Source: Tautonia marina (lineage in GTDB: Bacteria; Planctomycetota; Planctomycetia; Isosphaerales; Isosphaeraceae). From it: DNA of 32,000 nt. Both the position numbers and the translations under genes were made by a program. The DNA lies in contig NZ_WEZF01000031.1 in assembly GCF_009177065.1 (NCBI RefSeq), forward strand, positions 13,637-45,636, given 5' to 3'. Under the pieces are notes generated by a model, which saw only the letters and a list, made by a program, of their open reading frames with translations, did not search any database and had not been told where the DNA came from. Shown piece by piece: positions 1 through 32,000 of the stretch (positions are counted from its first letter, which is position 1; the number at the start of each line of letters is the position of its first letter).

Positions 1-3000
1 GAAACGAAAGACGGCACCGTCATCCGCCGCATGCCGAACGTGGTGAAATTCCGGGAAGACCCGGACGCCATGCTGGTGATGGCGCTCGAAGATTATGACG
101 AGCTGACCGGCCGGGCTGCGAAAGCGGCCATCATGAGCCGCGATGTTGTCGGCCGCACGCCGCCCATCACGCGGGTTGCCAGCGCCGAGGAGGGGCTGCT
201 CGTTTCGCTCAACCAGAAGGGCACGGTCAGCCTGCCGTTCATCGCTTCGCTCTATGGCAAGCCGGAAGAGGCGGTGATTCAGGAGCTGGGCGATCTCATC
301 TACCGCGATCCGGCAAGCGGTGCATGGGAAACCGCCGATGAGTACCTTTCCGGCAACGTGCGGGCGAAGCTGAAGGCCGCCGAAGCGGCCGGCCCGGAAT
401 TCGCCCGGAACCTTGAGGCACTAAAGGAAGTACAGCCGGAGGATTTGCTCCCCGGCGACATCGACGCCAATCCCGGCTCGCCATGGATTCCCGAATCCGA
501 CATCCAGGCATTCGCCGCTGAGCTGTTCGGCGTTTCGCCCCCGGCCATCCGCATCGGGCATTTGAAGAAAGACGCGATCTGGAGCGTCGATGCCGATTAC
601 GCCGCCACTGCATCGGTCGCCGCCACTTCCGATTACGGCACGCCCAGGGCGAACGGCGTCACCCTGCTGGAGCAGGCGCTCAACCTCAAAACGCCGGTCA
701 TCTACGACACCGTGCGCAGCGGCGATAAGGAAGAGCGGGTCGTGAATCAGGAAGACACGCTCGCCGCCCGCGAGAAGCAGGCGAAAATCAAAGAGCGCTT
801 CAAATCCTGGGTCTTCTCCGAGCCTGAGCGCACCGAACGGCTGGTCCGTATCTATAACGATACGTACAACAATCTCAGGCCCCGCCAGTTCGATGGCTCG
901 CACCTCGATTTCCCCGGCCTGAACCAGACCATCCATCTCCGCCCGCACCAGGAAGATGCCGTCTGGAGAGGCATGTCGAGCGGCAACACGCTGCTGGCCC
1001 ATGCCGTCGGGGCAGGGAAGACGTTCACGATGGCCGCAACCGGCATGAAGATGAAGCAGGCGGGCCTCATCCATAAGCCGATGTACGTGGTGCCGAACCA
1101 CATGCTGGAGCAGTTCGGCCGCGAGTTCCAGCAGCTCTACCCGAATGCTCACCTGCTGATTGCCGGCAAGGAGGATTTTGCCAAAGACCGCCGGAAGCTA
1201 CTCACCGCCAAAATCGCCTCCGGCAACTGGGACGGCATCGTGGTCACGCATTCGAGCTTCGAGCGGATCGGCATGTCGAAGGAATACCAGGAGCGGTTCC
1301 TGCGCGAGCAAATCGCCGAATACGATGAGCTGCTCTGCGACCGGGCCCGCATGGGCTCTGACCGTGCCCAGCGGAACATCATCAAAACCATCGAGAAGCA
1401 GAAAGCCCGCCGCGAGGAGAAGCTGAAATCCCTGCTGGCCGAGGAAAAGAAAGACGACGGGCTCGTCTTCGACGAACTCGGCGTCGATCACGTATTCGTT
1501 GATGAAGCCCATTACTTCAAGAATCTCGAAACGCCGACCAAGATGGACCGTGTGGCCGGAATCCAGACCGGCGGCTCTGAGCGTGCCTTCGACCTGTTCA
1601 TGAAAGCCCGCTACCTTGGCGAGCGGCATCCCGGGCATGGCGTTACGTTTGCCACCGGCACGCCGGTTTCCAACACGATGGTGGAACTCTATACGATGCA
1701 GCGGTTCCTCGACCCGGAGGGGCTCGAATCCCGCGGCATCGGGCATTTCGACGGCTGGGCCGCGAATTTCGGCCAGGTGGTCGATTCCATGGAAATCTCG
1801 CCCGATGGTGCGAGCCTTCGGGCCCGCAGCCGATTTGCCCGCTTCGTCAATCTGCCGGAGCTTCAATCCATGTTCCGGGCCTTCGCCGACGTGCAGACGG
1901 CAGGGATGCTGAACCTGCCGACACCGGCGCTCGAAGGGGGCAAGCCGCATATCGTCGCCTGCCCGATGTCGATGGAGCAGGCAGAAATCCAGACCAGGCT
2001 GGTCGAACGCTACGAGCGTATCCGGAAAGAAAAGGTCGATCCGAGGGAAGATAATGCCCTTGCGATTACCACCGACGGCCGCAAGCTCGCGCTCGACGCA
2101 AGGCTGGTATCCCCGGAAGCGGCCGACCATCCGGATTCGAAGGTGAACGCCCTTGCCGATAACGTGGCTTCCATCTGGCAGCGAACGCAGCCGACACGCG
2201 GCACGCAGCTCATCTTCTGCGACATGGGCGTGAACCCGACCGCATGGGGCTACTCCGTCTATGACGACATAAGGGCAAAGCTCGAAGCCCGCGGCATTCC
2301 GCGTTCAGAAATCGCTTCCATCGGCGACGCCGATTCGGATGCGAAGAAGCAGGCCCTGTTCGACAAGGTACGCAGCGGCACCGTCCGGGTGCTGCTCGGC
2401 AGCACGCAGAAAATGGGCACCGGCACCAACGTGCAGAAGCGGCTGGCCGCACTCCATCACGTCGATGCGCCGTGGAAACCGGCCGAAGTCGAGCAGCGGG
2501 AAGGGCGCATCCTCCGCCAGGGCAATACGAATCCGGAAGTCGCCATCTACCGCTACGTGACCGAAGGTTCCTTCGACGCTTATATGTGGCAGGCACTGGA
2601 AACCAAGGCGAAATTTATCGGGCAGGTGATGACGGGCGACATCACCGCCCGCTCGGCCGACGACATCGGCGGCCAGGAGCTGTCCTACGCCGAGGTGAAG
2701 GCGATTGCCTCCGGCAATCCGGCGGTGCTCACGCTCGCCGAAGCCGATGCCGAGCTGCAACGGCTTTCCATCCTGAAGAAAAACCACGCCGACGAGCAGT
2801 ACCTTGCCCGCCGGGCCTTACGCGAACTGCCGGAAACCATCGAACGCACGAAGCGCCGCATCGCCGGGCTTACCGCTGACCTTGCCACCGCTGAAGCCCG
2901 GGCTGAAGGGGAATACCGGATCGACGGGCGGCTATGCGACCGTTCGGAAGCGTCCGAACGACTTGGGTTCCGCCTCGAAGCCCTGCCGGAGAAGGTGCGG

Positions 3001-3735
3001 CAGGTGAGCCGCACGCCGCTCGGCCACTGGCGCGGGCTGGAATTCGGCATCGTGCAGCATCCATCCGGTGCGCCGGAAGTCTATCTTCAGGGCCAGGCCA
3101 CACGGCACCAGCAGCTTTCCCGCGACCATCACGGCCCGAGGGCCGTGCTCGGTGCCATCTCCCGGCTGCTCGGCAGCTACAGGCAGCAGATGGATGCAAA
3201 CGAACGCGACCTCGCCCTCGCGGAAACCCAGCTTCGCGATTACCAGTCCCGGCTCGGCTCCGCCTTCGAGCATGAAGCCTATCTGAAAGAGCTGGAAGGC
3301 TTGCGGGACCAGCTCAAATCGGCGCTCTCTGCTACCACGCCGGAAGCAGGAGGGCCGGAATTGCCTCCGGCGAGCGAGCTGGCTGAGCGCATCAACGCCC
3401 TGAAGGCAGCAAACCGTGTCGAGGGTACCGCCGAACGCAGCTCCGCCCACCGCACGAGCAGGGCCGAAGAGCCAGTGACACGCCGTATCCGCCGACGAAT
3501 CGGCACCGTAGCCGCTCCTGCGGCGGAGCCCGCTGCCGAACCCGCAGAAAACATCGAGCAGCAATCCATCGGGGCCCCGGCGGTGCCGCCGACGGAAATC
3601 ACGCCAATGGTCGTGCAGGAACTGCCGTTACCACAGACCAGCATGGTCCGGAAACCGACCGTACCGGCCTCGACCAGCTTCCGGCAGCGCGTTACCCGGA
3701 GCCAGGGAGCCGGCCAGCAGTTGCGGTTGTTTTAA
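1..3735 (+). CDS. 5'-truncated giant SF2 (SNF2/DEAD-like) helicase; C-terminal part of a plasmid/phage methylase-helicase type protein (P1 DarB-like architecture suspected)
   Basis: Frame 1 is open from nt 1, with no stop before the first ATG at 31, so the gene starts upstream of the window. SF2 motifs in the translation: AHAVGAGKTF (motif I), VDEAHYFKN (II), TGTPVSN (III), QREGRILRQGN (VI). The N-terminal in-window part (..EYLSGNVRAKL..) recalls the linker region of large conjugative-element methylase-helicase proteins, from memory. The last ~250 aa are coiled-coil or low-complexity (AAPAAEPAAEPAE). Stop TAA 3733-3735. Confidence 0.75.
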   Translation, partial: ETKDGTVIRRMPNVVKFREDPDAMLVMALEDYDELTGRAAKAAIMSRDVVGRTPPITRVASAEEGLLVSLNQKGTVSLPFIASLYGKPEEAVIQELGDLIYRDPASGAWETADEYLSGNVRAKLKAAEAAGPEFARNLEALKEVQPEDLLPGDIDANPGSPWIPESDIQAFAAELFGVSPPAIRIGHLKKDAIWSVDADYAATASVAATSDYGTPRANGVTLLEQALNLKTPVIYDTVRSGDKEERVVNQEDTLAAREKQAKIKERFKSWVFSEPERTERLVRIYNDTYNNLRPRQFDGSHLDFPGLNQTIHLRPHQEDAVWRGMSSGNTLLAHAVGAGKTFTMAATGMKMKQAGLIHKPMYVVPNHMLEQFGREFQQLYPNAHLLIAGKEDFAKDRRKLLTAKIASGNWDGIVVTHSSFERIGMSKEYQERFLREQIAEYDELLCDRARMGSDRAQRNIIKTIEKQKARREEKLKSLLAEEKKDDGLVFDELGVDHVFVDEAHYFKNLETPTKMDRVAGIQTGGSERAFDLFMKARYLGERHPGHGVTFATGTPVSNTMVELYTMQRFLDPEGLESRGIGHFDGWAANFGQVVDSMEISPDGASLRARSRFARFVNLPELQSMFRAFADVQTAGMLNLPTPALEGGKPHIVACPMSMEQAEIQTRLVERYERIRKEKVDPREDNALAITTDGRKLALDARLVSPEAADHPDSKVNALADNVASIWQRTQPTRGTQLIFCDMGVNPTAWGYSVYDDIRAKLEARGIPRSEIASIGDADSDAKKQALFDKVRSGTVRVLLGSTQKMGTGTNVQKRLAALHHVDAPWKPAEVEQREGRILRQGNTNPEVAIYRYVTEGSFDAYMWQALETKAKFIGQVMTGDITARSADDIGGQELSYAEVKAIASGNPAVLTLAEADAELQRLSILKKNHADEQYLARRALRELPETIERTKRRIAGLTADLATAEARAEGEYRIDGRLCDRSEASERLGFRLEALPEKVRQVSRTPLGHWRGLEFGIVQHPSGAPEVYLQGQATRHQQLSRDHHGPRAVLGAISRLLGSYRQQMDANERDLALAETQLRDYQSRLGSAFEHEAYLKELEGLRDQLKSALSATTPEAGGPELPPASELAERINALKAANRVEGTAERSSAHRTSRAEEPVTRRIRRRIGTVAAPAAEPAAEPAENIEQQSIGAPAVPPTEITPMVVQELPLPQTSMVRKPTVPASTSFRQRVTRSQGAGQQLRLF

Positions 3736-3770
3736 TCATCCTTTTACCTTTGATGCGATAGACTGGAAGG

Positions 3771-4628
3771 ATGGACATACACCACCGCCCTTCTTTCCCC
3801 CGTGCAGGATTCACGCTGATCGAGCTGAGCATCGTGCTCGTTATCATCGGGCTGGTCGCGGGCGGGGTGCTCCTGGGTCGCGATTTGATCGAGGCGGCTG
3901 AAACCCGCAGCATCATGAGCCAGCTGGAACGTTATGAGGTTGCAGTCAGCACCTTCCGCACGAAATATAACTGCCTACCCGGAGATTGCCCAATCGCAAC
4001 GCAGCTTGGACTTGGGCCGAATGGTAATGGAAATAAAGGCATTGATGCTGTCTGGGACTACGAAACCGACTATGCTACGTTTCGCGACATCATAGACGGT
4101 GGCTCATACCATGTTCAATATTCTGCTGAAGCCAGTAAGTTCTGGGTACACCTTTCCACTTCTGGTCTCATAAAGGAATCCATTCAGAATTGCACGGCAG
4201 CTCCATGTACCCCGGGGACACATGCCCCATTACTTGCAAATGGCAGGGGAGGCATAGTCGCGTTCACCTGGAATAATCAAACGCTCTTTCGGACCGGATT
4301 TAGTCATGTGAATGGCCAAGCTGCATTTTATGGAATATCCGCGCTGAAGCCCGACCAGGTCATATCCATGTTTACCAAAATTGGCGGAACTTTCCCCTAT
4401 TATTCTGGAAACAATGACTTTCCCCTGCTCCTGCAGCAGCAAAAATTAAAGCTACTACCACAGGCCGGTGGCGGGGTAGCTAGCGCCAACATCAATCGTA
4501 CCGCACAGACGACCAACGAAGACGGAAGCAGTTGTGGTTATCGAAACGGTGCATACTGGGATACAAGCCTAAACAATAATTATAGCGGTTACGCATGCAA
4601 TATTTTCTGGCGCGTGGATACAATGTAA
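3771..4628 (+). CDS. prepilin-type N-terminal cleavage/methylation domain protein (type IV pilin / T2SS pseudopilin-like), otherwise unassignable
   Basis: The N-terminus MDIHHRPSFPRAG|FTLIELSIVLVIIGLVAGG has a short leader, G-1, F+1, E+5 and a hydrophobic helix. This is the classic prepilin peptidase substrate signature. A purine-rich GGAAGG lies directly upstream of the ATG. The body of the gene is lower in G+C than its flanks (line 4081-4140 hand count 27/60). Confidence 0.8.
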   Translation: MDIHHRPSFPRAGFTLIELSIVLVIIGLVAGGVLLGRDLIEAAETRSIMSQLERYEVAVSTFRTKYNCLPGDCPIATQLGLGPNGNGNKGIDAVWDYETDYATFRDIIDGGSYHVQYSAEASKFWVHLSTSGLIKESIQNCTAAPCTPGTHAPLLANGRGGIVAFTWNNQTLFRTGFSHVNGQAAFYGISALKPDQVISMFTKIGGTFPYYSGNNDFPLLLQQQKLKLLPQAGGGVASANINRTAQTTNEDGSSCGYRNGAYWDTSLNNNYSGYACNIFWRVDTM

Positions 4629-4843
4629 CTATTTCCTAATAAAATTGCATTTGTTATTAATTTTTTAGTCATCATCCCTGTTCAAATATCCCGGGGGTGC
4701 AGGGGGCAGAGCCCCTGCCGCGCCAGCGGAGTCAGTCGTTCAACTGGGCCCAGACCCAACTGACCGGGTGCAGGGCCTTGCCACGGATTCGCCGCCTGTT
4801 GCTTTCCAAAAGGCCGCAGATACCCCATACTAACGTCATCGCT

Positions 4844-4907
4844 GGCAAACTTTCTGCCGGTTTCCGCAGGCAGGAGCCACCGGAATGGGCAAAGAATCTG
4901 CCGGTTT
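4844..4907 (+). promoter_or_regulatory. pair of 20-bp direct repeats (GGCAAAsnnTCTGCCGGTTT) spaced 44 bp, overlapping the HTH-Dam start codon; operator candidate
   Basis: ggcaaactttctgccggttt at 4844-4863 and ggcaaagaatctgccggttt at 4888-4907. The ATG of the downstream CDS is at 4885. The same motif pair with the same 44-bp spacing recurs at 28805-28868. Confidence 0.5.
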
Positions 4908-5793
4908 CGGCCTCGGTGCGGAGCTGAGGCAGCACCGGAAAGCGCTCCGGCTCACGCAGGCCGCCGTGGCGAAGGCGGCATCGGTCGCAGAGCGCACGGT
5001 ACGCGACCTGGAGCAGGGAGGCGGTACGCTCGCTTCTTTCCTGGCGGTGCTGGCCGCCCTGGAGCTGACGGTAGCCGGCCGCAACCTGCCGGGTGGCGCA
5101 ACGCTCGGCGAGCGGATTGCTACGCTCCGCCGCCGCCGAGGCTACTCGCAGGCATCGCTTGCCCGCACGCTGAACGTCAGCCGGCCCACCGTCCGGGCGC
5201 TGGAGCGAGAGAGCACCGGCAGGCTTGCTACGCTGCAGGAAGCGTTCAGCGTGCTCGGGGCAGGGGCTTACCTCGCACCGGCAAACGGCAAGGCCGCCTT
5301 TTACAACCACGCCGGCAACGCTTCCGTCCATCACGGCTGGGAAACTCCGTCCGAGCTGCTCGAAGCTCTCTACCGCGTGTTCGGCCGCTTCGACCTCGAC
5401 CCCTGCGCACCCCGCCGCACTCGCACCGCCGTGAAAGCGGCAGCGCATTTCACCGTCGAGGATGACGGGCTGAATCTGCCGTGGCGCGGCATTGTCTTCC
5501 TGAATCCGCCCTATGGGCGCACGCTTTCGGCATGGATAGCCAAAGCCCACGAGGAAGTCAGGAGCGGCCGGGCGAAGACGGTGGTAGCGCTCCTGCCGGC
5601 CCGGCCGGACACCAGATACTGGCACGAGCACGTTGCCGGGAAGGCGGTCGTGTATTTCCTGCGGGGGCGGCTCCGCTTCGGCGGTATCGACCAGGCCGCG
5701 CCGTTTCCGTCGGCGCTGGTGGTCTGGGGCTCCAATCCGGAGATGCTGGCCGGGCTCGATGCGGCGTTACCGGATGCCTGGCGAGCCGGCTAA
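4885..5793 (+). CDS. fusion protein: two XRE-type HTH domains + phage-type DNA N6-adenine methyltransferase (Dam, PF05869-like); orphan MTase
   Basis: Two HTH repeats are present: LRQHRKALRLTQAAVAKAASVAERTVRDLEQG and IATLRRRRGYSQASLARTLNVSRPTVRALERE. They are followed by a Dam-family core: WETPSELLEAL..FDLDPCA..WRGIVFLNPPYGR..ALLPARPDTRYWHE..FLRGRLRF. AGGAG lies 8 nt upstream of the ATG. No cognate endonuclease gene is adjacent. Confidence 0.85.
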   Translation: MGKESAGFGLGAELRQHRKALRLTQAAVAKAASVAERTVRDLEQGGGTLASFLAVLAALELTVAGRNLPGGATLGERIATLRRRRGYSQASLARTLNVSRPTVRALERESTGRLATLQEAFSVLGAGAYLAPANGKAAFYNHAGNASVHHGWETPSELLEALYRVFGRFDLDPCAPRRTRTAVKAAAHFTVEDDGLNLPWRGIVFLNPPYGRTLSAWIAKAHEEVRSGRAKTVVALLPARPDTRYWHEHVAGKAVVYFLRGRLRFGGIDQAAPFPSALVVWGSNPEMLAGLDAALPDAWRAG

Positions 5794-5897
5794 AGCCCCG
5801 AAAAGCCCAATGAGACATAGAGAATATTATCAGACGCTGGCATAATCATGCTTTCCAGAACGATCCGACCATTCCCCGGCTGACCACCGGTGCCGAA

Positions 5898-6287
5898 TCA
5901 CCGTTCCCGGCCGGAGCCGCGGCCCATCCATTTGCCGAAGGCGGCAAGGAGCTGGTCCATGCCGAGCTTATCGCCGGCTTCCTCCGGCGTCATCTCCCGC
6001 CCGGTCGTGGCAATCAGCGTATCTTCGAGCAGCCAGGCAACCGGCCCTTCTTTCGGGTCCATCTTCACCGTAATCGGCGTGTTGGTCGGCATGCCGATGG
6101 CGGAGCAATCGGCTTCAAGGTCGAGTCGCAGCTTCCCGTCCCGCTCCACGCCTGCGGCATAGACGGTGTAGTACGGCTCGCCATGCTGATCGCTCATCAC
6201 GTCGCGGTTGTCGGCCATGCGCTGGAGCACGGCTTCCACGTACTCATCGAGGCGGGGCAAATCCCAGGGTTGTGGCCGGTCAATCAT
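5898..6287 (-). CDS. hypothetical protein (129 aa)
   Basis: The ORF has balanced, protein-like composition (MIDRPQPWDLPRLDEYVEAVLQRMADNRDVMSDQHGEPYYTVYAAG..). This contrasts with the R/A/P/G-rich antisense ORFs typical of this window. It is divergent from the 6674 operon. No family recognised. Confidence 0.55.
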   Translation of the reverse strand: MIDRPQPWDLPRLDEYVEAVLQRMADNRDVMSDQHGEPYYTVYAAGVERDGKLRLDLEADCSAIGMPTNTPITVKMDPKEGPVAWLLEDTLIATTGREMTPEEAGDKLGMDQLLAAFGKWMGRGSGRER

Positions 6288-6530
6288 GAGCTAAAGCCAT
6301 AGCACCGCTCCAAACCCTGCGCAAGCGATCCATGCTTCCGTCGCCCCGCTACGGCTTGCGAAGGAAGACGCTCCGGTCCTGCGCTTTCTCCCTCTCCACC
6401 GGCCGCTGAAGTCAGGCCCGCAGGTGCGAAAGCGGTGCGGCCGACACGACCACTTCCTTTCCGTTCACATCATCAAGCCCCGCAATGTGGCCTTTGAACC
6501 CGGCACGCTGAAGCGGGCGGCATGCCGTGT

Positions 6531-6578
6531 AAGCGAAAAACCGGCTTCCGCCTGCGCGAACCCTCCGGTTTTTCGCTT
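6531..6578. repeat. perfect 14-bp inverted repeat with 20-nt spacer in the divergent intergenic region upstream of the 6674-9474 operon
   Basis: aagcgaaaaaccgg (6531-6544), 20 nt, ccggtttttcgctt (6565-6578). The arms are exact reverse complements. It lies ~95 nt upstream of the ATG at 6674. Confidence 0.6.
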
Positions 6579-6673
6579 GCCCGGTGCGCTCTCGCCACGC
6601 CTGGACCCGCTTCCTGATTCGTGCCGTAAGGCCCCGGAGCGGGGCCGGTAACGAAATCGGAAAGGAATCCATC

Positions 6674-6937
6674 ATGTCTCAACCCGCACACAAAATCCGC
6701 ATCGGCGTCCTGCAAGTCACCATCTGGAGAAACCACGGCGAAAACGGCCCCTGGTACAGCGTCGTCCCCAGCCGCAGCTACAAAAACGGCGACGAAACCT
6801 GGCAGCAATCCGACAAGCTCCGCTTCGACGATTTGCTGACCATGGCCAAGCTGCTCGACCAGGCCCACTCCTACATCGCCAGCCAGATGAAATCCGACGC
6901 GAAGGCCCGCAGGCAGGCAGGCCCGACCGCGAAATGA
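6674..6937 (+). CDS. small hypothetical protein (87 aa), possible PC4/Whirly-like ssDNA-binding fold (weak)
   Basis: An internal ATG of ORF 6584-6937 is preceded by GGAAAGGAATCC. The product is MSQPAHKIRIGVLQVTIWRNHGENGPWYSVVPSRSYKNGDETWQQSDKLRFDDLLTMAKLL... Its beta-strand-rich N-terminus followed by an amphipathic helix loosely recalls PC4-like proteins. This is a guess. Confidence 0.55.
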   Translation: MSQPAHKIRIGVLQVTIWRNHGENGPWYSVVPSRSYKNGDETWQQSDKLRFDDLLTMAKLLDQAHSYIASQMKSDAKARRQAGPTAK

Positions 6938-7007
6938 GCGGGTCGCGGCGGGCAGATCGCCCGCCGCATCCTCTCCCTCATGTGCAACCAGTGAAACGAC
7001 AAGGAAA

Positions 7008-7367
7008 ATGCTTATGACTTCGAACCTTATCTTTGAATACACCACCGAACAGGCCATTGCCGACGGCATCCTGAACGATGCCTTCGAAGCTGTCAGGCCA
7101 AAGCGGCTTACCTTCCCGCTCGGCCGGCTCCTCATCACGACCAGTGCTCTGGAGCAGCTCACGCCGGAAGAGGTGAACGCGGCGCTTGCCCGCCATGCCA
7201 GCTGCGACTGGGGCGAGGTGAGCACCAGCGATGCCCGCCAGAACGACAGCGCCATGAAGCACGGCGACCGGGTGCTTTCCGCCTATCCGGGCAAAGCGGG
7301 CACATTCTGGATCATCACCGAAGCCGACCGTTCGGCGACCACCATCCTCATGCCCGACGATTACTGA
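7008..7367 (+). CDS. conserved plasmid/ICE-associated small protein (C-terminal ..CDWGE..FWIITEADRSATTILMPDDY motif)
   Basis: The C-terminal motif HASCDWGEVS..NDSAMKHGDRVLSAY..GTFWIITEADRSATTILMPDDY matches a family I recall from many plasmids and ICEs, often labelled 'plasmid related protein'. AAGGAAA lies upstream. The start could be ATG 7014 rather than 7008. Confidence 0.65.
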   Translation: MLMTSNLIFEYTTEQAIADGILNDAFEAVRPKRLTFPLGRLLITTSALEQLTPEEVNAALARHASCDWGEVSTSDARQNDSAMKHGDRVLSAYPGKAGTFWIITEADRSATTILMPDDY

Positions 7368-7424
7368 GCTGACCAACTTACGGGCGGGCCGGAAGCCCGC
7401 CCATAACCTGAAAGGAATCAGATT

Positions 7425-8000
7425 ATGACAACGCAACAAACCATTACGTACAAAGTCTGGATCGACATTGAAGAGTACAACGAGGAAACCGGGCAAGGCG
7501 TGGAAACCGACGCGCCCGGCGGGGCGCTTGCTGCGTTCGACACCTGCGAGGAAGCCTGGGCATATGCGGCGCATGTCACCCAACTCGCCTGCGGCGAAAT
7601 CGAGCAGGAGCGCATCTGCAAGGCCGCTCCGAAGCTGCTGTCTGTGCTGGAACGAGCGGAGTTCCTGATGCGCCGGATAAGCGAAGGCGACCATCATGCC
7701 CTCGAAAACCTGGGTGACGCCGCCGAACAGGCCCGCGCCGCTATCGCCGATGCAACGGCGGCCGGCATCAGGCCGAAACTTCCCGACCACTCTACCTGCT
7801 TCGCGTTCACGCACGAACCGGAGAAAGACCCTGATCGAGCCTGCGTCCATGTCGAGGGCGGGTATGGTATCGCCATCATCCGCAACCCGGAAGGGCTCAT
7901 CATCGACGTGTATCCGAACGACTGGATGGAGCCCATCGAAACGCTGACCGTCTGGAATGACGACGTTGCAGTGGCAGAATCCGACGATGACGCAGCATAA
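7425..8000 (+). CDS. hypothetical acidic protein (191 aa)
   Basis: AAAGGAA lies 8 nt upstream of the ATG. The product is visibly rich in D/E and ends ..VAVAESDDDAA. Same strand and operon as its neighbours. Confidence 0.6.
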   Translation: MTTQQTITYKVWIDIEEYNEETGQGVETDAPGGALAAFDTCEEAWAYAAHVTQLACGEIEQERICKAAPKLLSVLERAEFLMRRISEGDHHALENLGDAAEQARAAIADATAAGIRPKLPDHSTCFAFTHEPEKDPDRACVHVEGGYGIAIIRNPEGLIIDVYPNDWMEPIETLTVWNDDVAVAESDDDAA

Positions 8001-8012
8001 GGAGCAACGAGC

Positions 8013-8600
8013 ATGGAAGCCATCGAAACCAGAACCGTCGAAGCCGGCGGCCGCACATACCGCATCAGCGTTTTCCCTGACAGCGATGCCGAATGCCCGA
8101 GCGAATGGGAGGGCTGGCGGCTCGTCTCGTTCAGCCACCGGCACCGCTCCTACGAAGCGCCTGAGCGCTATTGCAAGGGACTCGATGAAGCGGGTAACCC
8201 GCTACCGGCCCATATCGGCCTGAGCCGGAAGCTCGATACCGGCACGGCCTTCTGGCTCAGCTACTACGAGCACGGGCTCTGCCGCTGGTCGCTGACGGGC
8301 GAGGGACCGAGCTGCCGCTGGGACAGCACCCGGGTGGCCGGCATCCTGCTCTGGGAGCGGCCGCCGCCTGAGCTTCCCTCCGGCTACCAGCCGCGTGAAG
8401 CGGATGCCCGCCGTTTCCTCGAGGCCTACACCGACTGGGCCAACGGCCAGGTCTATGGCTACGACATCGAGATTCTCACCAGCTGCACCTGCTGCGGAAG
8501 CGAGCAGGCCGAACTGGTGGAGAGCTGCTTCGGCTTCTACGGGCTGGAAACCGCCCTAAGCGAAGCCGAAGCCCAACTTCAACCTTCATCCAAGGAGTAA
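8013..8600 (+). CDS. hypothetical protein (195 aa)
   Basis: AAGGAG lies upstream, 12 nt after the previous stop. The product is MEAIETRTVEAGGRTYRISVFPDSDAECPSEWEGWRLVSF.. No family named. Confidence 0.6.
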   Translation: MEAIETRTVEAGGRTYRISVFPDSDAECPSEWEGWRLVSFSHRHRSYEAPERYCKGLDEAGNPLPAHIGLSRKLDTGTAFWLSYYEHGLCRWSLTGEGPSCRWDSTRVAGILLWERPPPELPSGYQPREADARRFLEAYTDWANGQVYGYDIEILTSCTCCGSEQAELVESCFGFYGLETALSEAEAQLQPSSKE

Positions 8601-8605
8601 TTCCC

Positions 8606-9277
8606 ATGAAACCATTCGACAACTACGAAATCTCCGGCTGCCAGCGCCTCGATGATGCTGGCACACCCGACCCGTATGGCAGCATCACCGTCACCTGCGA
8701 CGACGATGAGGCGGAATTCTGGACGCTCTACGGCCATGTCCAGGGCGAGCGCGTGGAAGCCCTCGGCGATTACTCCAGCCGCGAAGCGGCGGAAGAGGTG
8801 TACCAGTGCATCACCGGCCAGCCGTTCCCAAACCTCTATGAATGCGACCCACATATCCGCCGCATGCACCTTGCCGCCGAAGCGTTCGCGTTGCTGGAGC
8901 GTGCCGCCAGCGAACTCGAAATCTGGCAGCTCGGCTGCGGGCCGGAAGGCGATCCTGACACGCAGGCGATTCTCAGCGATGTACGGGCACTCTTCGCCAT
9001 GGCCGACGGCACCGGCGAAGCGGTGCCGCCATCGCCGCGGGAAATCGCGGTCAGCTGGGCTATCGAGGATGTGCAGGAAATCCGCCCGGATTTGAGCGAC
9101 GCTCAGGCGTGCCAGGTCCTGCAATGGGCGAAGCACCATCACGACGCGACCATCGGAATCAACCGGGAGGTGCTCGCCTGCCATGCCGAGCATCTCTTCG
9201 GCGATGCCCCGGCGGCGAACGGCGGAGCAGCGCCCGCATCCATCAACCTGAACACCATGGAGGAAACACAACCATGA
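8606..9277 (+). CDS. hypothetical acidic protein (223 aa)
   Basis: AAGGAG lies upstream, 5 nt after the previous stop. The product is MKPFDNYEISGCQRLDDAGTPDPYGSITVTCDDDEAEFWTLYGH.. Confidence 0.6.
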   Translation: MKPFDNYEISGCQRLDDAGTPDPYGSITVTCDDDEAEFWTLYGHVQGERVEALGDYSSREAAEEVYQCITGQPFPNLYECDPHIRRMHLAAEAFALLERAASELEIWQLGCGPEGDPDTQAILSDVRALFAMADGTGEAVPPSPREIAVSWAIEDVQEIRPDLSDAQACQVLQWAKHHHDATIGINREVLACHAEHLFGDAPAANGGAAPASINLNTMEETQP

Positions 9278-9474
9278 CCCAGCAATTTACCTACGAAATC
9301 ATGCTGAACGTGGAACGCGAAGGCTTGCTGACCATTCCCATCGCTGGTTTCCGCGTGCAGGGATGGCTCGACACCGACCGCGACTTCGCCGAACAACTTG
9401 AAGAGCGTATCGCGGAACATTTGAGGCGGATCGTACCGAAGCTGGAGAAGGCGCGGCCAGTTGCCCGGGAATAA
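9274..9474 (+). CDS. small hypothetical protein (66 aa)
   Basis: An internal ATG of ORF 9109-9474 overlaps the previous stop as ATGA (9274-9277). GGAGGA lies upstream. The product is MTQQFTYEIMLNVEREGLLTIPIAGFRVQGWLDTDRDF.. Confidence 0.5.
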   Translation: MTQQFTYEIMLNVEREGLLTIPIAGFRVQGWLDTDRDFAEQLEERIAEHLRRIVPKLEKARPVARE

Positions 9475-9489
9475 AGGCTCTCCGGAATC

Positions 9490-9984
9490 TCAGCCGTCTG
9501 CCTTCCGGAAGGTGATGCTCCGGATGACCGTGGCCGCATCGTCTTCCGCCGGCTGATTCGCCGGTTGCTCCCATACCCAGTAAATCGCCATCCGGCCGAG
9601 GGCCGCGCAGAGCGGAATAAGGTTCCGGCCCTCGATGACGGCTTCCGTCACTTCGCTGCCGCTGAACCGCACGATGAGCTTCGGGCCTGAGCCCGGCCGC
9701 TCGCCCTCGGCCATCCAGACCCGCTCCAGGCCGTGATAGAGGAAGCCGACCGGCAGCATGTTCTTCGGCAGGAAGAACAGGCAGGCCACCGGGCGGCTGG
9801 AAAGCCGCGAATACGCCCGGTAGGGATCGCCCGCCACCGGCAGCGGCGGATGGTCGTCGTTAACCGCCGGTGCCGCCTCCGGCGCTACCGGCTCCGGCCT
9901 TTCGGGCTCAGAGCGTGCCGCACCAGCTTTGCGGTCGATCATGTCGAGGATGCTGAATTTCTCTGCCATCCGCTCATCGGCCAT
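9490..9984 (-). CDS. hypothetical protein (164 aa) translationally coupled to the relaxase gene
   Basis: ATG at 9984 overlaps the relaxase 3' end (stop 9974-9976) by 11 nt. Composition is protein-like (..LFFLPKNMLPVGFLYHGLERVWMAEG..). No family recognised. Confidence 0.5.
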   Translation of the reverse strand: MADERMAEKFSILDMIDRKAGAARSEPERPEPVAPEAAPAVNDDHPPLPVAGDPYRAYSRLSSRPVACLFFLPKNMLPVGFLYHGLERVWMAEGERPGSGPKLIVRFSGSEVTEAVIEGRNLIPLCAALGRMAIYWVWEQPANQPAEDDAATVIRSITFRKADG

Positions 9985-12889
9985 GGCCGTGCTCCTGTTG
10001 CTGTGATCTCAGACGTTCGGCGTGCGTGAATCCTTCCGGCCGGTAGCCGCCCACAGGCGAACGGTCTGCCGGCGAAGCTTCCGTGCCGTTGCGGGAAAAC
10101 GCCCGGCTCCATGCCGCACGCATGGTGTCGAACAGGCGGAGCTTCCGCCTGCGGGCCAGATGCCGCTGCCGCCGCTCCTGCTCCTCCCTTGCCGGATCGG
10201 GCTTCGCCGCCGGCATCAAATCGAGGGCGAGCCGCTTCAGGCTCGATTTCTGGATACGCTCGCGCACCGCCTCCTTATCGTCGGTAAAGAGCGAAAGCTG
10301 CTGCTTCGCCCTGGTCGCGCTCACATACATCTGCTCCATGCTGGTCGCCGGCAGCGACATGGACGACATGCCGAGAATCACCCGCTTCACGGTGCGCCCT
10401 TGCGAGCCCATCGAGGTTTCGACGTAGCCGTGCCGCAGATGGCCGGCATCCCGGCTCACTTTCCAGCCGTTTTCAAGGACGATGTTGCCTTTGCGGTCGA
10501 ACCCGCTTACCACCTGCGTATCGCCGTTTTTGAGCCGGTGTTTGCCGTCCAGGCTCTTTACCGTGCCCGTAAACCGCACGACATCGCCGGTGCTTAAGGA
10601 AAGCGTCTCCGGCCGGTAGAGGCTGAACCGCTCCGCCTGTGACACCGGCACCGAGTTCGGATCGGTAACAACGAGCCGCTCGCCTTTACGGAAGCCTTTC
10701 GCGTTCTGGTGGAACTGAATCACATCGCCGGGCCGGTAGGTGCTGCTTTCCGAGCGTTCGGCCAGCGAGGTCATCACCGGCATCAGCCGAAGAACTTCCC
10801 GCTCTTCGGAGCCGAGCCGGCCCTTTTCCCGAAGCCGGCTGCGGATTTCGGCGGTCATCAGGTTTGCTTCCGCGTGGGTCGGCGCAACGGCGAGCACGCG
10901 GGCCTGCGGCGGCAGGTGTTCGAATTCTTCTGCAGCGGCCACGTATTCCTCTGCCATGCGCTGCACCCGCTCTTCGCCGTTTGCCATCTCATGCACCCAG
11001 CCGAGCCGGTCGAGCGCATCAAAGCCCTCCGCCGCCTTGCCCTCGTAGAGCAGCCCGGCCGCTTCCCGGTATTCCGGGCTTTCCTGACGGAGAATCTCCG
11101 TCAGCCGGAAGGGCCGGATATGCCCGTAGTCCTTCAGCAGCCGCATGAAGGCACCGCGGCCGATGGAGCCGTGTTGGCGCGGATCGCCAACAACGATGAG
11201 CTTCAGGTTCTGCCGCTTCACCACCTCCATCAGCTTCACGGCATCGGCGTGCGAGAGCATCGAGCTTTCATCGACGACGACGCGGCCGTTCTGTGCTGCC
11301 GCCTGCATCTTTTCGTCGAGCAGGAAGCGGGCGAGCGTGTCGGCTTCGAAGCCTTCCTGATTCAGCACCTTCACCGAGGTAGCCGTGGTGCCGAGCCAGG
11401 TGACGGCCTGGCCCTGAAGCGCTGCCCCTTCCGCAAATTTCTTCAGCAGCGACGATTTCCCGGCACCGGCCGGCCCCTCGATCAGGTTGACGCGGTTTTC
11501 GCTTGTAAGCAGGCCGGTCACCGCTTCCCACTGGCCGCGGTTCAGGTACTCGCGCTCAAGCCCCCCGGATACGCCAATCGGGGCCACCGCTCCCCTGCCG
11601 GCCATGGCCCAATCTGCCATTCCCCGCTCTTCGGCGAGCAGCTCTGGCGTGGTCGCCACCCGCTCGCCATCGCGCTCCACGAGGATGACGCCCTGCCGCT
11701 TCAGCTCCCGTTCGATGTCTTCCGGCGACGCCGCGCCTAAGCTCCGCTCCAGCGCCGTCGTCATCAGCGTCTCCGGCGGCAGGGTCGATTCCTGCTCGAA
11801 ATGGTGCCGCATCGCAAACGCCACCGCCCGCTCAGGCGTGTTTTCCGGGCGGCCGTTCTCGCCACGCATCGCCCGTTTGATGGTCTCGGCGATGGCCCGA
11901 CGCTCAGCCCCGGTTTGCCGGCTCCGCCAGTATTCGCGGCACTCTTCGAGCGTCAAATCATCACGCTTGGTCTGTCGCGAGGTTGCGGCGAGCCGGTCGC
12001 GGGCCACGGTGCTTAAGGAGTCCGGAGCGGTCGCATCCAGCTCCCTGTTCTCAGCGACGATGGCCGCTTCCGTCGCGTCGATATCCCGCGTGCGGCGGGA
12101 CGATTTCTCAAGCGCCGACTGCCAGTCCGGTTCGAACGACGGAGCCGGCCGGATGTCCCACGAGTAATAGCGGCTGCCGCCCTGTTCGCTGTTTTGCCAC
12201 TTCGTCTCAATCTCGTAGCCGAGGCCGCTCAGCTTCTTCGCAAGAATCGCATCGAAGCTCCGGTCGAAGAATTTCCGCAAATCCATCAGCGGCCGGAATT
12301 TCACCGCCTTCCAGCGGCCTTCGGCATCGTCGAAGGTCAGGTTGAGCACGACGCCGTGGATATGCCGGTCTTCATCCGGCATCACCCGCCATGGATGGTC
12401 TTCCGGCAGCGATTCATCGACAGTGGGGCGGGTTTCGGCATGCTCGACGGCGTAGGCCACCAGATTGCCGGTAATGCGGTCCTCGTGCTTTCCATCCACG
12501 CGCACCCGGGTTGTTGCGTATCCCTCCAGCATGGCGAGCGCCTCGCGGAAGGATTCCCATAAGGCTTCGTGCACGCGCACATCGCCGCCCTCGATGGCGT
12601 GCGTCACGCCTTTGGGCACGCTCGCGGTCACATCCCAGGCCGGGATACGGTTGTCGCGCAGACGGGCGGTAAGCTGCTCGCCCGTGAACGGGTCGAGCCC
12701 GTGCAGCATGTTGCGGAACTGGTCGAATTCCGGCGGGCCTTCAAGCCCGAGCATCGCGGCACCGCGGCCGGCCCATTCGGCGTGCAGGCCATGCTCGCCA
12801 TGGTAGTAGCCGCCGTCGCTCCGGGCGTAGTACAGCTCCGCCCGGCGTGCCGCCTCTTTACCCGTTCCGACCGGCTTCATTCGCAACAT
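9974..12889 (-). CDS. MOBF-family conjugative relaxase-helicase (TrwC/TraI-like)
   Basis: The N-terminus AELYYARSDGGYYHGEHGLHAEWAGRGAAMLGLEG is the typical TrwC-type relaxase opening. A histidine triad region ..DRHIHGVVLN.. is present. The P-loop helicase half has LIEGPAGAGKSSLL and VVVDESSM. The start is uncertain: ATG 12889 is chosen, but the ORF is open to TTG 12946 and there are other ATGs at 12925 and 12880. Confidence 0.85.
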   Translation of the reverse strand: MLRMKPVGTGKEAARRAELYYARSDGGYYHGEHGLHAEWAGRGAAMLGLEGPPEFDQFRNMLHGLDPFTGEQLTARLRDNRIPAWDVTASVPKGVTHAIEGGDVRVHEALWESFREALAMLEGYATTRVRVDGKHEDRITGNLVAYAVEHAETRPTVDESLPEDHPWRVMPDEDRHIHGVVLNLTFDDAEGRWKAVKFRPLMDLRKFFDRSFDAILAKKLSGLGYEIETKWQNSEQGGSRYYSWDIRPAPSFEPDWQSALEKSSRRTRDIDATEAAIVAENRELDATAPDSLSTVARDRLAATSRQTKRDDLTLEECREYWRSRQTGAERRAIAETIKRAMRGENGRPENTPERAVAFAMRHHFEQESTLPPETLMTTALERSLGAASPEDIERELKRQGVILVERDGERVATTPELLAEERGMADWAMAGRGAVAPIGVSGGLEREYLNRGQWEAVTGLLTSENRVNLIEGPAGAGKSSLLKKFAEGAALQGQAVTWLGTTATSVKVLNQEGFEADTLARFLLDEKMQAAAQNGRVVVDESSMLSHADAVKLMEVVKRQNLKLIVVGDPRQHGSIGRGAFMRLLKDYGHIRPFRLTEILRQESPEYREAAGLLYEGKAAEGFDALDRLGWVHEMANGEERVQRMAEEYVAAAEEFEHLPPQARVLAVAPTHAEANLMTAEIRSRLREKGRLGSEEREVLRLMPVMTSLAERSESSTYRPGDVIQFHQNAKGFRKGERLVVTDPNSVPVSQAERFSLYRPETLSLSTGDVVRFTGTVKSLDGKHRLKNGDTQVVSGFDRKGNIVLENGWKVSRDAGHLRHGYVETSMGSQGRTVKRVILGMSSMSLPATSMEQMYVSATRAKQQLSLFTDDKEAVRERIQKSSLKRLALDLMPAAKPDPAREEQERRQRHLARRRKLRLFDTMRAAWSRAFSRNGTEASPADRSPVGGYRPEGFTHAERLRSQQQEHGHGR

Positions 12890-12954
12890 GGGCGATGCCC
12901 CCGCCTTTACCAAATCCAGGGGCATCCTAACGGCGAAAACCACCAAATCAAGCA

Positions 12955-13150
12955 GTAGTTGTGTGAAAGTGCTTTCACCATGACCGTAGCAGTCTGATGC
13001 CCTAGCGGTAAACCTCTAGGAAAACCGCGGGGTTTTCACGGTGAAACCGCTTTCGCGGCGAGGGCAGCAGATGCACGTCTTAGTTGAATGACTGGTACAG
13101 TAACGGTTTAAGGACTGGGCATACCCGGAAGGGTAAACGCCGCTCCGGCG
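12955..13150. other. candidate oriT region (cluster of short palindromes immediately upstream of the relaxase gene)
   Basis: Palindromes read directly: GTGAAAG-TG-CTTTCAC (12963-12978); GAAAACC-GCGG-GGTTTTC (13020-13037); TTCAC-G-GTGAA (13035-13045); CCGC-TTTC-GCGG (13047-13058). Four GTGAAA-type half sites form two palindromic pairs about 70 bp apart. The region is non-coding and lies between the relaxase start and the next CDS. The nic site is not identified. Confidence 0.45.
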
Positions 13151-13187
13151 ATTGACCGGCCCTGAATACCGGAGTATCGCTTTAGGC

Positions 13188-13703
13188 ATGTTCGACGCAG
13201 CCAACGACAACGAAGACGAAGAAACCGGGCCTTCCCGGGCGCAGCCGCCGCTTTACGTGCTCCGCGTCCCGGAAACCTGCCCGAACTGCGGCTCCGCCAC
13301 CGGCGTCTGCACGCTCGCCGCTTCCGGCCTCTACGACGCCAGCGACGGCGATTTCTTCGACCGCTTCATCGTGCTCACCCATGCCGCGGAAGTGCCGGAG
13401 CAGCTGCTCGCGCTGCTGCGGGCCCGCTTCCCAAACTGGTATCCGGACCGCGAGGAGGGAAGCGGCACCGCCTATCTGATGAATCACTGCGAATGCGGCA
13501 GCCGGCTCACGGACGATGACATCCACGCCGAGCCCGGCGCGGCCTTTCACCCGACCAGCCCCGACGCATGCCGGAACATCTCGCTGTATCGCCTGCCCAT
13601 CGGCGAGGAGCTGCCGCTCGTCTGCAGCTGGACCATCGGCGTCGGCGAATGGCTCGACCCGGCCAGGGCGGCCGACTGGCAGGCAGGCGATGCAGGAGCT
13701 TGA
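13188..13703 (+). CDS. hypothetical protein with split zinc-ribbon-like cysteines (CPNC .. CEC)
   Basis: ATG 13188 lies within ORF 13152-13703, which opens with TTG. The product is MFDAANDNEDEETGPSRAQPPLYVLRVPETCPNCGSATGVC...MNHCECGSRL.. No family recognised. Confidence 0.45.
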   Translation: MFDAANDNEDEETGPSRAQPPLYVLRVPETCPNCGSATGVCTLAASGLYDASDGDFFDRFIVLTHAAEVPEQLLALLRARFPNWYPDREEGSGTAYLMNHCECGSRLTDDDIHAEPGAAFHPTSPDACRNISLYRLPIGEELPLVCSWTIGVGEWLDPARAADWQAGDAGA

Positions 13704-13899
13704 TTTCAGCGACTCGCAGCTTCCGCCGGAGGAACTCGCCGAATACCGCCGGCACTACCGCAGCGAAGAGCAGGATGAGCAGGCCCGCATCGACGCGAAG
13801 CTCGCCCGGGTAAAGCTTTGCATGGGCATGGAAGAGCATTTCCGGCCGGGGCTCAGCCTGAAGGCGATGCCGCTGCCGCTCCTCGTGCTTCGGGAATAA
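13690..13899 (+). CDS. small hypothetical protein (69 aa)
   Basis: An internal ATG of ORF 13516-13899 overlaps the previous gene by 14 nt. The product is MQELDFSDSQLPPEELAEYRRHYRSEEQDEQARIDAKLARV.. The SD is weak. Confidence 0.35.
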   Translation: MQELDFSDSQLPPEELAEYRRHYRSEEQDEQARIDAKLARVKLCMGMEEHFRPGLSLKAMPLPLLVLRE

Positions 13900-13952
13900 A
13901 CGACCAAACGACGGGAGGATACTGATTCAGCACCGCCTGAGGCGTCAAGAGC

Positions 13953-14459
13953 TTAGTCAACTACCTTAATGCCCTTTGGCCGCTTGATTTCTTCAGGTAG
14001 GTGATCCGCCGGAAGCACACGCTGATAGGAGCCAGTAGTCTGCACCATGACGCGCTGGCCTTTCTCCAGTACCTTGTCTTCGGAGTTTAGATTCTGGGCT
14101 ACCGTCATCGCTTTGCCCTGCTCAGTCACTACTGTGTACTCAATTCCCTTCGAGTCGGCCGCCGCTTGTTCTGCCGCTGCACCAATGATTGCCCCTGCAA
14201 GCGCTCCACCGGCAGCTGCCCAAATCTGCCCGCTGCCGTCACCAACGTAGGCACCGGCCCCACCTCCGGCTAGCGCACCTGCGGTAGCTCCTGCCCCGGT
14301 GTTGCGACCGGTGATATCGATTTCCCGAACATCGACGATGGTGCCGAAATCGACCAGCACCGACTGGCCAACCTCGTTATATCGGTACTGATTTTGACCC
14401 TGCTGCTTGGCACATCCGGCCAGTGAAATGGCAACCAAAAGTACTACAACGTAACGCAT
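13953..14459 (-). CDS. SlyB/PCP-like outer-membrane glycine-zipper lipoprotein
   Basis: Lipobox LVAISLAG|C. The architecture matches E. coli SlyB as I recall it: ..DFGTIVDVREIDITG.., then glycine zippers GAGATAGALAGGGAGAYVG and AAGGALAGAIIGAAA, then a beta-rich tail (GIEYTVV..GQRVMVQ). G+C appears by eye to be lower than the backbone (not hand-counted). Confidence 0.7.
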   Translation of the reverse strand: MRYVVVLLVAISLAGCAKQQGQNQYRYNEVGQSVLVDFGTIVDVREIDITGRNTGAGATAGALAGGGAGAYVGDGSGQIWAAAGGALAGAIIGAAAEQAAADSKGIEYTVVTEQGKAMTVAQNLNSEDKVLEKGQRVMVQTTGSYQRVLPADHLPEEIKRPKGIKVVD

Positions 14460-14468
14460 AATAAATCC

Positions 14469-15011
14469 TTACCTAATATCTGCTTCTGTTTTTCGGGCCA
14501 GCGACTGTGCGATATGGGCAATGTTTTCACCGAAAGCACCACCGGCTGCCTCATATATCACCATCGTCGAGTTCGCACCAAAGAGGGGATATTCCGACGT
14601 ATGCGGTACAACCACAAGCTCACGATAGACCGGATCGCCGGACTTCGCTTCGACCAGCGTATATTCCACGGCACAGCCTGTTTCGCAGCTTCCGAACATA
14701 CAGCTTGGCATCTGAAAATCTTTGATGTCACTCAGGAGATGATACTCAGCATCGCTGGCATTCTGGTTTAGTAGGCCCGCTGCGTTGAACCCACGCTGCA
14801 AGGCAAATGGGAGATTGTTGAAAAACGGGTCGTCTTCCTGCCATTCGAGGCTTCGGATCACGTCTCCTATCGCAAGTTTTCCTTTGAGATAATAATTTCC
14901 GTCAACCTGTTTGAAGGATTGCTCCCTCGGTTCCATCATATGAGCAGGGATGGGGTTATTAGTACAGGCCGCCAGGGCAAGCAAACAGAGGGGAATCAGT
15001 TTTTTCAGCAT
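14469..15011 (-). CDS. hypothetical lipoprotein (180 aa)
   Basis: Signal peptide plus lipobox MLKKLIPLCLLALAA|CTNN. It lies 9 nt upstream of the SlyB-like gene on the same strand. GGGAGA lies upstream of the ATG. Confidence 0.65.
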   Translation of the reverse strand: MLKKLIPLCLLALAACTNNPIPAHMMEPREQSFKQVDGNYYLKGKLAIGDVIRSLEWQEDDPFFNNLPFALQRGFNAAGLLNQNASDAEYHLLSDIKDFQMPSCMFGSCETGCAVEYTLVEAKSGDPVYRELVVVPHTSEYPLFGANSTMVIYEAAGGAFGENIAHIAQSLARKTEADIR

Positions 15012-15038
15012 CGCGTTCTCCCGACTTACATCCCGCCT

Positions 15039-15067
15039 AAGCTACATGCACTACTATTTATTGGCAA
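15039..15067 (-). promoter_or_regulatory. possible sigma70-type promoter for the lipoprotein pair
   Basis: The minus strand reads TTGCCA (15067-15062), a 17-nt spacer, then TAGCTT (15044-15039). It lies ~28 nt upstream of ATG 15011. Pattern match only. Confidence 0.25.
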
Positions 15068-15085
15068 CTTTTAATATTTCGGATT

Positions 15086-15613
15086 TCATCGACTAAGTTT
15101 CGACGTTCGAGCTGCCTGGCCGCAATGCGGCAGCATCCCGCAGGGCCGGCACTGCGCAGGCTTCGGAAATACCCTGGCTGGCGTAGCCAGATCCTGCCGT
15201 ATGGCCCTGATCTGCTCGGCCATGCCAAGTACCTGAGCCCGAAGTGCCTCCGTGTTCTCGATGCGGCATCGCGTGCCGTCGCCAAGGACGATGAAGCCGT
15301 GCGACGGCCGGCGGCCGAGCCGGTCCTCGATGAGCAGGAAATACACGCCCATCTGAGCCCTGTGCCAGGGCCGAAGCGTTCGGGCGGATTTCCATTCCTC
15401 GGGGATGACGCTATCGCCCTGCCGGACAATCCGGTCGGGCCGGCCGGTGAGCCCGAGCCGCTTCGAAGTGAGCGTCACCTGGTCGAGCGAAACCGTGCGG
15501 CCTGCCTCAAGCCCGGCTTTCTGCCGCAGCCCTCTGCCGGCCCGCACCAGCAGAAGCCCAATACCGAGCAGGCAGAGGGCAAGCAGAAGCCCGAGCCAGA
15601 GGGGAAAGCTCAT
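15086..15613 (-). CDS. membrane-anchored Cas4/RecB-like PD-(D/E)XK nuclease, C-terminal piece (catalytic core + CX2CX5C)
   Basis: N-terminal TM helix (SFPLWLGLLLALCLLGIGLLLV). Then GLTGRPDRIV..VIPEEWKS (D..ExK), QMGVYFLLIE (QxxxY), and a C-terminal CRPCGMLPHC cysteine cluster. ATG 15613 overlaps the upstream stop as ATGA. A GTG at 15619 is also possible. Confidence 0.7.
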   Translation of the reverse strand: MSFPLWLGLLLALCLLGIGLLLVRAGRGLRQKAGLEAGRTVSLDQVTLTSKRLGLTGRPDRIVRQGDSVIPEEWKSARTLRPWHRAQMGVYFLLIEDRLGRRPSHGFIVLGDGTRCRIENTEALRAQVLGMAEQIRAIRQDLATPARVFPKPAQCRPCGMLPHCGQAARTSKLSR

Positions 15614-15867
15614 CGCCACAATGTCCAGAGCAGCACCAGGGCCGCCAGCAGCAGGGCACAGCCAGCCAGCACCCAGCCCAGGCCGATCGACGAGCCGGCG
15701 ACCGCCTCGACGGCGGCCTTCCGCTTATGGTACCGGGTTCCGGCCTGCATCTCCCGCCGGTTCGCCGGCGGAAGCCTCAGGCCCTCTTGCAGACGCCATT
15801 GCTCCGGGCAGTAGGCGAAGCTGGCGATTTCATGGGCAGAGATTAATTCTGTCACAACTTCCGCCAC
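15610..15867 (-). CDS. small membrane protein carrying the Cas4-type N-terminal cysteine motif (N-terminal piece of a split Cas4-like nuclease)
   Basis: GTG start, 3 nt after the PIN-like stop. ISAHEIASFAYCPEQWRL..MQAGTRYH resembles the Cas4/DUF83 N-terminus (first Fe-S cysteine plus the G..H motif). A TM helix follows (IGLGWVLAGCALLLAALVLLWTLW). Confidence 0.55.
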   Translation of the reverse strand: MAEVVTELISAHEIASFAYCPEQWRLQEGLRLPPANRREMQAGTRYHKRKAAVEAVAGSSIGLGWVLAGCALLLAALVLLWTLWR

Positions 15868-15870
15868 TGT

Positions 15871-16905
15871 TTAAGTGTAAAGCTCATCCCATTCATCACC
15901 CAAAATCCAGCGAATTGCGGAGAGCTTTCCATTTATCATTCCCCATTCAAAATTATCCCAAGGACCGAGGTTTTCCAATCCGTATTTCGCTTCCAATTTT
16001 CGAGCTGACTCCAATGCCCCTTCCCAAATATCACGTTGAATCGGCCGCTCTTTACCAGCGATTGAAGGGAATGTTTCTCTTTCAACAAGTTCAATTTCAC
16101 CTGATTCTATTTTTTCTCGACGAACCATATGACGATTATACCAGACTTTATCGCATAGCTCGCCCTCGGCTTCGATTAGCTCAGAAAGCGATCGTTGCGG
16201 CTGCTCCCACTCGCCCAGTTCCGCCATTAGCTCAGAAACTAGATCAGGCCGCACCATACGCAATGCGTCGCCAATGTTAATAAAGTAATTTGAATTTCTC
16301 TTGGAAAAGAATTCCGCGATGTCAGGGTGAGCTTCATTGTTGTTGACTGATGTATTACTAAAATCGTTGTGATTGTTGGTCACAAAGGCAAATCGATGCC
16401 CAGCCGACTCCTGCCCTTGAACGCATTCACCATAGATTTCGATGATAACGGCATCGCCGGTGCTGTTCTTTTTGCCGTGGAATGGAGCTTTGACCTGCAA
16501 CGCTCGGTCAATAACACGAGACTTCACCGGCTCGCTTACTTCTAAAATGGCCGCAGTTTTGAATAGTTTTTCAATTCTCGTCATCGATTCGGCGACGGCA
16601 TCCCCTAGCGTCGGAAGCCGGTGGTCAATGTCGTTGAGTTGCTCCAGCACCTCTCTCTTTGAGCTTGCATCGCCGTACTTGTCCACAGCGTCTTTCACCC
16701 GCTTGAACACGCTGGAGAGGCTTTTCCGGCTGTCATCGATGATCCGCTGGCGGTTTCTCTGAAATTCATCGATGACAACGGCAGGCAGAAGGATTCCGAC
16801 TTCTTGCCGTTTCACAAGCTCCTCCAGAACGCTCAGCAATAGCTGTTGCTGAGGCTCCTTCGCCATGTTCAGCCAGACATCAGTATCTGCCATGATTTTG
16901 AACAT
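15871..16905 (-). CDS. PIN-like domain protein (344 aa) with uncharacterised C-terminal half
   Basis: ATG 16905 lies 2 nt after the MmeI-like stop. The longer ORF to 17007 would overlap that gene. The spacing of acidic and polar residues fits a PIN-like fold: IMADTDVWLN .. VVIDEFQRN .. STGDAVIIEIY .. FAFVTNNHNDF. G+C is low (line 16081-16140 hand count 19/60). Confidence 0.6.
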   Translation of the reverse strand: MFKIMADTDVWLNMAKEPQQQLLLSVLEELVKRQEVGILLPAVVIDEFQRNRQRIIDDSRKSLSSVFKRVKDAVDKYGDASSKREVLEQLNDIDHRLPTLGDAVAESMTRIEKLFKTAAILEVSEPVKSRVIDRALQVKAPFHGKKNSTGDAVIIEIYGECVQGQESAGHRFAFVTNNHNDFSNTSVNNNEAHPDIAEFFSKRNSNYFINIGDALRMVRPDLVSELMAELGEWEQPQRSLSELIEAEGELCDKVWYNRHMVRREKIESGEIELVERETFPSIAGKERPIQRDIWEGALESARKLEAKYGLENLGPWDNFEWGMINGKLSAIRWILGDEWDELYT

Positions 16906-16907
16906 TA

Positions 16908-19754
16908 TCAGCTCACATTCACGCAGTCTTCGGTGATGAACGCCGCCGCATCCTTGACCGAAGGCGGAAGCCCCGGCCCGACCACCGGCCGCATGCTCTC
17001 CTCGCAATCGGCCAGCTCAGCATTCAGGCTGAGCAGGAAGGCAAGCGGATCGTCCTTGGCTTTCATGCCGTAGGCAGCACGGACAGCGCCATCAAGTTTG
17101 TCTTGTGCTGCTGTCAGCGGGTTACGACCGGGCACGTCGAGGGTCCGATACAGCTCCCGGAGGCTCCAGCCGTTCTCTTCCATAAGGCGGCTCCGAAGCT
17201 GGCGCAGTGCGACGGAAGCAGCGGCCACCTGCTTTACCTGCGTGAGCGAGGGGGATTGGGGCCATGGGAATGTATCAAATACGGTATCCGAAGTGTATCG
17301 GAAATCGCCCTTCAGCGTAGAACACCGGGCAACAAACCACGCCCAATGGATGTTCGACTGAAGAATTCCGAATGAATAATCGTCCGCCAGAGAAAACACC
17401 TGCAAGGCATCGTTCGGGTGTATCCTCGCGTCGATGAATGAAAATATCGGACGCTTGGTCACCCTGGCGCACCCTATGTAACGCGGAAGAGTCGCCAGGC
17501 GATCAATCATCTCGGGGCGGCCTCTCCAGTATTTCCACCAACGCTGATAATGGTTTTGTCGCGGCCCTTTATCTTTGCCTGTCGCCTCCCGCTCTTTCTC
17601 GGCATTCTCTTTCATAGTCGGCATGACGTATGTTCTGACGTGCTCAAACGCTTTGCCATGCTTCATTGCGCCAATCAGGTCATCGCAATGGTTAAGATCG
17701 ATGGCATAGCGGGAGGGTGCCCCATGCGTCAGAAGATCATCGCCAGTCAGGTAAGGATGGATGACATTCTTCGAGGCAGGGTCTTTCGTTAGCTCCTTCG
17801 CTGCTTCCTCCGTCAGCAGGAACCCTTCGTTTCCGTGCGTCTGCCCCTGATAACATGCTCCGGAGTCAATGTTGGCTTGCAGCCTTTCAGCCTGCGTTAC
17901 ATCATGCGACGCGGAAAGAGCCGGTCCAATCCGGTCAACCTCGACCACTTCCCACGGGCTGTCTCTGTTATCGCCAATCTGCGTAAAGAGCTTCTTTTTC
18001 CCCTCAGCATCGCCCTTCACCCAATTTGCTATGGACACATGAACGACAGCATCGCCCGACCATACCTGACTTGAGACAGCCTCAGTAATCGTTCCGCCAT
18101 GGCCGACGATGTAATCGAGCCCCCCCTCTCGCGAATAGTTTTGCCGGATGGTATTGGTGCCGACCAGGCCGGCGTGCCCGCCCTTCGGCAGCTCGTCATG
18201 CGCCCGGCGAAACCAATAGACGCAGTAATCTGCCCGGCCCGGCACCTCAGGATAACGATCGCGCACCTTTTCTACATATTCGTGGCCGTACTCCTGCTGC
18301 ATTTTGTTTTTCGACTGATAGGGCGGATTCCCGACGATGGCCTGGGCTTTCGGCCATTTGCAGAACAGTGCGTCCTCGCAGATGATGTTTGCGTCGAGGT
18401 TGTCGAGCGGCAGGGCCGCATCGAATTCGATCGGCAGGTCGAGCTGTTCAGAGTCGATCCACGAACGGCTTTCGTCGATGGCCAGCTCCTTGGCGAGCAT
18501 AAGCGTCACCTTGGCCAGCTCGACGCCGAAGGCGTCTTTCTCGATGCCGAAGAATTGCTTTGTACTCACCTGCGTGCGGGTGCCCACCGCCTGCTGAGCC
18601 CGGCGGCCGAACTCGGCATGAATCTTCGCCATCAGGCTCAGTTCCAGCCGAATCAGCTCCCGGTAGGCGACGTAGAGGAAATTTCCGCTGCCGCAGGCCG
18701 GATCGAGCACCCGGAAATCCCGCAGCTCTTCGAGTAGCTGCCGCAGGTCCTTCAGCGTCTTCGTGCTCTCGATGCGCTCCCGCCACGGCCGCACGATAGT
18801 CGGCAGCACAACCTTCTGGATGTCGGCTTCCGAGGTGAAATGCGCCCCGAAGGCGTGCCGGGCCTGCTTGTCCATGCTGCTCTGGAACAGCGTGCCGAAG
18901 ATGGGCGGCTGCACTTTGCTCCAGTTTTCTTCAGCCGCCGACTGGAGCAGGGTGATTTCGTCGTTCACCAGCTCGACCGGCTCGACCACCTGAAAGATGC
19001 CGCCGTTGAAGTAGCGGACGTTTTTGAACTTGCCGCCCCGGGCCGGCTCAGGGTTGTTCATCTGCCGGAACAGGCCCCCGATCAGGTCGTAGCTGCTCTC
19101 GCCGCCGAAGCAGTCGGCGAGCAGCTCGCTGAAGAGCCCGCGTGGCAGAAGCTCGGCATCCTCCGAGAACATGGCGACCACGCATTGCAGGGCGAAGCGC
19201 TGGGCCCGCGCCCGCGCCTCGCCACGGCCGACCATCGAGTTAAAGACGCGTGCCACCTTGTCAGCGGCCGCCCGCGTGACATCGACGCGGTTGTTGCCGA
19301 ATTGCGGCTTCCGGTCCTCGGGAAACAGGAAGTTGAGCGCCGTGTAGCGGTGCGGCAGCTCTTCGAGGGCAATCCGGTCTACCGGGTCGTTGAGCTGGGA
19401 ATCGAAATCGTAGATCCAGAATTCGTCGAAGTTGCAGAGGATGACGTAGCGGGGCCGCTGGGGCACCAGCTCCAGCCAGTATTCGAACGCCTGCGTGTAG
19501 TGCTGCTGGAGCTTCTCGCCGCGTTTCTTCATCTCCATCAGCAGCCGCGGCCGCCAGAGCAGGTCGGCGAATTTCGTGCTCTTGCCCCGGGCCTTGACGC
19601 GGAATTCGAGGGTGGCTCCGGCTTCCTTGTATCCGCCGTGTCCGAACGCCTGAAACAGCCGGTCGCAGAAGACCTGGGCCTCGCCTTTCTCATCGCCCCT
19701 CAGGGTGCGGGCATAATCGACGAAGGTGCGAATCGGCTCGACGGTCGTGCTCAT
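16908..19754 (-). CDS. MmeI-family type IIL restriction-modification enzyme (nuclease + gamma-class N6-adenine MTase + TRD in one chain)
   Basis: Collinear with MmeI as I recall it. N-terminal nuclease motif FADLLWRPRLLMEMKKRG (D..ExK). Also RYVILCNFDEFWIY, IFGTLFQSSMD, GAHFTSEADI, SAM motif VLDPACGSGNFL, FFGIEKDAFGVELAKV, catalytic IVGNPPYQ, LVGTNTIRQ, and YTSDTVFDTFPWP near the C-terminus. Confidence 0.85.
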   Translation of the reverse strand: MSTTVEPIRTFVDYARTLRGDEKGEAQVFCDRLFQAFGHGGYKEAGATLEFRVKARGKSTKFADLLWRPRLLMEMKKRGEKLQQHYTQAFEYWLELVPQRPRYVILCNFDEFWIYDFDSQLNDPVDRIALEELPHRYTALNFLFPEDRKPQFGNNRVDVTRAAADKVARVFNSMVGRGEARARAQRFALQCVVAMFSEDAELLPRGLFSELLADCFGGESSYDLIGGLFRQMNNPEPARGGKFKNVRYFNGGIFQVVEPVELVNDEITLLQSAAEENWSKVQPPIFGTLFQSSMDKQARHAFGAHFTSEADIQKVVLPTIVRPWRERIESTKTLKDLRQLLEELRDFRVLDPACGSGNFLYVAYRELIRLELSLMAKIHAEFGRRAQQAVGTRTQVSTKQFFGIEKDAFGVELAKVTLMLAKELAIDESRSWIDSEQLDLPIEFDAALPLDNLDANIICEDALFCKWPKAQAIVGNPPYQSKNKMQQEYGHEYVEKVRDRYPEVPGRADYCVYWFRRAHDELPKGGHAGLVGTNTIRQNYSREGGLDYIVGHGGTITEAVSSQVWSGDAVVHVSIANWVKGDAEGKKKLFTQIGDNRDSPWEVVEVDRIGPALSASHDVTQAERLQANIDSGACYQGQTHGNEGFLLTEEAAKELTKDPASKNVIHPYLTGDDLLTHGAPSRYAIDLNHCDDLIGAMKHGKAFEHVRTYVMPTMKENAEKEREATGKDKGPRQNHYQRWWKYWRGRPEMIDRLATLPRYIGCARVTKRPIFSFIDARIHPNDALQVFSLADDYSFGILQSNIHWAWFVARCSTLKGDFRYTSDTVFDTFPWPQSPSLTQVKQVAAASVALRQLRSRLMEENGWSLRELYRTLDVPGRNPLTAAQDKLDGAVRAAYGMKAKDDPLAFLLSLNAELADCEESMRPVVGPGLPPSVKDAAAFITEDCVNVS

Positions 19755-20017
19755 GGGCGGTATCGGTTCAGGCTAACGGGCATAGAATTCATCGCGGCAG
19801 CGTACAAAGCAGGCCCGGGGTTCGCTGCCAAACCCCTGAGCAGACAGGATTTGCGATGATACCGCCGGATTCTCCCGCGGTCAAACCATGCGTGGATCGT
19901 AAGCCACAATGCCTGCCCTCCGGGATTCTCCCGGCATGAGCCTGCATCGTAACTCCGGCAGTATTGGCAATTTAGACCGGCTGTGTTAATCTGAAGGCAG
20001 GTTAGAGGACCATTGCC

Positions 20018-20338
20018 ATGAATGTTCATATTACTGAAAACTCGGAAAACATCATCCGCTCCAAAGTGCAGAGCGGCCGCTATTCGTCCGCCGAGGAGGT
20101 GATCGAGCGAGCCTTGCGGCTGCTTGAGGAGCAGGACAAGGCATCATCGCCTGAGAGCGGAGCACCGCTCACGGAAGACCAGAAGGCCAGCCTCGATGCC
20201 CAGCGCCGCCTGAAGGAAGCAGGATTGCTGAGCGAAATCCGGCTCCCCATTACCGATCTCACGCCCTACGCCAGCCGGAGAGCCGTCCCCATCCAGGGCG
20301 AGCCCCTCTCCGAAACCGTCATCCGCGAGCGCCGCTGA
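20018..20338 (+). CDS. type II antitoxin (ParD/RHH-like N-terminus) paired with VapC
   Basis: MNVHITENSENIIRSKVQSGRYSSAEEVIERALRLLEE resembles the ParD-family antitoxin N-terminus. The C-terminal ..PIQGEPLSETVIRERR tail is typical of antitoxins upstream of PIN toxins. The stop lies 1 nt before the toxin GTG. Confidence 0.7.
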   Translation: MNVHITENSENIIRSKVQSGRYSSAEEVIERALRLLEEQDKASSPESGAPLTEDQKASLDAQRRLKEAGLLSEIRLPITDLTPYASRRAVPIQGEPLSETVIRERR

Positions 20339-20339
20339 C

Positions 20340-20789
20340 GTGGCTTTCTACTTTCTGGACACCAGTGCTCTGGTCAAACGATACGTTCAGGAAACAGGAA
20401 CTGCATGGTTGCAGTCATTTTGCCAGCCTGCGGCAGGCCATACGCTGTTTCTGGCCCGCATCACGCTCGCTGAGATGGTCGCCGCGATCACGCGACGGGA
20501 ACGGGGCGGAAGCATCGCCCCTGCGGATGCCGCTATGGCTCTGGCTGATTTCCAGCTCGACTTCGCCCGGCAATACCTGCCAATGGAAATCACCGCCGCC
20601 CTGATCGTGCAGGCCGCACAGCTTGCCCGAACCCATGGCCTGCGCGGCTACGACGCCGTACAGCTGGCGGCTGCCCTCGAGGTTCACGCCCGAGTGCCGA
20701 CGCTTACGCTAATCTCTGCCGATCAGGAACTCAACGCAGCCGCCACCGCATCAGGCATGTCTGTGGATGACCCGACCATGTATCCCTGA
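20340..20789 (+). CDS. vapC: PIN-domain toxin, VapC family
   Basis: GTG start. (M)AFYFLDTSALVKRYVQE.. carries the first acidic residue. Also ..ITLAEMVAAI.., ..LRGYDAVQLAAAL.., ..LISADQELNAAA.. The spacing is typical of a 149-aa VapC. Confidence 0.8.
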   Translation: MAFYFLDTSALVKRYVQETGTAWLQSFCQPAAGHTLFLARITLAEMVAAITRRERGGSIAPADAAMALADFQLDFARQYLPMEITAALIVQAAQLARTHGLRGYDAVQLAAALEVHARVPTLTLISADQELNAAATASGMSVDDPTMYP

Positions 20790-20795
20790 CAGAGT

Positions 20796-21287
20796 CTACT
20801 TCCCCGCGGCCTTCGCGGCTGCTTCAACCCATCCACCAAAGCCCAGGAAGCCATTGTCGGCAACCCACCGATACGTCGGAAATAATTGCGACATAGGAAC
20901 AAGAATGCTTCCCTGCTTGACCTTGATGTGATCGAAGGGATTCTGGCCTTGGTAATCTGTGCGGCCGTCCTGACCCTTAATTTCATGAACGTAGATACCG
21001 AACAGGCCGTTTCCACGTTCGTAGCTCTTCTCGATCTCGTACTTTACCCAGGGCCGTTGCCATGTCTCATAGCCAATGAGAACGGCGGTGACGGAAGTAC
21101 CAACGAGCCCGTCGTCGATCATCCTTTTGATAGCCGTATCGCCTTTCTTTTTGGCCTCCTCCCAGAGCGACCTGTCCCAATAGCCTCGGTTCTCGATGTC
21201 GGCTTTCGACTTACCGTGGTTCCGGACGATACTGGCACGCCAGATGTCACGGTCGTAGTGAAAGCTGAAGAATACTTTTCTGGCCAT
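20796..21287 (-). CDS. thsB: Thoeris ThsB, TIR-like (DUF1863-type) protein
   Basis: MARKVFFSFHYDRDIWRASIVRNH..SLWEEAKKKGDTAIKRMIDDGL..TSVTAVLIGYETWQRPWVKYEIEKS..YRWVADNGF aligns along its length with Bacillus cereus MSX-D12 ThsB as I recall it. AGGAGG lies upstream. It is immediately downstream of thsA. Confidence 0.85.
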   Translation of the reverse strand: MARKVFFSFHYDRDIWRASIVRNHGKSKADIENRGYWDRSLWEEAKKKGDTAIKRMIDDGLVGTSVTAVLIGYETWQRPWVKYEIEKSYERGNGLFGIYVHEIKGQDGRTDYQGQNPFDHIKVKQGSILVPMSQLFPTYRWVADNGFLGFGGWVEAAAKAAGK

Positions 21288-21316
21288 GAAGGGCCCTCCT
21301 GATGAAGTTCCGGACG

Positions 21317-22759
21317 TTAACGCCTCACCCGTTTGATAATGGCGAAGATAGCTTCAATAATATCATCGTTTGAACTTTTTTCATTACCTAATACTTTGAA
21401 ATTCGTTTTGATGCTGAACCCAGGATAATAGTCGTCGATGTTATCGTTTACGATGTTCCAGATTTCGCGGGACGCATGCCCTGTCGCACCAACGGGAATC
21501 GGATAGACCCCCAACTGCTTTGCAATTTCAAATTCCTGCATCACACCGCCCGCAAGCTCCGGCTTTCCCTCTCCATCCTGCTTGTTACCGCATAGGAAGA
21601 TGGCAAAGCCAGCCTTCGAGAGCATGTCACGCCGGTATTTCTCCCAGAAATCCTGGACTGTCATACCGGCCGGAGCATTTCCTTGTGGGAATGGCCTTAG
21701 CACCAACCGGTCATCAGCGTGAGTCGTGTCGTCCCGATAAACGGCCTCCATGGAACCGACAATGACGAAGCTGCCAATCCCCAATCCAAACCCTGATATA
21801 AGATTATAACCGTTATTTATTATTTCTTCGCCTATTCGACGAGAGAGCTTTTCGATTTCCTCCTGACCGCGTGGCGCATAGTCGAAAGCGCTACCTGAGA
21901 CGAAAATATCGTTCAGATGCACCCGCCGGTTCAGCTCCTTGAGAATGCCGGTAACCTCTGCATACTCATCCACGAGTATCGTTCTGATATTGTACCGGCC
22001 CAGGTCGTCGATTCGAAGCTGCTGCTTTCTTTGAGCGTATTCGTATTCCGCGAGTTGCTTTCCTCTGAGCCCTTTCCTTTTGGGCTCACGACGCATGATG
22101 CAGTAGTGGTCCCTGCCGGTACCGACCAAAACACGAATTCTACTAAGAATGTAATCAATATTAGGGTCAGTGAAACTGAATCCAAGAAACAGGAATGTCT
22201 TCGAAATTAAATCACTTTCAAGAACTTGTGTGAAAGCTTGCCGGGTCACATTGTACAGTTCGTAATCCTCTTTTGTGAGCACGGCGTTGTCAGGCGACGA
22301 TACATCTCCGTGCATTTTGTAGATCATCGCATCAACGCGCCGCTTCAATGGAACGAGGTTTTTTGGGTCGGTTTTAACCTCGACTCGCTTTCTGGCGGCT
22401 TCGTAGGCATTTTCGATAAGCTTATCGTAATTCGTCGTCCAGACCGTGCGGATAGGAAGGTTCGCGATCAGCTTGTGGTTCTCCGTCTGCCGCACATCCT
22501 CAGTGTATTCCTCAACCAGTTTGCGATTCAAAGTCGCACGTGTCCGGCGTTTGTTCAGGTGATATTGAGCAATAGCTATAAGGTCATACTCAATATCGAT
22601 GTCGAGGTGGAGATCGCTCGCAATCTCCCTCATCAACCCTTTCCAATCGACGAAACCGGCCGGCCGCGAGAGCCCTGCTCCGGCGAAAAGCGCAGCAGTT
22701 CCGTCCGTCAGAGACTTCACATAGTTATCATAAAATTCCGGAAGTCCAATTTCAGACAT
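21317..22759 (-). CDS. thsA: Thoeris ThsA, SIR2 (NADase) + SLOG domain protein
   Basis: SIR2 part: ALFAGAGLS..ENHKLIANLPIRTVWTTNYDKLIE..IYKMHGDVSSPDNAVLTKEDYE..FLFLGFSFTDPNIDYILSRIR. SLOG part: IFVSGSA..LISGFGLGIGSFVIVG..DRLVLRPFPQG..YRRDMLSKAGFAIFLCGNK..PIPVGATG. It is collinear with B. cereus ThsA. Confidence 0.9.
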   Translation of the reverse strand: MSEIGLPEFYDNYVKSLTDGTAALFAGAGLSRPAGFVDWKGLMREIASDLHLDIDIEYDLIAIAQYHLNKRRTRATLNRKLVEEYTEDVRQTENHKLIANLPIRTVWTTNYDKLIENAYEAARKRVEVKTDPKNLVPLKRRVDAMIYKMHGDVSSPDNAVLTKEDYELYNVTRQAFTQVLESDLISKTFLFLGFSFTDPNIDYILSRIRVLVGTGRDHYCIMRREPKRKGLRGKQLAEYEYAQRKQQLRIDDLGRYNIRTILVDEYAEVTGILKELNRRVHLNDIFVSGSAFDYAPRGQEEIEKLSRRIGEEIINNGYNLISGFGLGIGSFVIVGSMEAVYRDDTTHADDRLVLRPFPQGNAPAGMTVQDFWEKYRRDMLSKAGFAIFLCGNKQDGEGKPELAGGVMQEFEIAKQLGVYPIPVGATGHASREIWNIVNDNIDDYYPGFSIKTNFKVLGNEKSSNDDIIEAIFAIIKRVRR

Positions 22760-22792
22760 ACTTTAAATCCCGTGCACTCATAGCGATTCTAT

Positions 22793-23152
22793 TCAGCCAT
22801 AATACCGTGCAATCGAGGATGCCGCCATAAGCGTCTTCTGCAGATTCCAGGAAGCTAGGTCACATTGCTTTACCACCCAACCCTCCGGGTCCACCAGCTC
22901 CCGCAACTCGTATCCGACGCCGATACGCTTCCGGGCGGTACCCCGCCGCCTGAGGCTCTGCCGCACCAGCCTCCGCGCTTCCGCTTCATCCCGGGCCAGA
23001 TAGCGGATGGTGCGCCCCCTCGCCCCGATGCGGCCATAGGTCACGTCAACCAGCCAGGTGCCGAACAAGTCGGTGCCCGCTTCGAGCCGGTAAGCACGGT
23101 AGCGGCCGCGTGCCGGATCGCACGCTTCGAGGGTGGCGGCAAAGACGTTCAT
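22793..23152 (-). CDS. small WGR-domain protein
   Basis: ATG 23152 has GGAGG ~11 nt upstream. The WGR core is RYRAYRLEAGTDLFGTWLVDVTYGRIGARGRTIRYLARDEAEARRLVRQSLRRRGTARKRIGVGYELREL. The C-terminal ~25 aa run into the lower-GC Thoeris islet. Confidence 0.7.
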   Translation of the reverse strand: MNVFAATLEACDPARGRYRAYRLEAGTDLFGTWLVDVTYGRIGARGRTIRYLARDEAEARRLVRQSLRRRGTARKRIGVGYELRELVDPEGWVVKQCDLASWNLQKTLMAASSIARYYG

Positions 23153-23200
23153 GGTCGGGTTCCCTCCCCTGCCCGGCAGCACGGCACCCCCTTCTCCTTT

Positions 23201-23230
23201 CGGTAAAGAAAACGAGGGTTTTCTTTACCG
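23201..23230. other. perfect 13-bp inverted repeat with 4-bp centre; candidate res site I / crossover site for the adjacent serine recombinase
   Basis: CGGTAAAGAAAAC-GAGG-GTTTTCTTTACCG. The geometry (12-13-bp arms, 4-bp spacer) matches Tn3/gamma-delta res site I. The AAAAC..GTTTT core resembles hix/gix sites. It lies 138 nt upstream of the recombinase ATG. Further GGTAAAG / TGTAAAG-containing sequences occur at ~23272-23313. Confidence 0.45.
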
Positions 23231-23367
23231 CAAGCCGGAGGCACCCTGCCCGATCGATTTTCCTTGCCTTTTGGTGTAAAGTAAGTCAGTCAGGAAATCA
23301 AGGTAAAGTTACGGCAGCTTGCGACGAGTTTCTTATCGATTTGCCGCGATTACATGGGATTTGGTTT

Positions 23368-23931
23368 ATGAACATTGGCTACGCACGGGTTTCGACCCTG
23401 GAGCAGAACCTCGACCTCCAGCAGGATGCGCTGAAGGCGGCAGGGTGCGAGAAGATCATCGTCGACAGGATGAGCGGTACCCGCCGCGACCGCGCCGGCC
23501 TGGAGCAGGTGAGGGAGCAGCTCCGCAAAGGGGATGTGCTTGTGGTCTGGCGGCTCGACCGGCTTGGCCGGTCGCTCAAGCACCTCATCGAGCTGATGAG
23601 CGAGCTGGAGGAACAAGGGATCGGTTTCAGGAGCGTGACCGAAGCGATTGACACCACGACTCCCGGGGGAAAACTCATCTTCCACATCTTCGGGGCGCTT
23701 GCGGAATTCGAGCGGAACCTGATCCGGGAGCGGACCAAGGCCGGGCTGGAAGCGGCAAGGGCACGCGGCAGGCAGGGCGGCAGGCCGAAGAAGAAGGACG
23801 CGAAGCAGCGGGAACTGGCGGTTAGGCTCTACGAGGAAAAGAAACACGCGGTTAAGGAAATCTGTGCCATGCTCGGCATCAGCAAGCCGACGCTTTATGC
23901 GTATGTGCGGGAAAGTAGCCTTGTCCCGTGA
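23368..23931 (+). CDS. serine recombinase (resolvase/invertase family, Hin/Gin/TnpR-like)
   Basis: MNIGYARVSTLEQNLDLQQDALKAAGCEKIIVDRMSGTRRDRAGLEQV..GDVLVVWRLDRLGRSLKHLIELM..GIGFRSVTEAIDTTTPGGKLIFHIFGALAEFERNLIRERT..GRPKK.. plus a C-terminal HTH (ICAMLGISKPTLYAYV). The catalytic Ser is in YARVST. Confidence 0.9.
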   Translation: MNIGYARVSTLEQNLDLQQDALKAAGCEKIIVDRMSGTRRDRAGLEQVREQLRKGDVLVVWRLDRLGRSLKHLIELMSELEEQGIGFRSVTEAIDTTTPGGKLIFHIFGALAEFERNLIRERTKAGLEAARARGRQGGRPKKKDAKQRELAVRLYEEKKHAVKEICAMLGISKPTLYAYVRESSLVP

Positions 23932-23934
23932 CGA

Positions 23935-24165
23935 GCCAGGCCGGGAGCCGGCGGAGCCAATCCAGAGGCATCCAAGCGGGCAGGGGAAATGTCCAGACAA
24001 ATGGCGGCGGAGGCCTATTTTAACCTCGCTCCGAAGCTGGCGGAACTACGGGCGGAAGGGCTGTCGCTGCGGCAGATCGCCGGGTGGCTTAACGGTGAGG
24101 GGTATACGACACGGCGAGATATGCCGTGGAATCAGGTGCAGGTGAAGCGAGTGCTCGGGCGAGAC
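23935..24165 (+). pseudogene. remnant of the C-terminal (HTH) portion of a second recombinase-family gene, cut off at the AT-rich island boundary
   Basis: The translation ..AAEAYFNLAPKLAELRAEGLSLRQIAGWLNGEGYTTRRDMPWNQVQVKRVLGRD resembles the C-terminal DNA-binding tail of small serine recombinases. No catalytic domain precedes it. Similarity ends about where G+C collapses (~24165), after which the ORF reads through AT-rich sequence to 24252. Confidence 0.35.
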
Positions 24166-24223
24166 ATCTTGTATCAAATTAATACATATTTAAATGTTAA
24201 ACGAAATTCAAAATTGCTGAAGT

Positions 24224-24586
24224 TCACAATGGTCGATCCGCTCCCCTTTTAGGGAGAGGAGTCACATTTGGAACTATACTATCTGTAATCTGATGAGAAA
24301 CACCGCAGGATTCTTCTGGTGAAAGCTCGACTCGACTTGAGTCATTGCTACTGAATCCAGGATGATTATCAGTTTTGCCACCAAAAAGTTTTCTAGCAGC
24401 AATACTACCAATAATACCACCCGCAGCAAAACCAGCGAAGCCAATGGCCAAGGCGAGGTAAGAAGTAATGCCGATTCCGAGCATACCAAGGGTAAGAACT
24501 GCGCCCATACCTCCCACTACGGCCCCGAACATCATACCGGCGGATCCAAGAGCTTCAGCCCTCATGTTATGTTTAGTATTATTCAT
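24224..24586 (-). CDS. small glycine-zipper membrane protein (120 aa)
   Basis: GSAGMMFGAVVGGMGAVLTLGMLGIGITSYLALAIGFAGFAAGGIIGSIAA gives 2-3 predicted TM or glycine-zipper helices. It lies 9 nt downstream of the 853-aa gene on the same strand. AT-rich. Confidence 0.55.
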   Translation of the reverse strand: MNNTKHNMRAEALGSAGMMFGAVVGGMGAVLTLGMLGIGITSYLALAIGFAGFAAGGIIGSIAARKLFGGKTDNHPGFSSNDSSRVELSPEESCGVSHQITDSIVPNVTPLPKRGADRPL

Positions 24587-24595
24587 AATTGAATC

Positions 24596-27157
24596 TTAAC
24601 CAGTTCTCCTCAAATTGTCAAGCAGCTGCGGATCGATCAGCAAAGGGTTAAGCGGCCTTGGAGAACGACCCTCGGCAGGTTGATGCTGGATCTGTTGCAC
24701 AGCATCTGGATTCCAAATGCGTTCAAAACTGATTCCAAGGGATGAACCTCCAGGTATCGTAAATTCCTTGATCTTCCCTTGGCGTTCAATGACAAGGGAG
24801 ACGGTATTTGAGGTTTTTCCACTTTCCACAGCGTCGGCAACACAATCGCAAGTATAATGCAAACAGTACAAATTATTTTTATTGTATTCTTTAATATAAT
24901 CACCGGGTTCAATTCCAAGCCTTTCAGCAAGACTCCCGCTACGAATTGAAGTAACGATTGGTCTATAACTTTCGAAAGCTAGGAATCGGTAACAAAAAGT
25001 ACTATCTTCACGGATGGCTTGACGCTCGGAATCAATATTATCTGCCCAGTGTCCTGGCAATACCGCCTGAGCGTAAGTCAGGATGCCCGCGAGATTGGGA
25101 CCCCCTGTGTAGAATTCTTCGCGACGATCCATCGGATTCCAAGCGATCATGTCGCTCGAAACATACCAATCGCCATCCAATCCACGATGGACAGCCATGG
25201 TAGTGTATCGATTTGTGGTTATTTCGTGTGTTTGCATCAGGGCCGTCTGCCCTTGTGCAAGCTCGCTTCTTATGTAGGTGGTATTGGCTGCATGGGACTT
25301 GCCACTAATGTGGGCGGCTACATCCCTGAGACGCTTCAGATCTTTGCTTTGCTCTCCGAAATGAAGTTCATCTACTTTGTATAAATGATATTTAAATTCA
25401 AAATTTCCTATTTTGTAACATTCATTATCATTAAGATGTGCCTCAGAGTATGCTGCAGCAAAATCGTGATCGTAGTCCGTCTCCCGGCACTTGGTGAGCC
25501 TAGTGCTGCTCGTTCCAACCTCTGGACACGGGAGCCCGACCTTGAAGTCAACTTGACTGCCTGCGAGAATGCCATCAGTCCACAGCAACTTGCTGAAGCA
25601 CGGATCTTCCTGTCCCTCGTTCCTGTTACATTTATACTCAAACATAATGTCAATGTCATGTATATCGTACATGCTATTGTTTTTGATGGTTGCAGTATCG
25701 TCACCAAGAATCGCGCGAGAAACATCAATTGAATGCTTCGGATAAACAATATGATAATATTCCATCACCCTCCAATATCTGGTTGCATGCATTCTTGGGT
25801 CATCGAACACCCAAGATGTGGTGGCAAACCCATGGTTGTAAGCGTGCTGAAGCCATTTTAATGAGCTATCCAAGTTTCCCCGTCTGGACATAACACACGA
25901 GTAAAAATACGCGAAATATTTGTCATTACGCATTTCTTCGAGTGCCTGGTTGGCGTAGCGAAGTGCCGATGCGTGGTCATCGACTGCCAAGTAACAAGAC
26001 GCGAGTCCAAATCTTACATCAGGCAAGTGCTTGTTAGTAGAAGGGTTATCATCCAAATCGACGAGTGCCTGAAGAGCCGCTCGATTAATCCTAATTGCAT
26101 CATCGCGAATGCCATCTCTCTGAAGAGTTCCCACCTCGCGAAATCTAATGCTAGCCGCTGAGGAGGCATAGGACGCTGCGACGGCGAGGAAGCCTGCACG
26201 AACTGAGTCGAATACCTCTGCGCTCGGAACAAGCGAGGCCGCACGTTCGCACTGTAAGGCTCGATGCATGCGCTGGTATGCAGATTCATCTTCATCGCTT
26301 CTGGACAGATCTCCAGCATCTGCCATCAATGCGAATGGGTTCTCCCACCGCATTTCCGAGTTAGGGGAGAAATGTAAGCGTTCCTGATAACCAGTGATCT
26401 TCTCCCAGCCAAATTGCTCTGCCAGCACTTTCGTCGACTCTTGAGTTCGAATATAATTTGAAGTAAATTTGTTGTTTAATCGCCTTGCCATGTTTTGAAG
26501 TGTTCTGCGTTTTTCTTCATCCATTTTCTCCAGGGCTACACGATTTGCGTTTGATTCCGCCAAGCCAGAGGCAACGCCTACAATGACTCCTCCCGTAAGT
26601 GCCAGTGCAGTGACCGGCGCTGCTGCCACTGCAGTCATACCAAAGACCGCAGCGGTGCCGACACCAACAGTTCCTGCCATTTTGATAAATGCAGTTGCTT
26701 CCATGCCGCGTCCAATTGCGTCAATAGCAATTGAAGTACCATCGTTTGGTTTATGCCCGGTAATATGTATAATCCCTGCCATATCTAAAAATGCATAATA
26801 CTCGTTAATGAGGCTTTCGCATTCGCTATATAAAGTTATAATTTCTCTGTCGTATTTATCGATTGGTCTGGTGTGACCAATGATCCCACCTAGCAAGTTA
26901 TAATTTCCCCTGAGCCAATCCTCGAGTACCACCGCATCTGCTTCGGATGAAGGCCAAGTTCTGTACATATGGTCCAAGAAATAGAGCATAAAACACGATT
27001 TGTATTCAATACTGTTTTTATCAATACTGTCTTTAGTTTGGACTGCAGTCGCCACGGGGAGAGCGGCATTCGCTGAGTGAGCGATGCAGAAGAACCCAGT
27101 GATAATGATCACAACCATCAGGGCAAAGTTAGGAACGAATTGGCGAAATATTTGCAT
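24596..27157 (-). CDS. large envelope protein (853 aa): signal peptide/TM, glycine-zipper TM hairpin, TPR-like helical region, C-terminal PDZ-like domain; no family recognised
   Basis: ATG 27157 is chosen because MQIFRQFVPNFALMVVIIITGFFCIAHSANA|A is signal-peptide-like. The 90 codons upstream in the 943-aa ORF are R/G-rich high-GC read-through. Central hydrophobic stretch: GTVGVGTAAVFGMTAVAAAPVTALALTGGVIVGVASGLA. TPR-like: ASALRYANQALEEMRNDKYFAYFYSCVMSRRGNLDSSLKWLQHAYNHG. PDZ-like: IVTSIRSGSLAERLGIEPGDYIKEYN..VSLVIERQGKIKEFTI. Very AT-rich (line 25381-25440 hand count 11/60 G+C). Confidence 0.65.
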   Translation of the reverse strand: MQIFRQFVPNFALMVVIIITGFFCIAHSANAALPVATAVQTKDSIDKNSIEYKSCFMLYFLDHMYRTWPSSEADAVVLEDWLRGNYNLLGGIIGHTRPIDKYDREIITLYSECESLINEYYAFLDMAGIIHITGHKPNDGTSIAIDAIGRGMEATAFIKMAGTVGVGTAAVFGMTAVAAAPVTALALTGGVIVGVASGLAESNANRVALEKMDEEKRRTLQNMARRLNNKFTSNYIRTQESTKVLAEQFGWEKITGYQERLHFSPNSEMRWENPFALMADAGDLSRSDEDESAYQRMHRALQCERAASLVPSAEVFDSVRAGFLAVAASYASSAASIRFREVGTLQRDGIRDDAIRINRAALQALVDLDDNPSTNKHLPDVRFGLASCYLAVDDHASALRYANQALEEMRNDKYFAYFYSCVMSRRGNLDSSLKWLQHAYNHGFATTSWVFDDPRMHATRYWRVMEYYHIVYPKHSIDVSRAILGDDTATIKNNSMYDIHDIDIMFEYKCNRNEGQEDPCFSKLLWTDGILAGSQVDFKVGLPCPEVGTSSTRLTKCRETDYDHDFAAAYSEAHLNDNECYKIGNFEFKYHLYKVDELHFGEQSKDLKRLRDVAAHISGKSHAANTTYIRSELAQGQTALMQTHEITTNRYTTMAVHRGLDGDWYVSSDMIAWNPMDRREEFYTGGPNLAGILTYAQAVLPGHWADNIDSERQAIREDSTFCYRFLAFESYRPIVTSIRSGSLAERLGIEPGDYIKEYNKNNLYCLHYTCDCVADAVESGKTSNTVSLVIERQGKIKEFTIPGGSSLGISFERIWNPDAVQQIQHQPAEGRSPRPLNPLLIDPQLLDNLRRTG

Positions 27158-27231
27158 CGCTGATATCTCGGGTGAGACATTTGCTGGCCTAGTGGAAAAA
27201 ATATCAGCATCTGATACAATCTTAGCATCTT

Positions 27232-27387
27232 TTACATCTCGCCACTGCCTGCGGACTCCTGTGCATCGATTGTGATGGCATCGGGGGGCGGCGCTTCTTC
27301 CGGAGGCGACCCTCCATTCGAACAGCCGGCGAAAGAAACCATGAAAATTGATGCAATCACGCAATGGAACACCCGTGCCCAATTCAT
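27232..27387 (-). CDS. mini-lipoprotein (51 aa)
   Basis: MNWARVFHCVIASIFMVSFAG|CSNGG is a signal peptide plus lipobox. GGAG lies 8 nt upstream of ATG 27387. It is the 3' part of the 181-aa ORF 27232-27777, whose upstream part is R/G/A-rich and antisense to the next CDS. Confidence 0.5.
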   Translation of the reverse strand: MNWARVFHCVIASIFMVSFAGCSNGGSPPEEAPPPDAITIDAQESAGSGEM

Positions 27388-27580
27388 CGTCGTCTCCAAG
27401 AATAGATCGGAGGGAGTGCTCTCCCAATCACCGGATGTTTCGCGGCCAATGACCGGAAGTGCGGTTGATGCTACCGGGCTCCTATTCCTATAGTCGAGTC
27501 CTTTCTCTGCCTTCATTCCCCATTCTTGCCAGTTTTTCCCGGCTCCGGCAGCGCCCGCCGGCTCCGTACCCGAGGCTCTT

Positions 27581-28666
27581 GTGCCACCAGCGCCAACCCA
27601 GTACCGGGCACTGACTGAAGACTTCCGGCTCTTTGCCGAACGTCTCGGCTGGCCGCCTGGGAAGCGGTTCCCCAAAGCCCTGAAGGATCTGGGCGGCGGC
27701 GACAAAGCAATCGTTGCCCGCATGAAGGAAGGGGCAGCCGTCCCTGAGAAATACATCCGCGCTCTGGTCGGCCTCATGCGGAATGAATCAACCCTGAGCG
27801 CCTACTTCACGGCAAAGCGTCTTGGCGGGATCGAAACGCTGACCGACGATGACATCATCGAGCGGATTGCCGGCCCCCTGACGCCTGCGCCGGCCCCTCC
27901 GCCTGAGAGCGAAGACATCTTCGACAAAGGAATCGTCGGTATTGCCGAAGTCTTCAGCCGCTTCGTCGGCAAGTTGGTCCGGGAAGGTACGCTTTGCCGC
28001 GATGAGAAAGATGTGGCCACGGCCGTCGCCATGATCTTCGCAACGGTCGGACGTCATGTCACCCGCGACGCTGCCCTGGCGGATGCGGAAGCCATCACCG
28101 CGGCCGAGGCCATCATCGGACTCAGCCGCGATGCCTATCTCGAACGGGCGGTCGCCTGGTGGCGGAAAGCACACTGGTCCATGGCCTTCGCCGTCGTGAA
28201 CCGTCAGCGGGTCGGATGCAGCTGCGTCCTCCCGCTTACCGACGATGCCTATGCGGCGGTCCGGGCAGGAAGACAGCTCGATTATGAACTCACGGCCGAT
28301 GACCTGGCGGTCCCTTCGCGGTCATTCCTCCTTGAAGCCGAAGCCGAGCGCTCGGACGCAGACTATCCCCAGATTCGCAAGCGTACAGGCCGGCAGCTCC
28401 ATACGCTGCTGTTGCAGGTGGCCAGGCTCTCCCTGCCTGAATCGCCGGTGCCCTACCTCGGATGCCCCATCCGCATCCTCAGCTTCGCCGGCACCCCGGT
28501 CAACAGGGCACGGCTCCTGAAGCTCGGCTTCCGCCCCACCGGCAACCGGCTGCCGGTCCACAACCTGGAAATCCTCGAACTCGATGACCAGGGAACCTCC
28601 TTCACCTCGCTCGCCATCGAAGGCTTGCGACGTAGAATCACCCTCGAAGGTGACGCGCGAATGTAG
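27581..28666 (+). CDS. hypothetical protein (361 aa), possible N-terminal HTH and C-terminal acyltransferase-like fold (weak)
   Basis: GTG start. The N-terminus ..FAERLGWPPGKRFPKALKDLGGGDKAIVARMKEGAAVPEKYIRALVGLM.. is HTH-like. The C-terminal ..RARLLKLGFRPTG.. recalls GNAT tails. It is divergent from the AT-rich module. The start codon is uncertain. Confidence 0.45.
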   Translation: MPPAPTQYRALTEDFRLFAERLGWPPGKRFPKALKDLGGGDKAIVARMKEGAAVPEKYIRALVGLMRNESTLSAYFTAKRLGGIETLTDDDIIERIAGPLTPAPAPPPESEDIFDKGIVGIAEVFSRFVGKLVREGTLCRDEKDVATAVAMIFATVGRHVTRDAALADAEAITAAEAIIGLSRDAYLERAVAWWRKAHWSMAFAVVNRQRVGCSCVLPLTDDAYAAVRAGRQLDYELTADDLAVPSRSFLLEAEAERSDADYPQIRKRTGRQLHTLLLQVARLSLPESPVPYLGCPIRILSFAGTPVNRARLLKLGFRPTGNRLPVHNLEILELDDQGTSFTSLAIEGLRRRITLEGDARM

Positions 28667-28804
28667 CCGGGTGCCCATGCGCCGGATGCACTTGCTCACA
28701 AAATTCTTAGTATATGGATGGAGATGACAGAGGACGGAGTTGCATAACTCGTACTATAGAAGTTTTCCCCGTTCCTCCGGTTCCCCCAGACTAACGGCGG
28801 TGAT

Positions 28805-28868
28805 GGCAAACTCTCTGCCGGTTTGGCTGGGTCAGAGTACCGCAAACTGGTAAAGCTTCTGCCGGTTT
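28805..28868 (+). promoter_or_regulatory. second pair of the 20-bp GGyAAAsnnTCTGCCGGTTT direct repeats, again spaced 44 bp, ~240 bp upstream of the first iteron
   Basis: ggcaaactctctgccggttt at 28805-28824 and ggtaaagcttctgccggttt at 28849-28868. Same orientation and spacing as the pair at 4844-4907. Non-coding region. Confidence 0.5.
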
Positions 28869-29107
28869 TCGGGCTGACCATTTCATCCTGACCCTTGACC
28901 AGACGAATTCCACCCGTCGTCGCGGAACTCGTATTATGGAATAATTGGTTAATAAGTTTACATAGACACTCTGGTCAACCGGTGAACTGAGCCCACCAAA
29001 CTGGAGCCAGACTCCCACGCTCCCTATGCTGCCACAAATTGTTTAACACTATGTTAACCGGGCGAGGGGAGCCTGAAGCTCAGGGTGACCGCCGCTTTGC
29101 CCACCCC

Positions 29108-29398
29108 CTACCGTAATCTGAGGGTGGTTTCTGCCACCCCCCTTCCGGCTGGCTTCGCCGGGTCTTCCGCAGCCGGTCATCTTCCGGCCGGGAGCAGGGC
29201 GCTAACCGTCTGTTCCATTAAGGGAATCTCTGAACAGCAGCGCCTGCGCGTCCACTACCGTAAAACGGGGGAGGTTTCGGGAGCGGCGCTACCGTAATCT
29301 GAGGGTGGAAACTACCGTAAAACGGGGGAGTGAAGTACCGTAATCTGAGGGTGGGAGTACCGTAAACTGAGGGTGGAACTACCGTAATCCGGGGGAGG
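29108..29398 (+). repeat. iterons of the replication origin (oriV): seven ~20-bp direct repeats with a TACCGTAA core
   Basis: Copies start at 29108, 29255, 29289, 29312, 29335, 29357 and 29379. The last five are tandem at 22-23-bp spacing. There are two subtypes: (C/G)TACCGTAATCTGAGGGTGG and CTACCGTAAAACGGGGGAG. AT-rich stretches lie on both sides (28921-28965 and 29440-29550). The repA gene starts ~160 bp downstream. Confidence 0.8.
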
Positions 29399-29555
29399 TT
29401 TGCCGCCATAAAGCCTTTGTGGTTCAGCACCTTGGCCGCCGGAAACTATAAAACTTAGCTAAACTATGAAAACTACAACTAGGTGGCGGCACCCGAATTT
29501 CCCTGCTAAGCTGCTGGCCATCCAGTTAGTAGTTGCTTTTTAATTTCAATGAGTC

Positions 29556-31028
29556 ATGGTTGCATGCATGAAGCCGATCCGGACCACAGAGCAGGAAACC
29601 TCACCCGTCCTCATGGGACGGGACGAGATGAATCTTGCCGAATTCCCGATCACGCTGCTTTCCGACCGTGCGCCCGAGGGCATGAAAACCCTCGTCTTCA
29701 AAGACCAGAACGGCACGCTCACCATCACCGGCAGCGACGCCTACGGCCTGCCCACCGCCGCCGACAGCGACGTTATCGTCGCGCTCATGTATCTCACCAA
29801 ACGGCAGACCGGCTTCCGCCGCGACGGCGACAACTCCCGGCAAATCAAAGTCTATTTCACCCGCTACGAGCTCTTAAAGCTGCTCCGCTGGCCGGACACC
29901 AAGACCTATTACCGCCGGCTCGATGAATCCCTGACCCGCTGGCAGGGCGTGCAGCTGCTCTACGATCGCTGCTGGTACGACCGCCAGCACAACATCCACA
30001 CCAGCGCCAAGATTCACATTCTCGAATCCGTTATCATCGTCGATAACGACGCCCGCAAGAAAGCGCGGGCGAGGGGGCAGACCGAGCTGCCGCTTTCCTT
30101 CTTCGTCTGGAACGGCATCTTCCTCGAGAGCTGCCTTGCAGGCAACCTCCGCGAGCTGAACCTCGATGAATATTTCGCGCTCAACAGCTCGATTTCGAAG
30201 CGGCTCTACCGCTTCCTCGGCAAGCGGTTCTACCTCCGGCCCGACTGGACCTTCGACCTGCATGAAATCGCCTTCGACCGGGTGGGCCTGAGCCGGAACT
30301 ACAAAGACGCCTCCAAACTCCGCGAGAAACTCTCCGGTGCCATCGCGGAGCTGGAAGCCATCGGTTTCCTGAAGCCTCTTTCCCGCGAGCAGCGCTACCA
30401 GAAGCAGGCCCGCGGCAAGTGGACCATCCGCTTCGTCCACCAGGGCGGCAAACCGCTCGCCGCTCCCGCCGCCGAGCCCCCCCCTGCACCGCCGCCGGCC
30501 GCCGATCCGCTTCCGCCGCTGGCTCAGGAACTCATCGCCTGCGGTGTGACCGAAGCCACCGCACGCGAACTGGCAGGCCAGCATCCGGCGGAGCACATCG
30601 AGGCCAAGCTCGACATCCTCCGCTGGCTGACCGAACGCAAAGACAAGCGCGTCGCCAAAAGCCCGGGCGGCTACCTCGTGGAGTCCATCCGGCGGAATTA
30701 TGCCACCCCGGCTGGCTACCAGCCGCCGGAAGAGCGACGCCGCATCGAGGAGAAGCAGAAGCTTCAGGCCCGCAAGGCCGAGGAGGAGCTGCGCCGCCGG
30801 CAGGAAACCCGGGAGCGTGAACTGGCGGAGAGCGACGCCGTCACCGCCTATCTGAAAGGGCTTTCTCCTGAGCAGCTCGAAGCCCACGACGCACGCTCAC
30901 GCGAGGAAGCGCCGGAAGAGGACCTCGCGCTCGAACGCGGCAATCACGCCCTCGCCCGGCTGGCCCGCACCAACCGCCACCGGCAATATGCGCTTAAGCT
31001 CCTGAAAGAACAGGGCCGGCTGCCGTGA
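29556..31028 (+). CDS. repA: plasmid replication initiator protein RepA (replication initiator protein A / RPA family)
   Basis: The N-terminal ..GRDEMNLAEFPITLLSDR.. motif is typical of RPA-family initiators. A proline/alanine linker follows, then a conserved C-terminal ..GVTEATARELA..SPGGYLVESIRRNYATPAGY.. module. It sits immediately downstream of the iterons. The start could be ATG 29568. Confidence 0.8.
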   Translation: MVACMKPIRTTEQETSPVLMGRDEMNLAEFPITLLSDRAPEGMKTLVFKDQNGTLTITGSDAYGLPTAADSDVIVALMYLTKRQTGFRRDGDNSRQIKVYFTRYELLKLLRWPDTKTYYRRLDESLTRWQGVQLLYDRCWYDRQHNIHTSAKIHILESVIIVDNDARKKARARGQTELPLSFFVWNGIFLESCLAGNLRELNLDEYFALNSSISKRLYRFLGKRFYLRPDWTFDLHEIAFDRVGLSRNYKDASKLREKLSGAIAELEAIGFLKPLSREQRYQKQARGKWTIRFVHQGGKPLAAPAAEPPPAPPPAADPLPPLAQELIACGVTEATARELAGQHPAEHIEAKLDILRWLTERKDKRVAKSPGGYLVESIRRNYATPAGYQPPEERRRIEEKQKLQARKAEEELRRRQETRERELAESDAVTAYLKGLSPEQLEAHDARSREEAPEEDLALERGNHALARLARTNRHRQYALKLLKEQGRLP

Positions 31029-31148
31029 TATTCGGTCTGGACGCAAAGCTGAAAGCGGGGTAAGAATGGTTCGAGCCTTACTTCAGGAGTTTCGCCCTAA
31101 GTGTATGGTAAACAACAAATTTAAGACAAATTGACCCGGCCAATCGCT

Positions 31149-31973
31149 ATGCCAGCTACCACAATCGCCATGCTGAACAAGAAGGGGGGCGTTGGAAAAA
31201 CATCCTCATGTTTTCACCTTGCCGGGGCCCTCGCGAAGCTGAAATACCGCGTCCTGCTCATCGACAACGACCCGCAGGGCTCGCTTAGCCGCGGATTCTT
31301 CGGCACCGAGGCGGTCGAATCGCTGCCCAAGGAAGCGACGCTTGCCGCGCTCTACGACGACGCGATACCGGCCGGGCCGGAGACGCTCATCGTCCAGACC
31401 GAATTTAAAAACATCGACATCGTGCCGACCTCGCAGGAATACGACCCGTACAACGTCAACCCGCCGCACACCGCCCCGTACGACTTCGAAGCGCTCCGGC
31501 ATTTCGTTGCCGGCACCGACGGCTATGACTTCATCCTCATCGACTCGCCGCCCAACCTCTATTTCTGCAGCTGGACGGCGCTCCTTGCCGCCGACTACGC
31601 CATCGTTCCGGTGCAGACGGAAGATTTCGGGGTGCAGGGCCTCGTTGACGTGAATCACGTCGTGAAGGAAGCCGTCACCTATAACGGCGACCTGAAGATC
31701 CTCGGCTACCTGATTACGATGTACGACAAGCGGCGGGCCACCCACCGTGACTATGCCGGGGACCTGCGCGAAGCCTTCCCGAATGCCGTCTTCGAGCAGA
31801 TGGTGCCGGATTCCGCCACCTTCACCGCTTCGCTCGTGCACCGTAAGCCGGTTTCCTTCTTCCGCCCGAAATCCGCAGCCGCGCTTGCCATGAAGGCACT
31901 CGCGGAAGAAATCATCGCCCGCACCAGCCGGGAGGCTGAAACGCCCGCCGAAAGGGTTACCGCTCATGGATGA
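31149..31973 (+). CDS. parA: ParA-family partition ATPase
   Basis: Deviant Walker A NKKGGVGKTS, LLIDNDPQGS, and Walker B FILIDSPPN. ATG 31149 is chosen within ORF 31131-31973, which opens with TTG. Confidence 0.85.
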   Translation: MPATTIAMLNKKGGVGKTSSCFHLAGALAKLKYRVLLIDNDPQGSLSRGFFGTEAVESLPKEATLAALYDDAIPAGPETLIVQTEFKNIDIVPTSQEYDPYNVNPPHTAPYDFEALRHFVAGTDGYDFILIDSPPNLYFCSWTALLAADYAIVPVQTEDFGVQGLVDVNHVVKEAVTYNGDLKILGYLITMYDKRRATHRDYAGDLREAFPNAVFEQMVPDSATFTASLVHRKPVSFFRPKSAAALAMKALAEEIIARTSREAETPAERVTAHG

Positions 31974-32000
31974 GGTTAAGACCACCGCACGCGAGCAGGG
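31966..32000 (+). CDS. 5' end of the next gene (probable ParB-type partner), truncated by the window end
   Basis: ATG 31966 overlaps the parA 3' end by 8 nt (MDEVKTTAREQ..). Position after parA is the only evidence for function. Confidence 0.3.
   Translation, partial: MDEVKTTAREQ

Follow-up and report, generated by a model that had tools for sequence, protein, structure and literature searches.

MmeI-family type IIL restriction-modification (RM) enzymes combine a PD-ExK triad, gamma-class N6-adenine methyltransferase (MTase) motifs, and a TRD in a single chain of ~950 aa, with no second methyltransferase gene adjoining (PMC2731913; 5HR4). Morgan et al. (2009; PMC2731913) saw no consistently flanking genes around nuclease-proficient MmeI homologs. 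Cas4-family nucleases are also encoded outside CRISPR-cas loci, on mobile elements, as solo-Cas4 and MGE-Cas4 proteins with a PD-(D/E)XK core and a four-cysteine cluster; the survey of these genes noted their adjacency to RM systems and makes no mention of transmembrane or split forms (Hudaiberdiev et al., 2017; PMC5704561). A further Cas4-family nuclease, ACE1, is encoded next to a self-sufficient defense nuclease, pAgo; this soluble protein, made of one chain, pairs with pAgo as a heterodimer, trims pAgo guides, and strengthens plasmid interference when coexpressed with it (PMC12094033). Finally, DUF4935 (PIN_12) proteins (~350 aa) carry at the N terminus a VapC-like PIN domain with conserved acidic residues, followed by an uncharacterized C-terminal region, lack a cognate antitoxin gene, and are "usually mono-cistrons" (Matelska et al., 2017; PMC5499597).

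Members of these families are encoded back to back by four ORFs in the window (i.e., the whole 32,000-nucleotide stretch analyzed here), which belongs to a plasmid of Tautonia marina that has RPA with iterons, ParA, and a MobF relaxase (Table 1). The original prediction took the run for a composite defense operon. Because each module is distributed independently, the four ORFs probably make up three modules, each separable from the others, that are stacked within the cargo region of this small Isosphaeraceae plasmid, rather than one dedicated system.

Table 1. Features of the four-gene run and its surroundings (positions in the window)
Feature	Positions	Strand	Evidence or remark
MmeI-family type IIL RM enzyme, 948 aa	16908..19754	-	Pfam, PADLOC, 5HR4 alignment
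PIN_12/DUF4935 protein, 344 aa	15871..16905	-	Pfam PIN_12 7e-27
Cas4N, 85 aa, tail-anchored	15610..15867	-	Weak Cas4 profile match, positions 5-44
Cas4C, 175 aa	15086..15613	-	Cas_Cas4 6e-9, PADLOC Cas4 7e-15, TIGR00372 8e-14
Junction 1	16903..16910	-	MmeI stop TGA 16910-16908, TA, PIN_12 ATG 16905-16903
Junction 2	15865..15873	-	PIN_12 stop TAA 15873-15871, ACA, Cas4N GTG 15867-15865
Junction 3	15610..15613	-	ATGA stop/start overlap, Cas4N/Cas4C
Sigma70-like candidate promoter	19856..19884	-	TTGACC-17-TATCAT, 10/12; best consensus match
MobF/TrwC relaxase	9974..12946	-	Context gene
WGR-domain gene	22793..23182	-	Context; second edge of variable cargo slot
RHH-antitoxin/PIN toxin pair	20018..20789		Context
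Type I Thoeris	20796..22759		Context

A complete MmeI-like enzyme and a split Cas4-like pair

The identities proposed from the letters (an MmeI-like type IIL enzyme, a PIN-like protein, and a two-piece membrane Cas4-like nuclease) agree with the profile matches to all four ORFs, and the VapBC and Thoeris genes noted within 3 kb are present. In the MmeI-like ORF, the Pfam domains MmeI_N, _hel, _Mtase, and _TRD all score above threshold, and the PADLOC model REase_MTase_IIG matches with 1429 bits. Its layout (N-terminal PD-ExK nuclease, helical spacer, gamma-class N6-adenine MTase, TRD, and C-terminal domain) aligns end to end with MmeI 5HR4 (residues 20-907 against 23-892; E 9.5e-68), including the catalytic residues (D64, E74, and K76 of the PD-ExK nuclease; MTase motifs DPACGSGNFL and NPPY). 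Judged by the published family criteria (PMC2731913), it shows no structural difference from the family and likewise has no second methyltransferase gene beside it; it is predicted to be complete and endonuclease-proficient, an enzyme that can restrict and methylate unaided. The GC3 of its gene falls from ~0.85 to ~0.63 in the TRD half, which suggests that the specificity domain was swapped in.

The Cas4-like nuclease is encoded in two pieces, which together keep every catalytic and Fe-S residue. In the family alignment, Cas4N begins with a cytoplasmic segment, the N-terminal part of Cas4, which holds the first cluster cysteine (FAYCPEQW; kept in 28/28) and an AGTRYH motif, and its C-terminal transmembrane (TM) helix stops, by hydropathy, 6 residues ahead of the stop codon. 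Cas4C, which matches Cas4 profile positions ~32-178, has an N-terminal TM helix followed by a cytoplasmic PD-(D/E)XK core (GRPD, EEWK, and QxxxY) and a C-terminal CxxCx5C with the cluster cysteines, and these motifs are also kept in 28/28. The 175-aa NCBI product (P0001) starts at ATG 15613; an alternative in-frame GTG lies at 15619. The AF2 model of the Cas4C core has a pLDDT above 90, with Cas4, MGME1, Dna2, and ACE1 as the best Foldseek matches, and the N-terminal part of a natural Cas4 fusion was modeled at low confidence. The split falls in the loop of a TM hairpin with one helix per piece, TM positions are uniform across the family, and the predicted topology follows the positive-inside rule (K+R of 3.0 and 4.6 at the soluble sides versus 1.0 and 0.1 at the loop ends).

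At 35 of 36 related loci (34-83% identity), the two pieces occupy different frames, joined by an ATGA/GTGA overlap at the same frame offset, a recurrence judged to be far above chance; the overlap has the form of a translational-coupling signature kept across the split family. By its conservation, the pair is a two-gene form and not a broken gene. The alternatives, i.e., a frameshifted pseudogene or sequencing error, or one chain made by programmed -1 ribosomal frameshifting, are hardly credible. Although a ribosome that slipped by -1 on the last sense codon would read through both frames, and a few database entries are single ORFs (P0003-P0006; 252-259 aa), both pieces are conserved with start codons at the overlap, the rare "fusions" have out-of-frame stretches in the TM region, and no slippery heptamer occurs among the junctions, whose sequences vary.

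We infer that the two pieces reassemble into one nuclease. In it, tail-anchored Cas4N would bring the first Fe-S cysteine along with the N-terminal helix, and N-terminally anchored Cas4C the catalytic core plus the remaining three cysteines. Translation of the two would be coupled through the ATGA overlap, and their paired TM helices would keep the halves together as an active nuclease tethered at the cytoplasmic face of the membrane. At the membrane, the pair may degrade or resect incoming DNA that is linear or single-stranded; this would be a plasmid-borne defense or exclusion function that could opportunistically boost MmeI restriction and would not depend on it. We found no published description of a split two-gene transmembrane Cas4-like form. 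The pair shares the nuclease core, the four cysteines, and the non-CRISPR, mobile setting of solo-Cas4 proteins but differs from them in being two apparently translationally coupled genes with a TM hairpin. ACE1 is a structural neighbor of the Cas4C core model, whereas the pair is split and membrane-anchored and adjoins an RM enzyme; the likeness to ACE1 would be a functional analogy only.

The PIN_12 gene and the junctions

The PIN_12 protein has no match in PADLOC and combines a VapC-like PIN domain (~residues 1-200) with a conserved, uncharacterized C-terminal domain; VapC-type structural matches (AF2 and Foldseek) are limited to the N-terminal domain. Its PIN fold thus resembles VapC toxins of type II toxin-antitoxin systems, but the protein is 2.5 times larger, has the extra conserved domain, and lacks a conserved small upstream antitoxin gene. 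Its relatives are encoded in 554 genomes, from many phyla, among heterogeneous defense-island genes without a conserved neighbor (among 587 neighbors sorted into 503 clusters, no cluster drew on more than 4 loci). MmeI or Cas4-like genes occur at 0/80 PIN_12 loci and PIN_12 at 0/83 Cas4-like loci, and the closest relatives (L171-173), including those at 80% and 69% identity, sit in other contexts.

The GC3 of the gene is 0.51, versus 0.75-0.79 in its neighbors, and its removal in silico leaves an MmeI-stop/3-nt/Cas4N-start junction identical in arrangement to those at loci L164 and L090. Since its composition deviates and its deletion restores this junction, the PIN_12 gene is, on sequence grounds, a recent, foreign single-gene insertion into the 3-nt MmeI/Cas4N spacer, with junctions 1 and 2 as its upstream and downstream edges, respectively. 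Unlike the typical solitary DUF4935 gene, it is wedged inside an operon with 2- to 3-nt gaps, and it may encode a VapC-like PIN nuclease that stands alone and spreads horizontally, here riding a preexisting transcript.

All three junctions read as originally described. The original prediction also saw no room for promoters, which holds for the intergenic gaps only: a second, weaker sigma70-like site lies within the PIN gene at 16280-16253. The best match sits ~100 nt 5' of the MmeI-like start and is a candidate promoter for the entire run, as judged by consensus in a phylum whose promoters are poorly defined. No terminator was found within the four-gene run. Tightly packed and co-oriented, the genes are plausibly cotranscribed in T. 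marina and probably read from a single promoter 5' of the MmeI-like gene; given both sites, internal transcription starts remain conceivable. Cotranscription as originally proposed is therefore plausible here, but it is not a conserved property of the MmeI gene and the Cas4 pair, because one of their adjacencies elsewhere is convergent.

Independent distribution of the modules and competing explanations

The closest plasmid relative of the window, L003, has the Cas4-like pair and no MmeI gene. Identity between the two is 97% for RPA, 87% for the resolvase, 93% for WGR, and 82% for the Cas4 pair; the content of the WGR-to-Cas4N slot differs, and in L003 one VapBC pair separates WGR from Cas4N. 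In the window, the Cas4 pair lies ~2 kb upstream of MobF/TrwC and co-oriented with it, as also in pSINAC03, PALBO2, and L106/107 (1.5-4 kb across four plasmids or contigs).

Whereas the MmeI family is described as lacking consistent neighbors, MmeI-clade genes repeatedly adjoin the split pair on Isosphaeraceae plasmids. Five lineages show this, and the arrangement takes three forms: MmeI>N>C separated by a 3-nt gap (L164 and L090), N>C>MmeI (Paludisphaera borealis plasmid PALBO2), and convergent (T. sociabilis). Other MmeI-superfamily MTase-type genes flank the pair in pSINAC03 and L087/89/93. MmeI-superfamily HMM matches occur at 7/26 Cas4-retrieved loci versus 0/80 PIN_12 loci, a control that is mostly chromosomal and from other phyla. 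An MmeI-clade neighbor is present at 2 of the 26 Cas4-side loci, and the Cas4 pair at 1 of 6 MmeI-side loci picked without regard to Cas4. L001-3, L085, L095, L097, L106, L109, and others have the pair and no MmeI gene, and MmeI homologs of 74-81% identity (L165, L174, L166, and L176) all lack the pair. Because no co-divergence links the two, pairs with an adjacent MmeI gene are scattered over the Cas4 tree, L003 lacks MmeI, and closer MmeI homologs are pairless, the link is, as far as these sequences go, facultative and not co-inherited.

These distributions bear directly on the original prediction of one composite system, which would give the MmeI-like enzyme two dedicated accessories, the PIN-like protein and the Cas4-like nuclease. 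The tight junctions and shared orientation in T. marina, the single promoter-like site upstream, and the defense-rich surroundings fit that proposal, and the recurrence of the Cas4-like pair beside MmeI elsewhere bears out part of it. The four-gene unit is not conserved, however: PIN_12 is foreign in composition, cleanly inserted, without a conserved neighbor in its family, and found with neither partner elsewhere. The co-occurrence data have largely refuted the proposal already, and we consider it highly improbable. An unlikely though possible version keeps MmeI and the split pair as a genuine three-gene defense system into which PIN_12 was inserted later. MmeI would recognize and cut unmethylated invading DNA, and the membrane-tethered exonuclease would then act on the ends, by resection or degradation, or process the fragments, boosting interference by analogy with RecBCD after restriction or ACE1 with pAgo. 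The ancestral MmeI>N>C order of the window, shared with L164 and L090, favors this version, as do the adjacency kept in other arrangements, the at least four scattered Cas4 lineages with an MmeI-clade neighbor, the flanking MTase-type enzymes set against the PIN_12 control, and the solo-Cas4 and ACE1 precedents (PMC5704561; PMC12094033). Against it, each partner is often found alone, L003 lacks MmeI, orientation varies without co-divergence, the control loci come from other settings, and the family survey saw no consistent flanking genes (PMC2731913). The recurrent juxtaposition could stem from selection for a functional partnership rather than from a shared hotspot alone; but all cases come from one small-plasmid family that has a single cargo region, which makes adjacency cheap, and a cargo hotspot upstream of the relaxase explains it as well as functional coupling does.

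The split pair might instead be a plasmid backbone function for conjugation or establishment, unrelated to restriction (e.g., a gene of the leading region whose expression begins early in the recipient, or a nuclease for entry exclusion that attacks incoming single-stranded DNA), with RM genes merely accumulating in the cargo slot 5' of the relaxase. Cas4-family enzymes work on single-stranded DNA and DNA ends, and a membrane tether would suit action at the DNA entry port. The position of the pair relative to MobF/TrwC and its retention between the window and L003 while neighbors change are also consistent with such a role. We nevertheless regard it as improbable: we know of no exclusion or leading-region family resembling the split pair, and the pair is also present in apparently chromosomal, nonconjugative contexts (L001/2, L097, L109, and L124).

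Four-gene layout and the MmeI-like enzyme

The four minus-strand open reading frames (ORFs) encode an MmeI-like enzyme (ORF1), a PIN_12 protein (ORF2), and the N- and C-pieces of a membrane Cas4-like nuclease (ORF3, Cas4N, and ORF4, Cas4C; together, the split pair). Read from the sequence, the junctions are exactly as originally predicted, with gaps of 2 nt between the MmeI-like and PIN_12 genes and 3 nt between PIN_12 and Cas4N, and with the Cas4N TGA overlapping the Cas4C ATG. Profile searches (Pfam, PADLOC, and TIGR00372) upheld the four gene identities, and the adjacent defense genes proved to be real, comprising a type I Thoeris system (ThsA, SIR2-STALD; ThsB, TIR) and an RHH/PIN toxin-antitoxin (TA) pair. 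Of the promoter-like sites in the region, the best lies upstream of the MmeI-like gene, and no terminator-like structures were found between the four genes, which makes their co-transcription plausible. The further claim, that the four genes form one composite defense operon, stood only in part: MmeI-type genes do recur beside the split pair, but facultatively, and PIN_12 is found with neither partner. No MmeI-like or Cas4-like sequence was detected near PIN_12 genes in 80 loci (tblastn; flanks of at most ±10 kb; 1.35 Mb overall), an MmeI-family HMM likewise matched 0 of these 80 loci, and PIN_12 was absent near Cas4-like genes in all 83 loci. The composite operon is thus defense-gene stacking with a demonstrable recent insertion. 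As proposed, the four genes together would have represented a novel class of restriction-modification (RM)-based defense; the evidence indicates ordinary defense-island stacking and cautions that junctions of 2 to 4 nt alone do not make a system.

Features of the window and their coordinates
Feature	Coordinates	Strand	Remarks
ORF1, MmeI-like enzyme	19754-16908	minus	948 aa; stop TGA 16910-16908
ORF2, PIN_12	16905-15871	minus	344 aa; start ATG 16905; stop TAA 15873-15871
ORF3, Cas4N	15867-15610	minus	85 aa; start GTG 15867; stop TGA 15612-15610
ORF4, Cas4C	15613-15086	minus	175 aa; start ATG 15613
Promoter-like site	19884-19856		~100 nt upstream of MmeI-like gene
Direct repeat within PIN_12	16159-16238		29 nt, imperfect; 51 nt apart
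Putative lipoprotein gene	13953-15011		between Cas4C and relaxase
Putative lipoprotein gene	13152-13703	opposite	183 aa; between Cas4C and relaxase
TACCGTAATCTGAGGGTGG-like repeats	29274-29398		four tandem copies, ~22-nt spacing; just upstream of RPA gene
RPA replication-initiator gene	29556-31028		iterons upstream
ParA gene	31131-31973		after RPA gene
GGCAAAnnnTCTGCCGGTTT pairs	4844-4911; 28805-28872		24-nt motif; 44 nt apart within pair; pairs 24 kb apart
HTH-Dam methyltransferase gene	4885-5793		11 kb from ORF1
SNF2/ResIII helicase-like gene	31-3735		1234 aa

Enzymes of the MmeI family (type IIL) cut ~20/18 nt from an asymmetric site and methylate one strand only. ORF1 matches the Pfam models MmeI_N (1.3e-25), MmeI_hel (9.6e-13), MmeI_Mtase (1.2e-34), and MmeI_TRD (2.2e-14), all over the cut-off, with a weak MmeI_C match, and scores 1429 bits on the PADLOC type IIG model. 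Residues 20-907 of its 948 align to residues 23-892 of MmeI (5HR4; phmmer E value, 9.5e-68), and its single-chain order of nuclease, helical spacer, gamma N6A methyltransferase (MTase), and target recognition domain (TRD) is colinear with that of MmeI. The PD-ExK triad D64-X9-E74-M-K76 aligns with D70, E80, and K82 of MmeI, and the methyltransferase motifs DPACGSGNFL and NPPY are kept. According to Morgan et al. 2009 (PMC2731913), the N-terminal nuclease and MTase features define the endonuclease-proficient set of the MmeI family. No separate cognate methyltransferase lies beside ORF1, the flanks being the TA pair, PIN_12, and the Cas4-like pair, and the sole other MTase gene in the window is the distant HTH-Dam gene. 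Nothing suggests that the ORF1 enzyme would need partners.

The third-position GC content (GC3) of ORF1 is ~0.83-0.88 over the first ~1420 nt, which cover the nuclease, the spacer, and the beginning of the MTase domain, and ~0.62-0.67 over the remaining MTase domain, TRD, and C terminus. This fall along the gene suggests that its specificity half was gained through recombination with a lower-GC source.

The PIN_12 gene

ORF2 matches PF16289 (PIN_12, formerly DUF4935) at 95.3 bits against a cut-off of 32 bits, over profile positions 1-172 of 172. The model covers only the first ~180 residues of the protein, and the ~160 C-terminal residues are without a family match; PADLOC, which has no model for the PIN protein, gave no match. 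Residues D7, E47, D151, and D181 are invariant among 21 diverse PIN_12 members, and the C-terminal region is conserved to the same degree. The family is large and highly conserved along the whole protein, with 2950 database hits, a mean column identity of 73% for members from different phyla, and relatives in 554 species-representative genomes. An exact look-up retrieved no identical record of the window's protein. In the AlphaFold2 (AF2) model (pLDDT, 81), the PIN domain resembles VapC and carries helical inserts; fold comparison gave no structural match for the C-terminal domain. Profile searches of PDB sequences returned nothing for PIN_12 or for the Cas4-like family, and the matches reported here come from fold comparison only.

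The nearest neighbors of the 80 PIN_12 genes (587 proteins) fall into 503 clusters, the largest of which spans 4 loci. Because no neighbor cluster exceeds 4 of 80 loci, PIN_12 has no conserved partner and no antitoxin; among these homologs, neither the upstream nor the downstream position holds the conserved adjacent antitoxin of a VapBC-type II TA system. This survey agrees with Matelska et al. 2017 (PMC5499597), who described DUF4935 genes as "usually expressed as mono-cistrons." Those neighbors that could be named form a mixture typical of defense islands and mobile elements (ResIII, type I REase, HamB, LmuB, QatD, DrmA/D, AbiJ, HipA, and integrases). The closest PIN_12 relatives (80% and 69% identity) adjoin a Bil-like ubiquitin system, IrrE/HTH genes, VapBC pairs, and an integrase fragment, not MmeI. 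We infer from just the VapC-like fold and the defense-island context that PIN_12 may serve as an RNase or in abortive infection.

The GC3 of PIN_12 (0.51) contrasts with the values for the MmeI-like gene (0.75), Cas4N (0.78), Cas4C (0.76), and MobF (0.79). When PIN_12 was deleted in silico, the 3' end of the MmeI-like gene and the 5' end of Cas4N aligned with the uninterrupted junctions of two homologous loci, L164 and L090, in which the MmeI stop is followed by 3 nt and then by the Cas4N start. The restored junction indicates that PIN_12, an independent module, is a recent single-gene insertion in a 3-nt spacer, and as such it is a clean example of a lone defense-island gene entering an operon spacer of that size.

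The closest PIN_12 relative (80%; L171 2087-5057, also L172) sits beside an IrrE/HTH pair and a Bil-like cluster (Multi_ubiq, ThiF/E1, and BubE); a truncated gene just upstream of it was considered as an MmeI C terminus and rejected (BLASTP E value, 0.004; 87 aa only; no Pfam hit). Within the window's PIN_12 gene, the imperfect direct repeat encodes SELMAELGEW and SELIEAEGEL at the boundary of the PIN and C-terminal domains, a small internal duplication.

The split Cas4-like pair and its plasmid setting

ORF3 covers the first ~40 positions of Cas4 profiles and ORF4 covers the rest, with a TIGR00372 score of 51.9 bits, under the 65-bit equivalog cut-off. Most database relatives are ~168 aa long and start precisely at the start of the window's C-piece. 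Among 36 loci in which both pieces were located (34 to 83% identity to the window protein), 35 have the pieces in different frames with a constant offset, which excludes a local frameshift or pseudogene as the source of the split, and an ATGA or GTGA start/stop overlap is nearly universal in the split-frame loci of this set. Programmed -1 frameshifting at the overlap is formally possible; a slippery sequence is absent there. The database "fusions" P0003-P0006 (252-259 aa) were discounted as true single genes and look like frame-shifted reads.

In the N-piece (80-92 aa), the segment EIAxFAYCPEQWRL...AGTRHH is conserved, and a hydrophobic helix stops 1-7 residues short of the C terminus; the C-piece opens with a hydrophobic helix at residues 1-10. 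Lys+Arg counts come to 3.0 ahead of the first helix and 4.6 beyond the second, versus 1.0 and 0.1 for the two short ends that separate the helices. By this positive-inside pattern, both soluble parts are predicted to be cytoplasmic, and the break between the two genes would in effect fall within a transmembrane hairpin loop. The N-terminal cysteine (C20 in the window's Cas4N) and the GRxD, ExK, and QxxxY motifs (GRPD, EEWK, and QMGVY in the window) occur in all 28 nonredundant pairs, and the C-terminal cysteines CxxCx5C of Cas4C occur in 25 of the 28. The four Fe-S cysteines of Cas4 are therefore all present but spread over two polypeptides, one in Cas4N and three in Cas4C. Unlike the single soluble polypeptide that characterizes the Cas4 family (PF01930/TIGR00372), the window's pair is encoded by two genes with one transmembrane helix per piece. 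The modeled core has a pLDDT above 90, and its closest folds in Foldseek are Cas4 (7MI4, 8D3L, and 4IC1), MGME1, the Dna2 nuclease domain, and ACE1. In the AF2 model of the natural N-C fusion P0005, the N-terminal 80 residues have a pLDDT below 50, since few sequences cover this part, and the model gives no view of N-piece docking or of the four-cysteine site.

CRISPR-like repeats, cas1, and cas2 are absent from the window, and none occur in the annotated related loci; the pair thus belongs with the solo or mobile genetic element (MGE) Cas4 class of Hudaiberdiev et al. 2017. That survey (PMC5704561) mentions neither transmembrane nor split forms, and our literature searches found no description of a split, membrane-anchored solo Cas4 and nothing relevant on transmembrane Cas4-like proteins. 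Taken together, the conservation of frames, helices, and motifs indicates that the two-piece nuclease is a conserved split enzyme, and the pair would constitute an Fe-S nuclease that is split by nature and tethered to the membrane. This conserved split, membrane-anchored solo Cas4, the most interesting element of the cluster, represents a widespread family and is of moderate but real value; it raises biochemical questions about the assembly of the halves, cluster ligation across two chains, and the reason for the membrane location.

The window carries an RPA replication initiator with 22-nt iterons ahead of it, a ParA gene, and a MobF/TrwC relaxase and is thus a plasmid. The TACCGTAATCTGAGGGTGG-like repeats just upstream of the RPA gene are likely an iteron-type plasmid origin. 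A megablast search of window positions 15000-20000 against PLSDB plasmids gave no match, and the relatives came from protein-mode searches. The closest relative of the window's 46.3-kb contig is the 46.0-kb contig behind locus L003, with identities of 97% for RPA, 87% for the resolvase, 93% for WGR, and 82% for the Cas4 pair. The interval from WGR to Cas4N contains one VapBC pair in L003, versus Thoeris, another TA pair, the MmeI-like gene, and PIN_12 in the window; this difference marks the interval as a variable cargo slot. The pair lies 1.5-4 kb upstream of MobF/TrwC, in the same orientation, in the window, in the Singulisphaera acidiphila plasmid pSINAC03, in a Paludisphaera borealis plasmid (PALBO2), and in a metagenomic contig (L106/107). 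Elsewhere it is flanked by ResIII/endonuclease, YhcG nuclease, DEAD helicase plus HNH, or Fic genes, IS elements, or integrases, and sometimes by ordinary chromosomal genes. The pair is a mobile-element resident, especially on small Isosphaeraceae plasmids.

Several further features of these plasmids were recorded. In the first three contexts, a PIN-superfamily gene is right upstream of Cas4N: an NYN gene (L001/L002 7101-7739), a VapC gene (L003 7324-7743), and the window's PIN_12. This may be coincidence, and a "PIN plus split Cas4" module was dropped once the wider set showed upstream genes of ResIII, YhcG, DEAD, Fic, IS110, integrase, or MmeI type. The two putative lipoprotein genes between Cas4C and the relaxase (GC3, 0.54-0.56; one with a glycine-zipper match) look compositionally foreign, as do PIN_12 and Thoeris, and the 183-aa product has a 42% identical counterpart in L106, where it likewise occupies the interval from the Cas4 pair to the relaxase. 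One of the two GGCAAAnnnTCTGCCGGTTT pairs overlaps the start of the HTH-Dam gene, and these motif pairs are possibly operators for the HTH protein that this gene encodes. The helicase-like gene, with partial PADLOC matches to DrmD, BrxH, and PbeA, may be a further defense-type gene on the plasmid. A degenerate pair (76-aa and 100-aa "Dna2/Cas4 domain" genes) directly follows an IS701 transposase gene in Planctomyces sp. SH-PL62 plasmid pPL62-2 (L170 6843-7342), which suggests that the pair decays in some plasmids.

Adjacency of the pair to MmeI-type genes

MmeI-clade genes, 70-76% identical to that of the window, lie beside the pair in four other places: in L164 and L090 the order is MmeI, Cas4N, and Cas4C with a 3-nt gap; in PALBO2, Cas4N and Cas4C are followed by a 90-nt gap and then MmeI; and in T. 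sociabilis (L167), MmeI and the pair point toward each other across a 7-nt gap. With the window included, the adjacency spans five lineages and three arrangements, all in one plasmid family. A more distant MmeI-family gene is present ~2 kb from the pair in L099, and N6_Mtase/Eco57I-type proteins flank the pair in pSINAC03 and L087/89/93. The MmeI-family HMM matched 7 of 26 loci retrieved via Cas4C alone versus none of the 80 PIN_12 loci, an imperfect control set that is mostly chromosomal and from other phyla. In the opposite direction, among six MmeI homologs picked only on similarity and contig size, one (L167) has the pair beside it and one (P0250) is uncertain; MmeI homologs without the pair are found in L165 (81%), L174 (80%), L166 (79%), and L176 (74%). 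The neighborhood is thus recurrent but facultative. On the P0250 contig, genes of 85 aa and 59 aa follow a VapC gene and could be a remnant of the pair.

The original idea of a link between the MmeI-like and Cas4-like genes survives in a weakened form, as direct adjacency in those four places. Besides the MmeI homologs that lack the pair, other facts weigh against a dedicated partnership: the two proteins do not co-diverge (between the window and L167, MmeI is 76% and Cas4C 55% identical; between L164 and L090, 79% and 88%), pairs with an MmeI neighbor are dispersed through the Cas4C tree beside sisters lacking MmeI (window/L003 and L167/L109), and the order and orientation of MmeI relative to the pair vary among loci. 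All adjacency cases belong to one family of 30-50-kb plasmids with a single cargo region, in which any two cargo genes are close. The repeated juxtaposition fits selection for linkage and equally a single insertion hotspot. A functional partnership between MmeI and the split pair is reasonable to consider because of its precedents, namely, solo-Cas4 genes already noted beside RM systems (PMC5704561) and ACE1, a Cas4-family nuclease that strengthens the plasmid interference of a pAgo able to work without it (PMC12094033); we regard it as rather unlikely. Our literature search found nothing on MmeI together with Cas4. It is similarly doubtful that the pair is a dedicated partner of the one-strand-methylating RM enzymes of the MmeI superfamily, serving as a second-stage effector, tethered to the inner membrane face, that degrades or resects RM-cut DNA entering the cell. 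If this were true, "type IIL plus split Cas4" would be a previously unrecognized two-component restriction system on planctomycete plasmids. The recurrent juxtaposition on Isosphaeraceae plasmids leads to a concrete and cheaply testable hypothesis, that of a Cas4-family accessory to restriction, parallel to ACE1-pAgo.

Under the mechanism that we propose, the MmeI-like enzyme alone would methylate sites on the plasmid and in the host and cleave incoming DNA that lacks the modification, and PIN_12 would be a passenger of the shared transcript with an action of its own. Translational coupling would fix the ratio of Cas4N to Cas4C; their helices would pair in the membrane, and the halves would reassemble, on its inner face, into an Fe-S nuclease of the Cas4 type. 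Cas4, Dna2, MGME1, AddB, and ACE1 process single-stranded DNA and DNA ends; judging from such Cas4-family activities, the pair may act on incoming DNA that is linear or single-stranded and could add to restriction without being required.

A recurring trio of genes, encoding an 84-aa HTH protein, an N6_Mtase/Eco57I-type protein of ~1039 aa, and a 244-aa protein, was observed beside the split pair in four loci (L167 1864-5962; L087 ~5450-9600; L089; and L093). The trio is possibly another RM-like system, and in T. sociabilis the MmeI-like gene is its immediate neighbor.

Follow-up and report, generated by a model that had tools for sequence, protein, structure and literature searches.

A Cas4-family nuclease predicted to be split into two membrane-anchored subunits encoded by overlapping genes in Planctomycetota

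Cas4 proteins that are solo or borne on MGEs are widespread, and their roles are poorly understood. Both classes were defined by Hudaiberdiev et al. in 2017 (PMC5704561), in a Cas4 phylogenomics paper in which the words "transmembrane" and "split" do not occur. A full-text search of the literature retrieved no report of a split or membrane Cas4. In the "iron-staple" of AddB and Dna2, one cysteine before and three cysteines after the PD-(D/E)XK core hold a [4Fe-4S] cluster, which staples the domain. That DNA-targeting defence can draw its specificity from localisation at the membrane is established, as in SNIPE, Zorya, and Kiwa, where location serves as the filter between self and non-self (PMC12904381). 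A Cas4-like nuclease has also been found to limit RSF1010 in Synechococcus (PMC10653904).

The gene pair described here lies in a window of 32,000 nt, the whole stretch of DNA that was analysed. An earlier note had read in it a Cas4-like Fe-S nuclease divided over two ORFs, and both ORFs and their motifs were found on the minus strand as described, with matching coordinates (Table 1). ORF translation revealed that the N piece (N subunit) carries FAYCPEQW and AGTRYH, followed by a hydrophobic helix at its C-terminal end, and that the C piece (C subunit) carries, in this order, an N-terminal hydrophobic helix, GRPDRIV, EEWKS, QMGVY, and CRPCGMLPHC. At the junction, the C-piece ATG (15613-15611) shares bases with the N-piece TGA (15612-15610), which together read ATGA. 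Both ORFs of the window copy are intact, and the junction is canonical. Database annotation gives the N subunit as "hypothetical" and the C subunit as Cas4 or "PD-(D/E)XK nuclease".

Table 1. Coordinates of the gene pair, its predicted functional elements, and the neighbouring transfer features in the window (aa, amino acids; conservation is given as pairs out of 34 intact N+C pairs).
Feature	Position	Strand	Remark
N piece gene, N subunit	15610..15867	-	85 aa, GTG start
C piece gene, C subunit	15086..15613 (from ATG)	-	175 aa
ATGA stop/start overlap	15610..15613	-	window sequence
Cys20 codon, N subunit, predicted first [4Fe-4S] ligand (AYCPEQW)	15808..15810	-	Cys in 34/34 pairs
His47 codon, N subunit (AGTRYH), predicted metal ligand in trans	15727..15729	-	34/34 pairs
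Predicted TM helix, N subunit, about residues 61-84	15616..15687	-	about 1-7 residues after helix
Predicted TM helix, C subunit, about residues 3-23	15545..15607	-	K/R-rich RAGRGLRQK next
D..ExK core, C subunit: D60 (GRPDR), E72, E73, W74, K75	15389..15436	-	
QxxxY motif, C subunit: Q87-M-G-V-Y91	15341..15355	-	Q 34/34, Y 33/34
C155-x2-C158-x5-C164 (CRPCGMLPHC), C subunit, predicted three other Fe-S ligands	15122..15151	-	
TrwC/MobF relaxase-helicase gene	9974..12946	-	Pfam TrwC 1.1e-52, AAA_30 1e-45
Invariant 14-mer AGGGCATCAGACTG in conserved inverted-repeat block, putative oriT	12990..13003	-	

Profile searches placed the C piece in Pfam Cas_Cas4 (PF01930; E=5.9e-9, 36.6 bits, cut-off 22.7), and gave it 51.9 bits against TIGR00372 (cas4; E=7.6e-14), under the cut-off of 65. 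The N piece matched TIGR00372 (15.3 bits) and PDDEXK_1 (18.5 bits, cut-off 22) weakly, and by itself falls under every curated cut-off of Pfam and TIGR00372. On the TIGR00372 profile, the two pieces fall next to each other without overlap, at positions 5-44 (N piece) and 57-178 (C piece) of 180. When the two were spliced in silico, with the predicted transmembrane (TM) hairpin deleted, the product gave one continuous match over positions 5-178 with a score of 66.3 bits, above the cut-off that neither chain reaches separately. The placement in the Cas4 / PD-(D/E)XK superfamily put forward in the earlier note holds by these two measures, the C piece exceeding the PF01930 cut-off and the splice that of TIGR00372. 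These comparisons support the assignment of both pieces to the Cas4 / PD-(D/E)XK family, in which they would together constitute one complete nuclease. In PADLOC-DB 2.0, the C piece matched models of Cas4 and of Cas4-Cas1 fusions (Cas1b, Cas1g), and weakly DruK (PD-(D/E)XK), and the N piece matched Cas4 models alone; no defence-system model beyond this Cas4 and DruK similarity was found there for the pair.

A PDB sequence search gave marginal Cas4 matches and nothing better, and a fold search was needed. The AF2 model of the concatenated pieces, built with shallow alignment information for the N piece, showed a Cas4 / RecB-like fold with a core pLDDT above 90, and low confidence in residues 1-30 (pLDDT 39-62) and in the cysteine tail (53-59). 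The best PDB matches returned by Foldseek were 8d3q, 7mi5, 7mi4, and 8d3l (Cas4), 5eax (Dna2), and 4ic1, with E-values from 8e-7 to 6e-4. The Cas4 matches are the Cas4 chains of type I-C and I-G Cas4-Cas1-Cas2 complexes. ACE1, MGME1, and SSO0001 were also among the fold matches, and the match to AddAB was weak (E=0.015).

Residue conservation was counted over 34 intact N+C pairs. In the N piece, Cys20 falls in the stretch that aligns with the N-terminus of Cas4 (TIGR00372), and Glu22, Trp24, and Gly43 are invariant (34/34). In SSO0001, the residue His62, upstream of the D..ExK core, ligates the metal (PMC13621843), and His47 of the N piece may, by analogy, be its equivalent. In the C piece, Asp60, Glu72, Glu73, and Lys75 are each present in all 34 pairs, and the D..ExK segment was aligned with the D/E/K region of SSO0001. 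The QxxxY motif and the cysteine motif of the C piece were aligned with the QxxxY and the C-terminal cysteine motif, respectively, of the type I-C Cas4 (PDB 8D3L); Cys155 and Cys164 are found in 34/34 pairs, and Cys158 in 33/34. All four Cas4-type cysteines are present in the sequence, Cys20 in the N piece and Cys155, Cys158, and Cys164 in the C piece. Since one cysteine and the histidine lie on the N piece, and the D..ExK core, the QxxxY motif, and three cysteines on the C piece, both the cluster and the active site are predicted to be inter-subunit. The earlier claim that the predicted Fe-S ligands are distributed over two chains is borne out across the relatives, with each of the four retained in 33 or 34 of the 34 pairs. 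The pair is predicted, from its sequence, to form a heterodimer, to bind an Fe-S cluster, and to act as a nuclease.

Both helices are strongly hydrophobic throughout the 34 pairs. The best 19-aa Kyte-Doolittle window of the N-subunit helix has a mean of 2.61 and a minimum of 1.96, and the C-subunit helix a mean of 2.64 and a minimum of 2.12. Gly64 of the N subunit and Gly19 of the C subunit, within the two helices, are conserved. The segment predicted to lie outside the membrane comprises 6-14 residues. The K/R charge averages 3.9 in the 12 residues after the C-subunit helix, compared with 1.0 in the short outside segment, a positive-inside bias, and the predicted topology of the C subunit is N-out, C-in. 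In the AF2 model, a continuous helix spans residues 34-85 of the N subunit (pLDDT 75-81), and a second helix, contributed by the C subunit, spans residues 90-117 of the concatenate (pLDDT 85-88); the concatenate was folded as a helical hairpin (pLDDT 75-88). Insertion of both chains into the membrane is predicted. The break was originally placed exactly between two TM helices, and the wider set of pairs agrees, with hydrophobic windows of at least 1.96 in 34/34 pairs and the cut at the hairpin turn.

The split was followed in a census of 52 non-redundant assessable loci. In 49 of these, stop and start overlap and the C piece is read in the -1 frame, and the three exceptions are indel-ridden contigs. 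A 4-nt overlap was found in 43 loci (40 ATGA, 3 GTGA), and other geometries in six (four ATGGAGCTGA, one TGATG, and one without an assigned start codon). At every locus with an intact upstream end on the contig, the C piece is immediately preceded by an N-piece homologue. In three independent loci, an N-piece gene precedes the C piece and overlaps it by 4 nt, and eight further loci with junction sequences show the conserved split. An exhaustive profile search with the N piece yielded 377 cluster representatives, and nearly all of the best 150 of the 377 are 65-130 aa long. The longer ones were inspected and rejected as single chains, being read-throughs, mis-called starts, or the permuted C-N chimera P0165, and no genuine single chain was found among the best 150. 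Nearly all of the best 120 C-piece matches listed are 147-189 aa long, mostly 166-176, and the N-terminal helix is present in the ten homologues of 168-176 aa that were inspected.

Four "fused" proteins of 252-259 aa (P0003-P0006) were considered as unsplit forms and rejected, because their N pieces contain 1-nt indels. When their contigs, which bear metaFlye-style names, were translated in three frames, an ATGA could be read in another frame in three, and TGA/ATG in the fourth. One of these contigs (L011) has indels in both the N and C pieces and many fragmented genes. The earlier note had asked whether homologues are all single ORFs; the opposite was found, and the apparent single chains are indel artefacts. 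For annotation, this means that the "fused" database versions are artefacts of assembly.

The dN/dS ratio is ~0.28 for both soluble parts (34 intact pairs). The split is conserved under purifying selection and is not a product of decay; the two-gene arrangement that had been preferred over decay is upheld by the overlapping stop and start in 49/52 loci together with this ratio. An ancestral 1-nt frameshift may well be the origin of the split, in which case it is ancient and was fixed by purifying selection. Truncated copies of the pair are numerous in metagenomes, so the pair appears to be dispensable and often lost. Such truncated and indel-bearing copies, and the position of the isolated N piece below the curated cut-offs, are what could be cited for reading the window copy as a decaying or frameshifted single-chain Cas4 pseudogene, or for regarding the C piece alone as functional and the N ORF as an unrelated membrane protein. 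We consider either version extremely improbable. The window copy is intact and 49/52 relatives share its arrangement, selection acts on both pieces at the ratio given above, Cys20, Glu22, Trp24, Gly43, and His47 are invariant, and neither the C-piece nor the N-piece search produced a genuine single-chain relative among the best matches listed. An unrelated N ORF is further at odds with its alignment to just that part of the Cas4 profile that is absent from the C piece.

Overlaps of the ATGA and GTGA type are a classic signature of termination-reinitiation, and the C subunit would be made by this mechanism at the overlap, so that the N and C chains would be synthesised together; the stop/start coupling thus likely favours co-synthesis. 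A Shine-Dalgarno-like motif was found in 1/34 pairs, and the junction occurs as CGATGA, CTATGA, CCATGA, GGTGA, or ATGGAGCTGA. The split might also be a recoding signal, from which one polypeptide with an internal TM hairpin is produced by programmed -1 frameshifting or stop-codon bypass. This would suit the -1 offset of the C piece from the N piece, which is invariable and is what a -1 frameshift would require, and the folding of the concatenate as a continuous hairpin by AF2. However, the junction sequence is not constant across loci, the overlaps are those typical of termination-reinitiation, and the C pieces have their own start codon at the overlap (1/49 is without an assigned start). A slippery heptamer (X XXY YYZ) was found in 0/34 pairs over the final 21 N-piece codons, and on this absence programmed frameshifting was rejected. 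Recoding is in our judgement very improbable.

The reading that we favour, with moderate confidence, is that of a permanently split, membrane-tethered Cas4-family nuclease with an inter-subunit cluster and active site, whose role is most likely location-restricted defence or exclusion. The pair would form the two subunits of a [4Fe-4S] PD-(D/E)XK nuclease on the inner face of the cytoplasmic membrane, with the two helices pairing as a hairpin-like dimer, few residues outside the membrane, and the soluble parts in the cytoplasm. Cluster and metal site alike would be assembled across the subunit interface, and neither chain would therefore be expected to be active alone. With lower confidence, DNA ends may be trimmed or degraded at the membrane, the site of foreign DNA entry, and the carrying plasmid or integrative element may be the beneficiary of such a defence or exclusion nuclease. 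Tethering to the membrane would keep the nuclease off resident DNA. The biological role, defence or exclusion as against early establishment, is one that we can only infer.

The genomic context is that of mobile elements. All named hosts are Planctomycetota, mostly Isosphaeraceae, and since the contig scan used a single protein query and gave 5 loci, this taxonomic range rests on few named genomes. The pair is carried by the planctomycete plasmids pSINAC03 and PALBO2 and by integrative elements, and some copies are chromosomal, beside RND efflux or sugar-metabolism genes. In pSINAC03, a plasmid of Singulisphaera acidiphila, its two proteins are WP_015250768 and WP_015250769. The window encodes a relaxase, RepA with iterons, a resolvase, an MmeI-type RM enzyme, a PIN_12 protein, Thoeris, and VapC, and the neighbourhoods of relatives contain RM, TA, helicase, and integrase genes. 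Integrases or relaxases occur at many loci; an all-against-all flank comparison found no conserved partner gene, with relaxases and integrases recurring in a minority of loci. No CRISPR-like array is present in the window, and no cas family besides the C piece was found among 26 window ORFs scanned against Pfam (~20 likely genes, most long ORFs included), in agreement with the earlier statement that this is not a CRISPR adaptation module. Cas domains were likewise absent among the called genes with Pfam matches in ten context loci, and from the plasmid annotations. A megablast search of PLSDB with window positions 9000-24000 (15 kb around the pair) gave no match. A phage origin was rejected, as no relative was found in the IMG/VR viral contigs and one weak PHROG match was obtained.

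A relaxase gene lies downstream of the pair on the same strand in the window, and a same-strand MobF/TrwC relaxase gene follows 0.3-6.7 kb downstream in 8 independent loci. The 14-mer AGGGCATCAGACTG is 44 nt upstream of the window relaxase gene (chance expectation in the window 0.01), and the block that contains it was found upstream of the relaxase genes in the loci examined, namely the window, pSINAC03, and two further loci (L041 and L035). As the block is just upstream of the relaxase in these four loci, it separates the pair from the relaxase; in L035, the distance from the C piece to the block is ~215 nt. On its conservation, the inverted-repeat block, at about 12950-13060 of the window, is a putative oriT. 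In this frequent arrangement, with the pair just across the putative oriT from a relaxase gene and transcribed toward it, a leading-region gene for establishment or anti-defence is no less plausible than a defence gene.

The same two-subunit nuclease could thus have a role in plasmid establishment or anti-defence, as a leading-region pair expressed early from the T-strand in the recipient, where it would either process entering DNA at the membrane or destroy DNA intermediates of the host or of competitors, for instance the substrates on which host adaptation or repair acts. The relaxase downstream at 8 independent loci and the interposed block in four of them favour this role, as do the DNA methyltransferase and TA genes that neighbour the pair in pSINAC03 and PALBO2, such genes being typical leading-region cargo. 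Relaxase genes are normally the last to enter, and the T-strand is the template of leading-region genes (bioRxiv 10.1101/2023.02.15.528439); the orientation of the pair agrees with that of leading-region genes. Set against this, the oriT is putative and was deduced solely from conservation, a relaxase lies nearby (within 5-8 kb) in just ~8/29 locus groups while other copies are chromosomal, and the same region of the window has defence genes, a complete MmeI-type RM enzyme and Thoeris. Nor is any anti-defence protein known to be a membrane-anchored nuclease. We regard an establishment role as rather unlikely.

It is also possible, though doubtful, that the split itself is functional, and that the pair represents an undescribed plasmid-borne nuclease whose cluster and metal site span two single-pass subunits and whose cleavage is confined to the membrane surface at which conjugative or phage DNA comes in. 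Activity could then be gated by subunit assembly, by cluster or redox state, or by the state of the membrane, and the pair could serve conjugative elements of Planctomycetota as a minimal two-gene device for entry exclusion, defence, or establishment. As far as we have found, it would be the first Cas4/iron-staple nuclease with an Fe-S cluster and an active site bridging two polypeptides and, if so, a natural split-enzyme design with TM helices as the dimerisation device. The predicted, obligatory membrane tethering of this clade is an unusually explicit clue to function, so that a role where DNA enters can be tested. Through the pair, an oriT and a leading region, both putative, come into view on MOBF plasmids of Isosphaeraceae, elements that are not known to have been studied.

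Comparison with known systems places the pair closest to Cas4 (COG1468/PF01930/TIGR00372), with which it shares the order of motifs, an N-terminal Cys, His, D..ExK, QxxxY, and C-x2-C-x5-C. Canonical Cas4 is a single soluble polypeptide, whereas the pair consists of two genes, each encoding a TM helix; a hairpin of ~50 residues is inserted between profile positions 44 and 57 and cut at its turn, a membrane anchor is predicted on each chain, and cluster and active site are predicted to be inter-subunit. CRISPR-associated Cas4 adjoins cas1/cas2 or an array, and the pair in the window does not; like solo- and MGE-Cas4, it resides on mobile elements, apart from cas1, cas2, and CRISPR arrays. AddB and Dna2 have the same PD-(D/E)XK core with the 1+3 cysteine pattern, but their staple is a domain of a large, soluble, single-chain helicase-nuclease, whereas that of the pair would join two small membrane proteins. 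The Argonaute-associated ACE1 and other accessory Cas4-like nucleases use a Cas4 fold on invading DNA, outside of CRISPR adaptation; these are soluble single chains beside a partner (pAgo), in contrast to the pair, which has no conserved partner gene. SNIPE, Zorya ZorAB-CD, and Kiwa KwaAB offer a functional analogy, in which an inner-membrane nuclease or DNA binder meets the entering DNA (PMC12904381), and no sequence relationship to the pair was detected in PADLOC-DB 2.0. These systems rely on distinct sensor or motor proteins or on a DUF4041 domain, whereas in the pair, the nuclease itself is split, and the two helices are its sole extra parts.

Two overlapping genes, encoding an upstream 85-aa product (the N piece) and a downstream 175-aa product (the C piece), jointly specify one complete, predicted Cas4-type nuclease, because the two products cover adjacent parts of the same profiles, their splice is matched over its full length, and the modelled fold is Cas4-like. 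An earlier note, made from sequence alone, had described a two-chain, membrane-anchored Cas4-like protein; its account of both ORFs and of the ATGA junction was accurate (the same coordinates, motifs, and hydrophobic stretches were found), and its placement of the proteins in the Cas4/PD-(D/E)XK superfamily was borne out by HMM searches. The N piece, whose start lies just 3-4 nt past the stop codon of the upstream PIN_12 gene, carries EIASFAYCPEQWRL and AGTRYH, followed by a hydrophobic stretch that ends in WR-stop. The C piece starts with MSFPLWLGLLLALCLLGIGLLLV, followed in order by RAGRGLRQK, GRPDRIV, EEWKS, QMGVY, and CRPCGMLPHC. At the junction, the C-piece ATG (15613-15611) overlaps the N-piece TGA (15612-15610).

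Features of the Tautonia marina window (window coordinates)
Feature	Position	Strand	Remarks
HTH-Dam protein	4885-5793	plus	HTH domain fused to Dam-type N6-adenine methyltransferase domain
TrwC/MobF relaxase	9974-12946	minus	
Conserved non-coding block	12950-13060	minus	inverted repeat TTTTCACCGTGAAAA, second repeat GTGAAAGCACTTTCAC
Invariant core of block	12990-13003	minus	AGGGCATCAGACTG; chance expectation 0.01
Two predicted lipoproteins	13953-15011	minus	directly downstream of the pair
C piece	15086-15613	minus	175 aa counted from ATG
N piece	15610-15867	minus	85 aa, GTG start
PIN_12 protein	15871-17007	minus	378 aa; between MmeI-type enzyme and N piece
MmeI-type IIG RM enzyme	16908-19754	minus	948 aa; PADLOC REase_MTase_IIG, 1429 bits
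VapC-type PIN	20340-20789		adjoins Thoeris pair
Thoeris ThsB	20796-21287	minus	TIR protein
Thoeris ThsA	21317-22759	minus	SIR2 and STALD/SLOG domains
Resolvase	23110-23931		adjoins Thoeris pair
Iterons	29289-29389		22-bp repeat CTACCGTAATCTGAGGGTGGAA, four and a half copies; just upstream of RepA gene
RepA (RPA)	29556-31028		Replication initiator protein A (PF10134) homologue

The C piece scored 36.6 bits against Pfam Cas_Cas4 (cut-off 22.7), also matched PDDEXK_1 and several PADLOC Cas4 models, and aligned to positions 57-178 of 180 in TIGR00372 cas4 (E=7.6e-14). Matches of the N piece were weak, and fell consistently at the first ~40 positions of the models matched by the C piece (2-43 of PDDEXK_1, and 5-44 of both PADLOC Cas4 and TIGR00372). 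When the two hydrophobic helices were deleted in silico and the soluble parts joined, the product gave a single unbroken match to TIGR00372 (positions 5-178 of 180; 66.3 bits, equivalog cut-off 65). The AlphaFold2 model of the concatenate (mean pLDDT 75, core >90, with low confidence in the N-terminal segment of 30 residues and in the Cys tail) contains a pair of long helices (residues 34-85 and 90-117, pLDDT 75-88) that run antiparallel, and in the nuclease as a whole a hairpin of ~50 residues intervenes between the Cys/His segment at the N-terminus and the catalytic core. The best PDB neighbours of the model were the Cas4 subunits of the I-C and I-G Cas4-Cas1-Cas2 complexes, Dna2, ACE1, MGME1, SSO0001, and Pcal_0546.

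Searching with the concatenate recovered 499 relatives; of the top 120, almost all were 147-189 aa long (mostly 166-176) and corresponded to the C piece alone, and each of ten that were read (168-176 aa) has its own N-terminal hydrophobic helix. In each of three unrelated contexts, the C-piece gene is directly preceded by a small gene that ends 4 nt inside it and whose product is clearly homologous to the N piece (AYCPEQWRL..AGTRHH.. and a hydrophobic tail). An exhaustive search of 1.84 billion representatives, using a profile built from seven N pieces, yielded 377 proteins with an E-value no greater than 0.001, of which 125 reached 1e-10 or better. Almost all of the top 150 are 65-130 aa long, with the alignment extending to the protein C-terminus; the longer ones among them were rejected as single chains, being read-throughs, mis-called starts or a chimera.

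A metagenome scan gave 76 further loci, and a census was taken of the 52 non-redundant loci that allowed the end of the N piece and the start of the C piece to be assessed. The overlap is ATGA at 40 of the 52, GTGA at three, a 10-nt ATGGAGCTGA overlap at four, TGATG at one, and of another geometry, without an assignable start codon, at one (L069); the three exceptions all lie on indel-ridden contigs, and everywhere else (49/52) the C piece lies in frame -1 with respect to the N piece. For the soluble parts of both pieces, dN/dS was ~0.28 across 34 intact pairs, a value that is only approximate because dS is close to saturation (pS ~0.6). N-piece residues C20, E22, W24, G43, and H47, and C-piece residues D60, E72, E73, K75, Q87, C155, and C164, are conserved in all 34 pairs, and C158 and Y91 of the C piece in 33. 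The shared geometry, the dN/dS, and the key residues conserved on both chains argue that the split is ancestral to the family and kept by selection. The copy in the window is intact and typical of the family. Pseudogene decay, which the earlier note had set against a genuine two-gene arrangement, and which would be expected if homologues were all single ORFs, is contradicted by this common arrangement and by purifying selection on both chains; homologues are split at 49 of the 52 assessable loci, and the apparent single chains are indel products.

Four database proteins of 252-259 aa (P0003-P0006) were likewise rejected as single chains; they are false single-chain 'Cas4' entries, because their DNA carries 1-nt indels inside the N piece (at locus L011, inside the C piece as well). 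The stop/start overlap is readable in another frame at all four fused loci, as ATGA in three and TGA/ATG in L013. These loci (L011-L014) belong to ENA assemblies ERZ25039480, ERZ25073693, ERZ25039482, and ERZ25039587, whose contigs bear names of the kind given by long-read assemblers and have many 1-nt indels that split or merge genes; many genes of L011 are fragmented, among them those for TrwC and the T4SS coupling protein. L011 (5212-5526) also contains, some 0.5 kb upstream of its main pair, a degenerate N-piece copy with an internal indel, followed by a mere C-piece stub (MSLGCGIPG..), which looks like the remnant of a tandem duplication. Many metagenomic C-piece genes are cut short at a small set of recurring positions, on contigs independent of one another, ending in ..ELSCRVPSA-stop (L054, L062) or ..EEWKSSS-stop (L083-L088), or beginning at ..GRPDR (L061, L064-L068), a pattern that points to repeated site-specific insertion or recombination inside the gene.

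Two strongly hydrophobic 19-residue windows (mean Kyte-Doolittle 2.6, minimum 1.96) were found in every one of the 34 pairs. The helix is followed by 1-7 residues in the N piece and preceded by 0-8 in the C piece, giving a predicted outside portion of 6-14 residues in total; Lys and Arg average 3.9 in the 12 residues after the C-piece helix, compared with 1.0 in the outside segment. From these features, both soluble parts are predicted to be cytoplasmic (N piece N-in with a tail anchor; C piece N-out, C-in), and the topology would be that of a hairpin cut at its turn. Recoding into one chain is contradicted by the absence of a -1 slippery heptamer before the junction in all 34 pairs. Since an SD-like motif is also present in only one of them, termination-reinitiation coupling would be the simplest reading of C-piece translation, and would favour co-synthesis of both chains.

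The catalytic metal ligands of SSO0001 are His62, Asp99, Glu113, and the Lys115 backbone (PMC13621843). Judged by position, N-piece H47 is the likely equivalent of His62, so that cluster and metal site would both be shared between chains. At the level of sequence, the full Cas4 catalytic and cysteine inventory is spread over two chains that are conserved, encoded together, and each provided with a hydrophobic helix. The chains may pair via these helices at the cytoplasmic membrane face, where a shared [4Fe-4S] cluster would staple the N piece to the C piece, a composite metal site would form across both, and the pair would work as a Cas4-like nuclease, attacking DNA ends near the membrane. P0165, a 220-aa protein of the representative library, is a permuted chimera that joins a C piece without the cysteine tail to an N piece with serine in place of the cluster cysteine (VFSPEQW), and P0236 also lacks the N-piece cysteine; given these two, the cluster may have been lost in some divergent members.

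The window is plasmid-like, and its 22-bp repeats and RepA gene look like an iteron-type plasmid origin. Orphan methylases of the HTH-Dam kind are typical plasmid anti-restriction cargo. The GC content of 47-58% across the MmeI-type/PIN_12 stretch (15871-19754), compared with ~60% in the pair, suggests that the island was assembled as a mosaic. One of the two predicted lipoproteins downstream, of 168 aa, contains a glycine-zipper domain and weakly resembles the TraT surface-exclusion protein, below threshold (E=0.008); all-against-all comparisons of flanking ORFs gave no match for either lipoprotein at any other locus.

Named relatives are all from Planctomycetota, a range based on a handful of genomes, and occur on plasmids pSINAC03 of Singulisphaera acidiphila and PALBO2 of Paludisphaera borealis, in Tautonia sp., and in Isosphaeraceae and Planctomycetales MAGs; a truncated copy adjoins IS701 on plasmid pPL62-2 of Planctomyces sp. 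SH-PL62. The family is sizeable, with hundreds of clusters at 90% identity and, for the N piece, 377 representatives at 50%, and so far seems restricted to Planctomycetota and to metagenomes from peat, soil, and freshwater. The N piece is annotated as 'hypothetical protein' and the C piece as 'PD-(D/E)XK nuclease family protein' (RefSeq) or 'Cas4' (JGI). The pair is carried on mobile elements, without cas genes among the ORFs and plasmid annotations scanned; no relative was found on the viral contigs searched. Flank comparisons revealed no conserved neighbour across loci, the kinds seen being RM enzymes, methylases, TA modules, helicases, integrases, and relaxases. A large S8-family peptidase gene, perhaps another defence-island component, adjoins the pair in two otherwise unrelated loci (L003 4040-7487, accompanied by an AAA ATPase, and L092 5805-8360).

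The preferred role, of lower confidence, is that of a nuclease attacking phage or competing conjugative DNA on entry, with membrane tethering that would spare resident DNA; the likeness to SNIPE, Zorya, and Kiwa is one of logic, not ancestry (PMC12904381). The main rival, also of lower confidence, would make the pair a leading-region factor of the plasmid that is expressed early and serves establishment or anti-defence. In eight independent loci the pair is followed on the same strand, 0.3-6.7 kb downstream, by a MobF relaxase gene, and the conserved block stands directly upstream of the relaxase gene in all four loci examined (the window, pSINAC03, L041, and L035). This block is the probable oriT, with the nic region, of an Isosphaeraceae MOBF plasmid family, which would place the pair across the oriT from the relaxase, transcribed toward it. 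Leading-region genes are the first to reach the recipient, where early expression is possible (bioRxiv 10.1101/2023.02.15.528439), and the placement and direction of the pair would fit such geometry, with both the putative oriT and the transfer polarity deduced from conservation.

A full-text literature search found no split, bipartite or membrane Cas4, the words 'transmembrane' and 'split' are absent from the main Cas4 phylogenomic survey (PMC5704561), and NCBIfam, Pfam, and PADLOC hold no dedicated model for either chain. By motifs and fold, the pair is of the same kind as solo and MGE-borne Cas4s, but it departs from every described Cas4 in being encoded by two genes, in the predicted membrane anchoring of both chains, and in the predicted division of cluster and active site between them.

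Follow-up and report, generated by a model that had tools for sequence, protein, structure and literature searches.

A low-G+C cargo block on a mobilisable plasmid of Tautonia marina encodes a predicted exported TPR protein of a rare, unnamed family

The low-G+C block, which lies on a mobilisable plasmid of Tautonia marina, a planctomycete, is horizontally acquired cargo, and its core is a two-gene operon coding for a protein of 853 residues and for a small one of 120 residues. As read from its sequence and its modelled structure, the larger product is a non-enzymatic protein, predicted to be exported by the Sec route, that carries protein- or peptide-binding modules. It belongs to a rare and unnamed family, the members of which are consistently placed outside the cytoplasm, mostly occur on their own and are often found on mobile elements. 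We tentatively propose that this cargo encodes a membrane-tethered periplasmic peptide-binding adaptor or guard, acting with the 120-residue protein and most likely in surface or superinfection exclusion, a reading that we hold as a working possibility rather than as a probability. A role of the module in defence, exclusion or toxicity is at present unproven.

The window (the whole stretch of 32,000 nucleotides that was analysed) encodes RepA, ParA and a TrwC relaxase. The block (24166..27231, no strand) departs from this plasmid backbone in its composition, with 46% G+C against about 63%. Backbone genes have 60-65% G+C and a GC3 of 0.75-0.80, whereas the gene of the 853-residue protein has 46.3% (GC3 0.45) and that of the 120-residue protein 46.8% (GC3 0.34). 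The original prediction had called the block very AT-rich, and the hand counts of G+C on which it relied (11/60, 27/60 and 41/60) agree exactly with our recomputation; with genes of such composition, however, the expression holds only relative to the backbone, and not in an absolute sense. The left edge is sharp, G+C starting to fall at about 24160-24170, while the right edge is gradual (52-55% G+C across 27200-27500). As had been anticipated, the left edge coincides with a truncated recombinase: an 87-aa ORF at 23989-24252 (plus strand) matches, over its residues 17-61, positions 10-54 of the 102 of the Pfam Recombinase family (E 2e-7), and the match stops at the point where G+C drops, leaving a remnant of a large serine recombinase (23989..24165, plus strand) cut at that edge. 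Further left, in backbone context and outside the module, lies an intact small serine resolvase with Resolvase and HTH_7 domains in Pfam (23374..23931, plus strand), preceded by an inverted repeat with 24-nt arms at 23190-23241. A WGR gene, this resolvase and the recombinase remnant stand between the module and Thoeris (ThsA). The cargo region around the block comprises Thoeris, a type IIG restriction-modification enzyme, a PIN protein and a Cas4-like nuclease, and the view of the block as compositionally foreign cargo of a mobile element, in the vicinity of Thoeris and a resolvase, is upheld. Elsewhere in the window, an ORF at 13953-14459 also has a glycine zipper, with a weak match to PF05433.

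The 853-residue protein (24596..27157, minus strand), annotated as 'hypothetical protein [Tautonia marina]', is recognised from its reading frame, homology and AlphaFold model as a long-form member of its family. Its ATG is nested within a 943-aa ORF that begins with TTG, and both the NCBI annotation and the family alignment favour the shorter form. All of its features lie on the minus strand. Hydropathy and direct reading suggest a Sec-type signal peptide, or a signal anchor, in residues 1-31 (27065..27157; h-region FVPNFALMVVIIITGFFCIA), where a hydrophobic stretch at residues 7-26 precedes the putative cleavage motif ANA/A; the same residues align with the N-terminal hydrophobic segments of other family members. 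There follow a family-specific helical N-domain (residues 50-135, 26753..27010; consensus DExLFLLRxLExxYxxWP, pLDDT about 90) and a Gly/Ala-zipper hydrophobic helical hairpin (residues 160-200, 26558..26680; Pro181 at the turn, pLDDT below 50). Helical repeats that include true TPR repeats and a TPR end-cap (residues 268-471, 25745..26356; pLDDT 90-98) then lead to a small β-sandwich bearing the family motif NxSxFxLTN (residues 475-540, 25538..25735). The chain ends with a C-terminal extension (residues 546-730, 24968..25522; pLDDT below 50), common to a single relative, P0003, and with a PDZ domain of the RseP/DegP type (residues 731-801, 24755..24967). The AlphaFold model, built with the family alignment, reaches a pLDDT of about 90 or more at residues 50-135 and 210-545, and of about 80 at the PDZ domain.

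Taken as a single sequence, the protein matches TPR_12 of Pfam at E 0.002, under the gathering cut-off; the identity of the repeats comes from the family profile, which matches consensus TPR proteins of the PDB at E 7e-21. Foldseek, which had been suggested as a check and was run on the AlphaFold model, returned generic TPR scaffolds only as its top matches. Residues 731-801 are very probably a PDZ domain, a module that binds C-terminal peptides: PDZ_6 scores 24.0 bits (gathering cut-off 27, E 3e-5) with the single sequence, PDZ chains of RseP match in a PDB sequence search (E 5e-5), the family profile matches the PDZ domains of RseP and DegP, and the model displays a β/α pattern. The layout of signal peptide, glycine-zipper hairpin, TPR repeats and PDZ, first read from the letters, is thus borne out by profiles, family alignment and model; the genes are real, and the view of them as envelope-targeted is upheld, with a signal-peptide-like N-terminus in the large product. 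The statement that this protein has no recognisable catalytic motif also stands, HExxH and GDSGG being both absent in a motif scan, and Pfam and family searches finding no catalytic domain or enzyme family. Pfam, NCBIfam, PADLOC and PHROG assigned it no family, and a structural search of BFVD gave zero matches. Because the model of the hairpin is of low confidence and the segment only moderately hydrophobic, insertion into the membrane and topology are to be taken as predictions.

The family had been described as unknown. An exhaustive HMMER (phmmer) search of 1.84 billion cluster representatives at E<=1e-3 shows that homologues exist, with 144 representatives matching the 853-residue protein (best E 4e-32; 51 at E<=1e-10), while the part of the claim that the family carries no name remains true. 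Matches usually span residues 50-505 of the query, from the N-domain through the β-sandwich, and a typical member, of about 520 aa, runs from a signal peptide, lipobox or TM anchor to the helical N-domain, which is novel, then to a Gly-rich hydrophobic segment, TPR repeats and the β-sandwich. The protein of T. marina is therefore a long form (in the sense that it has an enlarged version of the Gly-rich segment, its 41-residue hairpin, and a C-terminal extension that closes with the PDZ domain), and P0003, which adjoins a conjugation gene (T4CP), is the only full-length relative with the complete extension. Family motifs are WP after helix 1, (RPR)DPF, VPxxxxYDxYR, DPDLxxxR and NxSxFxLTN; W251, P311, R320 and A398 are invariant in the alignment, and the near-invariant P274-F275, R460 and N493/S495/F497 are kept in the 853-residue protein, in which the DExLF motif is degenerate. 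A hydrophobic segment stands just ahead of the N-domain in 62 of the 75 members with the N-domain motif, and a lipobox in 11. Some members are fused N-terminally to GYF_2, zinc-ribbon or DnaJ heads, an arrangement that would suit a head in the cytoplasm, an anchor in the membrane and a module placed outside.

Such heads resemble those of housekeeping membrane scaffolds, and TPR together with PDZ are standard components of periplasmic quality-control adaptors. The protein might accordingly be pictured as an ordinary periplasmic scaffold without any role in conflict, an adaptor of envelope biogenesis or proteostasis, as the TPR lipoprotein NlpI is for the PDZ protease Prc, that travels as a passenger on the plasmid. 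Four of the 12 genomic contexts of the family, L002, L006, L016 and the P0045 contig, do look chromosomal, with LeuA, HisG, glycosyltransferases or Band_7 nearby, so that mobile elements are not its only setting. Yet the family is rare and patchy, with so few representatives among some 1.8 billion and zero confirmed members in two motif-limited scans of 185k species genomes; its divergence is extreme (about 25% identity), and integrase, transposase and T4CP genes are frequent neighbours. Rarity, patchiness, divergence and mobile neighbours together make the pattern that of an accessory gene, not of a core gene, and we regard the ordinary scaffold as rather unlikely. The contexts lean towards mobile elements, hallmark genes of which are carried by 7/12 (a raw count, and no measure of enrichment): L001 and L004 are two unrelated T4CP and ParB backbones that each bear a family gene, and L005, L007, L013 and L015 show integrase islands, transposases or a DUF3987 protein.

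We return to the proposal of an envelope adaptor. The binding modules of the 853-residue protein would face the periplasm, its 41-residue glycine-zipper hairpin anchoring it at the membrane, and it would act as an adaptor or guard that binds envelope components of the host or of an incoming element, to the benefit of the element that carries it. The most likely version of this scheme would be surface exclusion or superinfection exclusion, by analogy with TraT; characterised exclusion proteins show no homology that would back it. The 120-residue protein (WP_152054218.1; 24224..24586, minus strand), read directly from its ORF as an inner-membrane protein, would be a lineage-specific partner, its own glycine-zipper hairpin perhaps packing against that of its large neighbour. 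This partnership is suggested only by the start of the ORF 9 nt past the stop of the larger gene and by shared composition. In the small protein, two hydrophobic helices with a Gly zipper (residues 12-64) are followed by a polar tail some 55 aa long; it has neither signal peptide nor lipobox, and no homologues of it were detected. GxxxG/A motifs can be read directly in both proteins; the glycine-zipper families of Pfam (Rick_17kDa_Anti, Gly-zipper_Omp/YMGG) were considered for the two and set aside, with no match at E<=0.1.

A different outcome of the same architecture would be abortive infection. The periplasmic TPR, β-sandwich and PDZ modules would then sense a perturbation of the envelope (the entry of a phage or the exposure of C-termini, for instance), after which the hairpins of the two proteins would form a permeabilising channel; GxxxG zippers are reportedly typical of channel-forming helices. 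The cargo neighbours, Thoeris and the restriction-modification, PIN and Cas4-like genes, would suit such an effector, and conflict genes of the TIR/Thoeris or STAND type accompany the family in 3/12 contexts, with TIR/STAND or DUF4917 genes flanking the member at L014 and L015. Immediately downstream of the member at L001, and likewise at L007, is a gene for a small Gly-rich protein with two TM helices, and the one beside P0003 has a weak SLATT_1 match (E 0.0014). These small genes, however, are convergent rather than co-directional and are missing from the other contexts; in most family members the Gly-rich helix is short and weakly hydrophobic (median 19-mer hydropathy 1.22), and the sensors of abortive infection known so far are mostly cytoplasmic. 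PADLOC-DB v2 yielded zero families for the 853-, 120- and 51-aa proteins, while ThsA, ThsB and the type IIG enzyme were strong in the same search. A SLATT 2-TM effector was entertained for the 120-residue protein and rejected, Pfam (SLATT included) giving nothing at E<=0.1 and homologues being lacking. On balance, we consider an abortive-infection effector unlikely. The module was likewise rejected as an accessory component of Thoeris: the 11 other contexts show no conserved ThsA/ThsB linkage and no Thoeris genes, L014 and L015 having other TIR genes only.

The three genes had been presented as one module. That view did not survive: no partner gene is common to the 12 contexts and the 120-residue protein has no homologue, hence the three are not conserved as a unit, and the third of them is doubtful as a gene. 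The original prediction had named such non-conservation beforehand as counting against its reading of the genes as an envelope module. The putative mini-lipoprotein of 51 aa (27232..27387, minus strand) is a direct reading of an ORF with GGAG 6 nt ahead of its ATG; its N-terminus, MNWARVFHCVIASIFMVSFAG followed by the cysteine, contains a lipobox-like FAGC. It lies upstream of the large gene in DNA of intermediate G+C (56% for the ORF) and has no WP accession, while its neighbours have one; it was therefore not called by PGAP. Its matches are weak and of the signal-peptide type only. One of them, to the Rz-like spanin family of PHROG (E 0.005), invites a reading of the block as the remnant of a phage lysis cassette, with the 51-aa lipoprotein, proline-rich in its mature part, as o-spanin, and the 120-residue protein, small and with two TM helices, as holin. 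This match is essentially confined to the signal peptide and lipobox. Pfam finds no muralytic domain in the 853-residue protein, which has no PHROG or BFVD match, just as the 120-residue protein has none in PHROG, and the window holds no other phage genes; with neither endolysin nor phage context, the lysis cassette is largely refuted, and its likelihood is close to negligible.

In size and type the three genes also bear a loose resemblance to colicin operons, which combine a large protein with a small multi-TM immunity protein and a short lipoprotein (some 50 aa). On this view the 853-residue protein would form pores through its glycine zipper, immunity would be conferred by the 120-residue protein, and the mini-lipoprotein would serve in release or lysis; the small TM genes in convergent orientation at L001 and L007 echo the layout of pore-forming colicins. 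But the Sec signal of the 853-residue protein, together with the lipoproteins and TM-anchored forms among its relatives, points to retention and not to release. Neither Pfam nor Foldseek revealed any resemblance to the domains of colicins or pyocins, conserved partner genes are lacking, and the lipoprotein ORF lies upstream and is itself questionable, which makes a bacteriocin cassette very improbable. In the 74-nt spacer ahead of the large gene, the 8-bp inverted repeat noticed at the outset is indeed present, GCTGATAT (27159-27166) and ATATCAGC (27201-27208), and extends to 11 bp when G-U pairs are counted (27159..27208, no strand). It is real but statistically unremarkable, an inverted repeat of 8 bp occurring in 2.7% of shuffles of the spacer and in 3/81 comparable windows of the island, with an RNA fold z-score of -1.65. 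The 3' arm borders on the ATG of the large gene, and the repeat could occlude translation initiation there.

Whatever the role of the protein, annotation gains from this work: an apparent orphan becomes a definable family, with a confident fold model of its core and a lean towards mobile-element contexts (7/12 as a raw count). A role in exclusion or defence, if true, would make it a rare periplasm-facing, non-enzymatic determinant, and one of the first functional handles on the biology of plasmids in Planctomycetota, a phylum in which little is understood of mobile elements or of how the envelope is organised. If it were only a passenger scaffold, the finding would be an ordinary one. A bolder generalisation, to which we give little credence as things stand, would see in the family a previously unrecognised single-gene determinant of envelope-level exclusion or defence, disseminated through the mobile elements of Planctomycetota-like bacteria. 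Such a determinant would associate a periplasmic TPR/β-sandwich sensor, with or without PDZ, to a glycine-zipper membrane element, and would stop entry of DNA or phage, or permeabilise the membrane once triggered, the Tautonia version being reinforced by its enlarged hairpin and by a private glycine-zipper partner.

Known systems offer several points of comparison. SLATT proteins (PF18181) and the 120-residue protein are both small, with two TM helices, and are encoded near SLOG/TIR systems; unlike SLATT effectors, the latter has no SLATT match and is not adjacent to ThsA. The glycine-zipper 2TM lipoproteins (Rick_17kDa_Anti/SlyB/Pcp; PF05433 clan) share with the 853-residue protein a (G/A)xxx(G/A) hairpin in an exported protein, but there the hairpin is the whole protein, while here it is an insert within a multidomain one; the 120-residue protein differs from them in having neither signal peptide nor lipobox. 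A periplasmic TPR scaffold and a peptide-binding PDZ, both predicted here, recall NlpI-Prc and the PDZ domains of RseP, DegS and DegP, RseP and DegP being the best PDB sequence matches of this PDZ. Unlike these systems, no protease domain is found in or beside the protein, and, unlike NlpI-Prc, it joins TPR and PDZ in a single chain that also has a membrane hairpin and two unassigned domains. TraT (PF05818, of F-like plasmids) is much shorter (about 245 aa against 853), has neither TPR nor PDZ, and possesses the lipobox that the 853-residue protein lacks. Membership of the TraT family was rejected on that ground, with no match at E<=0.1 and no TraT among the Foldseek PDB matches listed for the model, although TraT structures are in the PDB; two family members do have weak sub-threshold TraT matches over their Gly-rich region (E 8e-5 and 2e-3). 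The likenesses are nevertheless several. TraT is an exported lipoprotein, anchored, in its cryo-EM structure, through an amphipathic α-helical barrel, and its chromosomal homologues have been repeatedly co-opted by plasmids (PMC11733297). Both are exported envelope proteins of conjugative or mobilisable elements, fixed to a membrane not by a β-barrel but through amphipathic helices rich in Gly and Ala (a prediction for the 853-residue protein); both have a β-sandwich and neither an enzymatic domain, and both belong to families with chromosomal relatives that plasmids have recruited again and again.

The low-G+C block of the Tautonia marina contig is genuine horizontally acquired cargo: its DNA is foreign and its genes are real. 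The three minus-strand open reading frames described in the original prediction were each recovered, namely a 51-aa ORF at 27232-27387 (56% G+C), an 853-aa ORF at 24596-27157, which has an NCBI counterpart of the same length, and a 120-aa ORF at 24224-24586 (WP_152054218.1). All the other sequence-level statements were likewise reproduced, down to the three hand counts of G+C, which were exact. The 853-aa and 120-aa genes contain 46-47% G+C, with GC3 values of 0.45 and 0.34 respectively, against 60-65% and 0.75-0.80 for the backbone genes, so that the block is set well apart in composition; the description 'very AT-rich' therefore holds relative to the backbone, but not in absolute terms. The left edge is sharp and falls, as had been proposed, at about 24165, which is also where a fragmentary Pfam 'Recombinase' match (profile positions 10-54 of 102, E 2e-7) stops; a large serine recombinase was therefore truncated there. 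The right edge is a gradient, and the 51-aa ORF sits in the transition zone. No convincing att sites or inverted-repeat ends flank the island, and no repeats delimit it as a discrete element.

The start of the 853-aa gene is an internal ATG within a longer TTG-initiated frame. It was accepted because the NCBI protein is exactly 853 aa long and because the N-terminal hydrophobic segments of its relatives align with it; the 943-aa TTG reading, absent from the NCBI protein set, was rejected. A 181-aa minus-strand frame at 27232-27777, also absent from that set, was rejected as probably spurious, since it overlaps the annotated gene of a 361-aa hypothetical protein (WP_152054220.1, 27581-28666, plus strand). 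The latter gene runs divergent from the module, has a backbone-like 63.5% G+C, and its product found no match in Pfam, NCBIfam, PADLOC or PHROG.

The window belongs to a 46-kb contig of this planctomycete (Isosphaeraceae), and encodes a TrwC relaxase (9974-12946), a RepA-type initiator (29556-31028) and ParA (31131-31973). A cargo belt comprises an SNF2-type helicase, an HTH-Dam methylase, a Cas4-like nuclease, a PIN protein, a type IIG restriction-modification enzyme, ThsB and ThsA. The segments 15086-19754 and 20796-23182 hold the Cas4-like PD-(D/E)XK nuclease, the PIN_12 protein, the 948-aa type IIG enzyme, the two Thoeris proteins and a small WGR-domain protein, and several belt genes, at 47-54% G+C, lie below the backbone. 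Thoeris is separated from the block by the gene for the WGR protein, by a serine resolvase that is intact and by the remnant of the recombinase; the block is therefore plasmid cargo, with the resolvase on one side of its insertion point and the replication region on the other. An inverted repeat at 23190-23241 (24-nt arms, 83% complementary, 4-nt loop), flanked by the WGR gene and the resolvase, may be a res-like site or a terminator. Another lower-G+C patch of the plasmid holds a second glycine-zipper ORF (13953-14459, minus strand; 168 aa, WP_201750321.1), which weakly matches the Rick_17kDa_Anti 'Glycine zipper 2TM' domain (E 2.5e-4). Scanning the window for Rfam families and tRNAs gave nothing, and blastn and tblastn searches of PLSDB with the 853-aa query and with its relative P0009 gave no match.

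The 74-nt spacer above the 853-aa gene does contain the predicted 8-bp inverted repeat, which was equalled in 2.7% of shuffled spacers and has a fold z-score of only -1.65. Its 3' arm abuts the start codon, so that occlusion of translation is possible, as judged from this placement. Promoter- and terminator-like sites were no commoner in the region than in shuffles. A sigma-70-like hexamer pair, TTGACA-17-TAAGAT (24593-24621, minus strand; 10 of 12 matches), lies in the last nucleotides of the 853-aa gene, shortly before the 120-aa gene starts, in a region where the count of such sites does not exceed that of shuffles.

The 853-aa protein had been said to be of unknown family. It is indeed unnamed, with no family-level assignment in Pfam, NCBIfam, PADLOC or PHROGs, but it is not without family. 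Word-indexed homology searches, whether started from the single protein or from a profile of 25 sequences, were blind to its relatives and gave, apart from the protein itself, unrelated TPR proteins only. The relatives were detectable only when 1.84 billion cluster representatives were searched exhaustively with HMMER, which yielded 144 of them; the best had an E-value of 4e-32, and 51 reached E<=1e-10. The family is rare, and every member looked up is 'hypothetical' or unnamed. A genome scan with the single protein was so insensitive that it missed the source contig itself, hence its negative outcome says little about the range of the family; a scan with a four-sequence alignment matched no genome contig and four short metagenome contigs only.

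Members have a median length of 531 aa and a common layout. The N-terminus is a signal peptide or a lipobox, or else an extended head with a transmembrane anchor behind it. Next come a helical N-domain (consensus DExLFLLRxLExxYxxWP), a segment rich in Gly and Ala and moderately hydrophobic, a long helix closing with GEAGFD...RPRDPF, helical repeats, and a β-sandwich (NxSxFxLTN) closing with CDQ. A hydrophobic segment lies just upstream of the N-domain in 62 of the 75 members with the N-domain motif, and 11 of the 75 have a lipobox, while some long members open with GYF_2, zinc-ribbon or DnaJ domains; taken together, these features place the module, on sequence grounds, consistently outside the cytoplasm. 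In P0030, P0034, P0089, P0043, P0142 and P0121, the module is fused N-terminally to GYF_2, zinc-ribbon, DnaJ or Sel1 domains, an order that suggests a head in the cytoplasm, an anchor in the membrane and the module itself in the periplasm.

The 853-aa protein is a long-form member. Its Gly-rich segment has been enlarged to 41 hydrophobic residues (160-200), forming two helices about Pro181, with the second highest hydropathy of the family (1.99, for a median of 1.22). It also carries a C-terminal extension of some 300 residues, closing with a PDZ domain and homologous only to that of P0003 (763 aa; 26% identity over 209 residues, E 1e-13), a relative encoded beside a T4CP gene; P0004 has two PDZ domains, carried independently. 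The family profile matched consensus TPR proteins (E 7e-21) as well as the PDZ domains of RseP and DegP. An AlphaFold model built from the single sequence was uninformative (pLDDT 33). With the 144-sequence alignment, residues 50-135 and 210-545 were modelled at a pLDDT of about 90 or more, the PDZ domain at about 80, and residues 138-200 and 546-730 with low confidence. Foldseek searches of PDB and BFVD with the alignment-based model gave no match at E<=0.001, generic TPR scaffolds only being returned. As had been claimed, there is no catalytic motif, nor was any enzyme domain recognised. What the protein does have is export signals and binding-type domains, and that it is a passenger, serving as a periplasmic scaffold, is a rather doubtful reading.

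Twelve contexts of the family were inspected (the window, contigs L001, L002, L004, L005, L006, L007/8, L013, L014, L015 and L016, and the contig of P0045). Seven bear hallmarks of mobile elements: the window, which is itself plasmid; L001 (transposase, fragmented T4CP gene, ParB); L004 (T4CP, ParB); L005 (integrase, ParE); L007 (transposase); L013 (integrase, HTH_17, AAA_25); and L015 (DUF3987). Four of the twelve look chromosomal. The backbones of L001 and L004 have no detectable similarity, so that their association with T4CP and ParB is independent. These being raw counts, with no control frequency, the mobile-element bias is suggestive rather than tested. The family is a rare, stand-alone accessory one that leans to mobile elements. 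L001 and L004 share the order T4CP, ParB, ..., XRE, family gene on their unrelated backbones: beside the family genes, XRE-HTH proteins (306 and 335 aa) and solo 67-73-aa ORFs (L001 4261-5586; L004 4869-5876 and 8507-8710) have in common a small domain (blastp 5e-5 to 1e-3) with a weak Pfam TRADD-like_N match (E 0.004). Neither this domain nor the XRE genes occur in the window.

TIR-type conflict genes lie near the family gene in three of the twelve contexts: in the window they are those of Thoeris, in L014 a kinase-TIR-nSTAND1 giant with TCAD9/TPR-S, and in L015 TIR-AAA_16 with DUF4917. The L014 genes (1-7448) include TCAD9/TPR-S and a 1664-aa kinase-TIR-nSTAND1-FGE-sulfatase protein; those of L015 (2330-6792) encode a TIR_2-AAA_16 protein and a DUF4917 protein. 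The defence role originally put forward is not supported in the form proposed. No PADLOC family matches the 853-aa protein, and we regard a sensor-coupled defence effector that permeabilises membranes as quite improbable.

The three genes had further been presented as one module. No partner gene recurs across the twelve contexts, the 120-aa protein found only itself among 5.8 billion clusters, and the 51-aa ORF is left unannotated by NCBI; the trio does not, therefore, form a conserved unit. In the window only the pair of the 853-aa and 120-aa genes can be taken as a sure unit, judging from their shared composition and the 9 nt between stop and start. The 120-aa protein, without Pfam match, has a glycine-zipper hydrophobic region of 53 residues, probably forming two transmembrane helices, followed by a polar tail; basic residues on both flanks suggest that its two ends face the cytoplasm. 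Directly downstream of the family gene, L001 (8302-8679, minus strand) and L007 (3499-3876, minus strand) encode convergent Gly-rich two-TM proteins of about 125 aa, weakly alike, that of L001 weakly matching SLATT_1 (E 0.0014); their similarity to the 120-aa protein is not significant. The 51-aa ORF, bypassed by accessions that run from WP_152054218.1 to WP_152054220.1 in its neighbours, shows a plausible lipobox, with GGAG preceding the ATG by 6 nt, and its only matches are weak ones that span the signal peptide. Bacteriocin-like and lysis-cassette readings are both weak.

The 853-aa protein would be exported by Sec and held at a membrane by its glycine-zipper hairpin; were this hairpin a stop-transfer and re-insertion pair, both its flanks would be periplasmic. 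The TPR, β-sandwich and PDZ modules might bind proteins of the envelope or C-termini that are exposed. A mobile element would most economically use such a protein as a guard or exclusion factor at the level of the envelope, and this is the role that we tentatively propose.

A limited literature search found no description of the family with its TPR/PDZ combination, and nothing relevant on glycine zippers in exclusion or defence. When tested for membership, the 853-aa protein qualified neither for TraT nor for SLATT, the glycine-zipper families of Pfam or any PADLOC system. For a guard or exclusion role the nearest precedent is nevertheless TraT, which is exported, helix-anchored and non-enzymatic, and whose chromosomal relatives have repeatedly been co-opted by plasmids (PMC11733297). 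The 853-aa protein would be at most a helix-anchored envelope protein of the TraT or SlyB type fused to binding modules of the NlpI/RseP type, and we rate it as a variant assembled from known kinds of parts rather than as a categorically new system.
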